From contig JAZDKJ010000006.1 in assembly GCA_043803105.1 (NCBI GenBank), forward strand, positions 364,222 through 428,221: 64,000 nucleotides of DNA. Reading direction: 5' to 3'. The notes beneath the pieces were generated by a model. It was given only the letters and a program-made list of their open reading frames with translations, was not told where the DNA came from and ran no database searches. Shown one piece after another: positions 1 to 64,000 of the stretch (the first letter of the stretch is position 1; every line of letters starts with the position of its first letter). Position numbers and translations under genes: made by a program. Source of the DNA: Candidatus Woesearchaeota archaeon (lineage in GTDB: Archaea > Nanobdellota > Nanobdellia > Woesearchaeales > JAZDKJ01).

Positions 1-738
1 CTCAAGAACTGTCCTTAGGTTTGTTCCTGCAGTGATTATTATGAACTCCGCACCCCTTTTTACTGGAAGCACCTGCCTTATGCCTTTTACTCCCTTGATA
101 TATGCCTCCTTTACCTTCTCTTTTATCTTGTATACCTCGTTCAGGTTCTCGTTCTTTTTCTTGGCTTTGACAATTATTCCGTCTTTTGCAGCCTTGACTG
201 TTCCTTCCTTTAGGCTTTTCTCAAGTACTTTTGTGACCATGCCAAGGTTTAGTCCAAGAATCGACATTTTTTCCTTGCTAAGTTTCACTTCTATTGTTGA
301 TTCTATGACATTGATTAGGAACTCCGATGCTATGTCCTTTAATTTTGTCTCTTTAAGTGAAAGCGCCAGCTCTCTTATGTCCTTGCCCTTGTTGTATGGT
401 GGTTTCAGATAGACTTCCATCATCGGCGTATCAAGCTCTTTTCTTCCGTCGAGAATCTCAATTATTCTTGGCAGGCCCATTGTGACGTTCATCTCTGCAA
501 CTCCAGCAAAGTGGAAGGTGTTGAGTGTCATCTGGGTTCCAGGTTCTCCAATCGACTCAGCCGCAATGATGCCCACGCATTCTCCTGCGTGAATCTTGGA
601 CTGCTCGTACTCCTGGTAAGTGCGCTCCACAATTTTCTTGATCCGTGCCTCGCTTGCGCCTCGCGGCATTTTCTCTTCCAGTTCCTGCAATATCTTTGGT
701 GGAAGTTTTCCGACATATCTTTTTAGTATTGGGTTCAT
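1..738 (-). CDS. rpoA2: DNA-directed RNA polymerase subunit A'' (5' part of gene; continues beyond window start)
   Basis: Not in the ORF track because it runs off the edge. Hand translation from the ATG (complement of 736-738), 3 nt after the rpoA1 stop, stays open to position 1: [100 protein letters not shown]... This is the conserved start of archaeal RpoA''. Confidence 0.9.
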
Positions 739-740
739 TT

Positions 741-3380
741 TCAGGTGTTGTCTATTATGCTCTGGACGTTTAACTTACCTCCCTCTGATTTTGATACGTC
801 CATGCTGTCTTCTCCGTAAAGGAATTGTATGATCTTTCCTGAAGCATCCCGCACAGTGTTGTCATACTCCACCTTCAGGTCCTGCATCGCGTTTGCCAGC
901 CTTCTATAGAGGTATCCTGATTTTGGGGTCCTCAATGCTGTGTCCATGAGTGAATCCCTTCCGGTCATTGAGCCGAAGAAGAATTCTGCTGGGCTTAGCC
1001 CTTTCTTGAATCCATCCCTGATAAATCCGTGCGCGCTTGATCCCAGATCTCCTTTCTTGAAGTGGCTGATAGTCCTTCCCTGGTAGCCCTTGTCAATCCT
1101 CTTTCCCCTCATTGCCTGCTGGCCTACGCATGCTGCCATCTGGGCAAGGTTTAGGGGCGTACCGCGTGCTCCTGATTCTGCCATGATTATCGTGTGAGTT
1201 TTCTTGTCAGCGAATTCTGCCACTATCTCTCCTGTCCTGTTCCTGGTCTTGTTGAGTAGCTCCAATATCTTCAATTCAAGCGTCTCTTTGAGAGTCCTCC
1301 CTGGGAATGTCTCCAGTTTTCCGTCGCGATAGAGCGCAATCAATTGATTTACGTCCTCATCTGCCTTGTTGAGTTCTTGCTCTATCATCTGCCTTGCGTT
1401 CTCTGGCAGGTCAGTATCTGATATTGCAGTTGTGAATCCTCGCTTTGAAAGGACTGCTATTCCAAGCCTGAAGATGTTTTCAAGGATCTTTATTGTCTCA
1501 TAAGGTCCATACTTCTTATGGAATTTCCTGAGCAAGAGTCCTGATCCCTCGCCAAGATTGCTTCTGTCCATCACTCCCTTTGTTAGCTGCCCTTTGCGTA
1601 TCGTAACAACGTTGCTTCCATCCAGGTCTTTGGACTTTGATTTTCCGTCAAAATCGAAGTCATCCGGTAAGAGCACTGAGAACATCTCTTTTCCTGTCAC
1701 CTTTTGCCTGCTTGGTAGCTTCGAGAGGTCTGAGATGCCAATTGAAATCATTAGCTCAACCGCTTGCGTTCTTGGCATTTCCATGAATTTTGTGAGTAGA
1801 TAATTGCCTGAGATTGAGTCCTGGATGCAGCCTATCACAGATAGCCCGTATCTTGGGCTTATGAGCTGGGTCGGGACTGACATAAGTATCTCTGCCTCAG
1901 CCCTTGCTTCCTCTGTCTGAGGTATGTGGAGGTTCATTTCGTCTCCGTCAAAGTCTGCGTTGTATGGATGGCACACTGCTGGATTCAGCCTAAGCGTCTT
2001 TCCAGGCAAGACCCTGACTTGATGGCACATCATGCTCATCCTGTGCAGGCTTGGCTGCCTGTTGAATATTGCGACGTCCCCATCAAGAAGATGCCTTTCA
2101 ACAGAATAACCTGGCTGAAGTTCTTCCAGGCTTGCTTCTTTTGTCTCGTCTGTAATTTTCTTTTTCTTGCCGTCAGGCCTTATGATATAGTTTGCTCCAG
2201 GATATGTTCCGGGGCCCCTCTCTACAAATTTCTTGAGGTAGGCCATATTCCAAGAGTTTACGATTTCAGGCACTGTGAGTTTCATTGCTATTTCCTTTGG
2301 CACCCCGACCTCGCTTAAGTTTAGCATTGGGTCTGGGCTGATCACTGTCCTTGCGCAGAAGTTTGTTCTCTTTCCTGCAAGGTTATGTCGTATCCTTCCT
2401 TCCTTGCTCTTGATTCGCTCAGTGATTGTCTTGAGCGGCTGTCCGCTTCGATGCCTTGCCGGTGGCAATTGTGCTATGTTATTGTCAAAGAATGTGGTGA
2501 CATGGTATTGAAGCAGGTCCCATAGGTCCTCGATAATTATTTCTGGTGCTCCTGCATTTATGTTTTCGAACAGTCTCTGATTGATTCTGACAATGTCTCC
2601 CAATTTGTGTGTGAGATCGTCTTCAGAGCGCTCTCCAGACTCCAGAGTGATTGAGGGTCTCATCGTGACTGGTGGTATTGGCAGGAGTGTTAGCACCATC
2701 CATTCTGGTCTTACAGCCTTGGGATTTATTCCGAAAAGGTCAGCATCATCATCGGGAATCCTCTCCAATCTTGTCCTTACCTCTATCGGATTCAGCCTTC
2801 GCTCGTTTTCCATGAAGGTTGTTGGTTTCTCGAGCAAAACCTTGTGTTGTCGTGCCTTGCAATAAGGGCACTTGTTTGCTGTCTTTAGGCTGTTCACAAT
2901 TTCTTTGATGGCCTTTCTGCGTCCCTCTACGCCAGATTCCTTTTCCACTTTCGCGAGCTGGTCTTGGTAGTATTCAATCTTGTTTTTTGGGATAAGAACT
3001 CTTCCGCAATCCCTGCATGTGCACTTGAGGAGCGTTAGAATCACTCCCACAAACTTCACGTGCATTATCGGCCTTGCAAGTTCTATATAACCGAAGTGTC
3101 CTATGCACTCCTTTAATTTTGATCCGCATGTCTTGCACTTGAGTCCTGGATCAATGACTCCTAGCCTGATATCCATTAGCCCACCGTCAACAGGATAACC
3201 CTCCTTGTCATAAAGCTCAGGCGTGACTATCTTTGCCGAGGCCATCTGCTTTACCATCTTTGGGCTTAGCACTCCAAATACTATGCTGCTTACCTGCTTG
3301 TAAATATATTGCACAGGCTCTTCAGCTAGTTCCACGACCTCTTTTGTTAGTTCAGCTGCTGCTGGTGTTTCGTCTGCCAT
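741..3380 (-). CDS. rpoA1: DNA-directed RNA polymerase subunit A'
   Basis: 879-aa ORF with N-terminal zinc motifs (CKTCG..C..H, CTCRDCG) and the catalytic [13 protein letters not shown] motif. Sits in canonical rpoB-rpoA order. Confidence 0.97.
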
Positions 3381-3384
3381 TTTC

Positions 3385-5187
3385 TCAATATTTGTTTTTC
3401 AATACAAGTTTAGGGTAGATGCATAGTGACTTGAATTCGTCGAGCATCAATTTGAACGCATAGCTCAATTCGATATTGTTTATCTCCACATTCTCTCCGC
3501 AGACAGGGCAGTACTTCTTGTCCTTGTATGCGTCGTATATTGCAATTATTCCGCAGTTCTCGCAGACTGGTACGACTGTCTTGTCTGAGTCGAACCTTTC
3601 TTTGAGGAGTAATGATGCTCCGTGAGCCACAAAGGTGTCCTTTTCCATTTCTCCAAGCCTTAGGCCTCCCTCTTTTGCTCTTCCCTCTGTTGGCTGTCTT
3701 GTGAGCAGTTGTATTGGTCCCCTTGCTCTCGAGTGTATCTTGTTTGCAACCATGTGCCTTAGCTTGAGATAATACATGTTACCGATGAATATCTTTGCCT
3801 CGAACCTCTCTCCAGTCTCCCCATTGTACATGGTCTCTGTCCCATTCTCCCTGAAGCCAAGCCCGAGCAACTCCTTTCTTATGTCTGACTCTTTTTCTGA
3901 GCTGAATGTTGTTCCGTCTACGTATCTTCCTGCCAGTGCTGCAGTTTTTCCTGCCACTAGCTCAAGCAGGTGCGCTATTGTCATTCTGCTCGGTATTCCG
4001 TGCGGTGAGAATAATAGGTCTGGCACTATTCCTGATGCGCTGAATGGCATGTCAGCATGAGGCACGATTAGTCCGATTACCCCCTTCTGTCCATGTCTTG
4101 ATGTGAACTTGTCGCCTATCTCGGGTATTCTCTGGTCTCTTACCCTTACCTGCATGAGTTTGTTTCCCTCTTCGTTTTCTGTTATCAATACAAAGTCCAC
4201 TATTCCCTGCTCACCGTGCTTTAACGCCACTGAGCTCTCCCTTCTTGTGTTTGACGCTAAGCTATACTCATCCATGCCTGAGAGGAATCTTGGTGGGCTG
4301 GTCTTTCCTATGACAACGTCCTCTTCCTTGACTGGCGCTTCAGGGTATACTATTCCGTCAGGCTCAAGGAGCCTATAATCTCTCTCGCTCTTATAGCCCT
4401 TTACATCTTTGTTTGGTATGCAGACATCGTCCATTAGTCCGCCCGAATACCTGAGCTCTTCCGTTATTGATGGTCGATAATATGTGCTTCTTCCCATGCC
4501 CCTGTCTATCGATCCCTTGTTGATTATAATCGCGTCTTCCATGTTATAGCCCTTGTAGCTCATAACCGCAACAACAAGGTTTTGTCCTGCAGGGTGCTTG
4601 TCGTAGTCAGATATTTCGTGGATTATTGATTGCACGAGTGGCATCTGTGGTGTGTGCAGGAGGCTCACGTCCATGTCCATCCTTATGTCAAAGTTGGCAG
4701 CGTACAACCCTATTGCCTGCTTTTGGTTCTTGCTTCCCATGTTCAGCCTTGCTCCCTGGGTAAAGTTACCGAAGGGCACAAGCGCAACTGTTAGTCCGCA
4801 CATTGCCAAGGGTGTTATCTCCAGGTGGGTGTGTTCTGCTGTTACGTCCTCTGGCGTGAAGGCAACAAGGGTGTTCTCTTCCTCCATTGCATCCAGGTAT
4901 TCTATTACTCCTTGCTCTACAAGTTCCTTCCAGCCTATCTCCCCTTTCTGCAGCTGCTTGATGTGTTTTTCAGTTATGAGCGCTACTCCGTCCTTTACCA
5001 CGATTAGCGGCCTTCTTACCCTGCCCCTAAGGCTTTCTATTCTTACCTCGTCGATTTTGTCATTGTAGTATACGTTTACTGAGTCTGAGAGGACTCCCTT
5101 TCTTCTCTCTGCCTTTACCTGCTTTACAAAGTCCTCAGGATTATCGATTGTTCCCACATATTTGCCATTCAAAAAAACTTCGCTCAT
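3385..5187 (-). CDS. rpoB1: DNA-directed RNA polymerase subunit B' (C-terminal half of B)
   Basis: 600-aa ORF with GDKFTSRHGQKGV and LRLGEMEKD motifs and a C-terminal Zn ribbon (CENCG..CPVCG). Overlaps rpoB2 by 4 nt. Confidence 0.97.
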   Translation of the reverse strand: MSEVFLNGKYVGTIDNPEDFVKQVKAERRKGVLSDSVNVYYNDKIDEVRIESLRGRVRRPLIVVKDGVALITEKHIKQLQKGEIGWKELVEQGVIEYLDAMEEENTLVAFTPEDVTAEHTHLEITPLAMCGLTVALVPFGNFTQGARLNMGSKNQKQAIGLYAANFDIRMDMDVSLLHTPQMPLVQSIIHEISDYDKHPAGQNLVVAVMSYKGYNMEDAIIINKGSIDRGMGRSTYYRPSITEELRYSGGLMDDVCIPNKDVKGYKSERDYRLLEPDGIVYPEAPVKEEDVVIGKTSPPRFLSGMDEYSLASNTRRESSVALKHGEQGIVDFVLITENEEGNKLMQVRVRDQRIPEIGDKFTSRHGQKGVIGLIVPHADMPFSASGIVPDLLFSPHGIPSRMTIAHLLELVAGKTAALAGRYVDGTTFSSEKESDIRKELLGLGFRENGTETMYNGETGERFEAKIFIGNMYYLKLRHMVANKIHSRARGPIQLLTRQPTEGRAKEGGLRLGEMEKDTFVAHGASLLLKERFDSDKTVVPVCENCGIIAIYDAYKDKKYCPVCGENVEINNIELSYAFKLMLDEFKSLCIYPKLVLKNKY

Positions 5188-6671
5188 TTGATTACCTTCA
5201 GCCCCAAGCCTTTGAGTGCCTTGAGCACCTCTTCCTCGTTTGTGTCTGCCGAGACGCTTGCGAGTAGCGCAAGGTTCTTTCTTAACCCTATATTTGTTCC
5301 TTCAGGTGTCTCGATAGGGCATAGCCTTCCAAGGTGGGTGCTGTGCAGCTCCCTTGCCGCAAAGTTCTCCTGCGAGGCTGAGAGCGGGCTCACCACCCTT
5401 TGCAGGTGCGAGACTGTCTCCAGGAAGTTTAGCCTCTGAATTCTTTGGCTGATTCCCTTCCTGCCGCCTACCCAGGCTCCTGTTGCCATCGAGCTGTATA
5501 TCCTCTGGGTTAATAGCTTGTCCCTGATTATCACTTTGATGCTTGGGAATTTTCCCCTCTTTACTATTCTCTGGAAATTGTATAGTAGGTCTCCGATCAG
5601 CACTTTAAGGTTTACCCTGAATAGGTCTGCCAATAGGTCTCCTGAGCACTTGAGCCTCTTGTTCTTGTAGTGGTCCTTGTCGTCTTCCTCTACCTCTCCG
5701 TTTGACACAAGGATATATTTCTTGAGCATCTTGCAAAGGTTGTATGCTTTGTATATTCTCTCTTCTTTTTTCATTCCGATATGGGGCATCAGGTAGCGGT
5801 CAATTATCTCGGTTGTTCTTTCGATCCTGATTTCCTTTGCTTGTGTTATGCCTATCCTTTTTGCTATGAAGTCTAATGCGTCTTCACTCGTCTTTATATC
5901 TGCGAAGCTGTATAGGTTCACGACCACCTCATCGAATTGCCTCTCCTTGGATACTGACTTCATTATATCTTCATCGTTCAGGAGGCCAAGTGATTTTATG
6001 ACGATTATTAACGGAATTCTCTTAACTCTTGTAAAGGACAAATAGAAGATTCCATCCTTCATCTTTTCCAGTGTATGAGGTATCTTGTAATACCCATGCT
6101 CTGAGAATAGCTTGCCTGTGTATTCCGAAACCCCAATGTTTTGCTTCTCCACCAAAAGTTGGTTTGATGCGAGGTCTTCGACATCGATTAGTACCTTTTC
6201 TGTTCCGTTGATTATGAAATATCCTCCTGGGTCATCAGGGTCTTCACCCTTTTCTATAATCTCGTCCCTTGACATGTTGTGCAGGTGGCAAAACTTGCTC
6301 CTCAGCATGATTGGTATTGAGCCAACCTGGGTTACAAATGATTCTCTCTGCACATCATTGATATGGGCGCTTACCTCGATGAAGCATGGGCTTGCATAAG
6401 TTATCTTTCTTAGTCTTGCTTCAACAGGGTATATTGCCCTCCTTGAGCCGTCTGCTTCTGTTATCTCCGGCTTTGTGAGCCATATCTTGTCAAGCCTTAT
6501 CTTGAACTTGTCGACATTGCTTGGGATTATTGTGGGCTCTATATCTTTGTTTTCTTCTATAATCTTCTGCAGCTCGTGCTCTATAAAATAATTGTAGGAC
6601 TCTATGTCTGACTTTATGAGGGAATAGCTTTCAAAATATTTTTGTATCAGCAATTTTGCAGTGTTAACCAT
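5184..6671 (-). CDS. rpoB2: DNA-directed RNA polymerase subunit B'' (N-terminal half of B)
   Basis: 495-aa ORF ending in ...CPIETPEGTNIGLRKNLA, the conserved region just before the archaeal B''/B' split point. Confidence 0.95.
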   Translation of the reverse strand: MVNTAKLLIQKYFESYSLIKSDIESYNYFIEHELQKIIEENKDIEPTIIPSNVDKFKIRLDKIWLTKPEITEADGSRRAIYPVEARLRKITYASPCFIEVSAHINDVQRESFVTQVGSIPIMLRSKFCHLHNMSRDEIIEKGEDPDDPGGYFIINGTEKVLIDVEDLASNQLLVEKQNIGVSEYTGKLFSEHGYYKIPHTLEKMKDGIFYLSFTRVKRIPLIIVIKSLGLLNDEDIMKSVSKERQFDEVVVNLYSFADIKTSEDALDFIAKRIGITQAKEIRIERTTEIIDRYLMPHIGMKKEERIYKAYNLCKMLKKYILVSNGEVEEDDKDHYKNKRLKCSGDLLADLFRVNLKVLIGDLLYNFQRIVKRGKFPSIKVIIRDKLLTQRIYSSMATGAWVGGRKGISQRIQRLNFLETVSHLQRVVSPLSASQENFAARELHSTHLGRLCPIETPEGTNIGLRKNLALLASVSADTNEEEVLKALKGLGLKVIK

Positions 6672-6906
6672 TTATCGCACATCTGTAATAGTATGATTCT
6701 CCTGCAGTGCTGCTCTTTCGCGTTATCTTGACGACATCTCTCGGCTTTAGCTTTAGATCAATTACCGCAGGATCCTTGATAAGTAGTTTTGGTAGTTCGT
6801 TCTCAGTAATGTGGAAATGCTCGAGCAGCTGTTTTTTTTCAGCCTCGCTAAGTTTTTTATGCTTAGGCACAAGAATGTGTTTGCTTATGTTGAATGATGG
6901 CTTCAT
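6664..6906 (-). CDS. rpoH: DNA-directed RNA polymerase subunit H (Rpb5 homolog)
   Basis: The ORF-track ORF is 6664..6960, but its first 18 codons overlap the tRNA-Lys 3' exon. Start placed at MKPSFNISKHILVPKHKKLSEAEKKQLLEHF... (ATG = complement of 6904-6906). First gene of the rpoH-B-A operon. Confidence 0.85.
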   Translation of the reverse strand: MKPSFNISKHILVPKHKKLSEAEKKQLLEHFHITENELPKLLIKDPAVIDLKLKPRDVVKITRKSSTAGESYYYRCAING

Positions 6907-6917
6907 TTTAGATTGAA

Positions 6918-7044
6918 TGGGCCGGACGAGATTTTCTTTGTTTTTTTTTCCAAGTTGCATTCGAACTCGCGACCACCTGATTGCTTTGCAGCTTAAAAGT
7001 CAGGTGCTCTATTGCCCTTATACTCCAGGCTGAGCTACCGGCCC
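6918..7044 (-). tRNA. tRNA-Lys: tRNA-Lys(UUU), 127 nt, three introns (D-loop, anticodon loop, T-loop)
   Basis: Hand parse: GGGCCGG TA GCTC AGCCTGG[AGTATAAGGGCAA]TA GAGC A CCTGA CTTTTA[AGCTGCAAAGCA]A TCAGG TGGTC GCGAG TTCGAAT[GCAACTTGGAAAAAAAAACAAAGAAAAT] CTCGT CCGGCCC A. Exact splice points are ambiguous by 1-2 nt. Confidence 0.8.
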
Positions 7045-7059
7045 ATCGTGATTGAAAAA

Positions 7060-7225
7060 CGCCCTGGTCGGGACTTCCAACAACAGACATGCCGTATGAC
7101 ATTTTCAGCTGATTTGAACCCGAGTCGAAGCCTTTTTGCGGTAGCAAACAGTAATTCAACCCTCCCTCTGGTTGAAAAGCCACCTCGACAGGGCTTCATG
7201 ATAGGCCAGACTACACTACCAGGGC
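7060..7225 (-). tRNA. tRNA-Asp: tRNA-Asp(GUC), 166 nt, two introns (anticodon loop about 52 nt, T-loop 39 nt)
   Basis: Hand parse: GCCCTGG TA GTGT AGTCTGGCCTA TCAT G AAGCC CTGTCGA[GGTGGC...CCGCAAAAA region] GGCTT CGAC TCGGG TTCAAAT[CAGCTGAAAATGTCATACGGCATGTCTGTTGTTGGAAGT] CCCGA CCAGGGC G. Confidence 0.8.
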
Positions 7226-7432
7226 TTTGACCTAGTTAAGCCTAATTTAAGCTTTCTAGCCACCAAGCAGTCCACATAGGTCTTCTTAAGCGCATAGAAA
7301 GATTGAATTGGCATGGCCCACCTATCTTCACACCTGTTTATAAAGCTTGTGGTTTTTTCCTGACTTATTCAGGTCTGCTTGAACTTTTGCTTGATTACTT
7401 TCAAATGTTCTGCTCGAATTAAAGCGAGAATA

Positions 7433-7559
7433 TCCCCGAGGCCGGAGTCGAACCAGCAACCTTTCGGTAACGGCTGAGTGTTTTTCACATTCTGCACTGA
7501 GTGCAATATCAAAACACTATCCCTACAGCCGAACGCTCTAGCCATTGAGCTACTCGGGG
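7433..7559 (-). tRNA. tRNA-Tyr: tRNA-Tyr(GUA), 127 nt, one canonical 54-nt anticodon-loop intron
   Basis: Hand parse: CCCCGAG TA GCTC AATGGCTA GAGC G TTCGG CTGTAG[54-nt intron]A CCGAA AGGTT GCTGG TTCGACT CCGGC CTCGGGG A. The C1-G72 pair is the archaeal/eukaryal Tyr identity pair. Confidence 0.85.
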
Positions 7560-7636
7560 AAGCTTTTTTCCTTAGGAAAAAACCTTGGAAAATATGTTTT
7601 TGCCAAGGCAAAAACGCTGCCTTTAAGGCAGCTAAA

Positions 7637-7679
7637 GTTGCGAGCTGACTTTTCAGCTCAGCTATTGAGCTACTCAGGG
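7637..7679 (-). ncRNA. Truncated degenerate copy of the tRNA-Tyr 5' end (nt 1-24), ending within and continued by a conserved 23-nt hairpin
   Basis: CCCTGAGTAGCTCAATAGCTGAGC compared with the genuine CCCCGAGTAGCTCAATGGCTAGAGC (the D-loop GG is reduced to AG). The hairpin GAGCTGAAAAGTCAGCTCGCAAC (7659-7637) starts at the copy's last GAGC. The same hairpin occurs at 29650-29672 and 41291-41313. Confidence 0.6.
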
Positions 7680-7707
7680 ATAATTCAATGAATAACAAAC
7701 AAGGGTC

Positions 7708-7717
7708 TTTTTATAAA
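7708..7717 (-). promoter_or_regulatory. TATA box (TTTATAAAAA) 28 nt upstream of the truncated tRNA-Tyr copy
   Basis: Read directly on the minus strand. No comparable TATA lies between the truncated copy and the full tRNA-Tyr. Confidence 0.5.
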
Positions 7718-7777
7718 CATTTCTTATCTCTGTGTGTGCTTCTTTCTTCGGAACGACTCAGAATTTTGCTATTGCTA

Positions 7778-8137
7778 TTAGTGTACAATTCTCATTTTTC
7801 CAGCCATGACTAAATTGTGCTCAATCTCTAGCTTGTTGAATCTTTTTTCCATCGCTAGGATCTTATCGACTTTTTGCTCTGTTTGCTCTACACCGTTCTT
7901 TATCTTACCTAATTTGTATGCTCCCCCGAGAATCGAAATGCCTCCTCCAAGATATGGTATCATCTCTACCCACACTGGAGAGCGCACAATTCCAAAAACC
8001 TTAAGCAGCGCCCACAGGAGTATTGCCAGTGCTCCTATGACAATCAGGGAATCCCAGAGGTCAAAACTTGCGTTGAAGAGTTTTTTTAGCTTTTGAATTG
8101 TCCTCATGCTGGCAGCAATAATAAAAAGGTCGTTCAT
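7778..8137 (-). CDS. small membrane protein, hypothetical
   Basis: 119-aa ORF with two hydrophobic helices and a C-terminal coiled-coil-like tail. Last gene of the 13050-7778 minus-strand cluster. Confidence 0.5.
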   Translation of the reverse strand: MNDLFIIAASMRTIQKLKKLFNASFDLWDSLIVIGALAILLWALLKVFGIVRSPVWVEMIPYLGGGISILGGAYKLGKIKNGVEQTEQKVDKILAMEKRFNKLEIEHNLVMAGKMRIVH

Positions 8138-8204
8138 AAACTTTTGTCTTCGATAAATCCAGATTGTATGAATGAGCCGTAAATCTTCCGAAAGTCACAA
8201 CATC

Positions 8205-10154
8205 TTATTTCTGCGGTTCGCTCGATGTCCAGTCCTGCTTGCACATGTTGTCGATTGCAGAGTATGCAAAGCTGCCCAGAGTATAGTCGAGAAGTTTCCA
8301 TGTCAAATCTCCTGCCAGGGCCTTGTTTGCCTGCTGTTGGGCTTCCCTCTCTGCTATTGCTTTTTGCTCGGCAGGGTCATTGTATGCTCCTGCAGTCTTC
8401 GCACTCAACACACTGGCGTATACTATTCCATCCGTACCGAGCACTGTTTTTTCCCCACTTAGTGCTATCCTTTCAGACCTGATTGGCCCACCCTCATCAA
8501 ATGTGTACTCTGTAACCATGGCCCCTGCTTGTGCAATATAGGTGCTTGATATTGCTCGTGTTGGAGGTGGAAAACTTTGTGGTGTACACACAGTGGGAGG
8601 AAATCCCTGCTTGACATATGCACCGTAAGGATACTCACTGTTAGGTTCTTGGTATTGGTAGTCCTGTTGTGCAAAATAGACTTGGGTGAGTGTAGGATCC
8701 TGCGCAGCTTGGCTGGCGCTTATGTCTATGATATTTATATCCGGATATATTGTGCTTTTCCAGCAGTTGCAGTTTGTATTGAAATGGTAAGAACCTTCTG
8801 ATGCTATGCTTGATATCTTCCCGTTATACCCGTTTTGGGTTAGGTCAGTTTGGAGTGTAAGATAGCTCATCCCTGATTTTAGGAGAGGGGTGTTGCCCCC
8901 AGCCACAATATAGTAACTGTATTTACCTTCCTTGTCAGTTGCAGATTGGCTATCAATTTTGCTTATTATTATCTGCCCCTTGTTCCCGTCAAAAACAACC
9001 CCTGCCTTCACATCATCAACCGTAACTGAAGGTTTGACTACCTGTCCGTTCTTCGCTACCCCATCATACATTTTGTCTCCATTCTTGTCAACCAATCTGT
9101 AATTATAGGGCACGGGTCTTCCAGACAACCTGTTCTTTATGTCCTCAAAGTGCAGGTCAGTGCATGTTGGTTCATTAAAGCTCGTTGACATCCAGTTCCA
9201 TGACTCTGTTACCTGTGATATCATTCCAGGAATGTTGGTGAGCTCCATCAATTTCAATACGCATTTTGGTATGGCTGCCTGCTTGATGATTTCTCCCAGC
9301 TGGCTTGCAAGGTATTTTGCCAGGATTGACATAAGTATCTTAGCCACAGTCTTTAGTATAGAACCTTTCCAGTACATGCACAGCGCTTCATCTAGTTGTT
9401 TCTCGCATGCCTCTGTTGATATTCCTGCGGTGCACGCCTGTTCGATGCAGCAATTATACACCTGGTAGATTGTCTTGAGCTTTCTTATGTTAAATAGTAT
9501 TGCAACTGGGCACAGGCAGTAAGTTGCAGTGTAGATGTTCTCATAAGGATTCAGGTGGAAATCTCCGATAGCCAGGTTTCCGTACCCTCCGCCTGTTGTT
9601 GTCTTTCCAACTCCAACCGTGTTGCTCAGGCTTTCAGAGTTCTGTCCTAGCACCGGCACGTTCTTCACTATTCCTCCGCATCCAAACTTTCCTGTGCACC
9701 AGCCGCAGCTTACAAGACAGCACAATCCCTGCACTACCGGCAATTTGTACACGCTAGACCATGCCTTAAACACTTTTTGCATTGCTATGCAAAGTTTGGT
9801 GCCAGTGAGTAGTCCAAGCAGGCAGCAGTCCCCTGCCTCGTCTCCTGAGAACCCTATTAAGCTTGATATTGCCGATAGCACGATGTCTATGGCGCTCATT
9901 ACAGTGCATATCATGAGCATTATTGACGCTACGCTCTCAAGCGTTCCTATTACTCCATTGTCAAGCGAGTCAGCTATGCCTGAGCTTTTCTTGTGCTTCT
10001 CAATGCACTGCTGTCCAGCCTCAAGGTCTGTTGTGCCAGTTTCCTCTGTTGCCTTACCAGTAACTGGATTTACCTCTGCAAATGCGATTGAAGTGCAAAA
10101 TGGGATGCTGATTATGAGAAAGATTAGGATTTTGGCTACTTGCTGTTTTATCAT
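8205..10154 (-). CDS. Cys-rich secreted/membrane protein, hypothetical
   Basis: 649-aa ORF with an N-terminal signal peptide (ILIFLIISIPFCTSIAFA-EV). Several hydrophobic helices and clustered Cys (DCCLLG, GLCCLVSCGWCTGKFGCGG, YNCCIEQAC). I recognise no family. Confidence 0.6.
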   Translation of the reverse strand: MIKQQVAKILIFLIISIPFCTSIAFAEVNPVTGKATEETGTTDLEAGQQCIEKHKKSSGIADSLDNGVIGTLESVASIMLMICTVMSAIDIVLSAISSLIGFSGDEAGDCCLLGLLTGTKLCIAMQKVFKAWSSVYKLPVVQGLCCLVSCGWCTGKFGCGGIVKNVPVLGQNSESLSNTVGVGKTTTGGGYGNLAIGDFHLNPYENIYTATYCLCPVAILFNIRKLKTIYQVYNCCIEQACTAGISTEACEKQLDEALCMYWKGSILKTVAKILMSILAKYLASQLGEIIKQAAIPKCVLKLMELTNIPGMISQVTESWNWMSTSFNEPTCTDLHFEDIKNRLSGRPVPYNYRLVDKNGDKMYDGVAKNGQVVKPSVTVDDVKAGVVFDGNKGQIIISKIDSQSATDKEGKYSYYIVAGGNTPLLKSGMSYLTLQTDLTQNGYNGKISSIASEGSYHFNTNCNCWKSTIYPDINIIDISASQAAQDPTLTQVYFAQQDYQYQEPNSEYPYGAYVKQGFPPTVCTPQSFPPPTRAISSTYIAQAGAMVTEYTFDEGGPIRSERIALSGEKTVLGTDGIVYASVLSAKTAGAYNDPAEQKAIAEREAQQQANKALAGDLTWKLLDYTLGSFAYSAIDNMCKQDWTSSEPQK

Positions 10155-10156
10155 TT

Positions 10157-12328
10157 CTAACTTACCTCTGGCGCAACAAACTGTGAATAATCGTTAACTG
10201 TGTAATCTACCTGTTTTGTCTTGCCGTCGCAGTTATCATCGACAGTGATCTTTCCGCTTAGCCTGCTGCCATCAATGACTGTCTCAGTGATGCTGTTTAC
10301 CTCAAGGTTCTGGTCTGAGAGGAAATCCACCATGCAGTAGAATTTTATTTTGCTGCCCCTTAGGCTGGTTGCTTTCCATCCAAAGTTCCCGTTGCCAATT
10401 ATCCAAGGTCCTTCGTAGTTGGAATGCGTCAAGGGATTGTTGTCAAAGTCCACTGTCACTGTGTTGTCTCCTTCTTTATAGGTTGAGGGCTTTATGACCA
10501 CGTTGCCTTTGGCCAGCATTCCCACCCGATAGTTTCCGCTTCCTATTATCATGCTCTTCATTGTTGGGTATAGGACAGTAGGGTTTGCAGACGCCCCGTT
10601 TATTGATATTGTTATCTCGTCTTTTGGCCTTGGCTGGTAGCGTGTTTCCTGCAACATTTCTTCAGGTGTTTTTCCGCAGCTGCTTCGTAAATATCCATTT
10701 GTCAGATAATAGTTCTCCAGGAATTTTCTTGCAAGCACAAGCTCCACTTCAATGCTGTAATTCTTCAGTTTCTCCAGTTTGTATTCGCTTTTTACAGCAT
10801 CAACAATCGTGCTGTAACCTGCCTTCTGCAACTTAAGCTGGAGCCCTGCGCATTTCGGCAGCTTTAAGGAGGCTCTGCCGCTGGAGGCTGTCTCTCCTGC
10901 ATCGCATTCGTTGATTGTGTTGTTGCATTGGAATCTGACACCAACTCCAGGCAATAATCCTGTTTCATTCGTTGTGACTACACTAGCCTGCGTGCTTACG
11001 TTGTTGCAGTCAAAGACACTTTTCATGGTCTCGCTTCCGAAAAATGCTGTCAGGTTCACTTCGCTATATGGATTCTGTCCAGTGCACTGCCTGTTCTGGT
11101 TTCCGCACAGGAAGAGTTGCATCGGGAAATAAAACGAGAAGCCCTGTTTTTCCTGCACCAAATTACCAATAATCTTGGCAGAATCGCTGTCTGTGATTTT
11201 TATCACCACAGGATGTGTCAAGAAGTACTTGAACCTGTAATCATAAATGCAGAAGCTTGGGAGGAATGGTATGCTTGTCTGCGATTCCTTGTCCGGGCTA
11301 ATCACGTTGCCGCTTGTGGGTTTGATGTCAAATTTGTTATCTGATTGTGCAGGGTAACTGAATTCTACGCTTATTGAGCTAAGATTTTCGAAATAATTCC
11401 TGATAAAGCTGTCATAAACTCCCTGGACTGAAGCGTCGTTTGAAATCACTCTTTCAAACTTTGTTCCGGCCATCTTTAGGTATGGAAAATTTTTTGAAAG
11501 TATGCCTTCAAGATTTTCCTTGACTTCATCTTTCGTCCATGTTACGTATTTGCAATCTGTGCTTGAGTCAGAGAAGCTGAACGGCGGAAGGTCTTTTGCT
11601 CCCTTTTCTGCCCCGGTATAGCTGTACAGAGAAATCAGTGACTTTGCGTGGTCTTCAAGATAAGTGTCTGCAAACTCTCTTGTGACTAATTCCATAGCTA
11701 TCTCATGGATCAGCGCCAGGTTTACATCCACCTGATAATTGTAGTTGTCCACTTCATACTGTTTTTCGTTCTGTGTGATCTGGATTGGCCAGTGAAGATC
11801 AATTGTTGCCTGTTTGCCGAACCTCACTGTGGTGTTTATTGTTCCAGTCTTGATAACATAACTTTTTTTTCTGAAGACCTCAAAGTCCGTGCATCTCGGC
11901 AGGTTTTCTGTGATGTATCTAGCTAGCTCATTTTGCATGTAATCTGTTGAAGGTACAGAAATCGAATCTTCGGTGATCCAGTAAGGGACCTTGTTCTTTC
12001 CTGTGGCGTCAATAACCTGAATCATGCTCCCAGTTTTAACCACAGTCCTATCGCCGCTTATGCCTGTTGTTTGTAGCTCGGTAGGAATGTATATGAACCC
12101 CGCCTGAAGCCCAAGGATTTCTATTCCTGAATTTGCATAATCACTTAGACACTGTTCCACATATGTCTTAACCTGTTGAGCAGGCTCTGCAAGTTGTAAT
12201 GCCCTTACCTGTTCGACCTGGATTGGCTGCTCTGTTGTTCTTGCCCAGCTAAAGTAGAAGATTGCCGCAGCTATCAGCATGATTATTCCGATGATTATGA
12301 ATATGGTTATCTGTCCTCTTTTTTCCAT
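10157..12328 (-). CDS. large extracellular protein with class III (type IV pilin-like) signal peptide
   Basis: 723-aa ORF. The N-terminus MEKRGQITIFIIIGIIMLIAAAIFYF matches the archaeal prepilin pattern: basic residues, G-Q cleavage site, then a hydrophobic helix. The rest is unrecognised. Confidence 0.6.
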   Translation of the reverse strand: MEKRGQITIFIIIGIIMLIAAAIFYFSWARTTEQPIQVEQVRALQLAEPAQQVKTYVEQCLSDYANSGIEILGLQAGFIYIPTELQTTGISGDRTVVKTGSMIQVIDATGKNKVPYWITEDSISVPSTDYMQNELARYITENLPRCTDFEVFRKKSYVIKTGTINTTVRFGKQATIDLHWPIQITQNEKQYEVDNYNYQVDVNLALIHEIAMELVTREFADTYLEDHAKSLISLYSYTGAEKGAKDLPPFSFSDSSTDCKYVTWTKDEVKENLEGILSKNFPYLKMAGTKFERVISNDASVQGVYDSFIRNYFENLSSISVEFSYPAQSDNKFDIKPTSGNVISPDKESQTSIPFLPSFCIYDYRFKYFLTHPVVIKITDSDSAKIIGNLVQEKQGFSFYFPMQLFLCGNQNRQCTGQNPYSEVNLTAFFGSETMKSVFDCNNVSTQASVVTTNETGLLPGVGVRFQCNNTINECDAGETASSGRASLKLPKCAGLQLKLQKAGYSTIVDAVKSEYKLEKLKNYSIEVELVLARKFLENYYLTNGYLRSSCGKTPEEMLQETRYQPRPKDEITISINGASANPTVLYPTMKSMIIGSGNYRVGMLAKGNVVIKPSTYKEGDNTVTVDFDNNPLTHSNYEGPWIIGNGNFGWKATSLRGSKIKFYCMVDFLSDQNLEVNSITETVIDGSRLSGKITVDDNCDGKTKQVDYTVNDYSQFVAPEVS

Positions 12329-13050
12329 ATGAACCTCTCTGTGTAATGAGCATAATAGTTTCGTGCCCAGCTGATTAGTGGCAGTGCTATCATAACCATC
12401 ACTAACAGCTTGAAGAACTGGTCTAATCTAGGGAGCACAAGAAATCGCAATATCACAACCATGAATCCTATCACCGCGTAGGGAACCACAAATTTATGGA
12501 ACCTGCATCCAGTCCAGAAAAGCGCCTTGATGGATTTTTTTATGCTCCGCGTTCTGGCATAAGAGAAAAGTATAATGGTGTTGAAGTGCAATGTAGCCAT
12601 CCCAATGATGACAAACAGGACATTATTATTCAGTTTGATTATTGAAAACAAGGCAATTACGATTGCGACACATAACAGGCCATAGTTGAGCAACGCCATT
12701 TGCCAGAAGTCTTTCAAGGAAAATCTCGTGCCAACCAGCCTGCTCCATATAATCCCTTTGAAGAGGCTAAACTCCGCTATTGCTGCCACAAAGAACAATC
12801 CTATCAAAATGAACAGCGTCGAAAGAAAACCTGCCAGCATATGTAACTGTTCCTGCGCATGGGCTGGGTCAATTGCTGCATTTAGGTTTACCGGCGTGGT
12901 TGCCCTGACTGTCAATGCCCACACAAGAAAGGTGCAGAATAGCGTAGCATAGAAAAGCAGGTCATAGCCATAGGCCACTAGAATCTTCTTGACTTCAAGA
13001 CTTTGCAGAAGAACCTTAAGTTCCTGCTTAAAATACCCTCTTTCAGTCAC
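12307..13050 (-). CDS. polytopic membrane protein, hypothetical
   Basis: 247-aa ORF with about 6 hydrophobic helices. Overlaps the next gene by 22 nt. Confidence 0.55.
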   Translation of the reverse strand: MTERGYFKQELKVLLQSLEVKKILVAYGYDLLFYATLFCTFLVWALTVRATTPVNLNAAIDPAHAQEQLHMLAGFLSTLFILIGLFFVAAIAEFSLFKGIIWSRLVGTRFSLKDFWQMALLNYGLLCVAIVIALFSIIKLNNNVLFVIIGMATLHFNTIILFSYARTRSIKKSIKALFWTGCRFHKFVVPYAVIGFMVVILRFLVLPRLDQFFKLLVMVMIALPLISWARNYYAHYTERFIWKKEDR

Positions 13051-13076
13051 AGATCTTTCTCAGACTGCAGCCCTAT

Positions 13077-13784
13077 TTATATCTTTTTATGGATGTCCTT
13101 TACCTTGCCGAAATCCAATATTTCTCCATCAGAGACCACATAGGCCTCAAAGTCCCGGATTTTATTGTATGGTCCTAACAAATCATCGCTTGTGATGTCA
13201 GTTCCGTAGCTGGCTGAGCTGAATGATGGCATCACTATCAAGTCTGCCTTGCCATATTTTCCCTTCAGAAAACACTTGTAAGTCTCTGCCCTGGCCCCTT
13301 CCCTGATGGTTATTGCAGGATGCATATGCCCGATTATTATTGTCTTTGCTTTCTTTGGAATCTTCTGCTCGACATGCCCATGCATGAGAAAGACATCATC
13401 TATCATTATGTTGTCCACTATCCGTACATTCTTTTTCTTTGCTATTGGTTCGAGTATGATGTCATGGTTGCCCTTGATTAGCGTGACTTTTGCTGACTTG
13501 CTTAAAAGATCAAGCACCTTCATTGTCTCTCTCCATTCCTGGCTAGACACCTCTCCAAATTCGTGCTTGACGTCGCCATTTATGATGATATGTTCTGGTT
13601 TTGTTTTTGCCATTATCTTTTCGAGTTGTTTCAATAATTCGCGGAGCTGAAACCTAGGTATGAAGAAGCCCTGCTTGTTCAATGCCTCCTCAAAGCCAAT
13701 GTGCAGGTCAGAAATGACCAGTGTCTTACATTTCTTAAGGTGCAAGGCAAGGTCGATTATCTCGATTCCAGGATGTATTTCCAT
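13077..13784 (-). CDS. metallophosphoesterase (archaeal SbcD-related/calcineurin-like)
   Basis: 235-aa ORF with the motifs ISDLHIG, INGDVKHEF, GNHD and MHGH. Confidence 0.8.
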   Translation of the reverse strand: MEIHPGIEIIDLALHLKKCKTLVISDLHIGFEEALNKQGFFIPRFQLRELLKQLEKIMAKTKPEHIIINGDVKHEFGEVSSQEWRETMKVLDLLSKSAKVTLIKGNHDIILEPIAKKKNVRIVDNIMIDDVFLMHGHVEQKIPKKAKTIIIGHMHPAITIREGARAETYKCFLKGKYGKADLIVMPSFSSASYGTDITSDDLLGPYNKIRDFEAYVVSDGEILDFGKVKDIHKKI

Positions 13785-13824
13785 GAGCTGTGCAAAACCA
13801 GGTGGCTATAAAAGCTTTAGTAAA

Positions 13825-13833
13825 AAATATAAA
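13825..13833 (+). promoter_or_regulatory. TATA box (AAATATAAA) 22 nt upstream of the MazG-like ATG
   Basis: Read directly. The spacing fits a leaderless start at 13856. Confidence 0.4.
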
Positions 13834-13855
13834 CCCTGATTGCCCGCCTTGTATT

Positions 13856-14212
13856 ATGAGAGAAACACAGGAGATAATAAAGAAATTCAATGATGAGCGG
13901 GCTTGGAGCACCCCACACAGCATCAAGGACCTGATGCTTAACATGAACGAGGAGATCGGCGAGTTCTGGACCTTGATAAAATAGGTTGACATCCCAACTC
14001 AGCAGAGGCTCATAAAAGAGAACAAAGCTGAGGTCGAGAATTTTGTTGGTGACATGATTTATCTCATCCTCAAGATAGCCTATCTTTGCGAAATAGATTC
14101 CAAAAAGGCCATTGATGATGTAATGCAGGAATATGAGATGCGCTTCCCAAAGGAGCAGACTAAGGGCAGGCACGGCAACAAGCTTGCAGGCGGCATCGAC
14201 CTTAAAGAATAA
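13856..14212 (+). pseudogene. MazG-like NTP pyrophosphohydrolase interrupted by one in-frame TAG (13982-13984)
   Basis: MRETQEIIKKFNDERAWSTPHSIKDLMLNMNEEIGEFWTLIK-TAG-VDIPTQQRLIKENKAEVENFVGDMIYLILKIAYLCEIDSKKAIDDVMQEYEMRFPKEQTKG... is one continuous frame. Both halves carry the EExGE and ExxD helices of the MazG fold. The total of 118 codons is the normal family size. Confidence 0.7.
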
Positions 14213-14214
14213 AT

Positions 14215-14346
14215 TTATTCCAGCACAAAGCCGCACTTCTTGCAGAACAATTCATCATTTTCAAAGACTACGCTGTCGCTTCCGCACTCAGGGCAGGTCT
14301 TCTCCTTGTCCTCGTTCTTCAAGTCATTAAGTGAGTGCTCATTCAT
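14215..14346 (-). CDS. stand-alone TFIIB/TFB-type zinc-ribbon protein (43 aa)
   Basis: Below the ORF-track size cutoff. Hand translation: MNEHSLNDLKNEDKEKTCPECGSDSVVFENDELFCKKCGFVLE. The start overlaps the upstream gene's stop (ATGA). Confidence 0.55.
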   Translation of the reverse strand: MNEHSLNDLKNEDKEKTCPECGSDSVVFENDELFCKKCGFVLE

Positions 14347-14516
14347 TGCTCTTCCTCTTCAAGCATTTTTTTAACCCTTCGTGCCTTTTCTTCGACTTTT
14401 TCCAGGAGCTCAAGGTCGCTGAAATTCTCTTTTGCACAGCTGTCGCAATAATAGTCAGAAGTGTCCTTTATCTGGAACTGGGCATCGGTGCCGCAGATGA
14501 TGCATTTCTTGGGCAT
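14343..14516 (-). CDS. small zinc-ribbon protein, hypothetical
   Basis: The ORF-track ORF is 14343..14612. The likely start is MPKKCIICGTDAQFQIKDTSDYYCDSCAKEN... at 14516, 22 nt downstream of a CTTTTTAAGC TATA box. Two CxxC pairs. Confidence 0.55.
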   Translation of the reverse strand: MPKKCIICGTDAQFQIKDTSDYYCDSCAKENFSDLELLEKVEEKARRVKKMLEEEEQ

Positions 14517-14586
14517 GAGATTCTTACAATGTTTGTGCTGCTTAAAAAGGTTTTGGTTTTGCTTTTGCGGTTTTAAGTCGACAGAA

Positions 14587-14862
14587 TCATTCAAGCCCAA
14601 AGGATTCGACAAACTCTGTGATCAGTTTGTACTTGTTCAGGTATTCGTATCCCTTTTCGGTTAGCGAGTAGGTTCTTCCGTCCTTTGTGGTGTGCTGTAC
14701 CATGAATCCTTTTCCCATGAGTTCAGTCAGGTACTCGTCCATCATGACATGGGAAAGGTTTGATTTGTAGAGTATGTGTGTGGGCTTTATTCTGCCGTCT
14801 CTCTCCCTTATGGCATTCAGGATGTCATGTATTACCTGAAGCCTGTCCCGCTTCTTGCTCAT
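14587..14862 (-). CDS. winged-helix DNA-binding protein
   Basis: 91-aa ORF: DRLQVIHDILNAI...KPTHILYKSNLSHVMMDEYLTELMGKGFMV...GRTYSLTEKG, a typical archaeal wHTH. Confidence 0.65.
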   Translation of the reverse strand: MSKKRDRLQVIHDILNAIRERDGRIKPTHILYKSNLSHVMMDEYLTELMGKGFMVQHTTKDGRTYSLTEKGYEYLNKYKLITEFVESFGLE

Positions 14863-15521
14863 TTTTTTACAATCAAAATAAGATCTATAAGTATCAAGAT
14901 ATATGCTATCATCTCAAGGCCGTGCGCGATGAAGTAAAAAACTGCGTGGTTGACCGAGAAAATAAAGTGTATGCTTCCAAACAGGAGGAATGTAAACGCA
15001 ACAAATACCATCAAGGTTTTTCCTTGCTTGTTTCCAAGAAAATTCATAAGGTAGTGTGATGTCACAAATATCAGAAGTATGCTTGAAATGATGTAGTATG
15101 CATACAGTTTGTTTGCACTGAGCAGAAGCGCAAAAAGGGAGAGCAGGAACACCAAATACCAGAGCTTCGGGCCTCTTGTTTTGAATGACATGTAGACAAG
15201 AGTGACAAGCGCTGTTATGAACAGTAGGATATGCGTGTAAATGCCCACAAAATTGAGAATTGCAACATTGTTCAGCTGTATGAGCCTTGAGATGCCTTCG
15301 TTTAGCTCGGTCATGACTGCGTAATTCATTGCAGATTGCACAAAATACGCAATTGAAAACAGCAAGAACGCTATTCCAAAAAGCCTGGATTGTTTTTGGT
15401 CGGAAAGCTTGTACACCTTAAAGGCAAAGATACTTACTGCCATGGTGATGATAGCAAAAGTGAACTGCAGCGCAACATCGTAACCAAGAAACCAGGCCGG
15501 TATTAGGTAAATATGAGGCAT
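14859..15521 (-). CDS. polytopic membrane protein, hypothetical
   Basis: 220-aa ORF with about 7 hydrophobic helices. 4-nt overlap with the wHTH gene. Confidence 0.55.
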   Translation of the reverse strand: MPHIYLIPAWFLGYDVALQFTFAIITMAVSIFAFKVYKLSDQKQSRLFGIAFLLFSIAYFVQSAMNYAVMTELNEGISRLIQLNNVAILNFVGIYTHILLFITALVTLVYMSFKTRGPKLWYLVFLLSLFALLLSANKLYAYYIISSILLIFVTSHYLMNFLGNKQGKTLMVFVAFTFLLFGSIHFIFSVNHAVFYFIAHGLEMIAYILILIDLILIVKK

Positions 15522-15658
15522 TTATCCTTGATAAACAGTCTGCCTTTTTTAAGGTTTATGGAACATTCTTTCAGAATAATCTTCAGTATAACTCTTTAAC
15601 AACGAATAAATAAAAGCCTTTGCTATTGATTTCTAACAGCTAAATGGAGGTGGGTGTA

Positions 15659-15778
15659 ATGAAAACCCGTCAAGACTATACGCATGAATTGAAGGCCAAG
15701 GAGGCAAGGATATCTGCATATGAGCCTGACTACATCAGGACAATTTATGACTTTGACTTTGAGGAGGTGCAAGCATGA
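15659..15778 (+). CDS. micro-ORF (39 aa), hypothetical
   Basis: GGAGGTG SD 6 nt upstream. MKTRQDYTHELKAKEARISAYEPDYIRTIYDFDFEEVQA. The stop overlaps the next ATG. Confidence 0.4.
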   Translation: MKTRQDYTHELKAKEARISAYEPDYIRTIYDFDFEEVQA

Positions 15779-15894
15779 GGGTCGAGGATTATGAGTTCCT
15801 GCTTGTGGGCGACATATACCATTGGCAGCTGGATGGGCAGGGCCGCATTATGATTATGGAGAACGTCAGCCAAAAGCCTGCTACGTCTTATTAA
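15775..15894 (+). CDS. micro-ORF (39 aa), hypothetical
   Basis: GAGGAGGTG SD upstream. MRVEDYEFLLVGDIYHWQLDGQGRIMIMENVSQKPATSY. Confidence 0.4.
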   Translation: MRVEDYEFLLVGDIYHWQLDGQGRIMIMENVSQKPATSY

Positions 15895-15964
15895 AATTTT
15901 ATTTTTATTGTTCAAACAAAGGCTTATCTATTTGATAAGGTCAAATTGTAGTTGAGGTGAAAAT

Positions 15965-16195
15965 ATGCCTATGATGTATGATTATGGTTACGGCCATGGA
16001 TGGGGATCCTTCGGAGCCTTTTGGATGATAGTCTTTTGGGCTGCATTGATTTGGTTTATTGTCTGGCTCGTAAGGAGGAGCGATTGGCACTCGATGCGCG
16101 GCACAGAATCCTTAGAGATTGTAAGGCAAAGATACGCAAAAGGAGATATAACCAAGAAGCAGTTTGATGAGATGAAAAAGGACCTTAATGGTTAA
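15965..16195 (+). CDS. SHOCT-domain small membrane protein
   Basis: 76-aa ORF with a Trp-rich TM helix followed by LEIVRQRYAKGDITKKQFDEMKKDL (SHOCT motif). GAGGTGA SD. Confidence 0.7.
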   Translation: MPMMYDYGYGHGWGSFGAFWMIVFWAALIWFIVWLVRRSDWHSMRGTESLEIVRQRYAKGDITKKQFDEMKKDLNG

Positions 16196-19049
16196 TTCTT
16201 TGCTTGACCAGTTCTGATAACTCTTTCGGCCATTTTTCAATCTCAGATTTTTTCTTTCTTAAGAATTCAATAAATCCATCTTTAACTTCCCTTCCTTCTA
16301 TCATTTCTGCCAATTGTTCCTTCTCTGTTATTGAAAGCCCCTCGATGTTCCATGCTTGCATCTTAAGGCTGTCGATTTTGTCTTCTTTTTCTGCCTCAAG
16401 TTTTTCTTCCTGCTCTATCCAAAGCTCTTCATAGCTCTTGATTTTGTTCTCTGGCTGCTTCTTTCCCTGTTTCAAAGATATTTTTGCCAGTACCATCTCG
16501 TGCATTCTTTTCAGGAACTCCATCCTGTCCTCGATTTTCAACAGGTCTGTGTAGCCCTGCACTATGAGGTTGAAGGCGAACGGGCTTGGCACTGTTGTTG
16601 CGTATTGCTGGATCTTTATCTTGCCATCTTCGATTTGCTTTAGCACAATGCTTGCGCTTTTTTCGTCCATCAGGTCTTCAAGCACCTCTCTTCGTGCCTC
16701 TTCGAGTATCGGAAATCTTGGGTTTATCCTCCTTACAGCGCTTATAAGTATTGTGGATGATACTTGCTGTCTCCCCACCCTTTGCGTCCTTCCCTTATAT
16801 TGCCTTAGTATCATTAATGCCCTTGTTGCGCAGTGCCTAAACCTTCTTTTCAGTACCTCGCTCGTTTCTATTGCGTTTCTTAACACCAGGTCCAGCTTTT
16901 CTGATTTCAATAGCTCAAAGGCCTTCATCACATTGACCTTCTGATTGGTCATCAGGTAGAATCCATTGTCGTTGATTCCTACTGAAACATCCCTGTGGCT
17001 AACCCTTGATACTGCAAATCCTACCGCCCTTGATAGTGCGTCGTTTACCCTTCTCCCAAACAGGCTGTGCAGCAGGTAGTATGTTTGCTTGCCGTCGTTG
17101 TAGGTTTCCATGATTATTGACTTGTCTGTTGGTATTTCCAGGTACTCTGCCTGTTCTTTGAAATAATTGTATAATGCTTTCGCTGCTTTGCTGTCCACGT
17201 AAAGGTACTGGTTGATGAAGCCCATAACCTCTTCCTCGTTCTGCCTGGCTGAAAATTTCTCTTTGATTAATCTCCTGAATCTGCCTATTTCTAAAGCAAG
17301 GTCAAAGCTTAATGGCAGCATCTCTGAGAACCATGATGGTATTGTTGGCGGCCTATACACTGATGTTCTCACGTACGCAACCATGCCCTTTGCGTACAGG
17401 AACTCATATTTTTCCCCTCCCAAGACAAATACGTCTCCCTTTTTTAGCCTTTCAAGGAAAGCCTCGTCTATCTGTCCTATTGCCTGCTCACCTATCTTCA
17501 CTGTTATGTACATCTCGTCTGGTATCGTTCCTATGTTTGTCATGTAGATTACCCTGCCGAGCCTTCCTTTTTTCCCTATCATATTGCTTTCAGGGTCATA
17601 CCATATCTTTGCGTAGATGTGCCTGTCTTCGAGCGATGTGAACTTTCCCGCAAGGTATTGGAGTATATCGATGTAGTCCTTTCTTTGCAGGTCTTTGAAC
17701 GGGTAGCTCTGCTTGATTATTTTGAAAAGCTCGTCAACATTCCATTTCTGCTCTAAGGCAAAACCATCTATCTGCTGTGCAAGCACGTCAAGGCAGTTTG
17801 TTGGCAGGTGTATCTTGTCAATCTTTTTCTCTATTGCGCACTTTAGCAATACTGAGCATTCCACCAGGTCGTCCCTGTCAAGCACTATTATCCTTGCCTT
17901 GACCTTGTCGTGCAGTTTGTGTCCTGACCTTCCTGCTCTCTGAAGAAATCTTGCTACTGACTTTGGCGAGCCAAGGCAGATTACAAGGTCTATGTATCCT
18001 ATGTCTATGCCAAGCTCCAGGGAGGTGCTTGACACAATGACCTTGAGCTCTCCATTTCTTAGTCTGGTTTCTATGTCATGCCTGAGTGTTTTCGACAATG
18101 ACCCATGGTGCGCTCCTATGTTTGAGGTGTACTTTTGCGGCCACCTGTCCTTGAGATGGTCGATTACTCTCTCTGTTGCCGACCTTGTGTTTGTAAATAT
18201 GAGTGTTGTCCTATGGCTTTGCACCAGGTTGTCTATGAGCTCATACATTTTCTGGTGCATTACGCTGTGAGGCGTGCTTATCAGGTCTTCAACTGGTGAC
18301 ATTACTTTCAGGTCCATTTCCTTTAGGAATTGCACGTCTGCTATTTTGCAGTCTCTTGGTTTATCATCCTTGAAGCCTACCAGGAACAATGCAATCTCTT
18401 CTAATGGTGCGATTGTTGCGGAGAGGCCTATCCTTGTCATGTGCGGAGATAAGTAGTCAAGCCTTTCCAAAGACAATGATAAATGAACACCCCTCTTGTT
18501 CTCCGCTAACGCATGTATTTCGTCTACTACACACCACTCCACTGCCTTGAGGTGGTCCCTAAACTTAGGTGAGGTCAGCATGATGGCAAGGCTTTCAGGT
18601 GTTGTGATCAATATGTGCGGCGGCTTCCTTAGCATCTTTTGCTTTTCCGCTGTCGTTGTGTCTCCTGTCCTGACCCCTACTCTTATCCCAAGCTTTTTTC
18701 CTGCAGCCTCTTCCATTTCTTTCAAAGGTTCCACAAGGTTGTGCTGGATGTCGTTTCCGAGTGCCTTTAGCGGGCTCACGTAAACGCAGTAGATTTTATC
18801 CTGCAAAATTTCCTTTTGGGAGGAGTCTATTAGCTCGTTCAGAATCGATAGAAATGCTGTAAGTGTCTTTGTCGCTCCTGTCGGAGCGCTGACTAGGATG
18901 TTTGCCCTGGAGTGTATCTCCATCACCCCAAAGAGCTGCGGCAGTGAGAACTTCTCGAATTTCTTGAAGAACCATTCCTTAACGATTGGATTGAGGATTT
19001 GTTTCAGTTCTTCTTCAGTATTGGCTTTAACCTTATGCTCTATCATCAA
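16185..19049 (-). CDS. lhr: Lhr-type DEAD/DEAH-box ATP-dependent helicase
   Basis: 954-aa ORF with SAPTGATKT (Walker A), VVDEIH, SSTSLELGIDIG and QRAGRSGH, plus the long C-terminal Lhr-associated region. Confidence 0.85.
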   Translation of the reverse strand: MMIEHKVKANTEEELKQILNPIVKEWFFKKFEKFSLPQLFGVMEIHSRANILVSAPTGATKTLTAFLSILNELIDSSQKEILQDKIYCVYVSPLKALGNDIQHNLVEPLKEMEEAAGKKLGIRVGVRTGDTTTAEKQKMLRKPPHILITTPESLAIMLTSPKFRDHLKAVEWCVVDEIHALAENKRGVHLSLSLERLDYLSPHMTRIGLSATIAPLEEIALFLVGFKDDKPRDCKIADVQFLKEMDLKVMSPVEDLISTPHSVMHQKMYELIDNLVQSHRTTLIFTNTRSATERVIDHLKDRWPQKYTSNIGAHHGSLSKTLRHDIETRLRNGELKVIVSSTSLELGIDIGYIDLVICLGSPKSVARFLQRAGRSGHKLHDKVKARIIVLDRDDLVECSVLLKCAIEKKIDKIHLPTNCLDVLAQQIDGFALEQKWNVDELFKIIKQSYPFKDLQRKDYIDILQYLAGKFTSLEDRHIYAKIWYDPESNMIGKKGRLGRVIYMTNIGTIPDEMYITVKIGEQAIGQIDEAFLERLKKGDVFVLGGEKYEFLYAKGMVAYVRTSVYRPPTIPSWFSEMLPLSFDLALEIGRFRRLIKEKFSARQNEEEVMGFINQYLYVDSKAAKALYNYFKEQAEYLEIPTDKSIIMETYNDGKQTYYLLHSLFGRRVNDALSRAVGFAVSRVSHRDVSVGINDNGFYLMTNQKVNVMKAFELLKSEKLDLVLRNAIETSEVLKRRFRHCATRALMILRQYKGRTQRVGRQQVSSTILISAVRRINPRFPILEEARREVLEDLMDEKSASIVLKQIEDGKIKIQQYATTVPSPFAFNLIVQGYTDLLKIEDRMEFLKRMHEMVLAKISLKQGKKQPENKIKSYEELWIEQEEKLEAEKEDKIDSLKMQAWNIEGLSITEKEQLAEMIEGREVKDGFIEFLRKKKSEIEKWPKELSELVKQRINH

Positions 19050-19158
19050 ATACTCAAGAAATTCTGTTGTTTAAAAAGGTTGGTTTCAATTGGTAATCCA
19101 CAAACTGACTCAAAGTTATGAAAACTTATATATACTGATCATTTGATATAACAAAACC

Positions 19159-19410
19159 ATGAAGAAGGCAATAATCATTTCAATAATGCTGTTGGTAATG
19201 CTGGTTGCCGGATGCAAAGAAAAAACATTAGAAACTGGACCTGAAACACCTTGCACAACTGACAATGACTGCTGGTGTAGGTCTTATACCGGCCTAGGTT
19301 TTATAGCAGGGAAGGGTCCAAGCAGATGTTGCACAGAAGAACTACAAGAAAATATGAACCAAAAAATCTGTCCTGCTGTCAACAAATGCAAGCGATGTTT
19401 ATATCAATAA
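19159..19410 (+). CDS. small Cys-rich lipoprotein, hypothetical
   Basis: 83-aa ORF with a lipobox-like LVAGC and 8 further Cys. Confidence 0.5.
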   Translation: MKKAIIISIMLLVMLVAGCKEKTLETGPETPCTTDNDCWCRSYTGLGFIAGKGPSRCCTEELQENMNQKICPAVNKCKRCLYQ

Positions 19411-19429
19411 TGCTCCTTGGCATCACTTT

Positions 19430-20392
19430 TCACACCAACTCACTTTGCAGTATATTTAACAGATACCCAGTAAAGATTATTGCCAGAGTTGTTATTCCAA
19501 AAAATATTCCTATCAATTTTAGATTCATAGCCCTTCTAAGCATGATTGCTTCAGGCAGGCTTAAGGCAGCTACCGCCATCATGAAAGCCAATGCAGTCCC
19601 CAAAGGGATTCCTTTTTGGAAGAGCACCACTGCAATCGGGACGATTGCTGCACAGCTGCCATACATTGGAACTCCTATCAACGTGGCTATTGGTACTGAA
19701 AAAATGCCTCCCTTGCTTATCAATCCTTGAATCAATTCAGAAGGCACATAGTTGTGGATTGCCGCTCCGACCCCTACTCCAACCAGCACCCATATCCATA
19801 ATTTCTTGGCAATTGATACGGATTCATTGAACCCGAATTGCACTCTTTTTTTGATAGAATCATAATTAATTTCTTTGATATGTTTAGAGTTTGTAGATAT
19901 AAGATCTTTAACAAGATGTTTGTCCAATTTCATGCCGCCAAGTATTAATCCGGATACAACTCCTATCAGAATGCCGCTTAATACATATGCCATAGTGATT
20001 TTCCATCCAAAGAACCCGAGCATTAGGACTACCAAATATTCGTTTATCAGTGGGGAAGTTATTAAGAAGGAAAAAGTCACTCCTAAAGGGATTCCTGCCT
20101 CAAGAAAACTTATGAAAATGGGAATTGAAGAGCATGAACAGAAAGGTGTTATAGCCCCAAACAATGAAGCCAGTACGTTTCCGATGCCTTTTTTCTTTCC
20201 GCTTAGCCATTGCTTGACTTTATTTTGGGGAATGTATGTTCTGATGAAGCCTATTGCAAGGATCATGAAGAACAGAAGGAAGAGTATTTTGATAGAATCA
20301 TAAACAAAATAATTAATGGATTGGATCAGCCTTGAAGAAGAATCAAGTCCTAAAAGGTTGTACAGGATCCAATCAACAATCACTTGCAGCAT
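19430..20392 (-). CDS. permease (COG0701-type predicted permease)
   Basis: 320-aa polytopic ORF with a conserved [14 protein letters not shown] motif. Lies downstream of the ArsR regulator. Confidence 0.7.
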
Positions 20393-20493
20393 GAGTCATC
20401 GCAGCAGCATTTTTTCTCTTTGGATTTCTTTTTGAGTTTCTTGTCCATTTTATCAATAATTTTTCCAATAAAATTCTTCTTCTTTTCGGTCAT
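20380..20493 (-). CDS. Lys- and Cys-rich micro-protein (37 aa)
   Basis: Below the ORF-track cutoff. [37 protein letters not shown]. Its end overlaps the permease start by 13 nt. Confidence 0.4.
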
Positions 20494-20502
20494 GTTTATC
20501 AC

Positions 20503-20790
20503 CTAGCATACAGTTTTCGTGGTTTTATTCTTGCCAATTCCCAGCAATTTGCAGATAGAGTATACCCTCTTGTCCTTAATTGAGTAGAAAATATTCCTGC
20601 CTTTTCTTCTGGATTTCAGGATATTTTCTTTTTCCAGGTCATTCAAGTGTGTTGAGACTGTTGATTGCGCTCTCCCTGTAACCGAAATAAACTCGCATGA
20701 GCACACTTCGCCCTTAAGGAGATGCCTTATTATCTTGAGTTTTGTCTCATCACCCAAGATTCTCAAGAATACAGCACTTTCCTTTAGCAT
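20503..20790 (-). CDS. ArsR/SmtB-family transcriptional regulator
   Basis: The ORF-track ORF is 20503..20838. The start is likely MLKESAVFLRILGDETKLKIIRHLLKGEVCSCEF...STVSTHLNDLEKENIL at 20790, just downstream of TTTATATA (20810-20817). Confidence 0.8.
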   Translation of the reverse strand: MLKESAVFLRILGDETKLKIIRHLLKGEVCSCEFISVTGRAQSTVSTHLNDLEKENILKSRRKGRNIFYSIKDKRVYSICKLLGIGKNKTTKTVC

Positions 20791-20939
20791 AAATATCGAT
20801 AAATGTAGATATATAAATAATTTTCGGATGGACAGCACTTATGTTCCCTCTCAGGTTCCTTTTATAAACTGAAGTCGCCCCGAATGTAAGAACGGACAGA
20901 ACAATAATCTTTATATATCACTTTAGAGTTACTATTGGA

Positions 20940-21191
20940 ATGCAGCACCAAGTTAACGTGTTTTATGATCCGAAAACAATGGATATAGGTTTGTTGCAGA
21001 AGTTTTACTCAGCGTACGGTCTCGCTTCCCCGTCAGAAGACGCGTTAAGATTTCCTCTGTTTCGCCGCAACGGCGATGGATTGGAAACAGCCCTGGCAAA
21101 ATATGAGTTCTTGACAAAGGCTCAAGCTATGGAATTGATAAGTGCTGTTAGTGATTTCAAGAATATCCAAACAGAGATGTCTGACCTTTAG
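20940..21191 (+). CDS. hypothetical protein
   Basis: 83-aa ORF with no recognised motif. Confidence 0.35.
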   Translation: MQHQVNVFYDPKTMDIGLLQKFYSAYGLASPSEDALRFPLFRRNGDGLETALAKYEFLTKAQAMELISAVSDFKNIQTEMSDL

Positions 21192-21272
21192 TGCTTCACC
21201 TAATTTTATATTGTAATTCTTCACCAATTTCTCATATAACTGTCTCTTGTATGAGCTTTATAGAATTCCAAC

Positions 21273-21818
21273 TTATTTCTTCCTTACCTTTTCCGGATTC
21301 AACTTCTTGTATCCCATCCATATAAGTATTGCCAGAGTCAAGCCTAAAATTATGACCCTGAGATAGTTTGAGGCATTGCTCCAGTACCTTATGATGCCAT
21401 ATATTATTGATATTACTCCTCCACCCATCAGCCCTGAGGAAACGCTCTCAAGCTTGAGGATAAATCCTCCTAAGGCCACTGCTATTAACCCTAATATTGT
21501 TGCTGCAATGAATACATTTTTTGTATAGCCTTTGTCTGCATCCTCGTATTGTTTTTGACATTTTGAATACATGTCGCAAAAACCCTGTGGGCACTCAATT
21601 ACTCCAGGTTCGCACTTCTGCTTACTTGGATATGGGTTCCAAACCCCTCCTGTTGCATTGCAGGCTGCCTCAGTCATTGTTGGTGGTGTTGCAACATTCT
21701 TGCAATAGTCATTATATTCTGGTCCTGGTTTGACAGCATGAATTGAGAATCCTACGAAAAGCGCAAGCACGATCGCTATCGCGACCCCAAGGATTGTTTG
21801 CTTGACTTTGGATACCAT
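21273..21818 (-). CDS. membrane protein with Cys-rich extracellular segment, hypothetical
   Basis: 181-aa ORF with an N-terminal TM helix, a Cys-rich middle and 3 C-terminal TM helices. Confidence 0.5.
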   Translation of the reverse strand: MVSKVKQTILGVAIAIVLALFVGFSIHAVKPGPEYNDYCKNVATPPTMTEAACNATGGVWNPYPSKQKCEPGVIECPQGFCDMYSKCQKQYEDADKGYTKNVFIAATILGLIAVALGGFILKLESVSSGLMGGGVISIIYGIIRYWSNASNYLRVIILGLTLAILIWMGYKKLNPEKVRKK

Positions 21819-21907
21819 ACATCTGCCTAAGGTTGCCTATTATTTAAATTTATTGATTTGAGGCAGTTATGTAGGTAATCAAAGAATCTTGTTTCCATGA
21901 ATTGCCC

Positions 21908-22654
21908 CTACCTTTTAGTCCTGTAAAAACATGCGTGGTCAAAATCCCCTGGCACGATCTTTGCTGTATGGTCAGTAGCCACTTGAAGAAAAAACATCTT
22001 CCTGAATGCGTCTGAATGACTGCCTTTTTCATTGTGTCTGCCGATTCTGACAGACCATTCCTGTTTGTTATCTTCATATTTGTGGTACAGCTGGTCAAGT
22101 TTTTCCATATAATGCAAGAATACTTGCTTAATCTCTTGACCGTTTTTGAAAGCCTTGAAGTCTTCTCTTGGGCGTATATCCCTTACCAGGTAGCGTCCTC
22201 CTTCAGTAAGGTTGGGCATGATCATAAAGGTTCCGTGAGTGCTCGGGTACCATTGGGCTTTACCCTCTTTGTTCTTTAAGCACCCAGAAATTGCGGGTAT
22301 ATCAAACCCAAATTCTTGATATAGGAAGGTCATCATATCGTGCTGCTTTGGCGTATAGTTCGGCGACAAGTGCATCACATAATATTTCTTGAACTTGAAA
22401 TGGTTGGCCGCTTTCGCCACCCAGCGATCATCAAGCTTGATAACCAACTGTCCCTCACCGCGATTTAAGTATCGCCTTGAGTCAGTGCGGAGGTAGAACT
22501 CATCGCTTAGAAAGTCTTCAATGAGGTCAGTTGTGTCGCACCCGCATGCCGCGCACCATTCTGCATGAAACTTTCTTCTGGCAGCAACTATTTCTTCAGT
22601 CCTGTTCTGCGCTATTATCTCTTCGAGTTTTCCTATTTGTTCTGTAAAGGGCAT
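21908..22654 (-). CDS. hypothetical protein
   Basis: 248-aa ORF with coding-like composition. No family recognised. Confidence 0.5.
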   Translation of the reverse strand: MPFTEQIGKLEEIIAQNRTEEIVAARRKFHAEWCAACGCDTTDLIEDFLSDEFYLRTDSRRYLNRGEGQLVIKLDDRWVAKAANHFKFKKYYVMHLSPNYTPKQHDMMTFLYQEFGFDIPAISGCLKNKEGKAQWYPSTHGTFMIMPNLTEGGRYLVRDIRPREDFKAFKNGQEIKQVFLHYMEKLDQLYHKYEDNKQEWSVRIGRHNEKGSHSDAFRKMFFLQVATDHTAKIVPGDFDHACFYRTKR

Positions 22655-22736
22655 TAGTAGGTGCAGTTGCTTCTGGATTCTTAAGATTAATGGCTGCTAG
22701 CGCCTCACTCCTGATCCATCTGAAAGGATTAAATAC

Positions 22737-23132
22737 TTGGAAAACAATCTGTGCCCTGTGAAACCATTCATTATCATCTTACTGATTATATTCTTGCCCA
22801 TTCTGGCCTGCTCTCAACAGCAAGGCATCATTCAAGGTAAGGTTAGCATCGGCCCTTTGTGCCCTGTTGAGAGAAATCCTCCTGACCCAAATTGTCAGCC
22901 TACTCTTGAGACCTTTCGCAATTGGCCTATTGGGGTTTATTCAGAAAACACAAAGGTAGGTGATATCATGCCTGATTCAAGCGGTACATACACTCTTGAT
23001 TTGAACCCTGGTGTCTACACAGTCAAGCTTGAGCTAAACCAGGGCATAGGTCGCAACCTGCCGATGGAAATTGTTGTGAAATCTGGCGAGACAACATCCC
23101 TTGATGTGAATATCGATACTGGCATCAGATGA
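22737..23132 (+). CDS. small secreted protein/lipoprotein, hypothetical
   Basis: 131-aa ORF with a signal/lipobox (LPILACSQQ) and a beta-rich body. Confidence 0.5.
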   Translation: MENNLCPVKPFIIILLIIFLPILACSQQQGIIQGKVSIGPLCPVERNPPDPNCQPTLETFRNWPIGVYSENTKVGDIMPDSSGTYTLDLNPGVYTVKLELNQGIGRNLPMEIVVKSGETTSLDVNIDTGIR

Positions 23133-23193
23133 ATTTACACTATTTCTTTTCCATATGGAAAACTATTTAAATGCCCGACCCTGACCAAACCAC

Positions 23194-23511
23194 ATGCCCC
23201 GAGGTCGTCCTGTTTATAGTGAAGTCCGCCAGAACATGGTTGAGATTCTTGCAGCCCTAAAAAAAGGGTGCGGTTATGACATCTATAGAGTGTACCGCAA
23301 TATCTATCCCAAGATTACTCTGCGCCTTGTTTACTACCATTTGAAGAAGGGCGTTGTTCTGGGTGAGTTCAAGGTCCACACTGTTGTATCTGAAAAGGGT
23401 GATTACAGCTGGGGTCCAGAAGCTCAGAAGATTTATTATTCGCTTGGGGAAAAAGCCACTCCTAAAGGAGATCCCAGAGTGACCAAATATATAGACAGAA
23501 AAACAAAGTAA
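23194..23511 (+). CDS. winged-helix DNA-binding protein
   Basis: 105-aa ORF: VEILAALKKGCGYDIYRVYRNIYPKITLRLVYYHLKKGVVLGEF. Confidence 0.55.
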   Translation: MPRGRPVYSEVRQNMVEILAALKKGCGYDIYRVYRNIYPKITLRLVYYHLKKGVVLGEFKVHTVVSEKGDYSWGPEAQKIYYSLGEKATPKGDPRVTKYIDRKTK

Positions 23512-23778
23512 CTATCTTTTCTTTGCGCTTAAAGAGGTTAGCTTATGCACAACCTGTTTCAGGCTCTCTATGTCCTTTCTCACTTCAACCAAGTCAAAGA
23601 ACTTGATGTATTTCAGGTAAGGAAGGAGCATTAAGACAAAGATTAAGCTGACCATGAAGAATGCGAACTTGTCTGTCTTCAGTGGCATAACATCAAATAC
23701 GTGAAGGATCATCAGAACATAAAGCGTGAAAACGAGCAAGATAAACGGCAGCGGGTTCTTGGCTATCTTGTCTTCCAT
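23512..23778 (-). CDS. small membrane protein, hypothetical
   Basis: 88-aa ORF with 2 TM helices. Confidence 0.4.
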   Translation of the reverse strand: MEDKIAKNPLPFILLVFTLYVLMILHVFDVMPLKTDKFAFFMVSLIFVLMLLPYLKYIKFFDLVEVRKDIESLKQVVHKLTSLSAKKR

Positions 23779-23813
23779 GGTATTGCCCCCTCTTTGGAAC
23801 TTTATAATTGTTT

Positions 23814-24050
23814 CTATTTGTGCATCCCTTCAATCATTTTCTTCTCAAGAAATCTTGACATGTTGATGTTCTTCTCTGTGCAATACGCCTTGAACCTTCT
23901 AAGTACATTCTCGTCAATCGTTATATTGAGCCTCTTCCTCCTGTAAAGTTTTGGAAGTTTTTTGGTTCTCTCATACTCCAGGAGACTCTCAAATACTTCG
24001 GGATATTTGCGTATTATTTCCAGTCCTTTTGCTACTTCCCGTTTTCCCAT
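23814..24050 (-). CDS. ribbon-helix-helix (CopG-like) protein
   Basis: 78-aa ORF. The C-terminal KRLNITIDENVLRRFKAYCTEKNINMSRFLEKKM is a typical RHH. Confidence 0.55.
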   Translation of the reverse strand: MGKREVAKGLEIIRKYPEVFESLLEYERTKKLPKLYRRKRLNITIDENVLRRFKAYCTEKNINMSRFLEKKMIEGMHK

Positions 24051-24106
24051 TTGACTGTTGGCTTCATACGTACATATACGTATAAATATTTAAGCCTTAT
24101 GATTTA

Positions 24107-24790
24107 TTATTTAATCCGCTTAAAGAACCCAAAGAGCGCAAAAGCCTCTCTTTTGGTTAGGAAGCTCTTATTAAGAATTCGTTTCCATACCTTTCTCTGT
24201 GTTTCCTTTTTTTCTTTTGTAGGGAATTTCATCTTGCCGAGCACCTTGTCCACAAGCTTTAGCAGCAAGTCCTTTTCTTTCTTTGTTGCCAGCACAAATT
24301 TTTCTTCAGTCTGCTTTTCTGATTCCGCCCTTCTTAGTTCATAAAGCAATATTGCCACTGCGTGGCTTATGTTTAGTGTCGGATGCTTAGAGGCAGTTGG
24401 TATGTGCACAATGAAATCACAGTCCTGCACTTCTTTGTTTGTCAGCCCTATTCCTTCTCTCCCGAACAGTAGCGCAATCCTTGTCTTGCGCGGAATTACG
24501 CTTGCGAGTTGTCTCGGTGTTATCGGGCTCCTTGGAAGGTTGTAGTCAGTACCCAATCGTGCAGTTGTTCCAATGATATAGTCATATTCCTTCAGAAGTC
24601 TCTTTTTCCCAATAATTGCGTTAGCCAATATCCTGTTTCCGAACTTTGAGCGCGCAATCGCCTCAGAACTTTTGATGTCGCACTTTGGGTCAATCAGAAC
24701 AAGTCTTCCATATCTAAAATTGTGTAAAACCCTTGCTATCGCTCCAACATTGCCTGCGTTCTCCGGCTGCATAAGCACAATGTCTATCAT
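24107..24790 (-). CDS. SpoU/TrmH-family RNA 2'-O-methyltransferase (TrmJ-like)
   Basis: The ORF-track ORF is 24107..24898. The start is likely MIDIVLMQPENAGNVGAIARVLHNF... at 24790. Also contains LLFGREGIGL and NISHAVAILLYE motifs. Confidence 0.8.
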   Translation of the reverse strand: MIDIVLMQPENAGNVGAIARVLHNFRYGRLVLIDPKCDIKSSEAIARSKFGNRILANAIIGKKRLLKEYDYIIGTTARLGTDYNLPRSPITPRQLASVIPRKTRIALLFGREGIGLTNKEVQDCDFIVHIPTASKHPTLNISHAVAILLYELRRAESEKQTEEKFVLATKKEKDLLLKLVDKVLGKMKFPTKEKKETQRKVWKRILNKSFLTKREAFALFGFFKRIK

Positions 24791-24828
24791 GCTAACAATG
24801 GATTGTATGGCGAATTTAAAGCTTTTTG

Positions 24829-26013
24829 TTATCTTGTGAATCCAAAGAAGACATTGACTAAGATAAGCGTAATGAAAAATGCGCTGATAAGCATCCAATA
24901 GAATCTTGCCTTTTTCTGGTCGAAGTATTTCTCAAGGGTTGTGAGCATCATTCTGCCTCCATCCACCGGTCCTAAAGGCAGCAGGTTGAACAGCCCTATT
25001 CCAACACTTAGAAGGTAAAGCCAATAAAGTAATCCTAGCAACCAGACTATTGCCTCAGGTAGGAACCCCCCTATAGAGTTCTGCACTCCTGGCTTCAGTA
25101 TGCTGTTCTGTCGGACGAATATCCCGAGGTATGGGGCGCTAAGGTTTGATGGGTTTGCTGCCAAGATCATATCATATCCTGTTTTATTGGTTGTGATATG
25201 CAGGTTCTCACCAGGTGTTTTCATCTTGAGTGCCTGCACAAAGCTTTCAATATCTGTGATGGAGTTATTATCAAGTCCTGTAACTATCTCCCCTGGCTTT
25301 ATCCCTGATGTCTCTGCAGGGAATTTGGCTGTTGAGTTGATGAAGCCAGTTACCTGAACCCCGTTGTATTGGTATAATGCCCCAGTTATCGGACCGGCAA
25401 ACGCGAAAAGCAGCAACAGCGCAATTGCCCCTAGTATAATGTTCGAAAATGGGCCTGCTGCAAAGACCGATAGTTGCTGCTTGACTTTTCTTTTTGACAC
25501 CTCTTTTTCATCTGGCTCAACAAAGGCCGCTGGTAGTATAGGAATAATAATTCCGAGAAATGCGATTCCGCTGGATTTTATCTTCATCTTGTATGCCCTG
25601 GCGATTAGCCCATGTGAGAATTCGTGCACTGCTGCGATGATCATGATTGAGATAATCCAGTAAAAGAACGGCACATAAAATGTTCCCGGTACCTTTACAG
25701 GAAGCACGAGCTGTACCCCAGGCAATGCGGTTGGGTTGGTCAGAAGTTTTACCAGGTTTTGCACCAGCGCAAACGCTATAAGTGCCATCCCAAGAAAACC
25801 GATAAAAATGCCTGCTGTTGCAAGCCATTTCAGCAGTTTTGGCAACCTGGATGCCCAGCTGTCCATTGCTTTTAAGCCTACTTTGGAACGGTACATCAGC
25901 ACGTACAGCACTGGGAAGAAGATTTTCTGCAACCTTAGCCTGTCTCTCCTTGCGTACAAGAAAACTCCCAAAAGAACAACAAAGAGAATGGCACTTGTTG
26001 TCTGGAAATCCAT
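24829..26013 (-). CDS. site-2 protease (M50 family) with PDZ domain
   Basis: 394-aa polytopic ORF with HEFSHG and FNLLPLGPVDGG motifs. Confidence 0.85.
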   Translation of the reverse strand: MDFQTTSAILFVVLLGVFLYARRDRLRLQKIFFPVLYVLMYRSKVGLKAMDSWASRLPKLLKWLATAGIFIGFLGMALIAFALVQNLVKLLTNPTALPGVQLVLPVKVPGTFYVPFFYWIISIMIIAAVHEFSHGLIARAYKMKIKSSGIAFLGIIIPILPAAFVEPDEKEVSKRKVKQQLSVFAAGPFSNIILGAIALLLLFAFAGPITGALYQYNGVQVTGFINSTAKFPAETSGIKPGEIVTGLDNNSITDIESFVQALKMKTPGENLHITTNKTGYDMILAANPSNLSAPYLGIFVRQNSILKPGVQNSIGGFLPEAIVWLLGLLYWLYLLSVGIGLFNLLPLGPVDGGRMMLTTLEKYFDQKKARFYWMLISAFFITLILVNVFFGFTR

Positions 26014-26015
26014 TT

Positions 26016-26177
26016 TTACTTCTTTCTAACAGGCCTAAGTGCTTTGCTCCCGCACTTTCTGCAGCTGATCCTTTTTTGGATCACTGCCATTGAAGGTGCT
26101 TTCACAACAGTCTTGCACTTTCTGCAGACAAAATGATTTTTGAACATTCGCGCTTCTGCTTCTGGGAATTTAACCAT
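26016..26177 (-). CDS. rpl40e: 50S ribosomal protein L40e
   Basis: Below the ORF-track cutoff. MVKFPEAEARMFKNHFVCRKCKTVVKAPSMAVIQKRISCRKCGSKALRPVRKK. Confidence 0.85.
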   Translation of the reverse strand: MVKFPEAEARMFKNHFVCRKCKTVVKAPSMAVIQKRISCRKCGSKALRPVRKK

Positions 26178-26186
26178 TTCTCACAC

Positions 26187-26588
26187 CTAATCAGGTTTAA
26201 TCTGTTTCATTATCTTGTCATTCAGCACTACCCAATACAAGATAATTTTTCCTTCCTTTAATTCTGCTTTCAATTCATCTGGAATCTTTAGGTCAAAGGT
26301 CTCGTATGTCTGGCTGTCCATCACGTTTGCCATTTCTCCGGTTATTGATAGCACTTGTGCGTCTCTTTTCTCGATTATGGGGACTTCCACAGTGTCGTGT
26401 CCTGGCATGACCACTTCCCTTTTCTTGTCATCGATCATGCCTATGCCCACAATCCTGACCTTTGCGTGTCCGTGCTTTCCAGGTCTTGATATTTGTAGGT
26501 CACTTACAACGCAAGCTGCTCCGTCCATTACTAGGTAGCTTCCTTTCTTGAGGGTACCTGCACTTGCGTTTTTTGTCTCTCCCATCAA
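26187..26588 (-). CDS. eif5a: translation initiation factor 5A (aIF5A)
   Basis: 133-aa ORF with the hypusination loop SRPGKHGHAK. Confidence 0.93.
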   Translation of the reverse strand: MMGETKNASAGTLKKGSYLVMDGAACVVSDLQISRPGKHGHAKVRIVGIGMIDDKKREVVMPGHDTVEVPIIEKRDAQVLSITGEMANVMDSQTYETFDLKIPDELKAELKEGKIILYWVVLNDKIMKQIKPD

Positions 26589-26672
26589 ATCACCGTGATT
26601 ATCAGAGACTATAGGCTATTTATAAAGGTTATGGTGGCATGCTGCCTTAGACAATTAGTTTTTTAAGGCGCA

Positions 26673-27659
26673 TTGTATTTGCAGCTGGGTATGGATGCGT
26701 CAAACGAATACTATGCTTTTGTTATCACTTCATGCCGTGGCAATCGCCTCAAGGAGTTTTGCCTGACACCTGCGAAGCGCCTTGTCACCTCACGCGTTTG
26801 TGTCAAAGCAAGCTTGGTTGACTACCAACATAAGCTTGCAGCTCGAGCTGTCTATAATTATAGGGTCGGAGATTCTGTTCTTGTACCGAGTGCAAGCATA
26901 GACAGTTTGACTGACGTTGTCAGCGAGTCCTGGGATGAATTCGTTGTGAATCTTGGGCCATGTTTGAAAAAGGGTGACCATGTCCAGGCGCCAGGGCATA
27001 AAACTTCTCGTGGTTACCATCAGAGCAATTCAGACATAAAGTCAGTTTTTCACACCTCGGTTTCGTTTGGTGGCCTTGATTTGTACTGCAGTCTTTTGCT
27101 CAAGAATACAAAGATTACAGAGGTCATCGAGACTAGGCAGCCCTTCGATTGCCGAGTTAAGAAAGTGGCTAAGTCAAAGAACATCGAGCACGGCACAGTT
27201 GTTGTTGCAGAGCCTGTTGACGAGAACCTCAAATACAAGGGCAATGAAGTTTTTGTCGCGAATATGGGAGGTTTTTTCGTGCGTGATGGCAAGGCTTATA
27301 ATGGCTTGGCGGAATCGCTGACTCCTACCTTTTTGCATATGAAATACCCTGCCCTTGAAAGAGTCAACACTTATGTTCTTGTTGATAAAGAAGATGACTC
27401 CGCATTCCATGCGGCAAAAGGGGTCTATATTCTTGAGAATTGTGGGGTCACAGTGCTCAAGGAAAATTTAAACGATGAGGAACTGAGATATTTTTTGCAT
27501 TTTTTGCAGGAGATGTTTACCTTGCACAAAGGAAGGGATCATCCGTTTGTTGTGGTGCGTAACTGTCCAGCATACAAGGAGCCTGAACATCTCTTGGAGC
27601 ATTTTGGTTTTGATGCAGTGCGGCTGAGCCCGACCAAGTATTCTGATGTGTTCTATTAG
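26673..27659 (+). CDS. hypothetical protein
   Basis: 328-aa ORF. The true start may be the ATG at 26691 (MDASNEYY). No family recognised. Confidence 0.5.
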   Translation: MYLQLGMDASNEYYAFVITSCRGNRLKEFCLTPAKRLVTSRVCVKASLVDYQHKLAARAVYNYRVGDSVLVPSASIDSLTDVVSESWDEFVVNLGPCLKKGDHVQAPGHKTSRGYHQSNSDIKSVFHTSVSFGGLDLYCSLLLKNTKITEVIETRQPFDCRVKKVAKSKNIEHGTVVVAEPVDENLKYKGNEVFVANMGGFFVRDGKAYNGLAESLTPTFLHMKYPALERVNTYVLVDKEDDSAFHAAKGVYILENCGVTVLKENLNDEELRYFLHFLQEMFTLHKGRDHPFVVVRNCPAYKEPEHLLEHFGFDAVRLSPTKYSDVFY

Positions 27660-27717
27660 CCAGTCAATTTGATGACTGGCTGCAGTGTATCGAATCCTGG
27701 GTTAAATTGTTGAATAA

Positions 27718-28371
27718 TCAACCGAAGAAATCTATAATGCTCTTGCGTGTTATCCTTCTTATCTTCCTTTCTATCTCCTCAGCATTTTCAAATTCCTTTT
27801 CCTTTTCCTTGAAAACCCTTGAGTGATAGAGGTTGCTCTTGGTGTTTGCCTTGTATTGCAGCTTCTTATGCAATAGTTCGTGATACATTACATAATCAAT
27901 TGCATCATCCCCGACCTTTCTCAGTATAGGACTTATGCTTATAGTGTTTGTGTGAAAGTTATAGCTACCCAATGTTCTCCTTGAGCCTTTTCCGAACAAG
28001 AGATTTGGTGCCTCCATCAATCCATAGAAATACTTTTTGTTAACCCGAAAGAAAGAATCAACCAATATTGGGTCCATCCGTGTTGCCGGAACCACTGTTC
28101 CAAGGTTTTTGATAAAGTGGTGATACAAGTCGATGTTAGTGCTTTTTGCAGGCTTTTTGAAAACCTTCACGAGCAGGCTCTGTACCAACCCTATCTGGAT
28201 GTCTTCGCTCACAGTCTTCCATTTCGAGCTCAATTGCATACTCAAGCTGCTTCTAGAAAATCTTACCCTTGCATTGTACGCCTTAAGCCGTCCGTATTCA
28301 AGCTTTGTTTCATAACCGGCAAGCTCTTTGTGATAGAGTCCTGAAAATGCTGCTTTGATTAGGTCGCTCAT
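27718..28371 (-). CDS. DUF45/YgjP-like metal-dependent hydrolase
   Basis: 217-aa ORF with a C-terminal IDYVMYHELLH (HExxH) followed by HSRVF, as in the family. Confidence 0.6.
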   Translation of the reverse strand: MSDLIKAAFSGLYHKELAGYETKLEYGRLKAYNARVRFSRSSLSMQLSSKWKTVSEDIQIGLVQSLLVKVFKKPAKSTNIDLYHHFIKNLGTVVPATRMDPILVDSFFRVNKKYFYGLMEAPNLLFGKGSRRTLGSYNFHTNTISISPILRKVGDDAIDYVMYHELLHKKLQYKANTKSNLYHSRVFKEKEKEFENAEEIERKIRRITRKSIIDFFG

Positions 28372-29468
28372 CCCTGCAATTCATACCTTAGGATTGCTGC
28401 CACTTTGCCAAGGTCTCGCAATTGTACCCCTTCTCTTGTCTCTGTGGAGATTATCTTTACTTCGCTTCCCATCTCCTGCGCCTTTTTGTCTAGTTCTGTC
28501 ACAGTGTTCTCGTCAAGCGCGTCTGACACAAGTAGTGTGTTTACCATCCCTATCTCCAGGGCATGGCGTACTTCCTTTAGCCCATAGGCGACCATTCCTT
28601 GCTTTGTTGCTAGTAATTCAAAGAACCTTGCCATTATCTTTTTCTCGTCAGCTATTTCCTCATTTGCTAGCACATCCTGGCTTTTGTCAAGAAGTTCCTG
28701 AAGCCCGAAATCCCCAGTATAGGATAAGTCCTTTATAGCGATTATCTTTTTCTTCACCTCGTTTGTGATAAAATCTCCGTCAACAAACTCATATTTTGTT
28801 GGCCCAGGCCCTCCCACAAGTATTCCCTTTATTTCGCTCTTCCCAAGGAATGCGTCTTTTGCCATCTCCCCAATCTTTTGGTAGAATTCCTTCGCTGAAT
28901 CCTCCCTTATCCTCATGAATCTTGCTGCTGATTGCCCTCCTGCCCTTGTCTTTCCAGGAACGTTTGATTTGGCAGAAGCGATTGGTATTATGCTTTTTCC
29001 TTTGAGCATTGCCACATCTCCATCGCGCCTATCCAAGACTATCATACCGAAAGCGTCCTTGATATCAGTCATGTCCCTCAGCAAGTCAAGCACGAATTCC
29101 TTGTCGCACCTGTAAATCCTTGTTTTAAGCGGCTCTGGGGGCTCAATGCTCCACACCCTGAAATCTTGCCCTCCCTCCCGTTCTGATACGTTTCCGGAAA
29201 AAACCGCCAATCCATCGGGAGGTGTTCTCTTGAAAAGCTTAAGGTGCTGTATCATTTTTTCCAGCGCATCCTGCACATTCTTGCGTGTTGCTGAAGACTT
29301 TATGTTTGACGCAGTGCCCTGCTCCTGAGAAAGATGGTTTATTATCTTGTTCAAGTCATAGTCTGCTGGCACGTAAACGCTCACAAGCTCAGTGTGCCTA
29401 CCCTTGTATTTTTCCAGTTCCTTCACAAACTTCTGAAGGTCATATCTTTGTTTTGCAGTTAATGTCAT
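28368..29468 (-). CDS. prf1: peptide chain release factor aRF1
   Basis: 366-aa ORF with TASNIKS and GGQSAARF motifs. Confidence 0.93.
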   Translation of the reverse strand: MTLTAKQRYDLQKFVKELEKYKGRHTELVSVYVPADYDLNKIINHLSQEQGTASNIKSSATRKNVQDALEKMIQHLKLFKRTPPDGLAVFSGNVSEREGGQDFRVWSIEPPEPLKTRIYRCDKEFVLDLLRDMTDIKDAFGMIVLDRRDGDVAMLKGKSIIPIASAKSNVPGKTRAGGQSAARFMRIREDSAKEFYQKIGEMAKDAFLGKSEIKGILVGGPGPTKYEFVDGDFITNEVKKKIIAIKDLSYTGDFGLQELLDKSQDVLANEEIADEKKIMARFFELLATKQGMVAYGLKEVRHALEIGMVNTLLVSDALDENTVTELDKKAQEMGSEVKIISTETREGVQLRDLGKVAAILRYELQG

Positions 29469-29572
29469 GATTCAAACTAACTTATCAGGGTATTTAAAAA
29501 TTGTGTTGTGTTCATGCCTGCAAAAAGCTGCCTTGCCAGTCAGATTGACAGGCTCAGGCAAAAAGCATTAAC

Positions 29573-29580
29573 TTTATAAA
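29573..29580 (+). promoter_or_regulatory. TATA box (TTTATAAA) upstream of the tRNA-Pro locus
   Basis: Read directly. Lies 57 nt before the truncated copy at 29638. Confidence 0.4.
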
Positions 29581-29637
29581 TCACTGGTCGGCTCTGTACA
29601 ATAATCAAGGAGCAGTACACTTGACCTTACAATCATT

Positions 29638-29672
29638 GGGGCTGCGGGGGAGCTGCGAAGTCAGCTCGCACC
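29638..29672 (+). ncRNA. Truncated degenerate copy of the tRNA-Pro 5' end plus conserved 23-nt hairpin
   Basis: GGGGCTGCGGGGG compared with the genuine GGGGCTGTGGGGT (U8 replaced by C). The hairpin is GAGCTGCGAAGTCAGCTCGCACC (29650-29672). The leader ACAATCATT matches ACAATCAAT before the real tRNA. Confidence 0.6.
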
Positions 29673-29710
29673 TTCGTGGGACATAAAGTCCCCCTGACAT
29701 CACAATCAAT

Positions 29711-29827
29711 GGGGCTGTGGGGTAGCTTGGTCTAGCCTATCTGGTTTGGGGCAATGCAAAAAACCAGATGACCCCGGTTCGAAAGTTTTATAAAAGGCTG
29801 ATTAACTCGAAAATCCGGGCAGCCCCA
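29711..29827 (+). tRNA. tRNA-Pro: tRNA-Pro(UGG), 117 nt, two introns (12-nt anticodon loop, 30-nt T-loop)
   Basis: Hand parse: GGGGCTG TG GGGT AGCTTGGTCTA GCCT A TCTGG TTTGGG[12 nt] CCAGA TGAC CCCGG TTCGAAA[GTTTTATAAAAGGCTGATTAACTCGAAAAT] CCGGG CAGCCCC A. The mature length is 75 nt. Confidence 0.85.
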
Positions 29828-29905
29828 CTCATGTTCGTGGTTGGTCTTCCCAATGGGAAGACGCACCCTTTAGGGTGCCGATGCAGTCAACAGGCATTTC
29901 TGTTG

Positions 29906-29921
29906 ATCCGGGCCGCCCCCA
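29906..29921 (+). other. Degenerate duplicate of the tRNA-Pro 3' end
   Basis: ATCCGGGCCGCCCCCA compared with the genuine ATCCGGGCAGCCCCA (29813-29827). Preceded by three hairpins (29828-29905). Confidence 0.45.
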
Positions 29922-29977
29922 CTCAGTTTTGTTGGCTAAAAACATGGGAAAACGCTGCACAAAGGGCAATTCGCAAA

Positions 29978-30286
29978 ATGGGAGAAAAACAATTCGGTTC
30001 AATCAAGAGGTTTGGAGCAAGGTACGGTCGTACTGTCAAACATAACCTCGCAAAGATAGAGGAAGGATTAAGGAATTTCCAGAAGTGCCCGTACTGTTTT
30101 GCAGTCAAGGTCAAGAGAGTATCTTCTGGAGTGTGGCATTGCCGCAAGTGCGATGCCAAGTTTACAGGCAAGGCATATATTGTTTCAGGCAAGCTAAAAC
30201 CTATTGTCCTTGCAAAACCTATCGAGGAAGTTGATGAGGAGATGTCTTTAGGGAAAAAGAAGGAAAAGGTTTCTGAGGAAGAATGA
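29978..30286 (+). CDS. rpl37ae: 50S ribosomal protein L37Ae (L43e)
   Basis: Internal Met of the ORF-track ORF 29768..30286: MGEKQFGSIKRFGARYGRTVKHNLAKIEE...CPYC...CRKC. The longer ORF overlaps the tRNA. Confidence 0.9.
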   Translation: MGEKQFGSIKRFGARYGRTVKHNLAKIEEGLRNFQKCPYCFAVKVKRVSSGVWHCRKCDAKFTGKAYIVSGKLKPIVLAKPIEEVDEEMSLGKKKEKVSEEE

Positions 30287-30420
30287 CAAAATACAAGTGT
30301 TTTAATTGCAATAAAAGGGTGAGCGAGGAGTATGTAGGCAAAAGGGTTAGATGCCCTTATTGCGGAAGCAAGATGCTGTTTAAGCCTCGCAGCGTGCTGA
30401 CCAAGGTCAAAGCCCGATAA
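30283..30420 (+). CDS. rpoP: DNA-directed RNA polymerase subunit P (Rpb12 homolog)
   Basis: Below the ORF-track cutoff. MTKYKCFNCNKRVSEEYVGKRVRCPYCGSKMLFKPRSVLTKVKAR. ATGA overlap with rpl37ae, which is the conserved gene order. Confidence 0.85.
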   Translation: MTKYKCFNCNKRVSEEYVGKRVRCPYCGSKMLFKPRSVLTKVKAR

Positions 30421-30767
30421 TGAAAATTGACAAGGATGTTGAGCAGAAGATTAAGCGCCTTCAGCTCTATGAACAAAACATGCAGGCGCTTGCTTCACAA
30501 AAGCAGCAGTTCCAAAACCAGCTTGTTGAGATTGAATCAGCATTGGCTGAGCTGGAAACCGCAGAAGTCTCGTACAAAATCATAGCAAATATCATGGTGA
30601 AGTCAGAGAAGCCCGCATTGAAGGCTGAGCTGGAGCAGAAAAAGGAGATGCTCGAGCTTCACATCAAGACCCTGGACAAACAAGAGTCCAGCATTCGCGA
30701 CAAGTCAAAGCAGATTCAGCAGGAAGTTCTAGGCACGATCAAAAATGAAGAAGACAAACCCAAGTGA
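30420..30767 (+). CDS. pfdB: prefoldin beta subunit
   Basis: 115-aa coiled-coil ORF in the conserved context after rpl37ae-rpoP. Confidence 0.8.
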   Translation: MKIDKDVEQKIKRLQLYEQNMQALASQKQQFQNQLVEIESALAELETAEVSYKIIANIMVKSEKPALKAELEQKKEMLELHIKTLDKQESSIRDKSKQIQQEVLGTIKNEEDKPK

Positions 30768-30999
30768 TCTGGAGCTCATTTTCTTAGCACTCCAAGAGTT
30801 GATTGATGATACAACTGTTCCCAGGAACGTTAAGTCAAAGGTTGAGGCAGTGCAAAAGATTTTGAAGGAAGAATGCGGGCTGTCCACCCGAGTAAACAAG
30901 GCCTTGAACGAGCTGGAGGAGATTGCTAACGACACGAACATGCAGGCTTACACAAGAACCCAGCTCTGGAATGTTGTCAGCCTTCTTGAAAAGCTTTAG
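30745..30999 (+). CDS. UPF0147-family protein
   Basis: 84-aa ORF (IDDTTVPRNVK...ANDTNMQAYTRTQLWNVVS). Usual neighbour of pfdB in archaea. Confidence 0.7.
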   Translation: MKKTNPSDLELIFLALQELIDDTTVPRNVKSKVEAVQKILKEECGLSTRVNKALNELEEIANDTNMQAYTRTQLWNVVSLLEKL

Positions 31000-31531
31000 A
31001 TAATGTAGCGTTCGGAACATAAATCTTATCTCCAGTTTCTGTTTCTATGAGTGTCTCTGTCATTCCTATGTGCTCAAGCCTTCCGTGCAATCCCTTGAGC
31101 CTTAGCCTTTTGCCTTTGGCTGGATATTTCTTCTTGAGTTTAAACCCTGCTACCAGGTTTGGAAAAAAACTTCTTAGTCCAAGGAATGTTGAGATGATTA
31201 AGATTATCAGGAGTGCTGAGGCGCTCAAGAACAATACCGGCCTTGTCAGGCCTAACTGGTTTAATGCTGCTATGATTGCAATGAAGTAAATGGTTAAGGT
31301 GCACAATGTTCCTATGAGAGCATCTGGCGCCACCTTCAGGTGCATTTTCTTCGACAATGTTTTCAGCTCTGCCTCTTTGAGTATCCTTTGTACAAGCCTT
31401 CCCACCACCTTGCCTACTATGATGCCTATAAGTATTATGAGCACAGCAAGGACCATTCGTGCTAAAATGCCCGAGAATATTCTTGTGACCCATGGAAACT
31501 GGGTTATTGCAAGGAGTTCAGCTTCTGCCAT
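30977..31531 (-). CDS. small mechanosensitive-channel-like membrane protein
   Basis: 184-aa ORF with 3 TM helices and a C-terminal beta domain (GRLEHIGMTETLIETETGDKIYVPNATL). Confidence 0.5.
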   Translation of the reverse strand: MAEAELLAITQFPWVTRIFSGILARMVLAVLIILIGIIVGKVVGRLVQRILKEAELKTLSKKMHLKVAPDALIGTLCTLTIYFIAIIAALNQLGLTRPVLFLSASALLIILIISTFLGLRSFFPNLVAGFKLKKKYPAKGKRLRLKGLHGRLEHIGMTETLIETETGDKIYVPNATLSKAFQEG

Positions 31532-31613
31532 GCCTGTTCAAAGCATTTCAAGATTATTTAAAACTTGTGTTGAGACCAAAACATTTTAATTCTTCGCTGT
31601 TAAACTGTGGCTA

Positions 31614-32708
31614 ATGGATGAAATCTCCAGGAATATCCTGCCTCAGAAGATAAAGGAGTTGGAAGACGAGCTCGCCAAGACCAAGTACAACAAGCGAACA
31701 CAGCATGCCATTGGGCTCCTCAAGGCAAAGATTGCCTTATTGAAGGAGAAGCATGAGCAAAAGTCAAAGAAGGGCGGCCCACTCTATGGCTTTGCTGTAA
31801 AGAAGACTGGCGACGCTACCGTAGTTTTTTTCGGCTATCCCTCTGTCGGCAAAAGCACTCTTCTCAATAGGTTGACAAACGCAAAGTCAGCTGTTGCAGG
31901 TTATGCCTTTACCACAGTATCAGTCATTCCAGGATTGATGGATTACAACAACACCAAGATCCAGCTTCTTGACATCCCGGGCATTATTGCTGGCGCTGCC
32001 ACAGGTTCTGGCCGCGGTAGGGAAGTTCTTGCCATTGTCAGGAATGCTGACCTTCTTGTCATTATTGTTGAAGCACTTCACACTGAGCAAATCAATATAC
32101 TAAAGGATGAGTTGTACAGGTCAGGCGTACGGATAAATCAAAAACCTCCTCAAGTGAAGATTACTAATACCATGCAAGGTGGTATAGTGGTGGATTCTAC
32201 AATCAAGCTCTCAAAGCTAGGTCGTGATACAATAAGGGATATATTGAGGGAATTCAGGATAATGAACGGACATGTGCTCATAAGGGAGGACATCTCTACT
32301 GACCAGTTGATTGATGTGCTTACAGCCAATTGCAAATATCTTCCCTGCATCGTTGTGGCAAACAAGAGCGACCTTCTCAGTCAAAAGCAGCACATCAAGG
32401 GTTGCGACCTCATGATTTCTGCAAAGCATGACCCTAGTCTGGAAGAGCTGCGCAAGCTGATTTTTCTAAGACTCGAACTTATTCGCGTTTTCTGCAAAGA
32501 GGCTGGCAAGCCTGCAGATATGCAGGTTCCGCTGATTCTGAAGAAAGGCAGCAATGTTGAGGATGTTTGCCTCAAGCTTCACAGGGATTTTGTGCCCAGG
32601 TTCAAGATTGCCAAGGTCTGGGGGAAGAGCGCTAAGTTCCCTGGCCAGCAGCTTGGTATAAATCATGTTGTGCAAGATATGGACATAGTTGAGCTTCATC
32701 TGCACTAG
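31614..32708 (+). CDS. DRG/Obg-family GTPase with TGS domain
   Basis: 364-aa ORF with GYPSVGKSTLLN, DIPGII and NKSD motifs, plus a C-terminal TGS-like segment. Confidence 0.88.
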   Translation: MDEISRNILPQKIKELEDELAKTKYNKRTQHAIGLLKAKIALLKEKHEQKSKKGGPLYGFAVKKTGDATVVFFGYPSVGKSTLLNRLTNAKSAVAGYAFTTVSVIPGLMDYNNTKIQLLDIPGIIAGAATGSGRGREVLAIVRNADLLVIIVEALHTEQINILKDELYRSGVRINQKPPQVKITNTMQGGIVVDSTIKLSKLGRDTIRDILREFRIMNGHVLIREDISTDQLIDVLTANCKYLPCIVVANKSDLLSQKQHIKGCDLMISAKHDPSLEELRKLIFLRLELIRVFCKEAGKPADMQVPLILKKGSNVEDVCLKLHRDFVPRFKIAKVWGKSAKFPGQQLGINHVVQDMDIVELHLH

Positions 32709-32738
32709 CTTTAAATACATCCTGCAAACTGCAAAGAC

Positions 32739-34040
32739 TTGATGAAACCAATAACCATAATTGCATTATTGTGCCTTTTCCTTGTTGCCTGCTCCGTCCA
32801 ACAGCCTGTACAATCTCCTACAGCCAAGGACCTTGGAGAAAGGCAAGTTAAGACCACCATTCCTGATAAGCAAACTATTCCCGAAAAGCAGACCATCGTT
32901 GCCCTTCCAAACACAAATTTCTCTCTTAGGCAAATTGAGTCTTTGATTTACTCTCTCTCAGCCGTGGACTATGAGTTCAGCCAAGACCTTACTGATGAGC
33001 CAATCGTTTCAGAACTAAGAAAAAAACAGCAATTCCTCGCAATGTCCGAAAATACAAACAAGTTTTTTGTTGTCCAACAGCTCAAGCAAGGCAAGCTACA
33101 GACACTCTCAGATTTCTATAACTTCGAGAAGAGTCCGGATTGGCAGCTTTGGCGTTATTATATTAATGAGACAAAGTGGCACTGGGCTTACAAGCCACTC
33201 AGCCAGAAAGAACTTGCTAGGTTGCTTCCAGGTTATTCCTATTTGTCTTATACTGCTCCCGACTCTGATTGGATTGATGTGGATATTTTCGAGCAGCCGG
33301 TCATGACAAGCCTTGGCCCGATCCTGGAGTACAGGATGTTCTTGACAAAGTATAACCAGTTTGGTTTTGCCCAGGATGAGTGGCAGCCTGCAGTGATTTT
33401 ATATAAGGTTCCGTGCTCAGAATCAACAGTCTTTTACCTGAGGCCAAAAAGAGGCCTTGACTTTGGTTATGCTGTGCAGCTTAACCAGAAAAAGTCTGAT
33501 TATCTTCACAACTGGGACAGGGAAATCTTAAAAAAACAGCCATTGATGATAAATTATAGTGAATCAATAATGCGTGCCTGCGGCTTAAACAGATCATCCT
33601 TCACCTCCGCAAATCCATCAACTTATGAGGACCATTTTAGTTTGGTAGTGAACAACAAGGTCTATTTCAAGAAGTTGTTCAATTTTTCAATGGATGCTAG
33701 GGTCTCGCTCAGGGAAAAGCCGCCTTATGATGCTTATCACATTGAAGACCTCAATCTGAGTTTTGTCTATTCAGACAAGTTCATGAGGATCACCGATTAT
33801 CATGTGAGCGTGAAGATTTTGATCAATGATTCAGGATGGATTAAGGACTATGCTGAGTACCAGATTGTTGGTGACCCTGTTCCTTTCGGTAGGCAGGTCC
33901 AGAGGAATTTCAGTGTCTTCAAGGACATCACTTTTGGCCCTAACGCAACCATTATACTGATTCCCTATCTTGGCACAGTGGACACTTTTGAGGCATGGCG
34001 CTATTATATTGGTGAGCCTATAGCCAGGAAGATAAGCTGA
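32739..34040 (+). CDS. lipoprotein, hypothetical
   Basis: 433-aa ORF with a signal/lipobox LFLVACS. Confidence 0.55.
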   Translation: MMKPITIIALLCLFLVACSVQQPVQSPTAKDLGERQVKTTIPDKQTIPEKQTIVALPNTNFSLRQIESLIYSLSAVDYEFSQDLTDEPIVSELRKKQQFLAMSENTNKFFVVQQLKQGKLQTLSDFYNFEKSPDWQLWRYYINETKWHWAYKPLSQKELARLLPGYSYLSYTAPDSDWIDVDIFEQPVMTSLGPILEYRMFLTKYNQFGFAQDEWQPAVILYKVPCSESTVFYLRPKRGLDFGYAVQLNQKKSDYLHNWDREILKKQPLMINYSESIMRACGLNRSSFTSANPSTYEDHFSLVVNNKVYFKKLFNFSMDARVSLREKPPYDAYHIEDLNLSFVYSDKFMRITDYHVSVKILINDSGWIKDYAEYQIVGDPVPFGRQVQRNFSVFKDITFGPNATIILIPYLGTVDTFEAWRYYIGEPIARKIS

Positions 34041-34088
34041 CGAAAGCATTAAATACGAACCAAGAAACAAGGTTCAAAGGTGAGATTT

Positions 34089-34316
34089 ATGGCAAAGAAG
34101 AATGAATCAAGCAATGACGAGCAAATCGGTTTTCACAAGGGTGCCCTTTCCACACTCGCAAAGGAGCGTGAGGAGATGGCAAAGATTCTGTCCATTGTCG
34201 AGCAGCTTATGCAGATGCACGTCAAGGCTCTAAAGGAACTTGGTGTTGACCTTGCTGCCCAGGCAAAGGAGTTTGAGGCAAAGCAGAAATCCAAGAAGAT
34301 TGATGATATGTTATGA
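34089..34316 (+). CDS. small coiled-coil protein, hypothetical
   Basis: The ORF-track ORF starts at 34080. The ATG at 34089 (MAKKNESS) has an AGGTGA SD 6 nt upstream. Confidence 0.45.
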   Translation: MAKKNESSNDEQIGFHKGALSTLAKEREEMAKILSIVEQLMQMHVKALKELGVDLAAQAKEFEAKQKSKKIDDML

Positions 34317-34702
34317 AGGTTTCTTTTTCTGCTTTTGGCCATCCCAACATCACTGCAACCCACAAGACCACTTTAGAGATAACAAGCGATTCTGAAGTCT
34401 CAGCTTCAGGAACGTGCATTATCGGAGTTAGGGCAAAGATTCCTGACCTGAGATGTTTTCTTGACAAGCCCTCGATTATCATATTGCTCAAGGTAGCTGG
34501 ACTGGAGGACAAGATAAGATGTGTGCCGAACCCCTCGTTTCAAAGTGATAAAGAGCTGGTTGTTAGGATGGGAGAATTCAAGTCACCAAGGACATTTGGG
34601 TTAAGGGCTGACAAGGCTTCAAGACACATTGACCGGAGGATTGCGCAATTGCTCAAGGATAGTTCAATGCGCCTTCAAATTGAGGTGACTGATGAGGCGT
34701 AA
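34313..34702 (+). CDS. DUF371-domain protein
   Basis: 129-aa ORF: FGHPNITATHKTTLEIT...GTCIIGV. Confidence 0.7.
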   Translation: MKVSFSAFGHPNITATHKTTLEITSDSEVSASGTCIIGVRAKIPDLRCFLDKPSIIILLKVAGLEDKIRCVPNPSFQSDKELVVRMGEFKSPRTFGLRADKASRHIDRRIAQLLKDSSMRLQIEVTDEA

Positions 34703-35150
34703 GCAGCTCAGTAAGGCAGAGATAAAGGAGTTCGCAGATAAGCTCTGTGCCCTATACCCTGGTTATCAGCTTTCAAAAAAAGACCAGGTCGAGTTGGTTG
34801 ACGAGAAGATCATTCTTATCAACAGGCAATCCTCTTTCTTCCTGCGTGAAGGCGTTCCTGTTCCAACTCTCAGGCTGCTTTTGAAGAATCAATTTCTTAA
34901 GACCTTAGTGGTTGATATGGGCGCTGTTGGGTTTGTTGCCGAAGGCGCTGATGTGATGCGGCCAGGAATAGTTGGTTTCGACAATGACATAACTGAAGGC
35001 GAGTTTGTTGCAGTCGTTGACTTGCAGAACCGAAAACCGCTTGCTGTTTGCCAGGCTGTTATGTCCTCAGAACAATTGAAGTCGACCGGCTCGGGCAAGT
35101 CGTGCAAGAACCTGCATCATGTAGGGGATGAGATCTGGTCCGTTACTTGA
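34692..35150 (+). CDS. PUA-domain RNA-binding protein (MCT-1/Tma20-like)
   Basis: 152-aa ORF with a pre-PUA plus PUA layout (GADVMRPGIV...GEFVAVVD). Confidence 0.7.
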   Translation: MRRKQLSKAEIKEFADKLCALYPGYQLSKKDQVELVDEKIILINRQSSFFLREGVPVPTLRLLLKNQFLKTLVVDMGAVGFVAEGADVMRPGIVGFDNDITEGEFVAVVDLQNRKPLAVCQAVMSSEQLKSTGSGKSCKNLHHVGDEIWSVT

Positions 35151-35586
35151 TGCGTCTTGTCTTTGGCACATAGTTCAATATCCTTCCCTGTCTTGCGCTT
35201 CCGCAGCCAAGATAATGTTCCTTATGTTTCACGATCACAAATCCGTCCTGGCATTCCTTTTCTAAGTCAAAGCCTTTCAGCCAGCTCATTTCTTCCTGTT
35301 CATTCACTTCAACAATATTTTTTGTTGCGCCTGGGCCTATGATTTGGCTTCCTTCCATTGACAGCCTAAGCCTTTCGTGTGTTATCTCTCCGAAATAAAG
35401 CCCTACAGAATTGATTCGTAGCGCCTTTAGCTCTATCAACCCAAAATCCCGAGTGGTTAGGAAAATCCTTGACTTGTTGTTCATCAGGAATACGTACTCA
35501 AGTTTTGCCTTGAATCCCCATTGGTCTTCAAGGAGCACAGCTATCTTCTTTATTTCATGGGTGTTTAATATACTAAGGTTGTCCAT
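35143..35586 (-). CDS. NIP7-like (UPF0113) PUA-domain protein
   Basis: 147-aa ORF with a C-terminal PUA-like GFVIVKHKEHYLGCG. Confidence 0.55.
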   Translation of the reverse strand: MDNLSILNTHEIKKIAVLLEDQWGFKAKLEYVFLMNNKSRIFLTTRDFGLIELKALRINSVGLYFGEITHERLRLSMEGSQIIGPGATKNIVEVNEQEEMSWLKGFDLEKECQDGFVIVKHKEHYLGCGSARQGRILNYVPKTRRIK

Positions 35587-35590
35587 AATT

Positions 35591-35791
35591 CTATGAGTTT
35601 AGCATTCCATCCATTGTGTCATGTACAACTTCCTTGAAAGTCCTGTACTCGTTAGGGTCTATAGCCTTCTGATAGAGCGCTTCAAGCACAGCACAACCCA
35701 CAGACATCCCATATTTAATGCTACCTGCTTCAGGAAGCGCTGCCAGCACAGCCACTGAGTTCACTATTGCTGCTTCAAGGTTTACATCCAT
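35591..35791 (-). CDS. hypothetical protein
   Basis: 66-aa ORF, co-directional and adjacent to the NIP7-like gene. Confidence 0.35.
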   Translation of the reverse strand: MDVNLEAAIVNSVAVLAALPEAGSIKYGMSVGCAVLEALYQKAIDPNEYRTFKEVVHDTMDGMLNS

Positions 35792-35877
35792 ACAAACCTT
35801 TCTCTCAGTGTGATATTTAAATATTTAGTTTCATTCAAACATAAAAGCTTAAATATCCATTTTAACAGTATATCCTT

Positions 35878-36495
35878 ATGAAGAAGCTGGTTGCCTTTGC
35901 CTTTCTCCTTGTCCTTTTGGCCTGCGTTGTGAAAGCTGCAGGAATCTCAGTCACTTATGCCTATATCGAGCTGAACGTGACTAATGAGCCTCCGAGCATT
36001 GTCTCTCTATCTGTTGGAGACCCTGTGGTGTACGAGGACTCGGAAATTGTCTGCAACGCCACGGCTTTAGACAGGGAAAATAATGATATCAATTATCATT
36101 ATTCTTGGTCTATAAACAATCAGCCTGTTGCAGAAACCGGCCGCGTGTTTCATACCGGAGCGTTAAAGCCAGGCGATTCTGTGAGTTGCATTGCTGTTCC
36201 TTTTGACATGTTTGCAAACGGCACTTCTGCTGTTGCCTCAACAACAATCCAAGACATGCCTGTCGCAGTGAGGGCAGTTAAGCAAGGTCTCTCCCTTGTT
36301 GGAGTTGACGCAAAAGCACAAGCAATCTCTGGAGCTACACAAAGAGGCCTGCTCGCCACAACCGGTTTTGTTGCTGGACAGGTTTCTTCAAGCACTGCCG
36401 GCTCTGTTGGTTTGCTCCTTGCCATTGTTGCTTTTCTTGTTTTCCTGAACCTTAACCTTGCCCTAAGGTTGAAAAAGAAGCTTTCTCGGGGTTAG
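35878..36495 (+). CDS. secreted protein with C-terminal membrane anchor, hypothetical
   Basis: 205-aa ORF with a signal peptide, a C-terminal TM helix and a basic tail. Confidence 0.5.
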   Translation: MKKLVAFAFLLVLLACVVKAAGISVTYAYIELNVTNEPPSIVSLSVGDPVVYEDSEIVCNATALDRENNDINYHYSWSINNQPVAETGRVFHTGALKPGDSVSCIAVPFDMFANGTSAVASTTIQDMPVAVRAVKQGLSLVGVDAKAQAISGATQRGLLATTGFVAGQVSSSTAGSVGLLLAIVAFLVFLNLNLALRLKKKLSRG

Positions 36496-36526
36496 CTTTA
36501 TAACAACAAGCGCACTGCCAAGATTC

Positions 36527-36874
36527 ATGGGTATCGATAATATTGCAAACGAGATTATGAAATCACACTTTACAGTTATTGACCTTGGCAAGGAAACTGA
36601 TATCTCAAAACTCTGGGAAACACTTCTTATCATAGCTGCTTCTAAAAAACCTGTTTATATCCTCAAAGAAGCAGGCTTTGAAGGAGCAATTCCAGGCGGC
36701 TTGCTTATCAAGCGCATGATTACCTATGAGGGTCCCGAAGACTCGGCATCACATAAAGAAGCTAGCAGGCAGCTCGAGTCATGGGCAAGGATAGAGACCA
36801 ATGCAGAACCTATCAGGGAATTGTTTGACCATTTCCCTGCATGCCTGTTGCACAAAAAGCTTATATACCATTAG
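36527..36874 (+). CDS. hypothetical protein
   Basis: 115-aa ORF. Confidence 0.4.
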   Translation: MGIDNIANEIMKSHFTVIDLGKETDISKLWETLLIIAASKKPVYILKEAGFEGAIPGGLLIKRMITYEGPEDSASHKEASRQLESWARIETNAEPIRELFDHFPACLLHKKLIYH

Positions 36875-36889
36875 GCTTTTTGTTCTGCC

Positions 36890-37201
36890 ATGGCGATTTC
36901 TTACAAGCAAAGATGCATGCGGTGCAAAAAGAATATGGTCATGGTGACTTCAAGGACTTTTTTCCCAGTCTGTTACGATTGTGAAAAGAATGATTTGCAT
37001 GGTCTGGTCAAGAACCCTAAGATGAAAAAGCTCTTTAATATTCCAGAATCCTTCTATGTAGAGAATACTTTCCTGCGCTCAATAAAGATCAATTACCTGA
37101 AGTTTGGCAGCCTCTCAGAAAAGCAGATTGCAAGCTTCAAGAAGACTGTGGAAGAGTTAAAGAAAAAACCCGTAAGCCTCATACCCCCCAGACAGGGTTA
37201 G
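36890..37201 (+). CDS. zinc-ribbon protein, hypothetical
   Basis: 103-aa ORF with CMRC...CYDC. Confidence 0.45.
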   Translation: MAISYKQRCMRCKKNMVMVTSRTFFPVCYDCEKNDLHGLVKNPKMKKLFNIPESFYVENTFLRSIKINYLKFGSLSEKQIASFKKTVEELKKKPVSLIPPRQG

Positions 37202-38942
37202 ATTTTCTCATTATTATGGCTATCTCTTTCAAGACCTCAGTCTCTTCACGGCCAAGAAGCTTCCTGTACTCCTTTAGTTTTCGGAAATCATCCTCAGGCA
37301 CCGAGCTGTAAAGTGTGTCTCCTTCTTTTATCTGTCTTCCAACAGTGAGGTGCTCAAGGCTCACCGCAACCTGCTTTCCCCGCTCAGCTTTCTCAAGGTT
37401 TTCCTGCTCTGCTTGTATGCTTTTTATCCTGCTAATCTCCTTGCCTTGCGCGTTCATTACAGGCATTCCTGTTCTTATTGTCCCTGCCTCCACCTCTACT
37501 CCTACTACTGCAGGATTGTTTTGCCTGAAAACATAGCCTTTCATGAGTTTGAATTTTGCCGGCCTGACCACCTTGTCCAGTTCTCCCAGCTCTTGTTTCT
37601 TTGACATCTCCTGTTTCCATGCCTCAAGGTCTTCCAGCAGTTTATAGATTATGTCGTGGACTATCACCTTCACATGGTCCAGGCACAACCCTGATTCGTC
37701 CTTGACATTGAACCCGAGCACCACTGCCATCAGCGGATCTTTTTCATAGTTGCTTTCCGCTTCCATAAGGTCTTTTCTCGTTATCGGCCCAACCCCTGCC
37801 TTTCTTATCTCGACTCCGCCGTCCTTCAGGAGCTTGACCATAGCCTCCATGCTGCCAAGCGTGTCTGCCTTTACTATTATTCCTTCCTTGTTTGTTTCAA
37901 TTAGTGCCTCGCTTATCTCGCGCATTATTTCTCTGCTGGTTTTCTCCAGGTTCTGCTGGCTTGTTGCCCTGATTGGCATTCCTGCTATCGCTGTCTCAAT
38001 GTCCGGTGCAGCAATCTTTACCCCTGTCGCTGCAACTGCTTTTCTGACCTTTGTGTATTTTGCCTTTTTGTCTCGCATCTCTTCAAGTGGCAATGGTTCA
38101 AGAAGAGCCTTAACTTTTGTTATGATGGGTTTCTCTATGCCCCCAATTACTATGATATCATTTACCTTGAGGATCCCATCGTATATGATCACATCGATTG
38201 TTGTACCAAAACCACGTTCCTCCTTCACCTCGAGGATTGTTCCCTTGGCTGGTCCGCTTGCATCAATTTTTAGGTTGGTTTCAAGGTATCTTTGAGCTAG
38301 GCCTGTTAGCATTACGAGGAGTTCTGGTATGCCCTCTCCTGTTTTTGCAGATACTGGGACGATGATTATTTGTTTTGTAAAGTCCTCTACTCTGTCATAT
38401 CTTTCAGAATTAAGGCCGAGCTTGCTTAATTCTCCCAGTATCTGATAGACTCTCTTGTCAAGCTGCTCTTGCACTGAACTGCTCTGCTTGCTTATGTTCT
38501 CCAGCAAATGCTCTGCCTTATGCTGCCAGCCTGCAATTAAGTCTATCTTGTTCGCAGCGACAATAAATGGTGTCTTGCTATGCTTGAGTATCTCTATTGC
38601 CTCGACTGTCTGTGGCTTGAATCCCTCGTTGACATCGATAACCACAATTGCGATGTCAGCTAGGCTGCCTCCTCTCTTTCTTAGGCTTGTGAATGCAGCA
38701 TGCCCTGGAGTGTCAATGAAAAGAAGGCCTGGTATCGTGAATTTTGTGTTGAGCGCTTCCAGCAATGGGCCGCATATCTTCTTTATGACTTCAAGCGGTA
38801 TTATTGAAGCGCCTATTGCCTGTGTTATCCTTCCCGCTTCTGTCTCAACTATGGCAGTGCCCCTGATCTTGTCTAGCAGGCTTGATTTTCCATGGTCCAC
38901 ATGCCCAAGCACTGTGCATATTGGGCTTCTTATCTCTGGCAT
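37179..38942 (-). CDS. infB: translation initiation factor aIF5B
   Basis: 587-aa ORF with GHVDHGKSSLLD, DTPGH and NKID motifs. A TATA box (CTTTAAATAC) lies about 22 nt upstream. Confidence 0.95.
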   Translation of the reverse strand: MPEIRSPICTVLGHVDHGKSSLLDKIRGTAIVETEAGRITQAIGASIIPLEVIKKICGPLLEALNTKFTIPGLLFIDTPGHAAFTSLRKRGGSLADIAIVVIDVNEGFKPQTVEAIEILKHSKTPFIVAANKIDLIAGWQHKAEHLLENISKQSSSVQEQLDKRVYQILGELSKLGLNSERYDRVEDFTKQIIIVPVSAKTGEGIPELLVMLTGLAQRYLETNLKIDASGPAKGTILEVKEERGFGTTIDVIIYDGILKVNDIIVIGGIEKPIITKVKALLEPLPLEEMRDKKAKYTKVRKAVAATGVKIAAPDIETAIAGMPIRATSQQNLEKTSREIMREISEALIETNKEGIIVKADTLGSMEAMVKLLKDGGVEIRKAGVGPITRKDLMEAESNYEKDPLMAVVLGFNVKDESGLCLDHVKVIVHDIIYKLLEDLEAWKQEMSKKQELGELDKVVRPAKFKLMKGYVFRQNNPAVVGVEVEAGTIRTGMPVMNAQGKEISRIKSIQAEQENLEKAERGKQVAVSLEHLTVGRQIKEGDTLYSSVPEDDFRKLKEYRKLLGREETEVLKEIAIIMRKSNPVWGV

Positions 38943-39088
38943 ATTCTCTGCATATTTTGGGCTGTATTTAAAGGTTTTCAGGATACAAGGAAAGTTAGGA
39001 TTTCATGTCCTTTTGTAATTTCTTCAGAAGGCAATCCACACCTTGTAATATATTATCTTCTTGAGGTTTTCAATATCGATAAATTTTG

Positions 39089-39242
39089 CGCCCGGTCAGG
39101 GATTTTCACTTGATGAGATTTGAACTGTCAGAAATTCACTGAATTTCTGAGCATGCTCGGAAACATAGTTTCCGACACCTGGAGACCTGTGATGGTCAAT
39201 TGCTTTTCAGGCAACCGCGATACCCGATTACGCTAGCCCGGC
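39089..39242 (-). tRNA. tRNA-Phe: tRNA-Phe(GAA)-like, multi-intron, imperfect acceptor stem
   Basis: GCCGGGC TA GCGT AATCGGGTA TCGC G GTTGC CTGAAAA GCAAT TGAC...[hairpin-rich insert]...G TTCAAAT[CTCATCAAGTGAAAAT] CCCTG ACCGGGC G. The acceptor pairs only 5/7 and the T-stem 5' strand needs a further intron. Confidence 0.4.
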
Positions 39243-39360
39243 CTCGCACATTTCTAAATTGACCTGAACCTTAATATGTTCAATTGAGAATTTTCCGTAA
39301 GTTCTGCGACAAAACCGAGCAAAATCTTATATACCAGAATGCTTACAAACTTTATGACCT

Positions 39361-39389
39361 GCGATTTAATTACCTGATTACGCGAGCCC
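39361..39389 (-). other. Partial duplicate of the tRNA-Phe-like acceptor 3' end plus D arm
   Basis: GGGCTCGCGTAATCAGGTA[ATTAAA]TCGC compared with GGGCTAGCGTAATCGGGTATCGC (17 of the first 19 nt identical). A TATATAAAAA box abuts it at 39390-39399. Confidence 0.5.
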
Positions 39390-39452
39390 TTTTTATATAG
39401 TATTTTCTGTAGATTTGACCAATGGCTCAAGTAGCCTTGGCCAGAAATAAAA

Positions 39453-39654
39453 TGGGGCTGCTGGGATTTCCATGCTTCTAGGACGGTCTTTTGGCATCAG
39501 CCAAAAGCCTTTTCCCAGGTTTTTGCATATTGCAAAAAGCTGTTTGGACCCAGATTAGGAGGTTTTCCGCTGAAAACCTTAGGTCAAATGCCCCGAACCT
39601 CCAGTGATAGTTTCTCGAAGAGTTTCTCTCTTCTCCAAGTTACACTACAGCCCC
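39453..39654 (-). tRNA. tRNA-Pro: tRNA-Pro(CGG), 202 nt, three introns (D-loop 25 nt, anticodon loop 28 nt, T-loop about 76 nt)
   Basis: GGGGCTG TA GTGT AACTTGG[AGAAGAGAGAAACTCTTCGAGAAAC]TA TCAC T GGAGG TTCGGG[28 nt] CCTCC TAAT CTGGG TCCAAAC[AGCTTTTTGC...GCATGGAAAT] CCCAG CAGCCCC A. Confidence 0.7.
39635..39654 (-). repeat. 20-nt perfect direct repeat, copy 1 (first 20 nt of tRNA-Pro(CGG))
   Basis: GGGGCTGTAGTGTAACTTGG, identical to 41164-41183. The flanking bases differ on both sides. Confidence 0.9.
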
Positions 39655-39809
39655 ATAGGTTGAACTGGAAAGCCACACTGTTGTATGACCTTCCTATAAC
39701 TGCTAAACAGCAGGGTGTTAAAAAGGTTGCGATGGAACGTAACGATGTGATATATTAGAATTTTATGTGCCTCTTACCCTTCAGCAATGTGCAGATTCTG
39801 CTAATTAAA

Positions 39810-39821
39810 TTTATATATAAA
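39810..39821 (+). promoter_or_regulatory. TATA box (TTTATATATAAA) upstream of tyrS
   Basis: Read directly. Ends 34 nt before the ATG at 39856. Confidence 0.45.
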
Positions 39822-39855
39822 GAACTGTTTTATTGTTGCAATCGCTTGCATCACT

Positions 39856-40989
39856 ATGGATAACAGAGCAAAATTTGAACTTATAACGAGAAATTTAGAA
39901 GAAGTACTAACACCTGCAGATTTAATGAAACTCATTGAAAATGATGAGCCTTTAAAGCATTATATTGGTTTTGAAATAAGTGGTAAGGTGCATCTTGGAA
40001 CTGGACTTATGTGTATGTCCAAAATTAAAGACTTCATGGATGCAGGTGCGGATGTTTCTGTGTTTCTTGCTGACTGGCATAGTTGGATTAATGATAAACT
40101 TGGTGGAGACAGAGAAGTTATCAAAAAAATTGCCGTCGGATATTTCAAAGAAGCGATGAAGGCTAGCCTTCTTTGTCTTGGTGGTAATCCTGAAAAAATA
40201 AGATTTGTACTTGGTACAGAACTTTATCACAATAATGACGATTATTGGGCAACCATGATTGATGTAAGTAAAAATACGACTCTAGGCAGGATGACTCGGA
40301 GCATTACAATCCTTGGAAGAAAAGAAGGGGAGGGAGTTGATTTTGCAAAATTGATCTATCCTGCAATGCAGGTTTCAGATATTTTTGTTCAGAAATTGAA
40401 CATACCTCATGCAGGAATTGATCAAAGGAAAGCGCAAGTTATTGCAAGAGAAGTTGCTTTAAAAATGAAAGTAAGTCAAATTACTGATAAAGAGGGTAAT
40501 AAAATTAAACCCGTTGCCCTGCATCATCATCTGTTACTAGGTCTTGGCAAACCCCCGGTATGGCCTGTTCCTCAAGATAAATTACAGGATTTATGGTCAT
40601 CAATGAAGATGAGCAAGTCCAAGCCGGACACTTGTGTTTTTGTTCACGATAGTCCTGATGAAATTAAAAGAAAGATTGCAAAGGCATTCTGCCCTGAAGG
40701 TGAAACTGTGTTCAATCCAGTACTTGATTGGGCTAAATATTTATTGTTCAGAGAGACGACTGATGAACTTATAGTAAAAAGGCCTGAAAAATTCGGTGGA
40801 ACTGTTATATATACAACTTACGAAAAACTTGAAAAAGATTTTGCAGACAAAAAAGTTCATCCAATGGACCTTAAAGATTCAGTTGCTGAAAGTTTAATTA
40901 AACTACTTGAACCTGCAAGAATCCATTTTGAAAAACCTGAAATCAAAAAGACGTTGGATCAGCTTAACAAGCTCATAACCACAAGGTGA
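39856..40989 (+). CDS. tyrS: tyrosyl-tRNA synthetase (archaeal type)
   Basis: 377-aa ORF, recalled as collinear with M. jannaschii TyrRS: IGFEISGKVHLGT, LADWHSWIN, IYPAMQVSD, KMSKS, RPEKFGG and HPMDLK. Markedly more A+T-rich than its neighbours. Confidence 0.9.
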   Translation: MDNRAKFELITRNLEEVLTPADLMKLIENDEPLKHYIGFEISGKVHLGTGLMCMSKIKDFMDAGADVSVFLADWHSWINDKLGGDREVIKKIAVGYFKEAMKASLLCLGGNPEKIRFVLGTELYHNNDDYWATMIDVSKNTTLGRMTRSITILGRKEGEGVDFAKLIYPAMQVSDIFVQKLNIPHAGIDQRKAQVIAREVALKMKVSQITDKEGNKIKPVALHHHLLLGLGKPPVWPVPQDKLQDLWSSMKMSKSKPDTCVFVHDSPDEIKRKIAKAFCPEGETVFNPVLDWAKYLLFRETTDELIVKRPEKFGGTVIYTTYEKLEKDFADKKVHPMDLKDSVAESLIKLLEPARIHFEKPEIKKTLDQLNKLITTR

Positions 40990-41074
40990 TTTTATTCCTT
41001 TTTGTATGTTTATTCTAGATAGTTAATATTAGAATACAAAATTTCAGGATTAGCCTAAAATGTTTTATGCTTCT

Positions 41075-41183
41075 TTTCGAATTCCGGTCGGACGCATTCT
41101 GGTTTCATCCTCAAGCGTAAGTGATAGTTGCTTCAGGCAACCGAGCGAACTGGTTGGCGCTGGCCAAGTTACACTACAGCCCC
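41075..41183 (-). pseudogene. Truncated tRNA: Pro-like body, anticodon GAG, no 3' acceptor strand nearby
   Basis: GGGGCTG TA GTGT AACTTGG[37-nt insert ending AAGCAAC]TA TCAC T TACGC TTGAGG[12 nt] GCGTC CGAC CGGAA TTCGAAA... No CAGCCCC follows before the tyrS stop. Confidence 0.5.
41164..41183 (-). repeat. 20-nt perfect direct repeat, copy 2
   Basis: GGGGCTGTAGTGTAACTTGG, identical to 39635-39654. Confidence 0.9.
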
Positions 41184-41290
41184 GTTGATTGTTATTGTTT
41201 CGCGAAGCTCACAAGAAACCTGATAGTTTCTTGGGAGTCCCAAAAAACTTCAAGTTTTTTGTGACGAAAGGCGACTGAAAGGAGTGTAAA

Positions 41291-41330
41291 GGTGCCAGCT
41301 GACTTCTCAGCTGAGTAGCACTACAGCCCC
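41291..41330 (-). ncRNA. Truncated tRNA 5' copy (GGGGCTGTAGTG...) plus conserved 23-nt hairpin
   Basis: GGGGCTGTAGTGCTACTCAGCTGAGAAGTCAGCTGGCACC. The hairpin CAGCTGAGAAGTCAGCTGGCACC (41313-41291) carries a compensatory C1/G18 change relative to the other two copies. Confidence 0.6.
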
Positions 41331-41358
41331 AATTACTCAAACCAATTCGGTCGATTGC

Positions 41359-41366
41359 TTAAAAAA
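41359..41366 (-). promoter_or_regulatory. TATA-like box (TTTTTTAA) 28 nt upstream of the truncated copy
   Basis: Read directly. The spacing is the same 28 nt seen at the tRNA-Tyr locus. Confidence 0.4.
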
Positions 41367-41374
41367 TTTGTGCT

Positions 41375-41920
41375 TTGCCAAGCTTTTTAAGGGTTTTAGA
41401 TACTCCGTCCTGCATGGAGAGGGCACCACAGCAAAAACCTAGCCGTGAGTTGTTGATAGAAAAATTCCTCCAGGACAACCAGTTTAATCTCGAAGATGTG
41501 ATATCCAAGGACGAGATTTTCCAAAGCGCGAATGACCTTGCTTCAGCTATATACAAGAAGAGACCATCATACATAACCTTCAAGGATTATAATTTAGGTA
41601 TAACAAGCAGGTTTCCACAGACACCAGAATTTGAGGTCATGATGCTTTACCAGGTCCACGAGACTGCTTTGAAGTTCAAGCAGCAAGGATACAACGAACT
41701 TAGCTGGAACCAGCTTAAATCAGCATACCTAAAAGTCCACTTACAATCAAGGCATGACGCTGCTGGACGCCATGCCAGGTACAACTCACATTTTCCAAAA
41801 GCCCCAAAAGAGTTTGTTAGAGGCAAACATCCTGTGCACAGCATGCTGCTTACCTTGGACAGCATGGCTGTAGATATACTCCTCCATTATGCCACTTTGC
41901 GAATATACAAGAAAAGATAG
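41375..41920 (+). CDS. hypothetical protein
   Basis: 181-aa ORF. The true start may be the ATG at 41414 (MERAPQQ). Confidence 0.45.
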   Translation: MPSFLRVLDTPSCMERAPQQKPSRELLIEKFLQDNQFNLEDVISKDEIFQSANDLASAIYKKRPSYITFKDYNLGITSRFPQTPEFEVMMLYQVHETALKFKQQGYNELSWNQLKSAYLKVHLQSRHDAAGRHARYNSHFPKAPKEFVRGKHPVHSMLLTLDSMAVDILLHYATLRIYKKR

Positions 41921-41926
41921 AAAATA

Positions 41927-42529
41927 TTGGTCTGGCAGAAAATATTAAATAGTTGCGTTTCAGGTTCATTGTTTATGGACAAGCTGGAACAGGCAGGTTT
42001 CTTCCAGGCAGCGCTTATCAATCTATTGCTTGGAAACTTTATACTTGGCGGGCTTCTGGCGTCGATTTTCTTTCTTTTCTTTGAAGCTATTATTGTGCAA
42101 TTTATTTGTATAGCATTAGTTGGCTTATACAGTGGTTGGCTGACAATCTCTGTGATGGCCGGCTTTGAAATGAACTCAAGCCAAAAAGTCCTTGCAGGAG
42201 CGCTTTGCCCTATTCCTGTTGTTTGCCTGTTATTTGTCGAGCAATTCATTTTCAGCAGGCTTGGAGCACAGCTTCAGATGCTTGGAGCCCCTGTGCAGAG
42301 CACTGCTGCATCAATTTCGAATATTTTTGGCCATCCCTCTCTGCAGGTCACCATTATCTTCATTTCTGTCTACTATCTTGCATTCAATTTCTTTGCGATA
42401 CGGGAGATTGACCGAGCAAAACAATTCAGTTCTTTAGGTTGGTACTCATTCGGCTTGATTTTGTTGACATTGATTGTTCTATTAGCAAGGTTCCTGGCTG
42501 CATCAGTCACCGGTGCCAAAGTGTCCTGA
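41927..42529 (+). CDS. polytopic membrane protein, hypothetical
   Basis: 200-aa ORF with about 5 TM helices. Confidence 0.5.
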   Translation: MVWQKILNSCVSGSLFMDKLEQAGFFQAALINLLLGNFILGGLLASIFFLFFEAIIVQFICIALVGLYSGWLTISVMAGFEMNSSQKVLAGALCPIPVVCLLFVEQFIFSRLGAQLQMLGAPVQSTAASISNIFGHPSLQVTIIFISVYYLAFNFFAIREIDRAKQFSSLGWYSFGLILLTLIVLLARFLAASVTGAKVS

Positions 42530-42569
42530 TTTGGCAACTTTTATATATTGAAGTTTGTGATAATGTGTT

Positions 42570-43121
42570 GTGCCAAGAAAAAAGAGGGTTGTTCAGCATA
42601 ATGTGCTTGAGTACCTATACATGATGATATTTATTGCCTCTGTTGCGCTGGTGGTATTTATCCTTTTTTCTGGAGGTCTTAGAGCAAAGTCAGAGGAGCT
42701 TCGCAGGCTTAAGGTGATTGATGATTTCAAGACCTCGCTTAACCTTGAGAGGCAGGCTTGCGGTTATAAGTGCGACACAGCCTGGTCTTCTGGCTGCGAA
42801 GAAGATTCTGTTGCCCAGTTCTGTTTAATTTCAGTAGAGCTCGATGTTGAGCACAATGGAAAGTTTGACTACAGTGAAAATATTATCCCGGGAACAGGCG
42901 TTTGCGAAGACAAGGTCTTTTGCTCCCAGCTTGTCAGTTGCGATTGTGTCCAAGGGATGAGAGAATGCATTGATTTCCTGTGCCATTACTGGAAGGAGAG
43001 AGACATGGACGGTTCCAAGGCATTGAACATGAACCTTGTTCCTGGCTCATGCGATTACCTTAACGAGCCTTTGCATTGGTACAATCAATTGAGAACCTCT
43101 GAAGGCTTGGCCTGCAGTTAA
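42570..43121 (+). CDS. membrane-anchored Cys-rich protein, hypothetical
   Basis: 183-aa ORF with an N-terminal TM helix followed by a Cys-rich ectodomain. Confidence 0.5.
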   Translation: MPRKKRVVQHNVLEYLYMMIFIASVALVVFILFSGGLRAKSEELRRLKVIDDFKTSLNLERQACGYKCDTAWSSGCEEDSVAQFCLISVELDVEHNGKFDYSENIIPGTGVCEDKVFCSQLVSCDCVQGMRECIDFLCHYWKERDMDGSKALNMNLVPGSCDYLNEPLHWYNQLRTSEGLACS

Positions 43122-43456
43122 CGCTTCTGTTCCCTTAAGAGCCGCACAGTGTCCCTTAGTGCTGCAGTAAGTTCGTCTTTTCCACTGGATTTATCGAACA
43201 CAACTGACTCTCTCATCTCTCTGATGATATCATTTCTTGCTGCCCTGATGGCATTTACTGCTTCTCCCTGCTGCCCTGTCTGCTGGAGTATGTTCGTAAC
43301 CTTCTCTTCAAAATCCTTCAGCGCCTTGAAGATGTAGCTGTGCTGGCTATGTATCAGCTGGTGAGTGCTATTTAGGTCAAGCTTGTCTATCTTGTGGTGC
43401 AATGCCTCTATGCTTCTAGAGAGGTTTGCGATTTGTTCCTCAACCGCTAATGGCAT
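43118..43456 (-). CDS. coiled-coil protein, hypothetical
   Basis: 112-aa ORF. Confidence 0.4.
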   Translation of the reverse strand: MPLAVEEQIANLSRSIEALHHKIDKLDLNSTHQLIHSQHSYIFKALKDFEEKVTNILQQTGQQGEAVNAIRAARNDIIREMRESVVFDKSSGKDELTAALRDTVRLLREQKR

Positions 43457-43503
43457 GTGCGCTCCTCCTGTTTGCGCTTATATAAACTTTTGTAATCACT
43501 TCT

Positions 43504-44031
43504 CTAAGGTATTCTTCTCAATTGCCTGACAAGGTAATTTTGCGAGTCATCAGGCAGCTTATGTCTTGCCTCTTCCTGCACAATTGGCTTTGCCTCTTCT
43601 TTTTTGGCGAACGGATTCTCTGCCAAGGGCTTGAGGATAAGTTCTACAGTTGACATTTCCTCTTCGCTTAGCTGTTTCGTCTTCCACTCAAGGTTAAGGC
43701 CGTCGTTCTCCATCCTTGGTATTATCTGGATCGTGAAATGTGCGTACATTTGTCCAGCAGCAACTCCATTGTTGACAAGGATATTTGTGCCGTGCATGCC
43801 CAGGCTTTCGAACACTGAGGTTGATATCTTGTTTGCCATAACAAAGAGTTTTTCGAGCTCGTCGTCCGGCACCTGTTCGAGTATTGTATAATGCTTTTTC
43901 GGGAAGAGAAGTACCTGGCCTGGAGTGCTCGGTTTGTCATGGAGCACCGCCTTCATCATGTCATCTTCATAGACAGTGAATTCTGCCCTGCCCAAGGCAA
44001 GGTTGCATATTGTACAATCTTCTTTGTTCAT
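43504..44031 (-). CDS. HIT-family protein with degenerate histidine triad
   Basis: 175-aa ORF with an N-terminal CTIC. The triad position reads AHFTIQIIPR instead of HxHxHxx. Confidence 0.7.
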   Translation of the reverse strand: MNKEDCTICNLALGRAEFTVYEDDMMKAVLHDKPSTPGQVLLFPKKHYTILEQVPDDELEKLFVMANKISTSVFESLGMHGTNILVNNGVAAGQMYAHFTIQIIPRMENDGLNLEWKTKQLSEEEMSTVELILKPLAENPFAKKEEAKPIVQEEARHKLPDDSQNYLVRQLRRIP

Positions 44032-44657
44032 TTGAATAGTCTGCTTATTGAGTCAAGGTCTGTTTGCCCGGCATCTGTTTTAGCAGGTTTTTCTGCAGGT
44101 TTTTTCTCTTCTACATGGCTCGTTTCTCTTTTTGCAGGCAGTTCCTCAGTTACCATATCCTTCACTCCCAAGATTTCATAGAGCCGCTTCTTTATCCTTT
44201 TCTGCACTTCATGCATGTCGTTTGCAGTCATCTGCTTTGCGGGAAGCTTGAACTCGATTCCATCGTCTGCCATTCTCGGTATGACATGCATCATGAAGTG
44301 CTGCGCCTTCTGGCCTGCCACTAATCCGTTGGCAATAAATACTGTGGTTCCTCCTGCCTTAAGGCCTTTCAAGATTGCGTTTGACAATCCCTTGGCTACT
44401 CTGGAGAGTTTTCCAGTAGTCTTGTCTGGGATCAAGGGCATTATTGCGTAATGCTCGTTTGGTAATAGCAAGATGTGTCCAGGATTTGCAGGATTGATGT
44501 CAAGGACTGCAGTGCAGTCATCGTCTGAGAAAAGCTTTCTTGATTGTACCTTGCTGGAAATTATTTGGCAGAAAATGCATTGCTTTTTTTGGAACTCCTT
44601 GAGCTCTTCTGGAGACATGTTCTTGATTTTTTCCTCATACTCCTGCTGCGGGTCCAT
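44028..44657 (-). CDS. HIT-family protein with partial histidine triad
   Basis: Internal start MDPQQEYEEK... (44657) of the ORF-track ORF 44028..45026. Contains CIFC and a triad position reading QHFMMHVIPR. Acidic/Lys-rich C-terminal tail. Confidence 0.7.
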   Translation of the reverse strand: MDPQQEYEEKIKNMSPEELKEFQKKQCIFCQIISSKVQSRKLFSDDDCTAVLDINPANPGHILLLPNEHYAIMPLIPDKTTGKLSRVAKGLSNAILKGLKAGGTTVFIANGLVAGQKAQHFMMHVIPRMADDGIEFKLPAKQMTANDMHEVQKRIKKRLYEILGVKDMVTEELPAKRETSHVEEKKPAEKPAKTDAGQTDLDSISRLFK

Positions 44658-44712
44658 TATTCTTTTGTCTTCCGAAGAAACTATAAAAATGTTTCCAGAA
44701 AGAATTAAATAG

Positions 44713-45504
44713 GTGGATTCCGATTTTCGGGTTATGGTTGAAATAAAGCTTGACCTGCGAAAATCGGTTGAAGAGAACGCTGGGCTACATTTTGAGAAAG
44801 CGAAAAAGCTAAAGAAAAAACTTGTTGGTGCAAAGGCAACAGTTGAGCGCGTCAGAAAAGAGCTTGATAGGTTTGAGAAAAAGGAGCTGGCTGCTGTTGA
44901 GCTGCCTAAGGTCGACAGGAGAAAACAATGGTTCGAAAAGTTCCGCTGGTTCTTGAGTTCAGAGGGTTTTCTTGTGGTTGGCGGCCGCGACGCAACTACC
45001 AACGAAATAATAATCAAGAAGCACACGGAGCCTGAAGACCTTGTTTTTCATACTGACATGTCAGGCTCTCCTTTTTTCGTTGTTAAGGCTGATGGAAAAC
45101 AACCTGGTGTCCAGACCTTAAGGGAGGCTGCAGACGCCACTTTTTCTTTTAGTCGCAGCTCAAAGACAGGTATGACCACTTCTCCTGTTTTTTACGTTAC
45201 GCCTGCTCAGGTCTCAAGGACTCCTAATCCTGGTGAGTCATTGCCTAAAGGCGCTTTCATCATTCGTGGCAAGACCAATTACATAGAAAACAAGTTTAAT
45301 GTTGCTGTCGGTATCTATAAGGGAGCTGTTATGGCTGGCCCGCTTGAAGCAGTGCAGAAGCATTGCGAAAAATATCTCCAATTGATTCCTGGGGAAAAAA
45401 AGCCTTCTGACATTGCAAAGATGGTTAGGAAGCTTATTGGTGGAGAGCTTGATGAGATAATTAGGGCTCTCCCCAGTGGCAACTGTGACCTGAAGAAACC
45501 TTAA
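44713..45504 (+). CDS. NFACT-R (DUF814) domain protein, short form
   Basis: 263-aa ORF with FEKFRWFLSSEGFLVVGGRDATTNEIIIKKH...DLVFHTDMSGSPFFVV. The start may be the ATG at 44734. Confidence 0.7.
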   Translation: MDSDFRVMVEIKLDLRKSVEENAGLHFEKAKKLKKKLVGAKATVERVRKELDRFEKKELAAVELPKVDRRKQWFEKFRWFLSSEGFLVVGGRDATTNEIIIKKHTEPEDLVFHTDMSGSPFFVVKADGKQPGVQTLREAADATFSFSRSSKTGMTTSPVFYVTPAQVSRTPNPGESLPKGAFIIRGKTNYIENKFNVAVGIYKGAVMAGPLEAVQKHCEKYLQLIPGEKKPSDIAKMVRKLIGGELDEIIRALPSGNCDLKKP

Positions 45505-46063
45505 CACTATCTCCTTTTCTTGCAATATAATGGTAGTTCACATAGAGTTCAACGTTCGTTGCATTCACACCGAGGCCGTTGTGCACCATGATTAATCCAC
45601 TCTTCTCGATTTCTCGCCTTAACGTTCTTGCTTGCCCAAGGTAGGAGGGAATATCAATTGCAAGCTTTAAGAGTCTTCCCCTTTCTCTGAATTCTCTCAT
45701 TGGTCTCATTGGAACGTCTCCGACAAGGTAGCCTCCCGGTTTCAGCACTCGTGCTGTCTCTGTAAAAAGCATGTTCCTGTCATGAACCAGGTCTGCAAGA
45801 TATCCCTGAACCACAACGTCGATGCACTCATCCCTAAAGGGGAGGCGCAGCGCATCTCCTGCAACCGCATCCTTTACAAGCAGTGGTTTTTGCTCTCTGT
45901 AGCAAAGGTCGAGTGCGATAGTCTGTCCTGATGAAGCCAAGTGAAGCGAGCTGTCCAAGGCAAAATATCCAGCTCCAAGGTCAAGCATGCTCTTTGATTC
46001 TAGTTCAGGCACAAATGCCAGAAGCGTCCTGTGGTCATACAAAATCATGCCATGTTGTTCCAT
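45461..46063 (-). CDS. class I SAM-dependent methyltransferase
   Basis: 200-aa ORF with LDLGAG and VLKPGGYLV motifs. Confidence 0.7.
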   Translation of the reverse strand: MEQHGMILYDHRTLLAFVPELESKSMLDLGAGYFALDSSLHLASSGQTIALDLCYREQKPLLVKDAVAGDALRLPFRDECIDVVVQGYLADLVHDRNMLFTETARVLKPGGYLVGDVPMRPMREFRERGRLLKLAIDIPSYLGQARTLRREIEKSGLIMVHNGLGVNATNVELYVNYHYIARKGDSVKVSSGHSCHWGEP

Positions 46064-46206
46064 ATATCACTTTTAAAGCTTGCTGCTGACATCTCGTGCC
46101 AGAGCAATATCATATATCAAAATGTTACTATTCCAGAATAGAAATGCTTTAATAAGGGGCGTCTAAGGTTCTTTGCAGGGTGTTTAGAGAAAAGCGAGGT
46201 GTCTAG

Positions 46207-47511
46207 ATGAAAGTCCTTATTGTAGGTTCAGGAGGTCGGGAGCATGCTCTGGCCTGGAAAATAGCCAAAAGTCCGCTGGTTTCTAAGGTATATTGTGCTC
46301 CAGGTAATGACGGAATTTTGCAGACGCCAAAGGCAGATTGTTTCTCAGAAATCAAGGCAACAGATATTGAAGGCCTTGTTTCCCTGGCGAAAAAGAAAGG
46401 TGTTGATTTCACTCTTTTTGGTCCTGAAGATTCTTTGGTCAACGGCGCCTATGACAGGTTCAGGAAAGAAGGCCGTCTTGCTTTAGGCCCTGATAGCTGG
46501 GGAGCTGATATTGAAGGCAGCAAAGCCTGGACAAAGGACTTGATGCAAAACTATGGTATACCTACTGCCTTTGGCCAGTCAACCTCAAGGATTTCACAAG
46601 CTAAGGATATTGCCAAGGAATTTGTGCAGCATTATGGTGGTGTAGTTGTCAAGGCAGATGGGCCTTGTGGCGGAAAGGGAGTTTTTGTATGCAGAACCTT
46701 GCTTGAAGCCATTTTAGCCATAGACCGGATTATGGTCAAGCGAGTCTTTGGCCCTGCTGGAAAGCGAGTTGTCTTGGAAGAACTGCTTGTTGGCGAGGAA
46801 GCATCATTCATGGCATTGGTAAACAGCGTCGAAGATTATATCTTGCCTTTTGCTTCATCGCAAGACCATAAGAGGCGTGATGATGGAGATAAAGGCCCAA
46901 TGACCGGCGGCATGGGTGCTTATTCGCCTGCGCCTGTAGTAACACCTGTAATTCATAAAATGATAATGAAAGACACCTTGTACCAGACTATGCGCGCTAT
47001 GGCTCAGGAAGGCAGGCCTTATGTTGGGGTCATGTATGCTGGCCTAATGATAGTTAAAGGAAAACCAAAGGTGCTGGAATTCAACTGCCGCTTCGGAGAC
47101 CCAGAGATCCAGCCAATACTAATGAGGATGAAACCTGACATTATGCCTTTGCTCATTGGCTGTGCAGAAGGCAACCTCAGAAAACAGACGGTTGAATGGT
47201 ACGACGACGCTGCGGTCTGCGTAGTTATGGCCTCAAAAGGTTATCCTGAATCAGAGCAATTGAGAGGCCAGCAGATTCACGGCCTTGAGGATGTTACACA
47301 CATGGAAAATGTCTATGCCTTCCATGCAGGCACTGCTTACAAGAATGGTGTTTGGACTAATAAGGGTGGCCGTGTCTTAGGTGTAACTGGCAGAGCGCCC
47401 ACCATAAAGGAGGCACAAGACCTTGCCTATGAAGCAGCCAAAATGATTACATTCAATGGTGCTCATTATCGCACTGACATAGGCAATAAAGCAATCCAGA
47501 AAACAGTCTAG
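46207..47511 (+). CDS. purD: phosphoribosylamine-glycine ligase
   Basis: 434-aa ORF: MKVLIVGSGGREHALAWK...NCRFGDPE. Confidence 0.93.
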   Translation: MKVLIVGSGGREHALAWKIAKSPLVSKVYCAPGNDGILQTPKADCFSEIKATDIEGLVSLAKKKGVDFTLFGPEDSLVNGAYDRFRKEGRLALGPDSWGADIEGSKAWTKDLMQNYGIPTAFGQSTSRISQAKDIAKEFVQHYGGVVVKADGPCGGKGVFVCRTLLEAILAIDRIMVKRVFGPAGKRVVLEELLVGEEASFMALVNSVEDYILPFASSQDHKRRDDGDKGPMTGGMGAYSPAPVVTPVIHKMIMKDTLYQTMRAMAQEGRPYVGVMYAGLMIVKGKPKVLEFNCRFGDPEIQPILMRMKPDIMPLLIGCAEGNLRKQTVEWYDDAAVCVVMASKGYPESEQLRGQQIHGLEDVTHMENVYAFHAGTAYKNGVWTNKGGRVLGVTGRAPTIKEAQDLAYEAAKMITFNGAHYRTDIGNKAIQKTV

Positions 47512-47550
47512 TATTGCGAATAACAGAAAAGCAAGTTAGAGGTATCTCAA

Positions 47551-48504
47551 GTGTCTGATAAACTGTTGCTGATTGGTATGGGTTCGCCTAGTGATTTGAA
47601 GCATTTTGAAAAGCCTTATGCAAGCCTTGACGGCACCATCCCGGAATATCTCTTAAAAAAGGGTGTGAGACTATATTTGAGCCCTGGCACAGGAAAGCCT
47701 CTTGTTACCTCAATACATCGCACCACTGATACAGCAATGAAATTTGCAGATTCTCTTGATAGCTTGGTTGCTATAGAAGGAAGAAATGACAGGTTTGTTG
47801 CCTTATTGTTTGGCGGGCTTGCTTTTCATCTTGGTGGGGCTTTTGCTGGAAAGAATCCTGCAATACCGACGATTGTAGCTGCGATGGATGAGCATGCCTT
47901 CATGAGCGCCTATGCTATGCCTAAAGGAACTCCGGTTGGATTGGTTGGAGTCAACCAGCTTGACAAGGCTGTGATGATGGCAACTAAGATTCTTGACTAT
48001 AACGATTCTAACCGAGCATGGATCATACACCATCATTTCACCAATCCTCCATCGACTGATAGGGAGCATCTCGTAAAGTCTTCATATGATGCTGCCACTC
48101 AGCTTCTGCAAAAGTGCAATGTTTTGTCTTGGGCAGTTGAATTTATTTTTGTCGCGCAGAAGAAATATAAAGGTGTTTCATTAAGCCTGCCAGCGCTGCC
48201 ACAAACCGCAATAGAAATGGACAAGAGGTTAATTTTGGGTTCTGTTTCGTTTGTCAATCCTGCTGCGTTAAGTCCTTGCACCACAGGTCAGTATCAGACC
48301 CTCATGGATGTTGCTGGTCAGCTCAAGAACTCTTTGCTGGTCCATGACCCTTACAACGCAGCCCTTTTTACAATCCAGGTTATCGCAAACAAGTATCCAG
48401 ACTTACGTCTTGGGCTTGACAGGATAAAGGAAGAATCGAGGCTGCCGACTGCGAAGGGTGGGTATTCTCAGTTTTTGCCAATAAAAAAGGATGATTTCAA
48501 GTGA
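47551..48504 (+). CDS. purE: PurE-like (AIR carboxylase/mutase fold) protein, double length
   Basis: 317-aa ORF with a GTG start after an SD. Contains IGMGSPSD, TSIHRTTD, GGLAFHLGG and AMPKGTPVG, which are collinear with E. coli PurE motifs as recalled. The C-terminal half resembles a second, weaker PurE-like repeat. Confidence 0.6.
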   Translation: MSDKLLLIGMGSPSDLKHFEKPYASLDGTIPEYLLKKGVRLYLSPGTGKPLVTSIHRTTDTAMKFADSLDSLVAIEGRNDRFVALLFGGLAFHLGGAFAGKNPAIPTIVAAMDEHAFMSAYAMPKGTPVGLVGVNQLDKAVMMATKILDYNDSNRAWIIHHHFTNPPSTDREHLVKSSYDAATQLLQKCNVLSWAVEFIFVAQKKYKGVSLSLPALPQTAIEMDKRLILGSVSFVNPAALSPCTTGQYQTLMDVAGQLKNSLLVHDPYNAALFTIQVIANKYPDLRLGLDRIKEESRLPTAKGGYSQFLPIKKDDFK

Positions 48505-48515
48505 GGTGAAATAAC

Positions 48516-49796
48516 GTGGGCAGTACAAAAGATTTGGTTACTACAGGAAAGCTTGGTGAGCAATGGTATGCGCCTCCAACCGCTGTCAAGTTTGGTTATG
48601 GACCAATGCAGGTAAAAGGAACCTTCTCTGTGGCAGACTTAAAGAAGCTTATTCCTGAGTCTATCATAAAAAACAAGGCAGAAGCCCTTGCCATGCAGCA
48701 GGCAGCATTTGCAGAGTATCTGCAATATAATCACCCTGAGATCCCAAATTCCTATTATGGTATATTGGACAAAGATTTCAAACGTACTGACGTTCAGCAC
48801 TTGTTGTCTAAGGGAGAAACATCGAGCATCGTAGTCATGAAGCTTGCCCACACGCCAGATAGCTTTTGCGAAGGTAACCTTGATAAATATCGGGCTGCCC
48901 TGCAATCAGGAGAATTACAGTGCGGCGTTGCAGACGTGGAGTCAATCTTCAGGCTGGGCTTTCCGCTCGGCAGCTCGACTTTCGAGGATATTTTCAAGGC
49001 TGTCAGGTTAGGAGAAAAGTACGAGCATTTAGCCACTTACAATGAGACTGCGGCCGAACTCGACAAAATCAGGGCTATGGTTTCCGAGCAAGGTCTTGAC
49101 ATCTTCGAAGGTTTGGAGGAATTGCTTCAAAAAAAAGGCCTGGGCACCACTATTCCGAATCCAGGATTTGTCCTCAAGCATTTTGTTTATGATACAACCA
49201 CAAAATTCGTGAGTTACGGCGACCTTAAGATATCTGAGGAAGATGCTGAGAAACTTAGCGGCCTAAGCCATGAGAGTTATCAGCTCTGGAAGAATGACAT
49301 GTTCCCGAAGATTGCTGCTGCGCAGATAAAATTTTGCATGGAAAGGAACATATTCAATATTGATGGCAAGAGTGAAATCGTGGCATACCATCGCATGCCA
49401 GTTGTTGCCGACTTCCAATGCACTGTTGACGAAAACAGGGAAATGATAGTTGTGGCGGTTGACGGGGTTGAATGGCTGATTCCCAGCAATAAGGAAATAC
49501 AGCGGGCGATTTTCAGAAAAGAGGGAGTTTATGCAGCAAAGGCTGAGGCTTTAAGGCGGTCAGTAAAAGACAAAGGAGTCTTTGACCATTGGAAGGAGTA
49601 TTTTCCGGCTGTCATCAAGGAGCGAAAGATTGATTTGGTGGGTGTTACAGAATTCTCGTGTGATTTGATGGCAAATGCAATCATGGAAGTTGCCAACCGG
49701 ACTCTCGGCCATAGGGTGTTTGATGCAAAGCCGCTTGACTCGTGGGTTAGAGACTTTGTTCCTTATGCTAGTAAGTTACAAAGGCAAGGTGATTAA
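48516..49796 (+). CDS. purC: SAICAR-synthetase-like protein (divergent, long)
   Basis: 426-aa ORF with an N-terminal GSTKDL...FSVADL and a later IDGKSEIV...VADFQCTVDENR that resemble PurC motifs. Operon context. Confidence 0.5.
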   Translation: MGSTKDLVTTGKLGEQWYAPPTAVKFGYGPMQVKGTFSVADLKKLIPESIIKNKAEALAMQQAAFAEYLQYNHPEIPNSYYGILDKDFKRTDVQHLLSKGETSSIVVMKLAHTPDSFCEGNLDKYRAALQSGELQCGVADVESIFRLGFPLGSSTFEDIFKAVRLGEKYEHLATYNETAAELDKIRAMVSEQGLDIFEGLEELLQKKGLGTTIPNPGFVLKHFVYDTTTKFVSYGDLKISEEDAEKLSGLSHESYQLWKNDMFPKIAAAQIKFCMERNIFNIDGKSEIVAYHRMPVVADFQCTVDENREMIVVAVDGVEWLIPSNKEIQRAIFRKEGVYAAKAEALRRSVKDKGVFDHWKEYFPAVIKERKIDLVGVTEFSCDLMANAIMEVANRTLGHRVFDAKPLDSWVRDFVPYASKLQRQGD

Positions 49797-49798
49797 GA

Positions 49799-51751
49799 AT
49801 GGGGCATGTTTTGTTCGGTCGTTATCCAAGCAAGGAGATGAAGGAAATCATCGGTCCTCAACCCAAGGATTACAGGACGCTTTGCTCTCCTGATATGGAA
49901 AATATTTTCTCCAAGGAGTCAAAACATAATGGTTGGGATGACGTTTGGTATGCCCATATGAAAGCACAAAAAGAAACAGGCCTGCCAATACCGCAGGAGC
50001 ATTTGGATGCCTTCCAAGTTATTCTACACAAGATTAATTATCAACGCATGGATGAGATTGAACGAATCCTGAAGCATGATGTTGATTCTGGCAGGAAGCA
50101 TCGTGCTGAAGAATTGGAGAAGGTGTTGGAAGGCTCTTCCGCATGGCTGCATGCTGGTGCAACTAGCTGCACGGTCACAGATAATCAGGAGCTTACTGCA
50201 ATGTATAACGGCTTGCAGCTCTTGGCAGACAAAGGATACAATCTCCTTAACAAGCTTGAGCGTTTTGATTCTGGTCTGATTGTTAACCAGCACAAGTCAG
50301 ATCTAGAATATGCCTTGAATATATTAGACAGCAGGATCAACAACTTCAAGATAAGAGGTGCAAAAGGCACCACAGGCACCCAGGCAAGCTATCTCGAGCT
50401 GTTTGATGGCAATGCAGAAAAGGTCAGCGCTTTCGAACAAGCCTTCATCCAAAGACTTGGGTTTGGTAGGGCATTCACGATAACCGGTCAGACCTATCCA
50501 CGGATTGCGGATTACCAGCTCGTATCAACCTTGGGCGTGCTTGCGACTGCGCTTTCAAACATTGCAGAGTACTCAGTCAGCTTTTCCGAAGAATTAGCTC
50601 ATCCTTTGTCTGATGTGAAGAGCTTTGCAAAAAGCGCTGCGCACATGGCATCCAAGCAGTGGTTGGAGCGAACACTAGATGACTCTGCCCAGAGACGGAT
50701 TATCATCGAAGATTCCTTCAAGGCAGTTGAGTATGTTCTGGATAGGCTGAACTCTGCAGAAATTAACCCGATAGAGATAAGGGACCCTGACTTTCAGCTA
50801 AGCCAGCCATTGTCAGAAACGCTTGAAGGCACTACAGGCAAGGCTCTTGAGCTGTTGCGTGACAAGACTGTGAATACAATTTTCAGAATTCACACATTTG
50901 CAGAGAAGTTCAAGGACCAGCCTTGCATGGCATACACTCATTATCAGGTTGCCCAGCCTACAACTGTAGGCAAGCGGCTTGACCTTTGGGCCTATAATTA
51001 TGTTTTGGCACTTCAGGACATTGAAGACTTTTTGGAGTCTGACAAGAACCTTGAAGTAAGCCAGAATATTGTTGAATATCGCATCGCCACACTGTTAACA
51101 CAGATTGCGGTTGCTGCCCATAAGCAAGCCGCAGATGTCAGGTTGTGCCAGCATGACGGGATAATGACTGAGCCTTTTGCAATTGGCCAAAAAGGTTCAA
51201 GTGCTATGCCTCATAAGCGCAATCCTATGAAGAATGAGCGCATCTGTTCTCTATCTACAGAGTTGATTCAGTATGCTGATTCCAATAATGCCAACCCTTA
51301 TAGCTTTTTGCTAGCTGACTCAGTCTTGAATCTTGCAATGGCTGTTTTTGTTGAGGATACTCCTAAACAAAAGGGCTTTACTGTTAACCCAGAGGTTATT
51401 GCAAAGAATTTCAGGGAATTTCTGCCATATATCTGCCTAGAGCAACTGGTTAACAAAGTGCTCAAGACAGGAAAATACAAGCGCGAGGAGCTGTATGACA
51501 TCGCTTACAATTGCTCAATACAGGCCCGAACCAATGTCGAGGTACACGGCAAGGCAAACAACACGCTTGAATTAGTGTGCGAATACCCTCAATTTGGGCT
51601 CACTCCAGAAATGATTCCTGCGATGCTTGATCCTATGCTCTATATCGGTCTAGCGTCAAAACAGGTAGAATTGTTTGGAAGGGTGCATGTGGACCCCTTG
51701 AAAGAGAAGTACAAATCTGTTCAGGCGTTAGAGTCTGACGTGAAAGTTTAA
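49799..51751 (+). CDS. purB: adenylosuccinate lyase (long form)
   Basis: 650-aa ORF with an N-terminal RYPSKEM and the fumarate-lyase signature GSSAMPHKRNP. Confidence 0.8.
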   Translation: MGHVLFGRYPSKEMKEIIGPQPKDYRTLCSPDMENIFSKESKHNGWDDVWYAHMKAQKETGLPIPQEHLDAFQVILHKINYQRMDEIERILKHDVDSGRKHRAEELEKVLEGSSAWLHAGATSCTVTDNQELTAMYNGLQLLADKGYNLLNKLERFDSGLIVNQHKSDLEYALNILDSRINNFKIRGAKGTTGTQASYLELFDGNAEKVSAFEQAFIQRLGFGRAFTITGQTYPRIADYQLVSTLGVLATALSNIAEYSVSFSEELAHPLSDVKSFAKSAAHMASKQWLERTLDDSAQRRIIIEDSFKAVEYVLDRLNSAEINPIEIRDPDFQLSQPLSETLEGTTGKALELLRDKTVNTIFRIHTFAEKFKDQPCMAYTHYQVAQPTTVGKRLDLWAYNYVLALQDIEDFLESDKNLEVSQNIVEYRIATLLTQIAVAAHKQAADVRLCQHDGIMTEPFAIGQKGSSAMPHKRNPMKNERICSLSTELIQYADSNNANPYSFLLADSVLNLAMAVFVEDTPKQKGFTVNPEVIAKNFREFLPYICLEQLVNKVLKTGKYKREELYDIAYNCSIQARTNVEVHGKANNTLELVCEYPQFGLTPEMIPAMLDPMLYIGLASKQVELFGRVHVDPLKEKYKSVQALESDVKV

Positions 51752-53220
51752 TGCGACCACTAAAAAACGAGCCTTCAAGGAGCTTGAAGGAGTACAGGCT
51801 TCTTACAGGCAGGACTACTGCTAAGACTGTTATGTCTTCTGTCAATCTCAGGACAAGACTCTGCACGAGTCCTAATGGCAAGGACTTTCTCTATCTGAAC
51901 ATTCCATTGATGAGCGCAGCAATGCAGGCTGTTTCAGGAACAAGGTTATCTGTTGCGCTTGCACAGTTTGGAGGCATTTCTGTTTTGCCGTGCTCTATTC
52001 CGGTTCAGGAGCAGGTTGCAATAATCAAGGAAGTGAAGCGCTTCAAGGCAGGCTTCCAGGAGGATGTGACAACCTTTTCCAAGGATGACCTGATTGCCGA
52101 TGCTGTTAAGGTAATGAGTACAAAAGGCTATCACACTTTTCCCATAACAGAAAATGGGAGATCGCACGGGAGGCTCCTTGGCATATTATCAGACAGGAAT
52201 TTTGACCCCAAAGAGCACGTAAAGAATAAGATCGAGAAACACATGGTGAAGAATGTTGTGACAGCAAGGGAGGGCATTTCATTGCCTGATGCAAACAAGG
52301 TGATGATAAAATACGGCAGGAGCATACTACCTATTGTTGACTCAAGGAAAAACCTACGATACGTTGTCTTCAAGAAAGACCTGGAAAAGCACAGGAACTT
52401 TCCTGATGAGCTCGTCGACCATAACAAGCGCTATATGATCGCTGCAGCAGTCTCGACCTTGCCTAGTGACCACTCAAGGATTGATGCCCTGATTAAGGCA
52501 GGAGTTGATGCCTTGATCATTGATTCCTCCGATGGTTTTTCTGATTTCCAAATTGAGACCTTGAGCTATATCCGTAATAAAACAAGGAAGATTCCGGTGA
52601 TTGGGGGAAATATAATCACTAAAGAAGGCTTTTTTCACTTGGCTGAAGCTGGTTTTGATGCAGTTAAGGTCGGAATGGGAATTGGTTCTGGCTGCACGAC
52701 ACAAGAGCAGAAAGGTGTTGGTCGAGGCCAGGCTTCTGCCTTGATTGATGTCTGCGCTGCTCGCGACGAGTTTTATTCAAACACCAACAGATATCTTCCA
52801 ATAATTTCTGATGGCAGCATTTCAAATCCTGGCCAGATTGTAATTGCCTTGGCTCTAGGCGCAGATTCTGTCATGATGGGTCGGTTCTTTGCCCAATTCT
52901 CCGAGTCTGAAGGCGGTGTGAGGAATCATCCTCAATACGGTCCATTGAAAGAATTCTGGATGGAAGCCTCTGCCAGGGCGAGGAGTTATGGCCGCTATGA
53001 AACCAAGCCAGAATTCTTTTTTGAGGAAGGTGTCGAAGGCTATGTTCCGCACATTGGATCAATCTATGATAATCTCGGCCAGACTTTGATCAAGATAAAG
53101 TCTGCCTTGTCCAATGCTGGCTGCAAGAATATAGATGAATTGCACAAGACTGCAGTGCTTGAATTGCAATCAATAGCATCATTGCAGGATGCTGCAGTGC
53201 ATGATATTATAACTAAGTGA
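51751..53220 (+). CDS. guaB: IMP dehydrogenase (with CBS pair)
   Basis: 489-aa ORF with IDSSDG, GIGSGCTTQ and ISDGSI motifs, plus a CBS insert. Confidence 0.85.
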   Translation: MRPLKNEPSRSLKEYRLLTGRTTAKTVMSSVNLRTRLCTSPNGKDFLYLNIPLMSAAMQAVSGTRLSVALAQFGGISVLPCSIPVQEQVAIIKEVKRFKAGFQEDVTTFSKDDLIADAVKVMSTKGYHTFPITENGRSHGRLLGILSDRNFDPKEHVKNKIEKHMVKNVVTAREGISLPDANKVMIKYGRSILPIVDSRKNLRYVVFKKDLEKHRNFPDELVDHNKRYMIAAAVSTLPSDHSRIDALIKAGVDALIIDSSDGFSDFQIETLSYIRNKTRKIPVIGGNIITKEGFFHLAEAGFDAVKVGMGIGSGCTTQEQKGVGRGQASALIDVCAARDEFYSNTNRYLPIISDGSISNPGQIVIALALGADSVMMGRFFAQFSESEGGVRNHPQYGPLKEFWMEASARARSYGRYETKPEFFFEEGVEGYVPHIGSIYDNLGQTLIKIKSALSNAGCKNIDELHKTAVLELQSIASLQDAAVHDIITK

Positions 53221-53230
53221 GGTGTCATAA

Positions 53231-54643
53231 ATGGGTTTTTCAGAATTGGTGTCAGGTAAGCAGACAATTGCTATTGTTTGCAATCAATGGGGTGATTCAG
53301 GCAAGGGAAAGTTTGTCCACTTGTTTAGCGAGTGGGCTGACATTATCGCACGTGGTACTGGAGGTCCGAATGCAGGTCATACTGTTGTAATAAACGACAA
53401 GACATACATCTTCCACACGATCCCTTCTGGAATTTTGTATGACTGCGCTGGAAAGACTAATGTGATGGGACCTGGAATGGTTATTGATTTGAAAGGCCTT
53501 GGTGAAGAGTTGGACACGCTTGACAAAGAGCGTGCCTCATATAATCACTTGGTTATCAGCAATGCAGCAAATGTGATTTTGCCCCAGCACAAGATTCGAG
53601 ATGGTGCTGCTTTCGCATCCATGGCCAAAGGGTCTGTTGGTTCAACCGGCCGAGGCATCGGCCCTTGCTATGCTGATGCGACTGCCAGAACAGGAATTAC
53701 CTTAGCAGATCTGTTTGACAAAGATATATTGGCAAAGAAATTGAGGGAAAACCTCAAGAACTATCCTGATTTGGTTGACAAGCTAGACGTGGACGAGATT
53801 ATTGAAGAGCAGCTCAAACATTTTGAAAGAATAAGACCTTTTGTCCGCGAAACGCATTATCTTATGAACGAGTCCCTTGCTGCAGGAAAGAAGATCCTCC
53901 TGGAAGGTGCACAGGGATTATTGCTGAGCATAATGTTTGGTACCACACGATATCAGACCAGCTCTGATTGCTCTATTATCGGAACAGCTCAAGGTGTAGG
54001 CCTGAATCCAGCAGTCGTTGACTTAACTCTTGGGATAGTCAAGGCACCTTATATGACTCGTGTTGGCAACGGCCCATTCCCTACTGAGTTTGGAGGAGTA
54101 CTGGCTGAAGAGTATTGTGCAGATGTGAGCCACAACAAGAAGGTTGAACTGGCAAATTACAATCTTGAAGCGCTTCTACGCTCTCCACGCGAGTTCGACC
54201 AGGGGTTATATGCGAGAATTAAAGGAAATGAGTATGGGGCCACCACTGGCCGTCCAAGGAGAACCGGATGGATTGACTTGGTTGCCCTTCGCTATGCTGC
54301 CATGATTAACAAGAGCGCAAAGGCGAAAAGGGCTGATGTTATCATAACAAAGCCCGATGTGATGGATGAGTTTGACAAGATAAAATTATGTGTTGGCTAC
54401 ACCCTTGGGGGTGTGATCACCACCAGGTTCCCGCACCGTTCTGAACTGCTTGAACAATGTGCACCTATTTACGTAACCATGGACGGGTGGAAGACCCCAA
54501 TAAGCGACTTCAGGGATTACAATGAAATAAAGAGGAAAGCGCCAAACCTTGCCAACATTCTGTTCTTCATTGAAGAATATGCTGGTGTTAATATCAGGAG
54601 CGTATCTGTTGGCGCTGATAATGACCAAACAATCTTTAGGTGA
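53231..54643 (+). CDS. purA: adenylosuccinate synthetase
   Basis: 470-aa ORF with QWGDSGKGKF, GPNAGHT, TGRGIGPCY and GATTGRPRR motifs. Confidence 0.92.
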   Translation: MGFSELVSGKQTIAIVCNQWGDSGKGKFVHLFSEWADIIARGTGGPNAGHTVVINDKTYIFHTIPSGILYDCAGKTNVMGPGMVIDLKGLGEELDTLDKERASYNHLVISNAANVILPQHKIRDGAAFASMAKGSVGSTGRGIGPCYADATARTGITLADLFDKDILAKKLRENLKNYPDLVDKLDVDEIIEEQLKHFERIRPFVRETHYLMNESLAAGKKILLEGAQGLLLSIMFGTTRYQTSSDCSIIGTAQGVGLNPAVVDLTLGIVKAPYMTRVGNGPFPTEFGGVLAEEYCADVSHNKKVELANYNLEALLRSPREFDQGLYARIKGNEYGATTGRPRRTGWIDLVALRYAAMINKSAKAKRADVIITKPDVMDEFDKIKLCVGYTLGGVITTRFPHRSELLEQCAPIYVTMDGWKTPISDFRDYNEIKRKAPNLANILFFIEEYAGVNIRSVSVGADNDQTIFR

Positions 54644-54652
54644 GGTGTAAAA

Positions 54653-55426
54653 ATGCAAAAAACTTTAATGGATGTTTTAAAAGATTTTCCCTATCTAGGG
54701 AGGTTTGTTCTTATAGGCGTTGACCTCACAGATACATTTAATTTTATAGCCTGTGGCATCCAGGGTCGAAGCCCGCCAAGTAGAGAAAGGTATTATGAAG
54801 AAAGCACTGACAGGAAGACTCTCTCTGTAAAACCTCTTGCGTATGACAAGATGGTCCGTGAATTCCAGGGAGGCAACCTTAGCGCCAATCCAGAACTTCT
54901 GTTATACAATGTGATAAAAGCTCACCTGACCGGCGTTGCAGTCAGCAACGGAAAACAGACTGATTCGATTGCTGACCTTATACAACCTGGCCAAAAGCCA
55001 AAATCCATTCTTGAAAGAGGCTTATCCAATTGGAGTTATGAATCTGATCCTCCAAATAACACTCCAAGAGTTAACGGGGTGGTGAATGATAATCAGGCAT
55101 GCTTGGCAATTCTGAAAAAGGACAAGGATGGATCACGATTGCCACTATATTTTAACGTCCCGATGACAAGAGGCAGAGGCATGTTACTCCCAACTTATAC
55201 AGGGGTTAATATGAATCCTCTTCCTTCGTTTCAAGGCGAGCCTCTGGAATTGGAGCTCACTGCCACAACCCCAACTGAGATGGTGCTTATGCTTTATGGT
55301 GCCTTAGTGCCACAGTCAGGAGATGATTTACGCGTTGCTGTCGGAGCAATGTTCCAGAACAGGATGGACTTTTCCACAATGCTCTACAGCAAGAGCCGTT
55401 ACGAAAAACCAGTCGAGGTGAAATAA
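54653..55426 (+). CDS. purO: IMP cyclohydrolase, archaeal PurO type
   Basis: 257-aa ORF with YLGRFVLIG...GRSPPSR...AVSNGKQTD...TPR, collinear with PurO as recalled. Confidence 0.7.
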   Translation: MQKTLMDVLKDFPYLGRFVLIGVDLTDTFNFIACGIQGRSPPSRERYYEESTDRKTLSVKPLAYDKMVREFQGGNLSANPELLLYNVIKAHLTGVAVSNGKQTDSIADLIQPGQKPKSILERGLSNWSYESDPPNNTPRVNGVVNDNQACLAILKKDKDGSRLPLYFNVPMTRGRGMLLPTYTGVNMNPLPSFQGEPLELELTATTPTEMVLMLYGALVPQSGDDLRVAVGAMFQNRMDFSTMLYSKSRYEKPVEVK

Positions 55427-55427
55427 G

Positions 55428-56891
55428 ATGGCAGCAATGCGAGAAGAGAAGCAGAAGTATTTCAACAGGATGCAGGATAATTTCCCGCAAGCACTCCTGG
55501 TTGGCTTCGCTGATTTGGATGCATCCAAAATACTGGCTGTCAACGTCTCACACCTCAACCAACATGGAGAAACCATAGAGACGACTCTCCAGCCATTAGC
55601 CTACCGCAAAGTGACTTGGACTCTTCCTAATGCAAAAGGTGAGTTGGAAGAGATGGGTTTGCGTTACGGAGACAATCCTGACCAAAAATCTGCTATGTTC
55701 AAATTAGTGGGAGGAAATCTTGCTCTTGCAGCCTGTAAGTTTGTTGGAGCAAATAACGGGCTTGTAAGTGCAATAACTGAGGCTGACATGATCCAAGCAG
55801 GTAAGCATCCAGGTAAAACAAACCTTACTGATGTGGATTCCGCGCTGAATATACTTAGGTATTTGGGTGAAAAACCGGCATGCGCTATAATGAAGCACAA
55901 CAATCCCTCCGGCTTAGCCTATGGAGGTTCTTCTGAAGTGACAGGTGCTGCCTTCGGGTCTGACGTCTCCGAAGCATACAGGAAGGCAAATGATGCTGAC
56001 AGGATAGCTGCTTTTGGTGGGGCTGCTGTTTTCAATAAGCCCATAGATACAGTCACAGCAGAAATGATTAATCGCAATTACCTGGAGGTGGTCTGTGCCC
56101 CGGACTTTGAAAGAGGTGCTGTTGAAATCCTTAAGGGTAGGAAGAACTTGAGAATAATTCGCTTGGACAATATCAATCGCCTAGAGAATTATTCAACCAC
56201 CCAGATTATTGATTTTAAGGCATTGATGGATGGTGGGTTCATAGTCCAGGAGTCCCAGGTGAATAAGGTTCGTTCATTGGCAGACCTGAAAAGAGCCAGT
56301 CACAAAGGTTATCAGACAGAACGGTGGCCCCCAGACCCCAACGAAGTTAGGGACATGATTTTTGGTGTGGCAGTAGAGTGTGGGGTTACATCAAACTCTG
56401 TCCTTTACGTTAAGGACGAAACAACAGTATCTGTTGGGACAGGTCAGCAGGACAGGCTTGATGTTACAGTCTATGCCATAGCTAAAGCGTATAGAAAGCG
56501 CCGTGACAGGGAATGTTTCAAAGAGTTTGGTATTCCCTATCCAGCGCTTGAAACAATGATATTTCACAAAGAGCAAGGCATAGACAGGGATTATGGAAGC
56601 ACTGCGGTCAATAACGCTAACCTGAACGGAGTTGGTATGCTAAGAGAGTGGAAAAAAGAGATAGATGCAAGAGTCAACAGTATACATGGTGGATTGATTG
56701 GCGCGACAAAGGTTTCAGACGCTTTCTTCCCTGAGCCTGACGCCATCGATTACTCGCTTATGGAATTCATTTCCGCAGTTGTGCATCCCGAAGGTTCGGA
56801 TAAGGATTGGGCTACCATTGATGCCTGCAATAAGGCTAAGCCGAGGCCAGTTATTGTGGCGCATACAACTCAGAGATTGTTCAAGCACTGA
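55428..56891 (+). CDS. purH: AICAR transformylase (PurH AICARFT domain only)
   Basis: 487-aa ORF with LRYGDNPDQ, MKHNNPSG and AAFGGAAVFN motifs. Confidence 0.85.
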   Translation: MAAMREEKQKYFNRMQDNFPQALLVGFADLDASKILAVNVSHLNQHGETIETTLQPLAYRKVTWTLPNAKGELEEMGLRYGDNPDQKSAMFKLVGGNLALAACKFVGANNGLVSAITEADMIQAGKHPGKTNLTDVDSALNILRYLGEKPACAIMKHNNPSGLAYGGSSEVTGAAFGSDVSEAYRKANDADRIAAFGGAAVFNKPIDTVTAEMINRNYLEVVCAPDFERGAVEILKGRKNLRIIRLDNINRLENYSTTQIIDFKALMDGGFIVQESQVNKVRSLADLKRASHKGYQTERWPPDPNEVRDMIFGVAVECGVTSNSVLYVKDETTVSVGTGQQDRLDVTVYAIAKAYRKRRDRECFKEFGIPYPALETMIFHKEQGIDRDYGSTAVNNANLNGVGMLREWKKEIDARVNSIHGGLIGATKVSDAFFPEPDAIDYSLMEFISAVVHPEGSDKDWATIDACNKAKPRPVIVAHTTQRLFKH

Positions 56892-56893
56892 GA

Positions 56894-57850
56894 ATGTTAA
56901 ACAACAAAACCCTCGAGTCAGCCCTGTCAATACTTGGCTCTCTTGGTCCAGGACCTGCCTGCCTTATCTATAATGATGGCATGCTCTCGAGTGCTGCATG
57001 CAGCATTTCTGCTGCTGACGCTTTCGAGAAGGCTCGTGATAGTTGCTGGACAGGAACCATTGCAGGCTCTGCATTCTTCAACAGGCCTCTGTGCTTGGAC
57101 ACAGCTAAAATGATTGAAGAGACTGATCTTCTTCAGGTGTACGCTCCTTCATTTGATGATAAGGCAGTGAAGGTTTTAGAGAAGAAGACGATGGTTCCAA
57201 TAAACCTCAATAAAGCGCCAAACACAATTCAACTAATTTGCTTGAATAAGCGGAATAGTCAGTTGCGCACTTCTTTTTCTGCTCAGCAAAATGATTTGTA
57301 CTTGGCCATTGCGTGCATGCAAGATACGCCATCCCGTGCCCTGGTATTAGCCAAGGAAAGCAAGACTGCCGCGATTGTTGCGTCTGAAACACTGGAGGAT
57401 TGTGCTTTGCTTGCGTTGAGGGACGCAGGGAGAAACTATAAGAACATGATTTGTTACAATGATTACCATCTCTCCTATGACTTTCTTGAAAGCAGCATCT
57501 CCTGCGTCGCCCTCAGAGTGATTACAGAGCCAGAGGCAATTGCCAAAATTGAGGATATACAAGCAAGGAGTAAGATCATTGGTGGTGCTGTTAAGGTAGA
57601 AAAGCTTAGTGTAATGGACACCATAAACAAGCTTGCCAATCAAGACAGGTCGGGTCTTAATTACGCTGTTGCAGTCACCAAATGCGAATTTGACATGGCC
57701 ACCCTTAGCTTTCTTGCTGACAAAGGCATAATTGCTGTGGCACAGCCAAGCCATAATCCTGAGATTGAAAAAGGATGCCGTAAATTAGACCTTACTTTGT
57801 TGCTCTATCACATTAATGAAAAGCCAAAATGCTGCGAGGTGCGAATATGA
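56894..57850 (+). CDS. AICARFT-like paralog lacking the KHxNPxG motif
   Basis: 318-aa ORF. AADAFEKARDSCWTGTIAGSAFFNRPLCLDTAKMIEE...VYAPSFDDKAVKVLEKK aligns with the PurH core, but the position of the KH.NP motif reads IYNDGML. Confidence 0.6.
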   Translation: MLNNKTLESALSILGSLGPGPACLIYNDGMLSSAACSISAADAFEKARDSCWTGTIAGSAFFNRPLCLDTAKMIEETDLLQVYAPSFDDKAVKVLEKKTMVPINLNKAPNTIQLICLNKRNSQLRTSFSAQQNDLYLAIACMQDTPSRALVLAKESKTAAIVASETLEDCALLALRDAGRNYKNMICYNDYHLSYDFLESSISCVALRVITEPEAIAKIEDIQARSKIIGGAVKVEKLSVMDTINKLANQDRSGLNYAVAVTKCEFDMATLSFLADKGIIAVAQPSHNPEIEKGCRKLDLTLLLYHINEKPKCCEVRI

Positions 57851-58884
57851 ATGATAAAAAAGAATTTATGACTTACAAAGGTTCAGGTGTGGATGTTGAA
57901 AAAGGTGAGGCTGTTGCAAAAAATCTGGAGGAAGAATTGGGCTCGACTCTTAACGACCATGTGGTTCCAGGAAAGTCTGGATTCAAGAGGTTTTGGAGGG
58001 ACGAAAATCATACTTATGTTGCAGGTGCTGACGGTGTTGGAACAAAGCTCAAGGTTGGATTCTTGCTAAAAAAGATTGACACTGTAGGCATAGACCTGGT
58101 TGCAATGTGCATTAACGATATTGTCAGGGTGGGTGCAGAGCCAATGTTCTTTCTTGATTATCTTGCTACCGGTAAATTGGATGAAGGTGACCATCTTAAG
58201 ATTGTCAGTGGAATCGTAGAAGGCTGCAGGCGTGCAGGGGTTCCTTTGCTGGGAGGCGAGACTGCTGAACTGCCAGGGTTCTACTCGCCTAAAGAATTTG
58301 ATCTTGCAGGTTTTGCAGTTGGCAGAGCGAAACACCAAGATCTGATTGACGGCACCAATATAAAGGTTGGGGCTGCGCTTTTAGGCATTGAGTCATCAGG
58401 CCTGCACAGCAATGGCTACTCTTTGGCGAGAAAGGTGCTTATGGAAAAGCTAGGCCTTGGAATGTTTGATTATGTGGCCAAGCTTAGGTGCACAGTTGGA
58501 CAAGAGCTGATAAGGTCAACCATCATCTACTCCAAGCCAGTTCTTGATCTACTGAGTCACTTTCCTGGCCAGGTTCAGGGAATGGCTCATGTTAGTGGAG
58601 GAGGTATGCCAAACAAGGTTCCAAAATGTTTTCCTGAAGGCTGCGGCGCAGTCATAAATGAGGGCAGCTGGCCTGTGCATCAGATTTTCTCGTACATTGC
58701 AGAGAACGGCCCAGTTGCACCTGAGGAAATGAGAAGGACCTTCAACATGGGTATTGGTATGGTTATGGTAATAAACGACAAGGGTGTGGTGCCAGAGATA
58801 TCTTCGCTTTTGTTGGAAAGCCACAAACTCAAGAGTTATGACATAGGCAACATTGTTGCTGGCAGAGGATTGCAGTATATCTAG
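57847..58884 (+). CDS. purM: phosphoribosylformylglycinamidine cyclo-ligase (AIR synthetase)
   Basis: ATG at 57847 after a GAGGTG SD, with an ATGA overlap with the previous gene. Contains YKGSGVDV, DGVGTKL and GGETAE motifs. Confidence 0.92.
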   Translation: MNDKKEFMTYKGSGVDVEKGEAVAKNLEEELGSTLNDHVVPGKSGFKRFWRDENHTYVAGADGVGTKLKVGFLLKKIDTVGIDLVAMCINDIVRVGAEPMFFLDYLATGKLDEGDHLKIVSGIVEGCRRAGVPLLGGETAELPGFYSPKEFDLAGFAVGRAKHQDLIDGTNIKVGAALLGIESSGLHSNGYSLARKVLMEKLGLGMFDYVAKLRCTVGQELIRSTIIYSKPVLDLLSHFPGQVQGMAHVSGGGMPNKVPKCFPEGCGAVINEGSWPVHQIFSYIAENGPVAPEEMRRTFNMGIGMVMVINDKGVVPEISSLLLESHKLKSYDIGNIVAGRGLQYI

Positions 58885-58905
58885 CACCAAACCTTTTTAA
58901 AGCAA

Positions 58906-59913
58906 GTGCCTTATCGGGCTTTTATGTTCTTAGACAGATTGGGCAAGGTTGAGCACTCCAAGTTCTATGTAGAGCTTGCTATAAGGCACGCTAATGCGCG
59001 ATGCAAGCTCTTGAAGCAGAAACTGCCTGTCAAGGAACGCCTGCTAAGGGAGAAAAAGGTTGGCTCTTACAGGCTGCAGATGATTGACAAGTATTTGGGA
59101 GCAGAGCTTAACAGGCTCATAGCCTGCTTTCCAGACTTTGAGTCTATTCCTGTCTTCTACCTTGAGCTTGTCAAGCTCACAACAGATTATGAGGCGACAA
59201 CGTCAGCATTAAAAAAGCTTGATTGGCTGAGAAGAAGCACGCGCTCATTGGCTAAGGCATATATTGACAGGATTTCAAAACGTAATGACATTAAATTTAT
59301 TCTCTCCAGCGAGAAAGCATTTTATGGCAGGCTTTTCGGCTTAGCAAGGAAGGTCGACCCTAGCTTAGAAGTCCTTGAGACGGTTAGGAAGGTCATGAGA
59401 GAATACCCTGTTGTAAAGACCTCGTTGTTCACTGTTGCTATTGCAGGCTTTCCAAATGTCGGCAAGACCACTCTGCTTTTCAAGCTGACAGGTTCACAGC
59501 CAGAGATAAAGAACTATGCCTTCACAACAAAAGGCATCAACACTGCTTACATGTCTTTTGAGTCAAGGAAGGTTCAGCTTCTTGACACCCCCGGCACTTT
59601 GGACAGGATTGAGAAGATGAACAATCTTGAAAAACAGTCTTTCCTTGCAATACAGCATCTTGCAAACTGCATAGTCTATGTTTTTGATGTTACAGAATCT
59701 TATCCTCTTGATGACCAGATAAAGCTTTACCTCAGGTTAAAGGAGCTTGACAAGCCGATGATTGTGTATGCCTCAAAGACTGACATTTCCAAGGATAACC
59801 TTGCACTGCTTTCAGATTATGAGCCGATCACTGACTTACAGATTCTTCAGGAAAAGTTGAAATCCTTGGCAGAAAAATCCGATATTCTGCCACCGCCATC
59901 TTCAGATTCTTAG
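58906..59913 (+). CDS. NOG1-type GTPase
   Basis: 335-aa ORF with an N-terminal NOG1-like helical domain, followed by GFPNVGKTTLL, DTPG and SKTD motifs. Confidence 0.8.
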   Translation: MPYRAFMFLDRLGKVEHSKFYVELAIRHANARCKLLKQKLPVKERLLREKKVGSYRLQMIDKYLGAELNRLIACFPDFESIPVFYLELVKLTTDYEATTSALKKLDWLRRSTRSLAKAYIDRISKRNDIKFILSSEKAFYGRLFGLARKVDPSLEVLETVRKVMREYPVVKTSLFTVAIAGFPNVGKTTLLFKLTGSQPEIKNYAFTTKGINTAYMSFESRKVQLLDTPGTLDRIEKMNNLEKQSFLAIQHLANCIVYVFDVTESYPLDDQIKLYLRLKELDKPMIVYASKTDISKDNLALLSDYEPITDLQILQEKLKSLAEKSDILPPPSSDS

Positions 59914-60966
59914 CCTCTCATCATCAATGTATATGGTTGGATTTCTGAAGACCTGGTCAAGGTGCGTGCTAGAATACACGCTTCCTCCGAACCATTCGTT
60001 GCTTCCTATGGCTATATGAGCAGTGCCTAATGTTTTCTCATTAATTAGGTTTGGCCCCATTATCTTTGCGTTTGGGTTTATGCCTATGCCAAGCTCCCCT
60101 ATCCTTCTTGTTCCTGCAGGATTTTTCTTTTCTGCAGCACAAAGTGTTTTTTCAAGAAGCTCTGCCTCTTCCCCGCCTTTGATGCTTGTTATCTCTCCCC
60201 TGCTCACGTCCAGCACTATCGGTTCTCTGACAAGGATTGTCTGGTCTTTGATCTTTGCGGAGCCGTCGATTACAACTCGCCCGTCAACTCCCTTTCCGTT
60301 TGGTGCTATGTAAACCTCTCCTGCAGGGATGTTCCCTCCCGATCTCGGCTCATCATAGTTTGCAGTATTGGCTACAGCATATTTCCTGCTTATGTCTATC
60401 GTCACGTCAGTTCCTGCAGGGCTTGTTACCCTTACTGTGTTCCCGTTGTCAAGCTTCTGCTTGATCAATGAGGCCCTCCTCTGCATTTCGCCGTAGTCAA
60501 CATCTATCGCTGCCACCAGGGCGCCAAACTGTTTTGTTGTCAGTTCCTGCAAGCTCACTGTTGTTGCGAATTTATGTGCCTGAGACTTAGCATATCTCCT
60601 GAAGCTTTTGCCCAGCACTTTGGCGCTGCTCAACTTGCCGCTAATCGCTATGGCAAGTGCATTGCACTCATTGAACTCTGACAATGCCTTTACAAGAGGA
60701 TCATCCTCTGTTGAGTGGATCTTTTTGGGCTCCTGTACAACAAGGCTGTACTTTAGCCCTAGTCTTTTTGCTGCCAGGAGATAGCATCCGGTCATGATGG
60801 CAGATGCTCGCCTGTCTTCATAGCCATAGTCTCCGATTATCAGGAGGTACTCCTTCCTTAGCCCAAGTGATTTTGTAAGAAGGGATTCAAATACAGGATA
60901 GTGCCGTTCTGCAACATGAAATAGGCTGTTTTCCTTTAGCCACTGCACAAATTCTTGGGGTGTCAT
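59902..60966 (-). CDS. M29-family aminopeptidase (aminopeptidase T-like)
   Basis: The ORF-track ORF runs to 61026. The start is likely MTPQEF at 60966, 26 nt downstream of TATAAAAA (60993-61000). C-terminal GTAHIAIGSN...STHLD. Confidence 0.75.
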   Translation of the reverse strand: MTPQEFVQWLKENSLFHVAERHYPVFESLLTKSLGLRKEYLLIIGDYGYEDRRASAIMTGCYLLAAKRLGLKYSLVVQEPKKIHSTEDDPLVKALSEFNECNALAIAISGKLSSAKVLGKSFRRYAKSQAHKFATTVSLQELTTKQFGALVAAIDVDYGEMQRRASLIKQKLDNGNTVRVTSPAGTDVTIDISRKYAVANTANYDEPRSGGNIPAGEVYIAPNGKGVDGRVVIDGSAKIKDQTILVREPIVLDVSRGEITSIKGGEEAELLEKTLCAAEKKNPAGTRRIGELGIGINPNAKIMGPNLINEKTLGTAHIAIGSNEWFGGSVYSSTHLDQVFRNPTIYIDDERLRI

Positions 60967-61045
60967 CTCTCTGCCTTTGTTCTGTGAGGGGGTTTTTATA
61001 CTTTTTCCCAAAATTACAGTACACAACGTGCCCCGATTACAAAGG

Positions 61046-61053
61046 TTTTTAAA
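61046..61053 (+). promoter_or_regulatory. TATA box (TTTTTAAA) 22 nt upstream of the rpl21e ATG
   Basis: Read directly. Leaderless spacing. Confidence 0.45.
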
Positions 61054-61075
61054 GACTCACAAATTTTTTTAACCT

Positions 61076-61366
61076 ATGACCAAGCGCATAGGCAAGGGCC
61101 GAAAAGGCACCAGGCACATCTACAGGAAAAAGCCTGCTTTGCGTGGAAAGGTTCCTATAAGAAAGTTCATGCAGAAATTTGCTGTAGGAGACAAAGTGAT
61201 GCTAAAGCTCGATCCTTTCTACCAGAAAGGTGTTTATTTCCCAAGGGTTCATTGTAAGGTCGGTGTAGTCAAAGGCAGCACAGGCAGGTGCTATCGAGTG
61301 GAGATTTCTGACAGGAAAAAACAAAAGATTTTTATTGTCAATCCAGTTCATCTGAAGAAGGTGTAA
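61076..61366 (+). CDS. rpl21e: 50S ribosomal protein L21e
   Basis: 96-aa ORF: GKGRKGTRHIYRKK...GDKV...GRCYRVEI. Confidence 0.92.
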   Translation: MTKRIGKGRKGTRHIYRKKPALRGKVPIRKFMQKFAVGDKVMLKLDPFYQKGVYFPRVHCKVGVVKGSTGRCYRVEISDRKKQKIFIVNPVHLKKV

Positions 61367-61368
61367 TT

Positions 61369-61719
61369 TTGGCAAGACTTGAAGTTTTCAGCGAAACTCC
61401 CATATCGTATTCTGTGCTAGCTTCTGAACTTAAGAGGATAAAGAAGCGCGACAAGGAATTGAGTTTTCGCGCCCTGAAGACTGAGGAATACCTTCAGCAA
61501 ATCATTGTTCTTGAAGAGGATAAGGCCAAGGAGTTATTGGAAAAGCTTAACAAGCTAAATGTCCCAAGGCTTAAGGAAAACCACATGATAAAGCTCATTG
61601 ACCTCCTGCCGACCTCACCCGAAGAGGTTAAGCTTATTCTCCAGGGATATACCATCACAGTCAATCAAGATAATCTGAAGAAGATTTCAAAGACATTTGA
61701 AGAGTTTATGGCCAAGTGA
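61369..61719 (+). CDS. rpoF: RNA polymerase subunit F (Rpb4 homolog)
   Basis: 116-aa ORF with a TTG start. Conserved rpl21e-rpoF-DUF655 gene order. Confidence 0.75.
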   Translation: MARLEVFSETPISYSVLASELKRIKKRDKELSFRALKTEEYLQQIIVLEEDKAKELLEKLNKLNVPRLKENHMIKLIDLLPTSPEEVKLILQGYTITVNQDNLKKISKTFEEFMAK

Positions 61720-61808
61720 ATACTGCCATAAGGGGTTTTCTTGCTAGCTTTTAGCATAAGGTTTATATAGTCAGCCGGTTGTGATTCCTTGCAATTAGGG
61801 GGATTGTA

Positions 61809-62372
61809 ATGGAAAAGCAGACGATTAGAGAAGAGACAGCTGTAGTGTTAGACTCCCTGCCGAACGGCTATCCCTTTGACACGCGCCCCAGCCACATCAA
61901 GACCCCTATAGTCCAGGCGCTTGGCAAGACTCATTTTTCCCTGCTCGAGCTTGTGCCCAAGAAGGGTGTTTCTATCAAGCCTAATGAGGATATTTACATC
62001 GGTGAGGGCAAGAGGGATAAGATACATCATATCCTCGGAAAGCTTCCATTTTCCAAGCTAACAAGTACCGCAAAGTCTGAGCTCGAGTTTGTTGTTGCAG
62101 ACATAGTCGCGAAGGATGAGCAGCATTTCGTTGACTTCTTTAATACTGCTCAGCCCCTAACAATGAGGATGCACCAGCTTGAGCTTCTGCCAGGTGTGGG
62201 GAAGAAGCACATGTGGGAGATCCTGGCAAAGCGGGACGAGTTGAAGTTCGCAAGCTTTGACGACATCAAGTATAGGGTAAAGCTGATGCCTGACCCAAAG
62301 AAGACAATCGTCAAAAGGATTATCATAGAAATTGAAGGCTCGGAAAAGCATCATATTTTCATAGACTCATAA
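61809..62372 (+). CDS. DUF655-family RNA-binding protein
   Basis: 187-aa ORF: AVVLDSLPNGYP...HHILGKL...LELLPGVGKKHMWEIL. Confidence 0.8.
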   Translation: MEKQTIREETAVVLDSLPNGYPFDTRPSHIKTPIVQALGKTHFSLLELVPKKGVSIKPNEDIYIGEGKRDKIHHILGKLPFSKLTSTAKSELEFVVADIVAKDEQHFVDFFNTAQPLTMRMHQLELLPGVGKKHMWEILAKRDELKFASFDDIKYRVKLMPDPKKTIVKRIIIEIEGSEKHHIFIDS

Positions 62373-62387
62373 AAAAAGAGGTGCAGT

Positions 62388-62777
62388 ATGGCAAATGAGA
62401 GTGTTGACGACTTGGAAGTTCCGCTCTTCCCACGTCCATCTGATAATATACCAAAACCTGGATTCTTTACAAAGCTTTTCAACAGACGCAAGACTGCAGA
62501 GCCTCAGCCAGAGCTGGCTGTGCCATCAGTAGTACCTCCTCAAGAGGAATCTAAAGCGCTTGAGGTAGTGCTCCCGCAGATTAAGATGCTTGAGATCAAC
62601 AGTCAGGCGTTGAAAAAAGAGGCAAAAAAGAAAGCTAAAAAGCAGGAGATAAAACCTCCGCTTGATGCAAAACAAGCTGCACTCCAGACCAAGATTAAGT
62701 CTTTTGATGAGGAGCTTTCCAGTATAAACACTGATATTGCAAAGCTTAACGATGAGCTGACAAAGACTAAGGTTTAA
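62388..62777 (+). CDS. coiled-coil protein, hypothetical
   Basis: 129-aa ORF with a GAGGTG SD. Confidence 0.45.
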   Translation: MANESVDDLEVPLFPRPSDNIPKPGFFTKLFNRRKTAEPQPELAVPSVVPPQEESKALEVVLPQIKMLEINSQALKKEAKKKAKKQEIKPPLDAKQAALQTKIKSFDEELSSINTDIAKLNDELTKTKV

Positions 62778-62841
62778 GGAAATAATATTGCATTATTGTA
62801 CCTTCACGATAAATTTCTTCTGCAATATCTGCATAAATCAA

Positions 62842-63465
62842 TTATGAGAACAGTAGCCCTTTAAGGGCTCTGACAGTGCTTGCCTCAAAATCAGCCTTCA
62901 CATTGTCAAACCTGTCCCACTTTGCAAGGACTGACTTAATCCTAAGCGTTTTGCAGGCAGTCACATCTTCTCTGCTATTGCCAATATAGCAGGTTGGCTT
63001 GCCGTATCTCGCAGTAAAACGCCTTAACAGGACTAGTTTTGAAGGTTTCTCGTGGAGTGGCTGCAGAAATACTATATCAAATAAGGCTCCAGATGCTTTC
63101 AACAAAGGTTTGACAACATCTTCTGGGGAAGTGGTCACTAAGGCTGTTCTGTATTTTTTCCTTAAGGTTTTCAGGAGTTGGGTCATATCCTTGACCAAAA
63201 TGTCATGTTCTTGTGCTTTGCCCAGGAGAATCAGCTGGTAAAGGTTCCTTGCAAGCTTGACAAGGACTACCTTGTCTTGAATTCCAGTATATCTCTTTGT
63301 TATTGTAATTACTGATCCCATAAAATCTTTTTTCCCTGCAAGCCTAACTACCTTAGGGTCTTTGAGGAGTATTGACATTATCCTGTACCAATCCTTGTGC
63401 GCCTCTTCGCTAATCGCCGACTTTATCGTTGTGCCGTCAAAGTCAAATGCTATTATTGGTTTCAT
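62842..63465 (-). CDS. HAD-superfamily hydrolase
   Basis: 207-aa ORF with an N-terminal FDFDGT, then VTTS and IGNSREDV. Confidence 0.75.
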   Translation of the reverse strand: MKPIIAFDFDGTTIKSAISEEAHKDWYRIMSILLKDPKVVRLAGKKDFMGSVITITKRYTGIQDKVVLVKLARNLYQLILLGKAQEHDILVKDMTQLLKTLRKKYRTALVTTSPEDVVKPLLKASGALFDIVFLQPLHEKPSKLVLLRRFTARYGKPTCYIGNSREDVTACKTLRIKSVLAKWDRFDNVKADFEASTVRALKGLLFS

Positions 63466-63842
63466 TGCTTCTTTGCTTTTTTCTTTTTTGGCTGTTCCTC
63501 TTGTGCCGGTTGCTCGATGCTTGTCTCATCTGCTTTTTGGTCTTTTTTTTCATGTTCTTTTTCAAGCTCTTCCACATAGTTCACCTGCAGCTGTGTAATC
63601 GCACCTGACAGCAGGCTTTCTTCTGCCCTTGAAAGGTTTCCCCTGGTCTTTTTCTGCAGCATTACAAGAACATCTATTGTCTGTTTTGCAGCAGCAAGAT
63701 TTTTTTCCTGTTTTCCCGTTATTGGATTGGCGATCTTTCCAAGAAGCATCCATGTGCTTCCTTGAAGCCCCATTACCAGCTGCATGAATTCTGATTCAAA
63801 ATTTTCATCCATCTTATCACCCCGGGATGATGGTCTTTGCAT
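63462..63842 (-). CDS. DUF1844-domain protein
   Basis: 126-aa ORF: FMQLVMGLQGSTWMLLGKIANPITGK...AKQTIDVLVMLQKKTRGNL. Confidence 0.7.
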   Translation of the reverse strand: MQRPSSRGDKMDENFESEFMQLVMGLQGSTWMLLGKIANPITGKQEKNLAAAKQTIDVLVMLQKKTRGNLSRAEESLLSGAITQLQVNYVEELEKEHEKKDQKADETSIEQPAQEEQPKKKKAKKQ

Positions 63843-63935
63843 TCATATTTAAGATTTGTTGCAAAAGTCAAGTTTTATAAACCATTCAAGAAACCTTGAC
63901 CTCGCTGAGTCATACTGGCTCGGGAGGTAACACCT

Positions 63936-64000
63936 ATGGCTGAATTCAAGCTTGTTTTGTCAACAAAGGATGGCAAGAGCCACCAACGTGATGTTAAAGA
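63936..64000 (+). CDS. rps6e: 30S ribosomal protein S6e (first 21 codons; continues past window end)
   Basis: A GGAGGT SD, then MAEFKLVLSTKDGKSHQRDVK..., the typical S6e N-terminus. Confidence 0.7.
   Translation, partial: MAEFKLVLSTKDGKSHQRDVK

Follow-up and report, generated by a model that had tools for sequence, protein, structure and literature searches.

Mobile DNA is known to leave partial tRNA genes next to intact copies, and the spread of archaeal tRNA introns from gene to gene is likewise established. The att scars left in archaeal genomes by SSV1, pNOB8-type elements, PYG1 and Thermococcales proviruses consist of a complete and a truncated tRNA copy, can record repeated hits, and enclose 1.8-23 kb of DNA together with a recombinase gene (PMC9897764, PMC3293823). 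Bulge-helix-bulge tRNA introns show similar short sequences in the D-loop and T-loop (59/60) of unrelated tRNAs, and a 'transposition' of such introns has been described for Thermoproteales (Fujishima et al. 2010, as summarised in PMC4090602). Reviews assume that archaeal tRNA introns move as DNA and describe how they do so as an open question (PMC4090602), and Sugahara et al. described a 5′ fragment upstream of a tRNA that had gained an intron. Increased disruption of tRNA genes has been documented for DPANN archaea, including Woesearchaeota (PMC5829648).

We analysed a 64-kb stretch of DNA from a Woesearchaeota archaeon (the window), in which a tRNA-Pro(UGG) gene is bracketed by degenerate copies of its own ends. 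The locus is surrounded by housekeeping genes of archaea (L40e, eIF5A, aRF1, L37ae, prefoldin beta and a DRG-type GTPase), and the aRF1/tRNA-Pro/L37ae synteny is conserved among relatives. The aRF1 protein is 100% identical to one from a Candidatus Woesearchaeota genome bin. The features of the locus are as follows.

29573..29580, plus strand: putative TATA box TTTATAAA of the original tRNA-Pro promoter, assigned by the archaeal promoter consensus and now 130 nt 5′ of the functional tRNA start
29609..29615, plus strand: tentative outermost 5′ copy GGAGCAG, heavily decayed, after the leader-like ACAATAATCAA; a weak similarity, as read from the sequence
29629..29654, plus strand: outer 5′ copy, comprising 9 nt of leader and tRNA positions 1-17; a displaced, decaying gene fragment
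29650..29692, plus strand: conserved module of the 5′ insert, its first 5 nt overlapping the outer 5′ copy; hairpin 1 GAGCTG-CGAAGT-CAGCTC (29650-67), linker GCACCTTC (29668-75) and hairpin 2 GGGAC-ATAAA-GTCCC (29678-92)
29693..29710, plus strand: short tail and inner leader copy ACAATCAAT (29702-10), directly 5′ of the functional gene
29711..29827, plus strand: functional tRNA-Pro(UGG), exons 29711-50, 29763-83 and 29814-27
29751-62, plus strand: intron 1, at position 37/38, central helix TTTG/CAAA
29784-29813, plus strand: intron 2, at position 59/60, central helix TTCG/CGAA
29828..29864, plus strand: inner copy of the 3′ trailer and L37ae start region, with pseudo-start ATGGGAAGACGC; aligns to 29921-55
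29865..29905, minus strand: unique 3′ insert of 41 nt, read on the minus strand as CAACAG-AAATGC-CTGTTG, ACTGCATCG and GCACCC-TAAA-GGGT
29906..29955, plus strand: outer 3′ copy, comprising an A, the 3′ exon TCCGGGCCGCCCCCA, the original trailer and the L37ae pseudo-start ATGGGAAAACGC (29944-55)
29978..30286, plus strand: ribosomal protein L37ae gene, true start at the ATG at 29978

The inner gene, once both introns were removed, folded into a canonical cloverleaf in ARAGORN (the construct kept one extra A in the T-loop). The limits of intron 2 (29784-29813) were read off the sequence by the bulge-helix-bulge rule and predict a 7-nt T-loop and a 75-nt tRNA. At the locus, a 4-bp central helix with 3-nt bulges whose removal leaves a canonical tRNA was found at the two inner introns only. 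The same exons are present in the tRNA-Pro orthologues of the related contigs L097, L099, L101 and L110, and several introns per tRNA gene are found in this lineage.

The bracketing by degenerate copies, which the earlier note had pointed out, proved to be real. The outer 5′ copy ACAATCATT-GGGGCTGCGGGGGAGCT (29629-29654) is identical to ACAATCAAT-GGGGCTGTGGGGTAGCT (29702-27) at 23 of 26 positions and, as that note had stated, carries a C where the tRNA has U8; on the other side, ATCCGGGCCGCCCCCACTCA-GTT (29906-29) aligns to ATCCGGGCAG-CCCCACTCATGTT (29813-35). Scored against shuffled sequence, neither similarity is a chance match: none of 5000 shuffles reached the score of either copy, the 5′ copy having been compared with shuffles of the 200 nt upstream. 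The 3′ similarity runs on, more weakly, to 29864/29955, and beyond the trailer its score was reached by 20 of 3000 shuffles. The hairpins that had been noticed are all present as well, namely the one at 29650-67, GGGAC-ATAAA-GTCCC (29678-92) and three downstream (29844-29905). The first hairpin of the 3′ insert adjoins the T-loop breakpoint of the outer 3′ copy, and the inner trailer copy (29828..29864) now includes the hairpin GTCTTCCCAATGGGAAGAC. The downstream stretch folds better than its shuffles (z of -3.0 on the plus and -5.2 on the minus strand), while folding of the upstream leader was no better than that of shuffles (z of -0.6 and -1.5).

On each side, the repeated segment includes flanking sequence in addition to the gene end, with the leader ACAATCA[A/T]T present in both 5′ copies and the trailer ACTCA..GTT..TTGG..ATGGGAA in both 3′ copies. 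Between the repeats, only ~47 nt (5′ side) and 41 nt (3′ side) of unique DNA remain, and these contain no ORF. Apart from the window, the leader ACAATCA[A/T]T was encountered in L108 alone, the closest relative, a restriction compatible with duplication in place. Both sides show traces of repeated events. The heptamer GGAGCAG, which begins 28 nt past the putative TATA box, may be a third, strongly decayed 5′ copy, judging from its sequence and position. The arrangement was also considered as the product of a diversity-generating retroelement and rejected, as only 2 of the 8 differences between the 41-nt copies fall at A positions of the inner copy.

Comparison of the flanking copies in related genomes, which the earlier note had proposed, revealed four lineages that have the same tRNA without the outer pieces. 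In L097/L098, L110 and L101/L102, whose aRF1 is 76-78% identical, the sites are empty: no flanking copies are present, TTTATAAA is preceded by CGAAACC and lies 23-29 nt before the tRNA +1 (L097, L110 and L101), and the L37ae ATG follows 6-25 nt past the tRNA. The 3′ insert (29865..29905) is likewise absent from the four empty-site lineages. The empty sites thus indicate that the flanks are insertions in this lineage and not an ancestral structure, with the reservation that relatives this distant (76-78% aRF1 identity) do not allow the exact pre-insertion sequence to be recovered. In L099/L100, a different insert occupies the same tRNA-Pro 5′ end and consists of three tandem ~50-nt units, each opening with a hairpin and either GGGGCC or GGGACC. 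In L108, the closest relative (82%), a decayed copy is already present at the place equivalent to GGAGCAG, as ACAATCAAT followed by AAAGGCAGGCGTAGCA.

The 5′ insert belongs to a recurrent module that consists of CAGCTGnnAAGTCAGCTG-GCACCTT and a second hairpin. The window contains three copies of the hairpin and linker (GAGCTGnnAAGTCAGCTC-GCAnC), compared with at most 0.06 expected; beyond tRNA-Pro, the 'conserved hairpin' of the earlier note recurs at 7637-59 and 41291-41313, both on the minus strand (0.00-0.06 chance matches expected). All three modules follow a degenerate 5′-end copy of a tRNA-like gene that lies 50-130 nt downstream. The two further loci are as follows.

7679-56, minus strand: 5′ copy at the Tyr locus, followed by the module; the gene itself runs from 7559
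41330-14: 5′ copy of a Pro-like partial gene at 41183, followed by the module

A fourth tRNA-like gene (39242-) has an upstream copy matching at 17 of 19 positions, without a module.

Outside the window, a scan of species-representative genomes for AGCTGNNAAGTCAGCTNGCA yielded 95 stretches, ~40 of them in Woesearchaeota or Nanoarchaeota bins and the rest in scattered bacteria, against a chance estimate in the order of 70 matches for 17 specified bases in this collection. A stricter pattern yielded 30 metagenome stretches. Taken over the genome and metagenome scans, ~54 distinct module variants were obtained, almost all of them in Woesearchaeota or Nanoarchaeota contigs, while the bacterial and viral matches are at chance level. 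A viral origin of the module was considered and rejected, as none of the four matches on viral contigs is followed by CCTT and all fall within unrelated sequence that appears to be coding. The closest counterpart of the 5′ insert is the module of L122, which is 93% identical to it over 42 nt, including hairpin 2 GGGAC-ATAAA-GTCCC. Hairpin 1 is closed by a Watson-Crick pair in all 54 variants (CG in 37, GC in 12, AT in 4 and TA in 1), and the 46 nt after hairpin 1 are structured (median z of -2.3). Hairpin 2 has two length variants, and its arms covary, as read directly from the alignment (GTGGG/CCCAC, GGGGG/CCCCC, GTGAG/CTCAC, ATGCG/CGCAT and GCGGG/CCCGC). The 3′ insert gave no significant sequence match to any module member among the fetched loci. 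It shares with the 3′-type members a 6-bp stem and 6-nt loop at the breakpoint, a GGCACC motif, the antisense orientation and the T-loop break, and by this architecture and orientation it may be of the same kind.

Inspection by eye of the printed sequences of the module loci, from which the counts are taken, revealed five settings.

Setting 1: sense module behind a truncated tRNA 5′ end that breaks off in the D-arm or beside it (~positions 13-25); seven loci
Setting 2: module antisense to the tRNA, preceded by the reverse complement of a truncated 3′ end that mostly breaks off at T-loop position 57-59; fourteen loci
Setting 3: 5′ end of genuine introns that lack an intact duplicate
Setting 4: sites other than tRNA genes, flanked by direct repeats of 10-46 nt
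Setting 5: repeats within a single genome, among them a ~220-bp unit with inverted repeats at its ends, in at least 15 copies

A strict orientation rule holds for the duplicated tRNA genes: in 21 of 21 cases, hairpin 1 directly adjoins the partial copy, with the intact gene at the far end of an AT-rich, variable tail. By blastn, the identical repeat cores measure 11-55 nt, and the inserts are ~50-100 nt long at other loci versus ~41-47 nt at tRNA-Pro. The repeats are identical at the recent copies L043 (tRNA-Thr), L047, L068, L116 and L123. The modules of L030 and L068 differ by 1 nt in 57, yet they sit in unrelated targets between different repeats, and near-identical inserts of this kind fit target duplication on insertion better than an attP borne by the element. 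The same module is found in both states. The modules of L115 (an intron) and L133 (a 3′ insert), again at unrelated targets, are identical at 49 of 52 positions. Excision of the module from T-loop 59/60 restores tRNA-Cys, tRNA-Ser and tRNA-Val, and its excision from the D-loop restores tRNA-Glu and tRNA-Gly. Two further readings of the module parts were tried and discarded: hairpin 1 as a miniature bulge-helix-bulge intron (with a GCA bulge and CCTT paired to the preceding 4 nt), for which the pairing, examined by hand, was inconsistent across copies, and the AT-rich tails as diverged copies of the flanks, for which the similarities were weak and compatible with chance in AT-rich DNA.

We consider it probable that tRNA-Pro(UGG) was struck at least once per side by short hairpin-rich insertions accompanied by target duplications, and that the outer copies are the relics of these events. 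The description of the locus as repeatedly rearranged agrees with what is found at either end of the gene, where inserted DNA separates the intact end from a partial copy that has been displaced and is decaying. In the mechanism that we propose, the hairpin end of each insert would join a breakpoint inside the tRNA gene, in the D-loop after position 17 on the 5′ side and at T-loop 59/60, in the opposite orientation, on the 3′ side. The duplication would arise during insertion and would span, as a direct repeat, the breakpoint to past the gene end (~26 nt on the 5′ side and ~50 nt on the 3′ side). An intact gene end would thereby be regenerated on the inner side, and the truncated outer copy would be displaced, together with the original promoter (5′) or with the downstream flank and L37ae start (3′), and left to decay. 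The tRNA would presumably still be made from a transcript of the old promoter, its ~105-nt leader being removed by RNase P. In this connection, the tail of the insert was examined as a general source of promoters and rejected in that role, as ACATAAAG at -29 to -23 fits tRNA-Pro and does not fit L043, L039 or the Tyr locus.

The surviving outcomes would be only those that leave an intact or spliceable tRNA, and such a selection filter would explain three arrangements: sense modules in the D-arm or adjacent to it with a 5′ duplicate, antisense modules, mostly in the T-loop, with a 3′ duplicate, and sense introns. If the duplication always extends upstream of the hairpin-1 junction and the repeat does not exceed ~60 nt, a whole gene would result only from sense insertions in the D-arm region or antisense insertions in the T-loop; the remaining sense insertions, having no intact duplicate, would have to be spliced and would persist as bulge-helix-bulge introns. 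One model would then cover the flanking inserts and the introns, although the search for a short target duplication at the ends of intron-type copies was negative (not significant, combined p of 0.2). With two unlike ends, one precise and the other variable, and repeats that vary in length, the inserts fit a target-primed or copy-in reaction better than an integrase or a DDE-transposase.

The alternative that survives best, though it is unlikely, is a classical site-specific integration scar, left by an attP-bearing virus or plasmid through a tyrosine recombinase and followed by deletion, or by a miniature element mobilised in trans. The earlier note had likened the arrangement to att-type duplications, and as a description of the outcome this holds: integrases acting on archaeal tRNA genes also leave a complete and a partial copy as direct repeats that reach from a loop to past the gene end (PMC9897764, PMC3293823), and at tRNA-Pro, too, direct repeats of the gene end lie one in the complete gene and one truncated. 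Repeated events at one site, as at tRNA-Pro and at L033 and L118, recall tandem att-site integrations, and Sugahara et al. linked tRNA-gene integration to intron gain. Other features would not be explained by an att scar. In contrast to the kilobases enclosed by known att scars, the inserts measure 41-100 nt, contain no ORF and carry the hairpin module on the breakpoint side, and a circle of 73-150 bp would be a poor recombinase substrate. No recombinase-encoding element lies between the repeats at tRNA-Pro. Unlike att scars, the module also occurs at non-tRNA sites and inserts lie on both sides of tRNA-Pro; near-identical modules are flanked by unrelated repeats (L030 and L068, L115 and L133), contrary to an attP that is carried by the element and gives one target per lineage, and since their targets are unrelated and include both tRNA genes and other sites, a separate attP would be required for every copy. 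The inclusion in the repeats of flank sequence otherwise confined to the closest relative also argues against integration, as does the lack of an integrase gene beside any module in the window and of a viral contig with the module in a convincing context. An ORF between the 41183 fragment and tRNA-Pro(CGG), considered as a candidate integrase, corresponds to a class I Trp/Tyr tRNA synthetase.

The flanks might instead be functional parts of the pre-tRNA, a decoy 5′ end and hairpins that serve processing, chaperoning or protein binding, which we regard as improbable. The core hairpin and GCACCUU are indeed very uniform; because the module was found by pattern, however, decayed and divergent copies are under-sampled and this conservation cannot be read as selection. 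Compensatory changes keep the pairing in both hairpins, and at one orthologous tRNA locus, shared by L060, L117 and L122, the module has been kept with compensatory changes in hairpin 2, so that it could have a function there. The outer 5′ copy of tRNA-Pro is also able to pair with the 3′ strand of the tRNA. Against a functional role in general, the same tRNA is made in four related lineages without any of these parts, the 3′-type copies are antisense, so that read-through from the tRNA would not yield a sense copy of the module, and the module is also found at non-tRNA sites and within the repeat bounded by inverted repeats. Furthermore, the outer copies are substituted at conserved tRNA positions, such as C8, and the leader, as mentioned above, folds no better than shuffles.

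It is more improbable still that the 5′-type arrangement descends from an ancestral D-loop intron, after a cDNA or intron-less copy of the tRNA had recombined homologously on its 3′ side and illegitimately inside the intron. This origin would account for inner copies that start exactly at the tRNA +1 (L043 and L033) and for the variable tail, and the exact junction of copy and module coincides with the positions at which the module heads D-loop introns (L076 and L115). It cannot yield the 14 antisense 3′-type cases or the non-tRNA cases, and the tRNA-Pro(UGG) genes of the relatives have no D-loop intron.

A nested or alternatively spliced second tRNA-Pro gene ending in the outer copies, which the earlier note had offered as one reading, can practically be dismissed: the outer 3′ copy does start exactly at the 3′ exon start and, as that note had pointed out, the outer pieces could pair 6 of 7 as an acceptor stem, but the arithmetic works only if the register is shifted and nothing in the structure supports it, neither a second anticodon arm nor another T-stem 5′ strand lies between or outside the pieces, TGTTGA before the outer 3′ copy cannot form a 4-bp helix with TTCG (the inner intron has CGAA) and no other splice motif was found, the direct repeats on the 5′ side are not complementary to one another, the 5′ piece has C at U8, the pieces are absent from the four relatives, and the other Pro isoacceptor, tRNA-Pro(CGG), is a separate gene at 39654-39452. 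The split and permuted tRNA genes of Nanoarchaeum equitans, Caldivirga and Thermofilum (PMC3218864) likewise comprise stand-alone tRNA pieces in a lineage with disrupted tRNAs; unlike those, the outer pieces here are redundant with an intact gene, degenerate, and devoid of complementary leader and trailer sequences for trans-splicing.

Returning to short insertions with target duplication, a wider proposal is possible, though we hold it only tentatively: the module may mark a mobile DNA element that serves as the vehicle of tRNA intron gain in Woesearchaeales, inserting into D- and T-loops, becoming an intron if it is in sense and spliceable, and otherwise surviving only where a long target duplication regenerates the gene end. 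One short module in two states, as the head of introns inside tRNAs and as a repeat-flanked insertion outside them, with a strict orientation rule, provides a searchable handle on the insertion mechanism and on the D-loop and T-loop hot spots of introns. Bulge-helix-bulge introns resemble the module in occupying these two loops of unrelated tRNAs and differ from it in that the module in the window lies outside the mature tRNA, beside a duplicated gene end, and is not spliceable in that way. Flanking copies of this kind are, to our knowledge, unreported for Thermoproteales introns. If the module is indeed a vehicle of introns, bracketed loci would be footprints of the DNA-level transposition of archaeal tRNA introns, and the precise end, the variable end and the long duplications would point to a target-primed reaction undescribed in archaea.

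Among dispersed elements, MITEs and SINE-like retroposons also measure 50-100 nt, are noncoding, occur in many copies and are flanked by direct target repeats. The module resembles MITEs in its dispersed copies (three in 64 kb and ~54 variants) with flanking repeats of 11-55 nt, although these are longer and more variable than is typical, and SINEs in that only one of its ends is exact, the other being AT-rich and variable, and in that the repeats vary in length. In contrast to MITEs, which have terminal inverted repeats, inspection of the variable right ends showed no inverted counterpart of the module's left end, CAGCTGAAAAGT. SINEs have a reverse transcriptase partner, a poly(A) tail and an internal promoter, for which the module has no known equivalents, and neither class usually has repeats as long as 11-55 nt. 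The lack of terminal inverted repeats, and repeats of such variable length (11-55 nt), which are unusual for known prokaryotic transposition, speak against an insertion model. Our searches did not find an enzyme or autonomous partner element for the module, and in the literature we found no description of the module or of such miniature inserts.

With permissive thresholds, Rfam returned no family for the module or the flanks except for a sub-threshold match to HgcC RNA (RF00062). Two adjacent GC-rich hairpins and a UUUAGGG loop downstream of the tRNA align to the HgcC model; the match covers part of the tRNA, is absent from the listing of the whole-window search and, at 19.4 bits compared with a gathering score of 50, was treated as chance.

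Loci of this type have practical consequences for annotation. They may break metagenome assemblies, and the contig of L108 stops within the locus, just past the promoter. They also defeat standard tRNA finders: the unspliced tRNA-Pro(UGG) gene was detected by neither ARAGORN nor Rfam, ARAGORN at default settings reported 0 tRNAs across the 64-kb window, and Rfam reported one only, tRNA-Tyr at 7433-7559 on the minus strand. Finally, they create misleading long ORFs, such as a 172-aa 'L37ae' call. The L37ae reading frame is continuous with this over-long ORF (29768-30286), and the N-terminus that follows from the ATG at 29978, MGEKQFGSIKRFGARYG, agrees with relatives, whose orthologues are annotated with the Pfam domain Ribosomal_L37ae.

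The layout seen at tRNA-Pro(UGG), in which a decayed copy of the tRNA 5′ end is followed by the core module (hairpin 1, a GCACCTT-type linker and a second hairpin), is also present upstream of the gene for tRNA-Tyr(GUA):

7559-7433 (-), tRNA-Tyr(GUA), with one intron
7679-7656 (-), decayed copy of the first 24 nt of the gene, upstream of it
7659-7634 (-), core module

Three more hairpins also precede the gene (locus 7433-7679, minus strand), and no copy was seen downstream, on the 3′ side of the gene. A copy and a module also precede a tRNA-like gene on the minus strand:

41330-14 (-), copy of a tRNA 5′ end
41313-41288 (-), core module following that copy
41183 (-), start of the tRNA-like gene, downstream of both (locus 41075-41330)

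The first exon sequences of this gene are shared with tRNA-Pro(CGG), its D-loop carries an insert, and its anticodon arm is odd, with the loop TTGAGGA. The gene ends within the T-loop (…CCGGAATTCGAAAAG), and the 64-kb window contains no 3′ exon for it; possible readings are a pseudogene and the 5′ segment of a split tRNA. Two further minus-strand features lie nearby:

39452-39654 (-), tRNA-Pro(CGG), interrupted by three introns, one each in the D-loop, the anticodon loop and the T-loop
39242-39176 (-), weak Rfam tRNA match of 22 bits (locus 39100-39390)

The tRNA-Pro(CGG) gene was missed by both ARAGORN and Rfam, and splicing by hand gave a canonical cloverleaf. The weak match has the anticodon loop CTGAAAA and is possibly a tRNA-Phe. 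Its 5′ region has a direct copy 150 nt upstream (17/19; 39389-71 versus 39239-21), at which the core module is absent.

Among relatives, the core module also occurs in other settings. In JACQXV01, a single groundwater Woesearchaeota bin, it is contained in a repeat of ~220 bp with inverted repeats at its boundaries (GTATTTGTTTAGC…GCTAAACAAATAC), present in at least 15 copies (stretches L001, L007, L016, L038, L041, L052, L066 and others), and a second repeat family of the same bin bears it as well (L037, L064, L071). In three contigs (L060, L117, L122), the module lies antisense and directly adjoins position +1 of one orthologous tRNA (GGGCCCATAGCTCAG…), without duplication. Compensatory changes in hairpin 2 set these contigs apart, and the module may therefore be kept at this tRNA for some function. 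In L030 (6400-6650), it lies between copies of a 46-nt perfect repeat and, with the frame judged by eye, appears to sit within intein-like coding sequence of the other strand (…TGNHPYLTPEGWVKVTEL…).

In another lineage, the aRF1/tRNA-Pro/L37ae locus carries a different element at the site of the window's tRNA-Pro 5′ insert:

L099:2600-3010 and L100 (reverse complement), three tandem units of ~50 nt each at the tRNA-Pro 5′ end

Each unit opens with the tRNA's first 5-6 nt in copy and continues with a hairpin and …TTCGAGCGT.

On the other side of tRNA-Pro(UGG), the 172-aa open reading frame at 29768-30286 proved to be an over-call of L37ae, whose real start is the ATG at 29978. Pseudo-starts of the ATGGGA type at 29853 and 29944 suggest that the duplications extended into the L37ae start, with one more small duplication in the stretch from 29944 to 29978. 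The distance from the tRNA to the L37ae start is 6-25 nt in relatives, which implies co-transcription of the two genes.

Elsewhere in the window, sub-threshold matches to the C/D-box snoRNA families SNORD29 (31 bits; 11905-11968, plus strand) and SNORD19 (26 bits; 44602-44643, minus strand) may represent archaeal C/D-box guide RNAs.

Follow-up and report, generated by a model that had tools for sequence, protein, structure and literature searches.

Cytidine 55 and a T-loop intron in a probable spliced tRNA-Pro(CGG) gene from a member of Woesearchaeota

When the nearly invariant U55 of a tRNA T-loop is replaced by C in a gene that also has an insert in the same loop, is the gene decaying, or does the C belong to the splicing structure of the insert? 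The question is raised by a tRNA-Pro(CGG) gene of a Woesearchaeota archaeon, located at 39453–39654 on the reverse strand of the 64,000-nt stretch of DNA that we analyzed (the window; GC content ~44%). U55 and its pseudouridine are treated as quasi-universal in cytoplasmic tRNAs, and pseudouridine 55 has been described as the tRNA modification with the most universal conservation (PMC7912444, PMC1616971). U55 contacts G18 and stacks on U54 (PMC7912444), so C55 should cost elbow stability; in silico, C55 gives the mature sequence access to a misfold of nearly equal energy (−33.1 kcal/mol). In the window, C55 occurs in an otherwise perfectly conserved tRNA. We consider it likely that the region is a spliced tRNA-Pro(CGG) gene with three bulge-helix-bulge (BHB) introns and that its C55 is helix-stabilizing rather than a sign of decay.

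Applied to the raw window, ARAGORN reports none of the six tRNA genes that are present (0/6), and Rfam finds one (1/6) at its gathering score and still one at E ≤ 10; the gene that is found is tRNA-Tyr(GUA) (7559–7433, reverse strand), which has a 57-nt intron. Our candidates were obtained with a stem-based scan, that is, a search for a T-arm together with a complementary acceptor stem in which an insert in the T-loop is allowed, and were then read. We used BHB-guided splicing in silico on the candidates: BHB-like motifs were enumerated, up to three were removed together, and ARAGORN judged whether the product is a full-length tRNA. All six tRNA genes of the window contain introns, and five contain an intron in the T-loop; because common tRNA finders miss all or most such genes, the ‘missing’ tRNAs of DPANN archaea may often be of this kind. 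Copies of a 5′-exon repeat at 29638 and 41330 were also considered as BHB introns and were rejected, since no acceptable motif was found in any register.

The top-ranked splicing solution for tRNA-Pro(CGG) removes three introns (D-loop, 37/38, and 59/60) from the 202-nt gene (including the discriminator A73) and joins four exons (39654–39635, 39610–39592, 39563–39543, and 39466–39453, all on the reverse strand) into a 74-nt product, GGGGCTGTAGTGTAACTTGGCTATCACTGGAGGTTCGGGACCTCCTAATCTGGGTCCAAATCCCAGCAGCCCCA, which ARAGORN draws as a full cloverleaf and identifies as tRNA-Pro(cgg). The D-loop intron (39611–39634; gene nt 21–44; 24 nt) follows G19; its central helix has 3/4 pairs, with 3 bp in the exon-side helix and 6 bp in the intron-side helix, and the spliced D-loop, AACTTGG|CTA, is that of intron-less metagenomic homologues (e.g., those at loci L105 and L120). 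The intron at the canonical 37/38 site (39564–39591; gene nt 64–91; 28 nt) has the central helix UUCG:CGGA (4/4 pairs), an exon-side helix of 5 bp that is the anticodon stem, and an intron-side helix of 1 bp; an ortholog without this intron (L082) reads TTCGGGA directly. The 59/60 intron in the T-loop (39467–39542; gene nt 113–188; 76 nt) contains two U/A-rich hairpins and the spacer CCUGGGAAAA; its central helix has 4/4 pairs, the exon-side helix 5 bp, and the intron-side helix 0 bp in strict register. The exon strand of this central helix is T-loop nt 54–57 (UCCA; 39545–39548), with C55 at 39547, and the intron strand is UGGA (39469–39472), in which the G at 39470 pairs with C55; UGGA is followed directly by the 3′ bulge, that is, A39468 and A39467 of the intron and U60 (39466).

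By prediction, the mature tRNA-Pro(CGG) has the features of a class I elongator tRNA, with a 7-bp acceptor stem and 5-bp anticodon and T stems, and the spliced sequence keeps G18-G19, G53-C61, U54, C56, and A58. Position 55, which is U in a canonical elongator tRNA, is C in this gene, in its orthologs at L083 and L094, and in a tRNA-Lys(UUU) gene at L099 (vide infra). No stem is disrupted, and each of the three BHB motifs is intact. We also asked whether UUC could be regained in the T-loop through an alternative splice register or a nested exon; TTCRA does not occur in the insert, and C55 remains in every BHB-compatible product. Of the proline codons in the ORFs of the window, 17% are CCG, so a CCG reader has work to do; tRNA-Pro(UGG) might cover this codon.

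A prior sequence-only reading of the window had proposed that five tRNA genes carry an insert directly after the 7-nt T-loop. The inserts are there, at 59/60 and not after nt 60 when the BHB cut geometry is applied; the loop TCCAAAC that had been given for tRNA-Pro(CGG) must be replaced by UCCAAAU, the mature loop with cuts after nt 59 and before nt 60. The helices described in that reading are exact (TTCG:CGAA in Pro(UGG), TTCA:TGAA in a Phe-like gene, TTCA:TGGA with a U55-G pair in Asp, TTCG:AGAA with 3/4 pairs in Lys, and TCCA:TGGA in Pro(CGG)), as are the 3-nt flanks (AAC, AAA, or AAT on the 5′ side; AAT or AGT on the 3′ side). In each of the five genes, exactly three bases (AAT or AGT) separate the four intron bases from the 3′ strand of the T-stem. 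Thus, the exon helix of the T-arm is the T-stem, and the central helix is formed by nt 54–57 and intron positions n−5 to n−2; by analogy with the anticodon loop, the bulges are placed at nt 58, 59, and i1 on the 5′ side and at i(n−1), i(n), and nt 60 on the 3′ side. For a random 4-mer of the composition of the window in this fixed register, the chance of matching as well is 0.007 for Pro(CGG), 0.026 for Pro(UGG), 0.015 for Asp, 0.20 for Lys, and 0.015 for the Phe-like gene.

The other T-loop introns are found in tRNA-Pro(UGG) (29711–29827, forward strand; 37/38 intron of 12 nt at 29751–29762 and 59/60 intron of 30 nt at 29784–29813), tRNA-Asp(GUC) (7060–7225, reverse strand; 37/38 intron of 52 nt at 7185–7134 and 59/60 intron of 39 nt at 7112–7074), and tRNA-Lys(UUU) (6918–7044, reverse strand; D-loop intron of 13 nt at 7024–7012, 37/38 intron of 12 nt at 6993–6982, and 59/60 intron of 28 nt at 6959–6932); for the D-loop splice of tRNA-Lys(UUU), the L099 ortholog, which is without a D-loop intron, served as the guide. 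ARAGORN identifies the spliced products as tRNA-Pro(tgg), tRNA-Asp(gtc), and tRNA-Lys(ttt), each with a full cloverleaf, and their junction sequences are those in intron-less homologues. The Phe-like (GAA) gene (39089–39242, reverse strand; 59/60 insert of 16 nt at 39118–39103) is irregular: as read, 5/7 pairs are formed in the acceptor stem and 2/5 in the T-stem, and no valid splicing solution was found; a search of the window for a separate 3′ half (GCCCGGCR) gave one match, which lies inside a coding region and has no T-arm. This gene is possibly a pseudogene, or a gene with further inserts, and it is weak evidence for the T-loop BHB pattern.

The unconstrained MFE fold of the 202-nt pre-tRNA-Pro(CGG) (−77.5 kcal/mol; z = −4.9; 0/200 shuffles as good) recovers the acceptor and D stems as well as a T-stem that runs on into the 4-bp helix, with the 3-nt bulge on the 3′ side. 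At the 5′ bulge, the intron-side helix of the T-loop introns has 0–2 bp in strict register; in Pro(CGG), an A·A mismatch precedes a 6-bp intron helix, and the MFE fold has a 4-nt loop there. The T-loop motif fits the relaxed, hBH-like type (PMC5829648), and, because the intron-side helix is weak, an endonuclease of broad specificity would be needed. In DPANN archaea, including one Woesearchaeota genome, α4 endonucleases with an L3 loop go with a marked rise in disrupted tRNA genes (Kaneta et al., 2018; PMC5829648); by analogy, such an enzyme would be the expected basis for cutting the relaxed BHB motifs outside the anticodon loop described here. A Pfam search of 10 ORFs of the window gave no EndA, RtcB, or pseudouridine-55 synthase domain.

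Orthologs of tRNA-Pro(CGG) were collected from contigs that encode an aIF5B 69–73% identical to that of the window (37179–38942, reverse strand), where the same tRNA is located upstream of aIF5B or nearby; a metagenome scan with the 5′ exon GGGGCTRTAGTGTAACTTGG added 44 further loci. An aIF5B scan of genome contigs gave relatives at ≤61% identity only, with no orthologous tRNA, and four more loci with aIF5B homologs (L130–L134) contain no tRNA genes. In the window, nt 54–59 are TCCAAA, the intron strand is TGGA, and the 3′ bulge is AA|T (C55:G). The orthologs with C55:G are those at L083 (TCCAAA, TGGA, AT|T) and L094 (TCCAAA, TGGG, AG|T), and those with U55:A are at L082 and L098 (both TTCAAA, TGAA, AA|T) and L084 (TTCGAA, CGAA, AG|T). 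The 4-bp helix is therefore kept in the orthologs, as UCCA:UGGA, UCCA:UGGG, UUCA:UGAA, and UUCG:CGAA. That the intron partner of C55 had changed in step with it, as previously claimed, is unproven inside the window, since in Asp the intron strand is TGGA even with U55 (as a U-G pair), but the comparison of orthologs with C55:G and U55:A bears the claim out.

The spliced tRNA-Pro(CGG) sequences of the window, L083, and L094 are identical (74/74); that of L082 is identical at 73/74 positions, with position 55 as the sole difference, and that of L098 likewise differs only in having U55. The introns of the window, L083, and L094 have different lengths (24, 50, and 49 nt in the D-loop; 28, 69, and 22 nt at 37/38; 76, 94, and 80 nt in the T-loop) and pairwise identities of 32–80%, and the aIF5B encoded by the L083 genome is 73% identical to that of the window; the T-loop introns of the three genes are homologous, and the region upstream of the tRNA (promoter and leader) is conserved. 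Exons that are invariant while introns and proteins diverge point to purifying selection on the whole tRNA, C55 included. A sequencing error is ruled out as the source of C55, which recurs in three assemblies of independent origin: an NCBI MAG, an SRA run assembled by Logan, and a JGI metagenome. The view that the gene is functional and not in decay, already put forward from the window, is supported at the level of sequence by the exon identity, the diverged introns, and a product accepted by ARAGORN.

For a quantitative test of pairing, we assembled 34 different T-arms that carry a 59/60 intron (Pro-CGG, Pro-UGG, Pro-GGG, Asp, and Lys), taken from the window, the related loci, and five orthologous Tyr-Asp-Lys clusters that were reached via homologues of RpoB″; each was represented by 29 nt (the 5′ strand of the T-stem, nt 54–59, 3 intron bases, the last 9 intron bases, U60, and the 3′ strand of the T-stem). 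In these T-arms, 94.1% of the central-helix cells are paired, compared with 65% and 54% after the partner columns are shifted by one position, and the covariation score is 0.538, compared with 0.206 ± 0.021 for shuffles (0/500 as high). The 3′ bulge is AAU, AGU, AUU, CGU, or CAU in all 34, that is, it ends in U60 with the 3′ strand of the T-stem directly after. Position 55 is never unpaired (U-A in 28, C-G in 4, and U-G in 2); position 57 is A-U in 19, G-C in 7, and other in 8, and where it is unpaired this is mostly in the Lys clade, with G57 opposite A or G. The two U-G pairs at position 55, in Asp of the window and in Pro(UGG) of L082, would be the intermediates expected between U-A and C-G.

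The fourth C-G pair is in a different isoacceptor. At L099, where RpoB″ is 76% identical to that of the window and the gene order Asp-Lys-RpoB″ is kept, tRNA-Lys(UUU) (L099:3198–3287) reads GCGAG TCCGAA|..AGGA AG|T CTCGT, that is, UCCG:AGGA with C55:G; six Lys orthologs, including that of the window, have TTCG with A opposite U55. The spliced L099 sequence is accepted by ARAGORN as tRNA-Lys, and, judged from these orthologs, its C55:G pair is a second, independent origin. In the same loci, T-loops without an intron have U55 in 38/38 cases; C55 is thus found in 4/33 T-loops with a 59/60 intron and 0/38 without (one-sided Fisher p = 0.042), an association that is suggestive only because the four C55 genes represent two independent events.

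We infer the following pathway. The T-stem would serve as the outer helix, the 4-bp central helix would arise from pairing of T-loop nt 54–57 with four bases of the intron, and A58-A59-i1 and i(n−1)-i(n)-U60 would be the two 3-nt bulges; the archaeal splicing endonuclease would cut after nt 59 and before nt 60, and ligation of the exons would give a 74-nt tRNA with the T-loop U54-C55-C56-A57-A58-A59-U60. In the splice helix, C-G would have replaced the ancestral U-A, probably via a U-G intermediate, and C55 would have been fixed because it stabilizes an A/U-rich helix against the competing structures of a long intron; the mature tRNA would then tolerate C55, which rules out pseudouridine at this position.

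The role of C55 in the helix was modeled with the ViennaRNA ensemble of the T-arm plus intron, with the mean probability of the four central pairs as the helix occupancy. The occupancy with the native C55:G pair, with C55 replaced by U, and with U55:A is 0.81, 0.04, and 0.25 in the window; 0.91, 0.13, and 0.60 in L083; 0.65, 0.08, and 0.51 in L094; and ~0.93, 0.03, and 0.09 in Lys of L099. In the context of the window, the MFE structure keeps the BHB only with C55:G. In these models, a second G-C pair is predicted to rescue a helix that otherwise holds one; it would be needed because the long, structured, A/U-rich introns compete with the helix. In its broadest form, namely that the need for a splice helix overrode U55 at least twice in Woesearchaeota (the Pro-CGG clade and the Lys-UUU gene), each time opposite an intron G, and that the resulting tRNAs translate without pseudouridine 55, the proposal is a tentative one, to which we would give a little under an even chance.

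These observations can be set against four other explanations. The helix, at only 4 bp, might be a chance match or an assembly artefact; this is refuted for practical purposes by the fixed-register chance values of the five genes (product <1e−8) and by the recurrence of the pattern in 34 T-arms, in independent assemblies, and with compensatory changes. Alternatively, tRNA-Pro(CGG) might be a decaying pseudogene in which C55 is random and the work is done by a canonical Pro(CGG) gene or by wobble of Pro(UGG). C55 does break a near-universal rule (PMC7912444, PMC1616971), the window contains degenerate tRNA-like genes (a truncated Pro-like gene at 41183–41075, reverse strand, and the irregular Phe-like gene) as well as a Pro(UGG) gene, and the 64 kb that we analyzed belong to a 542-kb contig, so a second, canonical Pro(CGG) gene could be located elsewhere on it or in the rest of the genome. 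However, decay is difficult to reconcile with exons identical at 74/74 positions in three lineages whose introns are only 32–80% identical, a U55 sister that differs at position 55 only, three intact BHB motifs, a G as the invariable partner of C55, and a conserved promoter and leader; neither a neutral rate of exon change nor a loss of stems or splice motifs is found, and we regard a pseudogene as quite improbable.

The two remaining explanations accept a functional gene. In one, causality is reversed: selection favored C55 for its effect in the mature tRNA (escape from pseudouridylation or a changed elbow), with the intron G merely following to preserve the splice helix. The covariation data fit this order of events equally well, and C55 has been maintained over a long divergence. 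We nevertheless consider it unlikely, given that, in the loci surveyed, C55 occurs only with a 59/60 intron, that it arose in two unrelated isoacceptors (Pro-CGG and Lys-UUU), and that U-G intermediates exist, so that a change of the intron base from A to G followed by U55 to C is a path on which pairing is never broken. In the other, a C-to-U deaminase restores U, and then pseudouridine, at position 55 after splicing, so that a strong C-G pair in the splice helix and a canonical loop in the mature tRNA could coexist. C-to-U editing is known in archaeal tRNA, where CDAT8 acts on C8 in Methanopyrus kandleri; to our knowledge, editing at position 55 of a tRNA has never been described, and, with an additional, unobserved component required, we judge this explanation very improbable. 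Stabilization of the splice helix by C55 is the reading that we prefer.

The introns themselves are of a known kind. T-loop (59/60) BHB introns are textbook knowledge for Crenarchaeota. Non-canonical BHB introns at 59/60, genes with multiple introns, and families of similar introns are described in Thermoproteales and Nanoarchaeota (PMC4090602), and 59/60 introns with BHB or relaxed hBH/HBh′ motifs are attributed there to Marck and Grosjean (2003) and Sugahara (2008). The introns of the window share with these the site, the T-stem as the outer helix, nt 54–57 in the central helix, and the 3-nt bulges with the cuts, as well as occurrence in genes with two or three introns. They differ in their host, a mesophile-like member of Woesearchaeota (DPANN) with a GC content of ~44%; in the dominance of the 59/60 site, which is used in 5/6 tRNA genes of the window and in every Asp and Lys ortholog that we examined; and in the helix itself, whose exon strand is altered at the near-invariant position 55.

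For position 55, the closest precedent is an engineered one: U55C abolishes the formation of pseudouridine at 55 (Roovers et al., 2006; PMC1616971), and the mutant oligonucleotide used in that work, GGGTCCAAATCCCGG, has the same T-loop context; a C at position 55 cannot be pseudouridylated. Those mutants are laboratory constructs, whereas the C55 described here occurs in nature, is conserved, and is tied to a base of the intron. In a limited full-text search, partly aimed at position 55, this engineered mutant was the only C55 that we found; a conserved and recurrent C55 that is coupled to an intron thus appears to be new. Provided that they are active, the mature tRNAs would be natural tests of the need for U55 and pseudouridine 55 in elbow stability and in recognition by modification enzymes and the ribosome, and a clear example of the structural demand of an intron shaping the sequence of a mature RNA; introns would then shape mature tRNAs even where the sequence is held to be ‘universal’, and these Woesearchaeota would be a source of natural tRNAs without pseudouridine 55.

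Introns of this family also occur at more than one site. In Thermoproteales, intron transposition is associated with near-identical introns that occupy different positions and belong to different tRNAs (Fujishima et al., 2010, as cited in PMC4090602). Similarly, the anticodon-loop and T-loop introns of Pro(CGG) in L083 share CAGCTTTTTTT..GCAAAAAAACCTGGGAAAAAGCTTT with the T-loop intron of the window, although both the phylum and the intron family are different from those in Thermoproteales. Sequences related to the Woesearchaeota intron family are also found upstream of tRNA genes, as leader modules.

The T-loop introns of the three Pro(CGG) genes with C55 (window 39467-39542 (-); L083:74-359 and L094:1334-1557, orthologous loci on other contigs) are related, and these together with the anticodon-loop intron of the L083 gene form one intron family. 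Its members share a layout in which a GC-U5-7/A5-7-GC hairpin is followed by the spacer CCUGGG(G)AAAA and then by a second U/A-rich hairpin. Because the family includes both the anticodon-loop and T-loop introns of L083, one intron type is present at two sites within a single gene, a situation that resembles the intron transposition described for the Thermoproteales, that is, families of near-identical introns at different positions and in different tRNAs (summarised in PMC4090602). Among the window (39729-39655 (-)), L083 (1-73), and L082, an ortholog with U55 (8344-8418), conservation is higher in the ~75 nt located 5' of Pro(CGG), which share ATCGCAACCTTTTTAACACCCTGCTGTTTAGC ... CAGTGTGGCTTTCCAGTTCAACCTAT, than in the introns; this conservation implies a putative TATA-like box ~70 nt upstream of the gene and a conserved leader of ~45 nt. 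The conserved region is absent from L094 and from L084, another U55 ortholog.

A structured module of ~120 nt (window 7679-7560 (-)) is located immediately 5' of tRNA-Tyr(GUA), and the module also is found in relatives, as two tandem copies in one locus (L135:~1805-2062) and as a single interval in another (L136:2065-2184). Its 5' end duplicates the initial 15-18 nt of tRNA-Tyr (the window has CCCTGAGTAGCTCAATAG here, the relatives CCCCGTG.. and CCCCGCG..), with complementarity to the 3' acceptor strand of tRNA-Tyr retained in every lineage; the duplicate is followed by four hairpins with compensatory changes. The module matched no family in Rfam. A TATA box precedes the upstream copy of the tRNA start; the module therefore probably represents a long 5' leader.

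Elements resembling the tRNA-Tyr module are located ahead of Pro genes (window 29638-29710 (+) and 41330-41184 (-); L083:~13220-13088 (-)). In each, 7-17 nt of the 5' exon (GGGGCTG..) are duplicated, and next comes a motif made up of a hairpin and GCACC (GAGCTG-NGAAGT-CAGCTCGCACC), which is also found at the start of the T-loop intron of the L082 Pro(CGG) gene. We rejected the interpretation that these elements are ordinary introns because their repeat boundaries have no BHB motif in any register; partial duplication and intron-derived insertion are the candidate explanations for their origin.

The 59/60 introns also can mislead annotation, as illustrated by a tRNA-Pro on another contig (L002:17203-17086 (-)). 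ARAGORN calls a 74-nt gene without an intron; perfect acceptor pairing is obtained only 44 nt beyond the called gene, and the intron opens with CCCGGCAGCC, which resembles the 3' strands of the T-stem and acceptor stem.

Two tRNA-like genes in the window are degenerate or irregular. A truncated Pro-like gene (41183-41075 (-)) has a 5' exon identical to that of Pro(CGG), a D-loop insert, the anticodon loop TTGAGGA (GAG; Pro GGG differs by one base), and the 5' strand of the T-stem with TTCGAAA; neither the T-stem nor the acceptor 3' strand is found in the following 700 nt. This gene is probably a pseudogene that is broken inside its T-loop intron. In the Phe-like (GAA) gene (39089-39242 (-)), the acceptor stem has two mismatches, its 3' strand (ACCGGGC) repeating the 5' strand (GCCGGGC) almost exactly instead of complementing it, and ~80 nt of additional hairpins separate the anticodon arm and T-loop; the alternatives are a pseudogene and a gene that carries further noncanonical inserts.

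Elsewhere in the window, positions 11905-11968 (+) give a sub-threshold Rfam match to the C/D-box snoRNA family SNORD29 (31.4 bits, E = 0.031) and may encode an archaeal C/D-box sRNA. A series of ORFs on one strand (46207-59913 (+)) has N-termini that, by eye only, look like those of purine-biosynthesis enzymes (e.g., MKVLIVGSGGREHALAWK at 46207); if true, this gene content would be atypical of a DPANN genome.

Follow-up and report, generated by a model that had tools for sequence, protein, structure and literature searches.

How did a gene for an aminoacyl-tRNA synthetase come to lie between two copies of the beginning of a tRNA gene? The question is raised by a 64-kb stretch of a Candidatus Woesearchaeota archaeon (the whole stretch analysed, called the window in the following), where tyrS, encoding tyrosyl-tRNA synthetase (TyrRS), is bracketed by a 20-nt repeat that a preliminary description had interpreted as the footprint of site-specific delivery of the gene.

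The repeat GGGGCTGTAGTGTAACTTGG occurs exactly twice in the window, at 39654..39635 (copy 1) and 41183..41164 (copy 2), and, as both copies are on the minus strand, they are direct repeats with tyrS in between; chance copies of the 20-mer are not expected (0 in 100 shuffles). An exact search of the 64 kb thereby bears out the two flanking direct repeats as originally described, and the single long ORF between them is, as had been claimed, tyrS. It is also true that the flanks diverge right outside the 20 nt, but the tRNA homology restarts past a non-homologous intron with a block of 12 identities in 13 positions (AGCAACTATCACT in copy 2 versus AGAAACTATCACT in copy 1), such that the likeness of the two copies runs on as tRNA-Pro gene body over about 145 nt in total.

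Copy 1 (39635..39654, minus strand) is exon 1 of an intact tRNA-Pro(CGG) gene with three introns (39453..39654, minus strand), whose exons are located at 39654-39635, 39609-39591, 39562-39543 and 39466-39453. Introns of 25, 28 and 76 nt interrupt the D-loop after nt 20, position 37/38 and the T-loop, respectively, with exon-intron junctions that are ambiguous by 1-3 nt. Introns were removed in silico before tRNA calling of the Pro genes, upon which ARAGORN calls a tRNA-Pro(cgg) of 73 nt; the exons give the canonical cloverleaf, proper anticodon and acceptor stem of a multi-intron tRNA, and the unspliced sequence gives no call. In the unconstrained minimum free energy fold of the unspliced gene (-77.5 kcal/mol), acceptor, D, anticodon and T stems all form and the introns fold as separate hairpins, with the same 1-3 nt ambiguity of the junctions in a bulge-helix-bulge check. 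The gene is thus intact, as first described, but not a simple one: because of its three introns it is invisible to ARAGORN and Rfam, and on the raw sequence neither program detected either of the two Pro genes. Orthologues with identical exons, but other introns, are found at the metagenomic loci L083, L084, L085 and L097.

Upstream of this gene, and on the same strand, a leader (39655..39750) is conserved, with about 100-140 nt of alignment to L083 and to L084 at 85-89% DNA identity. Its features are a hairpin that displays compensatory changes and, about 85 nt ahead of tRNA-Pro(CGG), a TATA-like box (AACCTTTTTAACACC). The leader is found in the window and in L083, both of which carry cargo, and in L084, the contig of which stops before the upstream region. 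L085, with neither cargo nor a sequence-homologous leader, has a comparable promoter box at the same distance (-85). It is conceivable that this conserved leader forms one end of a mobile element common to its carriers.

Copy 2 is the beginning of a GGG-type tRNA-Pro pseudogene truncated at its 3' end (41036..41183, minus strand), which aligns with the tRNA-Pro(GGG) of L106 and other GGG-type genes. Exon 1 (41183-41164) is followed by a D-loop intron (41163-41127) which differs from that of copy 1 and is homologous to the D-loop introns of L085 (77% likeness) and L083, by TATCACT (41126-41120), by the anticodon arm TACGC-TTGAGGA (41119-41108) with the anticodon GAG where GGG is expected, by a 12-nt intron (41107-41096), by GCGTC (41095-41091) and by the 5' half of the T-arm with a tail resembling a T-loop intron that extends to about 41036; a last exon is absent. 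What had been described as a truncated tRNA at 41164-41183 is indeed truncated, but beyond the 20 nt it continues as a pseudogene of about 145 nt. No CAGCCCCA 3' end is available for it on the minus strand, and the only tRNA-like CAGCCCCA 3' ends of the whole window are those of the intact CGG and TGG genes; the CAGCCCCA sites at 5199, 56018 and 58368 were rejected as 3' halves, being within coding sequence and not tRNA-like. With an anticodon GAG on a Pro-type body and no matching 3' half within the window, copy 2 does not have the makings of a split-tRNA half. Further upstream, the region 41184..41330 (minus strand) holds a third tRNA-Pro fragment, absent from the earlier description: the 12-nt 5' fragment GGGGCTGTAGTG (41330..41319), about 30 nt downstream of a TATA-like AAATTTTTTAAG and followed by a hairpin module, H (CAGCTG-AGAAGT-CAGCTG at 41313-41296, then GCACCTT), and a degenerate AACTTG...GAAACTATCAGG segment.

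An identical stretch of 18-20 nt begins the tRNA-Pro CGG, TGG and GGG genes at 45 metagenomic loci; judged by this comparison, the 20-nt repeat is exon 1, common to these DPANN isoacceptors. D-loop introns at 20/21 are frequent among DPANN tRNA-Pro genes, and the repeat ends sharply because the D-loop intron starts there.

The gene between the repeats, tyrS (39856-40989, plus strand, opposite to the tRNA genes), encodes a full-length class I TyrRS of 377 aa, equal in length to its homologues, with the catalytic domain PF00579 spanning residues 29-352 (E=7.5e-38) and with HLGT (HIGH-like) and KMSKS motifs in the translation. It is the sole strong compositional outlier of the window. Its GC of 0.363 and GC3 of 0.270 are to be compared with means of 0.443±0.023 and 0.479±0.051 for the 58 ORFs of the window (GC3 z about -4), and its synonymous-codon divergence, referenced to the pooled long ORFs of the window, is 0.074 versus 0.031±0.007 for the others (z=6.1; next largest 0.043). 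The 57 other ORFs have a GC3 of 0.39-0.60, that of aIF5B being 0.49, and no other translation gene is biased. Windowed GC and codon usage therewith uphold the view that the gene is compositionally foreign.

In a fine GC profile, the AT-rich signal forms a block, a putative inserted cassette (~39752..41035, plus strand), which includes AT-rich non-coding DNA up- and downstream of tyrS and has sharp edges at ~39750 and ~41036. Homology to L083 begins within a few nt of 39750. Outside one edge lies the leader conserved with L083 and L084, and outside the other the pseudogene, whose sequence is related to tRNA-Pro introns of the host family. The block is bracketed by ATATTAGAAT, a direct repeat of 10 nt without mismatch (39752-39761 and 41026-41035), which is marginal, as local shuffles yield one in 5.7% of cases (p about 0.06); this 10-mer aside, neither terminal inverted repeats nor a convincing target-site duplication were found at the block edges. 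Pfam and PHROGs detected no integrase or transposase domain in any ORF from 32.7 to 47.5 kb, in agreement with the original observation that no integrase remains (none within about 6 kb of the locus), and gave no informative match for the ORFs at 41414, 41975 and 42621. The insert consists of tyrS alone, has no second copy within the window and shows no DNA match of its flanks in any of the loci compared; in this material it thus has neither the recombinase gene nor the multiple copies of a mobile element.

From which lineage might tyrS derive? The TyrRS is 100% identical to a protein of a Ca. Woesearchaeota MAG; with low-GC DPANN TyrRS that form a tight cluster, 85-94% identical to each other, it has 70-73% identity. 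Its identities form a flat plateau of 69-73%; aIF5B, by contrast, has graded relatives (73, 72, 70, 69 ... %). This type of TyrRS is unusually conserved in general. The loci of the nearest tyrS homologues have a GC of 29-41% (29-34% in five of six distinct loci) with a tyrS GC3 of 0.21-0.28, and the GC of the host relatives is 44-54%. Gene contexts around the tyrS homologues vary and none matches that of the window, and no DNA homology of the tyrS flanks to the candidate donor loci was found outside the coding region. An ancestral HIT-tyrS synteny, considered upon the adjacency of the two genes in L081 and L135, was dropped as other TyrRS contexts differ. Taken by composition and protein similarity, tyrS was probably acquired from another lineage; as the best TyrRS match reaches only about 73%, the donor itself would therefore be unsampled.

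The synteny check proposed at the outset could be carried out with L083 and L085, the closest relatives found, which keep the gene order NFACT-HIT-HIT-...-tRNA-Pro(CGG)-aIF5B, and in both of them tyrS is missing from the block; GTDB relatives identified via aIF5B (L001-L003, 57-61% identity) are so remote that nothing about synteny on the tRNA side can be learned from them. Foreign composition and absence from the orthologous site in relatives, as expected of an integrative element, are thus combined here. L083/L101 and L106 are further instances in which foreign or additional DNA separates a 5' tRNA fragment from an intact tRNA-Pro gene, and in these, too, an intron starts at the end of the fragment identity. 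In L083, an 18-nt copy of exon 1 with a canonical promoter is followed by an AT-rich foreign ORF (GC3 0.37 versus 0.50-0.68), which is not tyrS, and then by the same leader and an intact tRNA; in L106, two small ORFs are the cargo in a like layout. Pfam and PHROGs gave nothing informative for the cargo ORFs of L083 and L106. Cargo that recurs exactly between a 5' fragment and an intact gene would also be expected from integration at exon 1.

The observations are best accommodated, with a probability that we put at roughly 55%, by a history in two layers, consisting of older tRNA-Pro debris and a younger tyrS cassette inserted into the spacer. In the older layer, tRNA genes of this Woesearchaeote lineage are heavily disrupted, and upstream of the resident three-intron tRNA-Pro(CGG) by aIF5B, on the same strand, lie decayed tRNA-Pro pieces, namely the GGG-type pseudogene with mutated anticodon and without last exon and the older 12-nt 5' fragment. 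Most likely, earlier insertions or recombinations aimed at tRNA termini left these pieces as scars, as in the Caldiarchaeum model (Sugahara et al. 2012). In the younger layer, a self-contained cassette of about 1.27 kb with tyrS and its own promoter, from a low-GC DPANN donor, would have entered the spacer between copy 2 and the leader of tRNA-Pro(CGG), probably by illegitimate or microhomology-mediated recombination with ATATTAGAAT as a candidate duplicated junction. The spacer would be a recurrent landing pad that was already littered with tRNA-Pro fragments. Being exon 1 of two paralogous tRNA-Pro genes, the 20-nt repeat therefore would not have mediated the arrival of tyrS. While the order of these events, the donor and the recombination mechanism are what we infer, the anatomy and composition of the locus, the missing tyrS at the syntenic site of relatives and the recurrent architecture can be read directly.

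That the repeat is an att or crossover footprint of tyrS delivery, as the preliminary description had it, is unsupported. Had an integrase mediated the event, the foreign DNA should end on either side precisely with a repeat of the att core, and a gene for an integrase or recombinase, whether whole or partitioned, should be found within the insert or next to it; neither is present. In a modern version of the model, one site-specific or homologous recombination within the 20-nt exon 1 would have integrated a circular element, composed of a GGG-type attP without last exon, tyrS and the leader, so that the truncated copy would be a hybrid and the intact gene a reconstituted one; the recombinase would have acted in trans or been lost later. 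The layout of 5' fragment, foreign DNA and intact intron-bearing tRNA, as seen again in L083/L101 and L106, fits Sugahara et al., including a direct upstream 5' fragment identical to the gene start (20/20) and an intron of the intact copy exactly where the identity ends. Further in favour are the canonical tRNA-Pro promoter on the distal fragment of L083 (TTTAAATAAGAC, compare L087 and L097), the homologue of the ORF at 41975, a neighbour conserved in L097, which adjoins the distal-most fragment, and the co-occurrence of leader and cargo in the window and L083. We nevertheless regard such an integration as unlikely. The universal conservation of exon 1, ending at an exon-intron junction, explains the 20-nt identity without any event; the edges of the AT-rich block do not reach the repeats, lying on their inner side at a distance of about 100 nt from copy 1 and 130 nt from copy 2; and some 80-95 nt upstream of copy 1 are conserved with relatives, with the similar box at -85 in cargo-less L085 suggesting a native leader architecture. 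Copy 2, moreover, is a long GGG-type paralogue whose D-loop intron resembles those of the high-GC host family and not those of low-GC donors.

Should tyrS be native and vertically inherited at this site, relatives would have lost or moved the gene, its low GC would be a gene-specific bias and the tRNA copies would be tandem paralogues. The TyrRS is of DPANN type, as predicted from the host lineage, and belongs to the generally well-conserved type, and a HIT gene adjoins tyrS in one TyrRS lineage (L081, L135), the HIT genes of the window being 2.5 kb off; such a history is nonetheless improbable in view of the unbiased other translation genes, the extension of the AT-rich signal with sharp edges into non-coding DNA, the conserved block without tyrS in both L083 and L085 and the varied, never window-like neighbourhoods of homologous genes. 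Even less credible is an assembly chimera, by which low-GC DPANN reads would have been joined into the contig of a Woesearchaeote MAG via conserved tRNA k-mers. The contig is of metagenomic origin and exon 1 is identical in many DPANN genomes of one habitat, but the compositional edges are away from the 20-mer, the inner sides of both repeats are host-like or conserved with host relatives, the usual assembly k-mers are longer than 20 nt and an analogous architecture occurs independently in L083 and L101, which derive from different assemblies. We consider it equally far-fetched that the upstream pieces are functional, as alternative or redundant terminal exons or as split-tRNA halves joined by the splicing endonuclease, with tyrS residing in a giant tRNA intron. 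Distal fragments do have tRNA +1 as their exact first position and are preceded by promoter-like boxes, the outer fragments (5' and 3') are able to pair around the inner tRNA, and one compensatory change distinguishes the window from L084 in a hairpin before the 3' fragment; yet disabling changes have accumulated (U8 to C at 29638, loss of the D-loop GG at 7679, the GAG anticodon and missing 3' exon of copy 2), the downstream genes are complete alone, and the outer fragments pair by virtue of their origin, which is no evidence of function.

Disruption of tRNA genes extends beyond this locus. Of the five intact tRNA genes in the window, both standard finders overlook four when run with their defaults, which may account for 'missing' tRNAs in surveys of DPANN genomes. 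Short terminal fragments accompany tRNA-Pro genes, with 5' fragments upstream of four genes and 3' fragments downstream of four (wrong-side controls 0/0); orphan fragments are thus confined to the side on which integration would leave its scars. A functional tRNA-Pro(GGG) built from the outer fragments at 29638, or at 13210 of L084, had no consistent anticodon arm. Module H occurs three times in the window, each time directly behind an orphan 5' tRNA fragment, and its consensus (SAGCTG-NRAAGT-CAGCTS-GCAMCTT) occurs once at the start of the T-loop intron of the L083 tRNA-Pro(CGG). Assignment of the hairpin as a C/D-box or k-turn was rejected as CUGA is missing in one copy, and that of its opposite strand as a tRNA-Lys anticodon arm on account of the wrong loop length. 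A speculative reading, to which we assign a low probability, is that small non-autonomous insertion modules, chiefly H, target tRNA genes of this DPANN lineage, that their insertions become spliceable introns or duplicated terminal exons and that fragment-littered spacers act as integrase-less landing pads which capture genes such as tyrS. If true, intron birth and tRNA fragmentation would have been caught in progress.

Taken together, the locus is a clean and well-bounded DPANN case that joins tRNA gene disruption, orphan terminal tRNA fragments and adjacent capture of a foreign gene. It provides comparative support from a new lineage for the origin of archaeal tRNA introns and fragments by insertion at tRNA termini, and it cautions against taking every tRNA-derived repeat that flanks a foreign gene for the footprint of the arrival of that gene.

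How does it compare with known systems? When an integrase is at work, a defined att core is duplicated precisely at the island borders, and the element possesses an intact or partitioned int gene. With pNOB8/SSV-type elements and bacterial tRNA-linked islands, the locus has in common the tRNA landmark, a direct repeat of a partial tRNA, the foreign composition and a cargo that varies at the same site among related genomes, whereas the tyrS block has neither an att core at its borders nor int. The best-known integrations affect the 3' part of the tRNA, as with SSV1; the repeated part here is the 5' exon. Horizontal transfer of aminoacyl-tRNA synthetases is likewise recognized by a single synthetase gene with donor-like codon usage in an otherwise syntenic region, in this case with the difference that donor and recipient would both be DPANN archaea and the transfer would have stayed within the superphylum. 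Transfer of such a gene between small symbiotic archaea and tRNA loci as hot spots for foreign DNA are fairly ordinary in kind. The multi-intron and split tRNA genes of Thermoproteales, Nanoarchaeum, Caldivirga and ARMAN resemble those described here in introns at D-loop position 20/21, in the T-loop and at 37/38, in conserved exons with fast-evolving introns and in being missed by standard finders, but the host is now a Woesearchaeote, one module (H) lies within an intron in L083 and also directly follows orphan 5' fragments, and no sign of trans-splicing of the orphan fragments, as in split tRNAs, is seen. The closest parallel in layout is Caldiarchaeum subterraneum, where a direct 5' tRNA fragment lies 1.5-1.8 kb upstream of the intact gene with foreign DNA in between, the intact copy has an extra intron where the fragment identity ends and relatives are 'empty' (PMC3293823). 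According to Sugahara et al. (2012, PMC3293823), attachment can take place at either tRNA terminus; in Caldiarchaeum, a recombinase gene lies in the insert, of which the genome contains more than one copy. Unlike there, the insert here is a housekeeping tyrS without recombinase, what lies upstream is a long GGG-type pseudogene of a paralogue and no bare att fragment, and the compositional edges lie off the repeat.

The window belongs to a metagenome-assembled genome of Candidatus Woesearchaeota (DPANN), and its TyrRS and aIF5B match proteins of a contig of that name at 100% identity. The 20-mer GGGGCTGTAGTGTAACTTGG occurs exactly twice in the window, at 39654..39635 (copy 1) and 41183..41164 (copy 2), both on the minus strand and with a chance expectation of 0, so the repeat around tyrS noted in the preliminary description is real. 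Copy 1 opens a tRNA-Pro(CGG) gene (39654-39453, minus strand) with three introns, of 25 nt in the D-loop after nt 20, of 28 nt at position 37/38 and of 76 nt in the T-loop. Once these are removed in silico, ARAGORN calls a 73-nt tRNA-Pro(CGG), confirming that the gene is intact, and in the predicted fold of the unspliced RNA (-77.5 kcal/mol) all four cloverleaf stems form unaided. As the tRNA genes here have several introns, ARAGORN found no tRNA and Rfam one on the raw 64 kb. The repeat is exactly exon 1 of copy 1, and its sharp end is the exon-intron junction. Scanning metagenome contigs with the first 18 nt of the repeat gave 45 loci, in which 18-20 nt of the repeat start tRNA-Pro genes of the CGG, TGG and GGG isoacceptors, intron-less or intron-bearing, several with a D-loop intron exactly at 20/21. 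Since exon 1 is common to tRNA-Pro isoacceptors, the identity of the two 20-mers requires no duplication event. The T-loop intron of copy 1 (within 39467-39590, minus strand) is of the same family as a long repeat, ACAGCTTTTTTT..GC..AAAAAAACCTGGGAAAAAGCTTT..., common to the 37/38 and T-loop introns of tRNA-Pro(CGG) in the close host relative L084 (100-360, plus strand); judging from these two genes, the sequence of an intron appears to spread from one position of a tRNA gene to another.

Copy 2 is longer than a 20-nt stub, as the body of a tRNA-Pro gene continues past exon 1. Its 37-nt D-loop intron bears no relation to its counterpart in copy 1 but is homologous to those of the aIF5B-adjacent tRNA-Pro(CGG) in the host relatives L085 and L083 and also to that of tRNA-Pro(GGG) in locus L106. 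After the exon sequence TATCACT, the anticodon arm TACGC-TTGAGGA-[TGAAACCAGAAT]-GCGTC, in which the bracketed part is a 12-nt intron, aligns to those of GGG-type genes (in L106, TTGGGGA-[GTTTCCAGAAT]), but the anticodon is GAG. The copy ends with the 5' half of the T-arm and a T-loop-intron-like tail. As the last exon is absent, the anticodon is GAG and the window offers no tRNA-like CAGCCCCA 3' end to complete it, copy 2 is by its sequence best described as a dead, 3'-truncated tRNA-Pro paralogue. A third tRNA-Pro piece, older and preceded by a TATA-like box, occupies 41330-41184 (minus strand), where GGGGCTGTAGTG is followed by a hairpin module and then by degenerate D-arm sequence.

Between the two copies, tyrS (39856-40989, plus strand; 377 aa, PF00579, with HLGT and KMSKS motifs) is the sole long ORF and the only strong compositional outlier among 58 window ORFs, with a GC of 0.363 vs 0.443±0.023 and a GC3 of 0.270 vs 0.479±0.051; its synonymous codon usage is 6.1 SD away from 24 other long ORFs. 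The compositional contrast first noticed by hand count is thus borne out by all three measures. No integrase or transposase domain was found within 32.7-47.5 kb. By a fine GC profile, the AT-rich block extends over ~39750-41040. Towards copy 1, the tRNA is preceded by a leader of 80-95 nt, with a TATA-like box at ~-85 and a hairpin with compensatory changes, that is 85-89% identical to its counterparts in L083 and L084; in L085 a similar box stands equally far upstream of tRNA-Pro. Towards copy 2, the block borders directly on the T-loop-intron-like tail of the pseudogene. The exact 10-nt direct repeat ATATTAGAAT brackets the block (39752-39761 and 41026-41035); as 5.7% of locally shuffled spacers also share a 10-mer, it is only a candidate junction.

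With respect to the origin of tyrS, the relatives of the neighbouring aIF5B are graded (73, 72, 70 and 69% identity), and in the closest with enough sequence, L082/L083 (72%) and L085 (69%), the order NFACT, HIT, HIT, orf42621-homologue, ... tRNA-Pro(CGG), aIF5B is kept and a TyrRS gene is absent from that block. TyrRS matches form a flat plateau of hundreds at 69-73% identity. Sampled plateau loci have 29-41% GC (five of six distinct loci 29-34%), tyrS GC3 of 0.21-0.28 and gene neighbourhoods unlike each other and unlike that of the window; the GC of host relatives is 44-54%. Compared with one plateau gene, window tyrS is 74% identical at the DNA level, in the coding region only. Composition, absence from the syntenic block of relatives and low-GC homologues thus speak for a foreign tyrS, and its acquisition from an unsampled low-GC DPANN donor is favoured on these sequence comparisons, though unproven.

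Among the unrelated low-GC DPANN contigs L081, L132, L135, L137, L139 and L140, TyrRS is 85-94% identical, while neighbour genes are far more divergent (56-74%): L137 and L139 share 94% in TyrRS and only 56% in Peptidase_M48, L132 and L137 86% in TyrRS and 74% in a radical-SAM gene. The GC of tyrS in L139 is below that of its own locus. This TyrRS type may have been exchanged repeatedly among DPANN, or may be unusually constrained. In L140, where the tyrS product is 72% identical to window TyrRS, a 270-aa tyrosine recombinase (1378-2190, plus strand), probably housekeeping XerA, directly follows tyrS, and in L125 an intron-less tRNA-Pro(CGG) lies 53 nt beyond the end of a distant-type tyrS (2646-3713, plus strand; 34% identity); both adjacencies are probably coincidences.

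Similar layouts occur in other genomes. In L083, which is the same organism as L101, an 18-nt exact exon-1 copy with a canonical tRNA-Pro promoter upstream is followed by a 157-aa opposite-strand ORF (GC3 0.37 vs 0.50-0.68 in neighbours), the same conserved leader as in the window and an intact tRNA-Pro(CGG). In L106, an intact tRNA-Pro(GGG) has a duplicate of its promoter, exon 1 and intron start ~740 nt upstream, two small ORFs separating the two, and in L091 and L110 exon 1 stops after nt 18, with unrelated sequence beyond. When 11-nt copies of gene ends were counted within 300 nt of 46 tRNA-Pro genes, 5'-end copies lay solely upstream (4/46) and 3'-end copies solely downstream (4/46; L088, L123, L127 and L084), wrong-side controls giving 0. 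Such side-specificity is the pattern predicted for scars of insertions at tRNA termini. A further probable foreign gene at this tRNA locus is a 406-aa ORF of L083 (8717-9937, plus strand; GC3 0.46 vs ~0.6 in neighbours) that lies between tRNA-Pro(CGG) and aIF5B and encodes domains of bacterial type (Sigma70 region 4 and RNA polymerase alpha C-terminal).

The hairpin module, SAGCTG-NRAAGT-CAGCTS followed by GCAMCTT, forms a conserved hairpin and is found in the window at 7642-7679 (minus), 29638-29667 (plus) and 41296-41330 (minus), at three tRNA genes of two kinds (tRNA-Tyr, tRNA-Pro(TGG) and the copy 2 pseudogene). There it lies directly 3' of a sequence nearly identical to the opening 12-20 nt of a tRNA which itself follows 73-150 nt further downstream; in L083 (8500-8530, plus) the T-loop intron of tRNA-Pro(CGG) begins with it. 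The module turned up in none of the other loci compared and matches no Rfam family. Some tRNA-Pro genes are flanked on both sides by copies of their own termini, the 5' end being repeated upstream and the 3' end downstream, so that the gene is nested between them (window 29638-29921, plus, with the 3'-end copy GATCCGGGCCGCCCCCA at 29905-29921; L084 12850-13210, minus; L123 6452-6682, plus). The outer pieces, complementary by origin, can pair in MFE folds, and a compensatory change is seen in the 7-bp hairpin that precedes the 3' fragment (TCAACAG/CTGTTGA in the window vs TCAACAC/GTGTTGA in L084). Downstream of an intron-less tRNA-Pro(CGG) in L127 (700-1010, minus) stand two ~58-nt units in tandem, each ending GTCCGCAGCCCCA; their start, TTGAACGRAGTGAAATG, is shared with L123 (6618-6682, plus), a different organism. 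The units may be scars of successive integrations, or they may represent a miniature element targeting tRNA 3' ends. Default ARAGORN missed tRNA-Lys(UUU), tRNA-Asp(GUC) and tRNA-Tyr(GUA) (6918-7044, 7060-7225 and 7432-7560, minus; three introns, two introns and one of 54-57 nt) as well as the two-intron tRNA-Pro(TGG) (29711-29827, plus), all verified by in-silico splicing or ARAGORN intron mode; Rfam found just tRNA-Tyr. Such misses are in keeping with reports of few tRNAs in Woesearchaeales genomes (bioRxiv 10.64898/2026.05.13.725050).

We favour, with a probability of roughly 0.55, a history in two layers, tRNA-Pro scars first and the tyrS cassette later. Insertions or recombinations at tRNA-Pro termini would have produced the pseudogene and the 12-nt fragment that now precede the resident tRNA-Pro(CGG), and a self-contained ~1.27-kb tyrS cassette from a low-GC DPANN donor would then have entered the spacer between pseudogene and leader, the 20-nt repeat having no role. 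The chief grounds are compositional edges inside the repeats, a copy 2 intron of the host-family type, unlike the donor type, and a leader common to relatives. With the edges of the block so placed and the repeat being conserved exon 1, a reading of the repeat as the footprint of site-specific integration of tyrS into a tRNA-Pro gene is not supported. The main competitor, an updated form of the model in the preliminary description, is a single crossover within exon 1 integrating a circle with a tRNA-like attP, tyrS and the leader; it draws on the repeated finding of cargo between an intact gene and a fragment with a promoter and on the co-occurrence of leader and cargo, and is unlikely against those same edges, intron and leader. 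Less probable again is a native tyrS of merely odd composition, which would have to be squared with the syntenic block of the relatives; an assembly chimera is very improbable, and so, with copy 2 truncated, is the notion that the upstream pieces serve as functional redundant or split exons.

In Caldiarchaeum, a mobile element separates an intact tRNA gene that has an intron from a 5' tRNA fragment 1.8 kb upstream (PMC3293823), and the orientation-specific tRNA-Pro terminal fragments fit the model proposed there. The window locus shares these architectural features but lacks the recombinase. Compared with an integrase-mediated element, it has neither att repeats at its borders nor an integrase gene; it rather resembles a tRNA-linked genomic islet. 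Precedents exist for horizontal transfer of aminoacyl-tRNA synthetase genes, for archaeal tRNAs with several introns and for insertions linked to tRNA genes. More unusual are the side-specific terminal fragments, a hairpin module that occurs both in an intron and with orphan fragments, and the 85-94% identity of one TyrRS type among DPANN genomes with far more divergent neighbouring genes.
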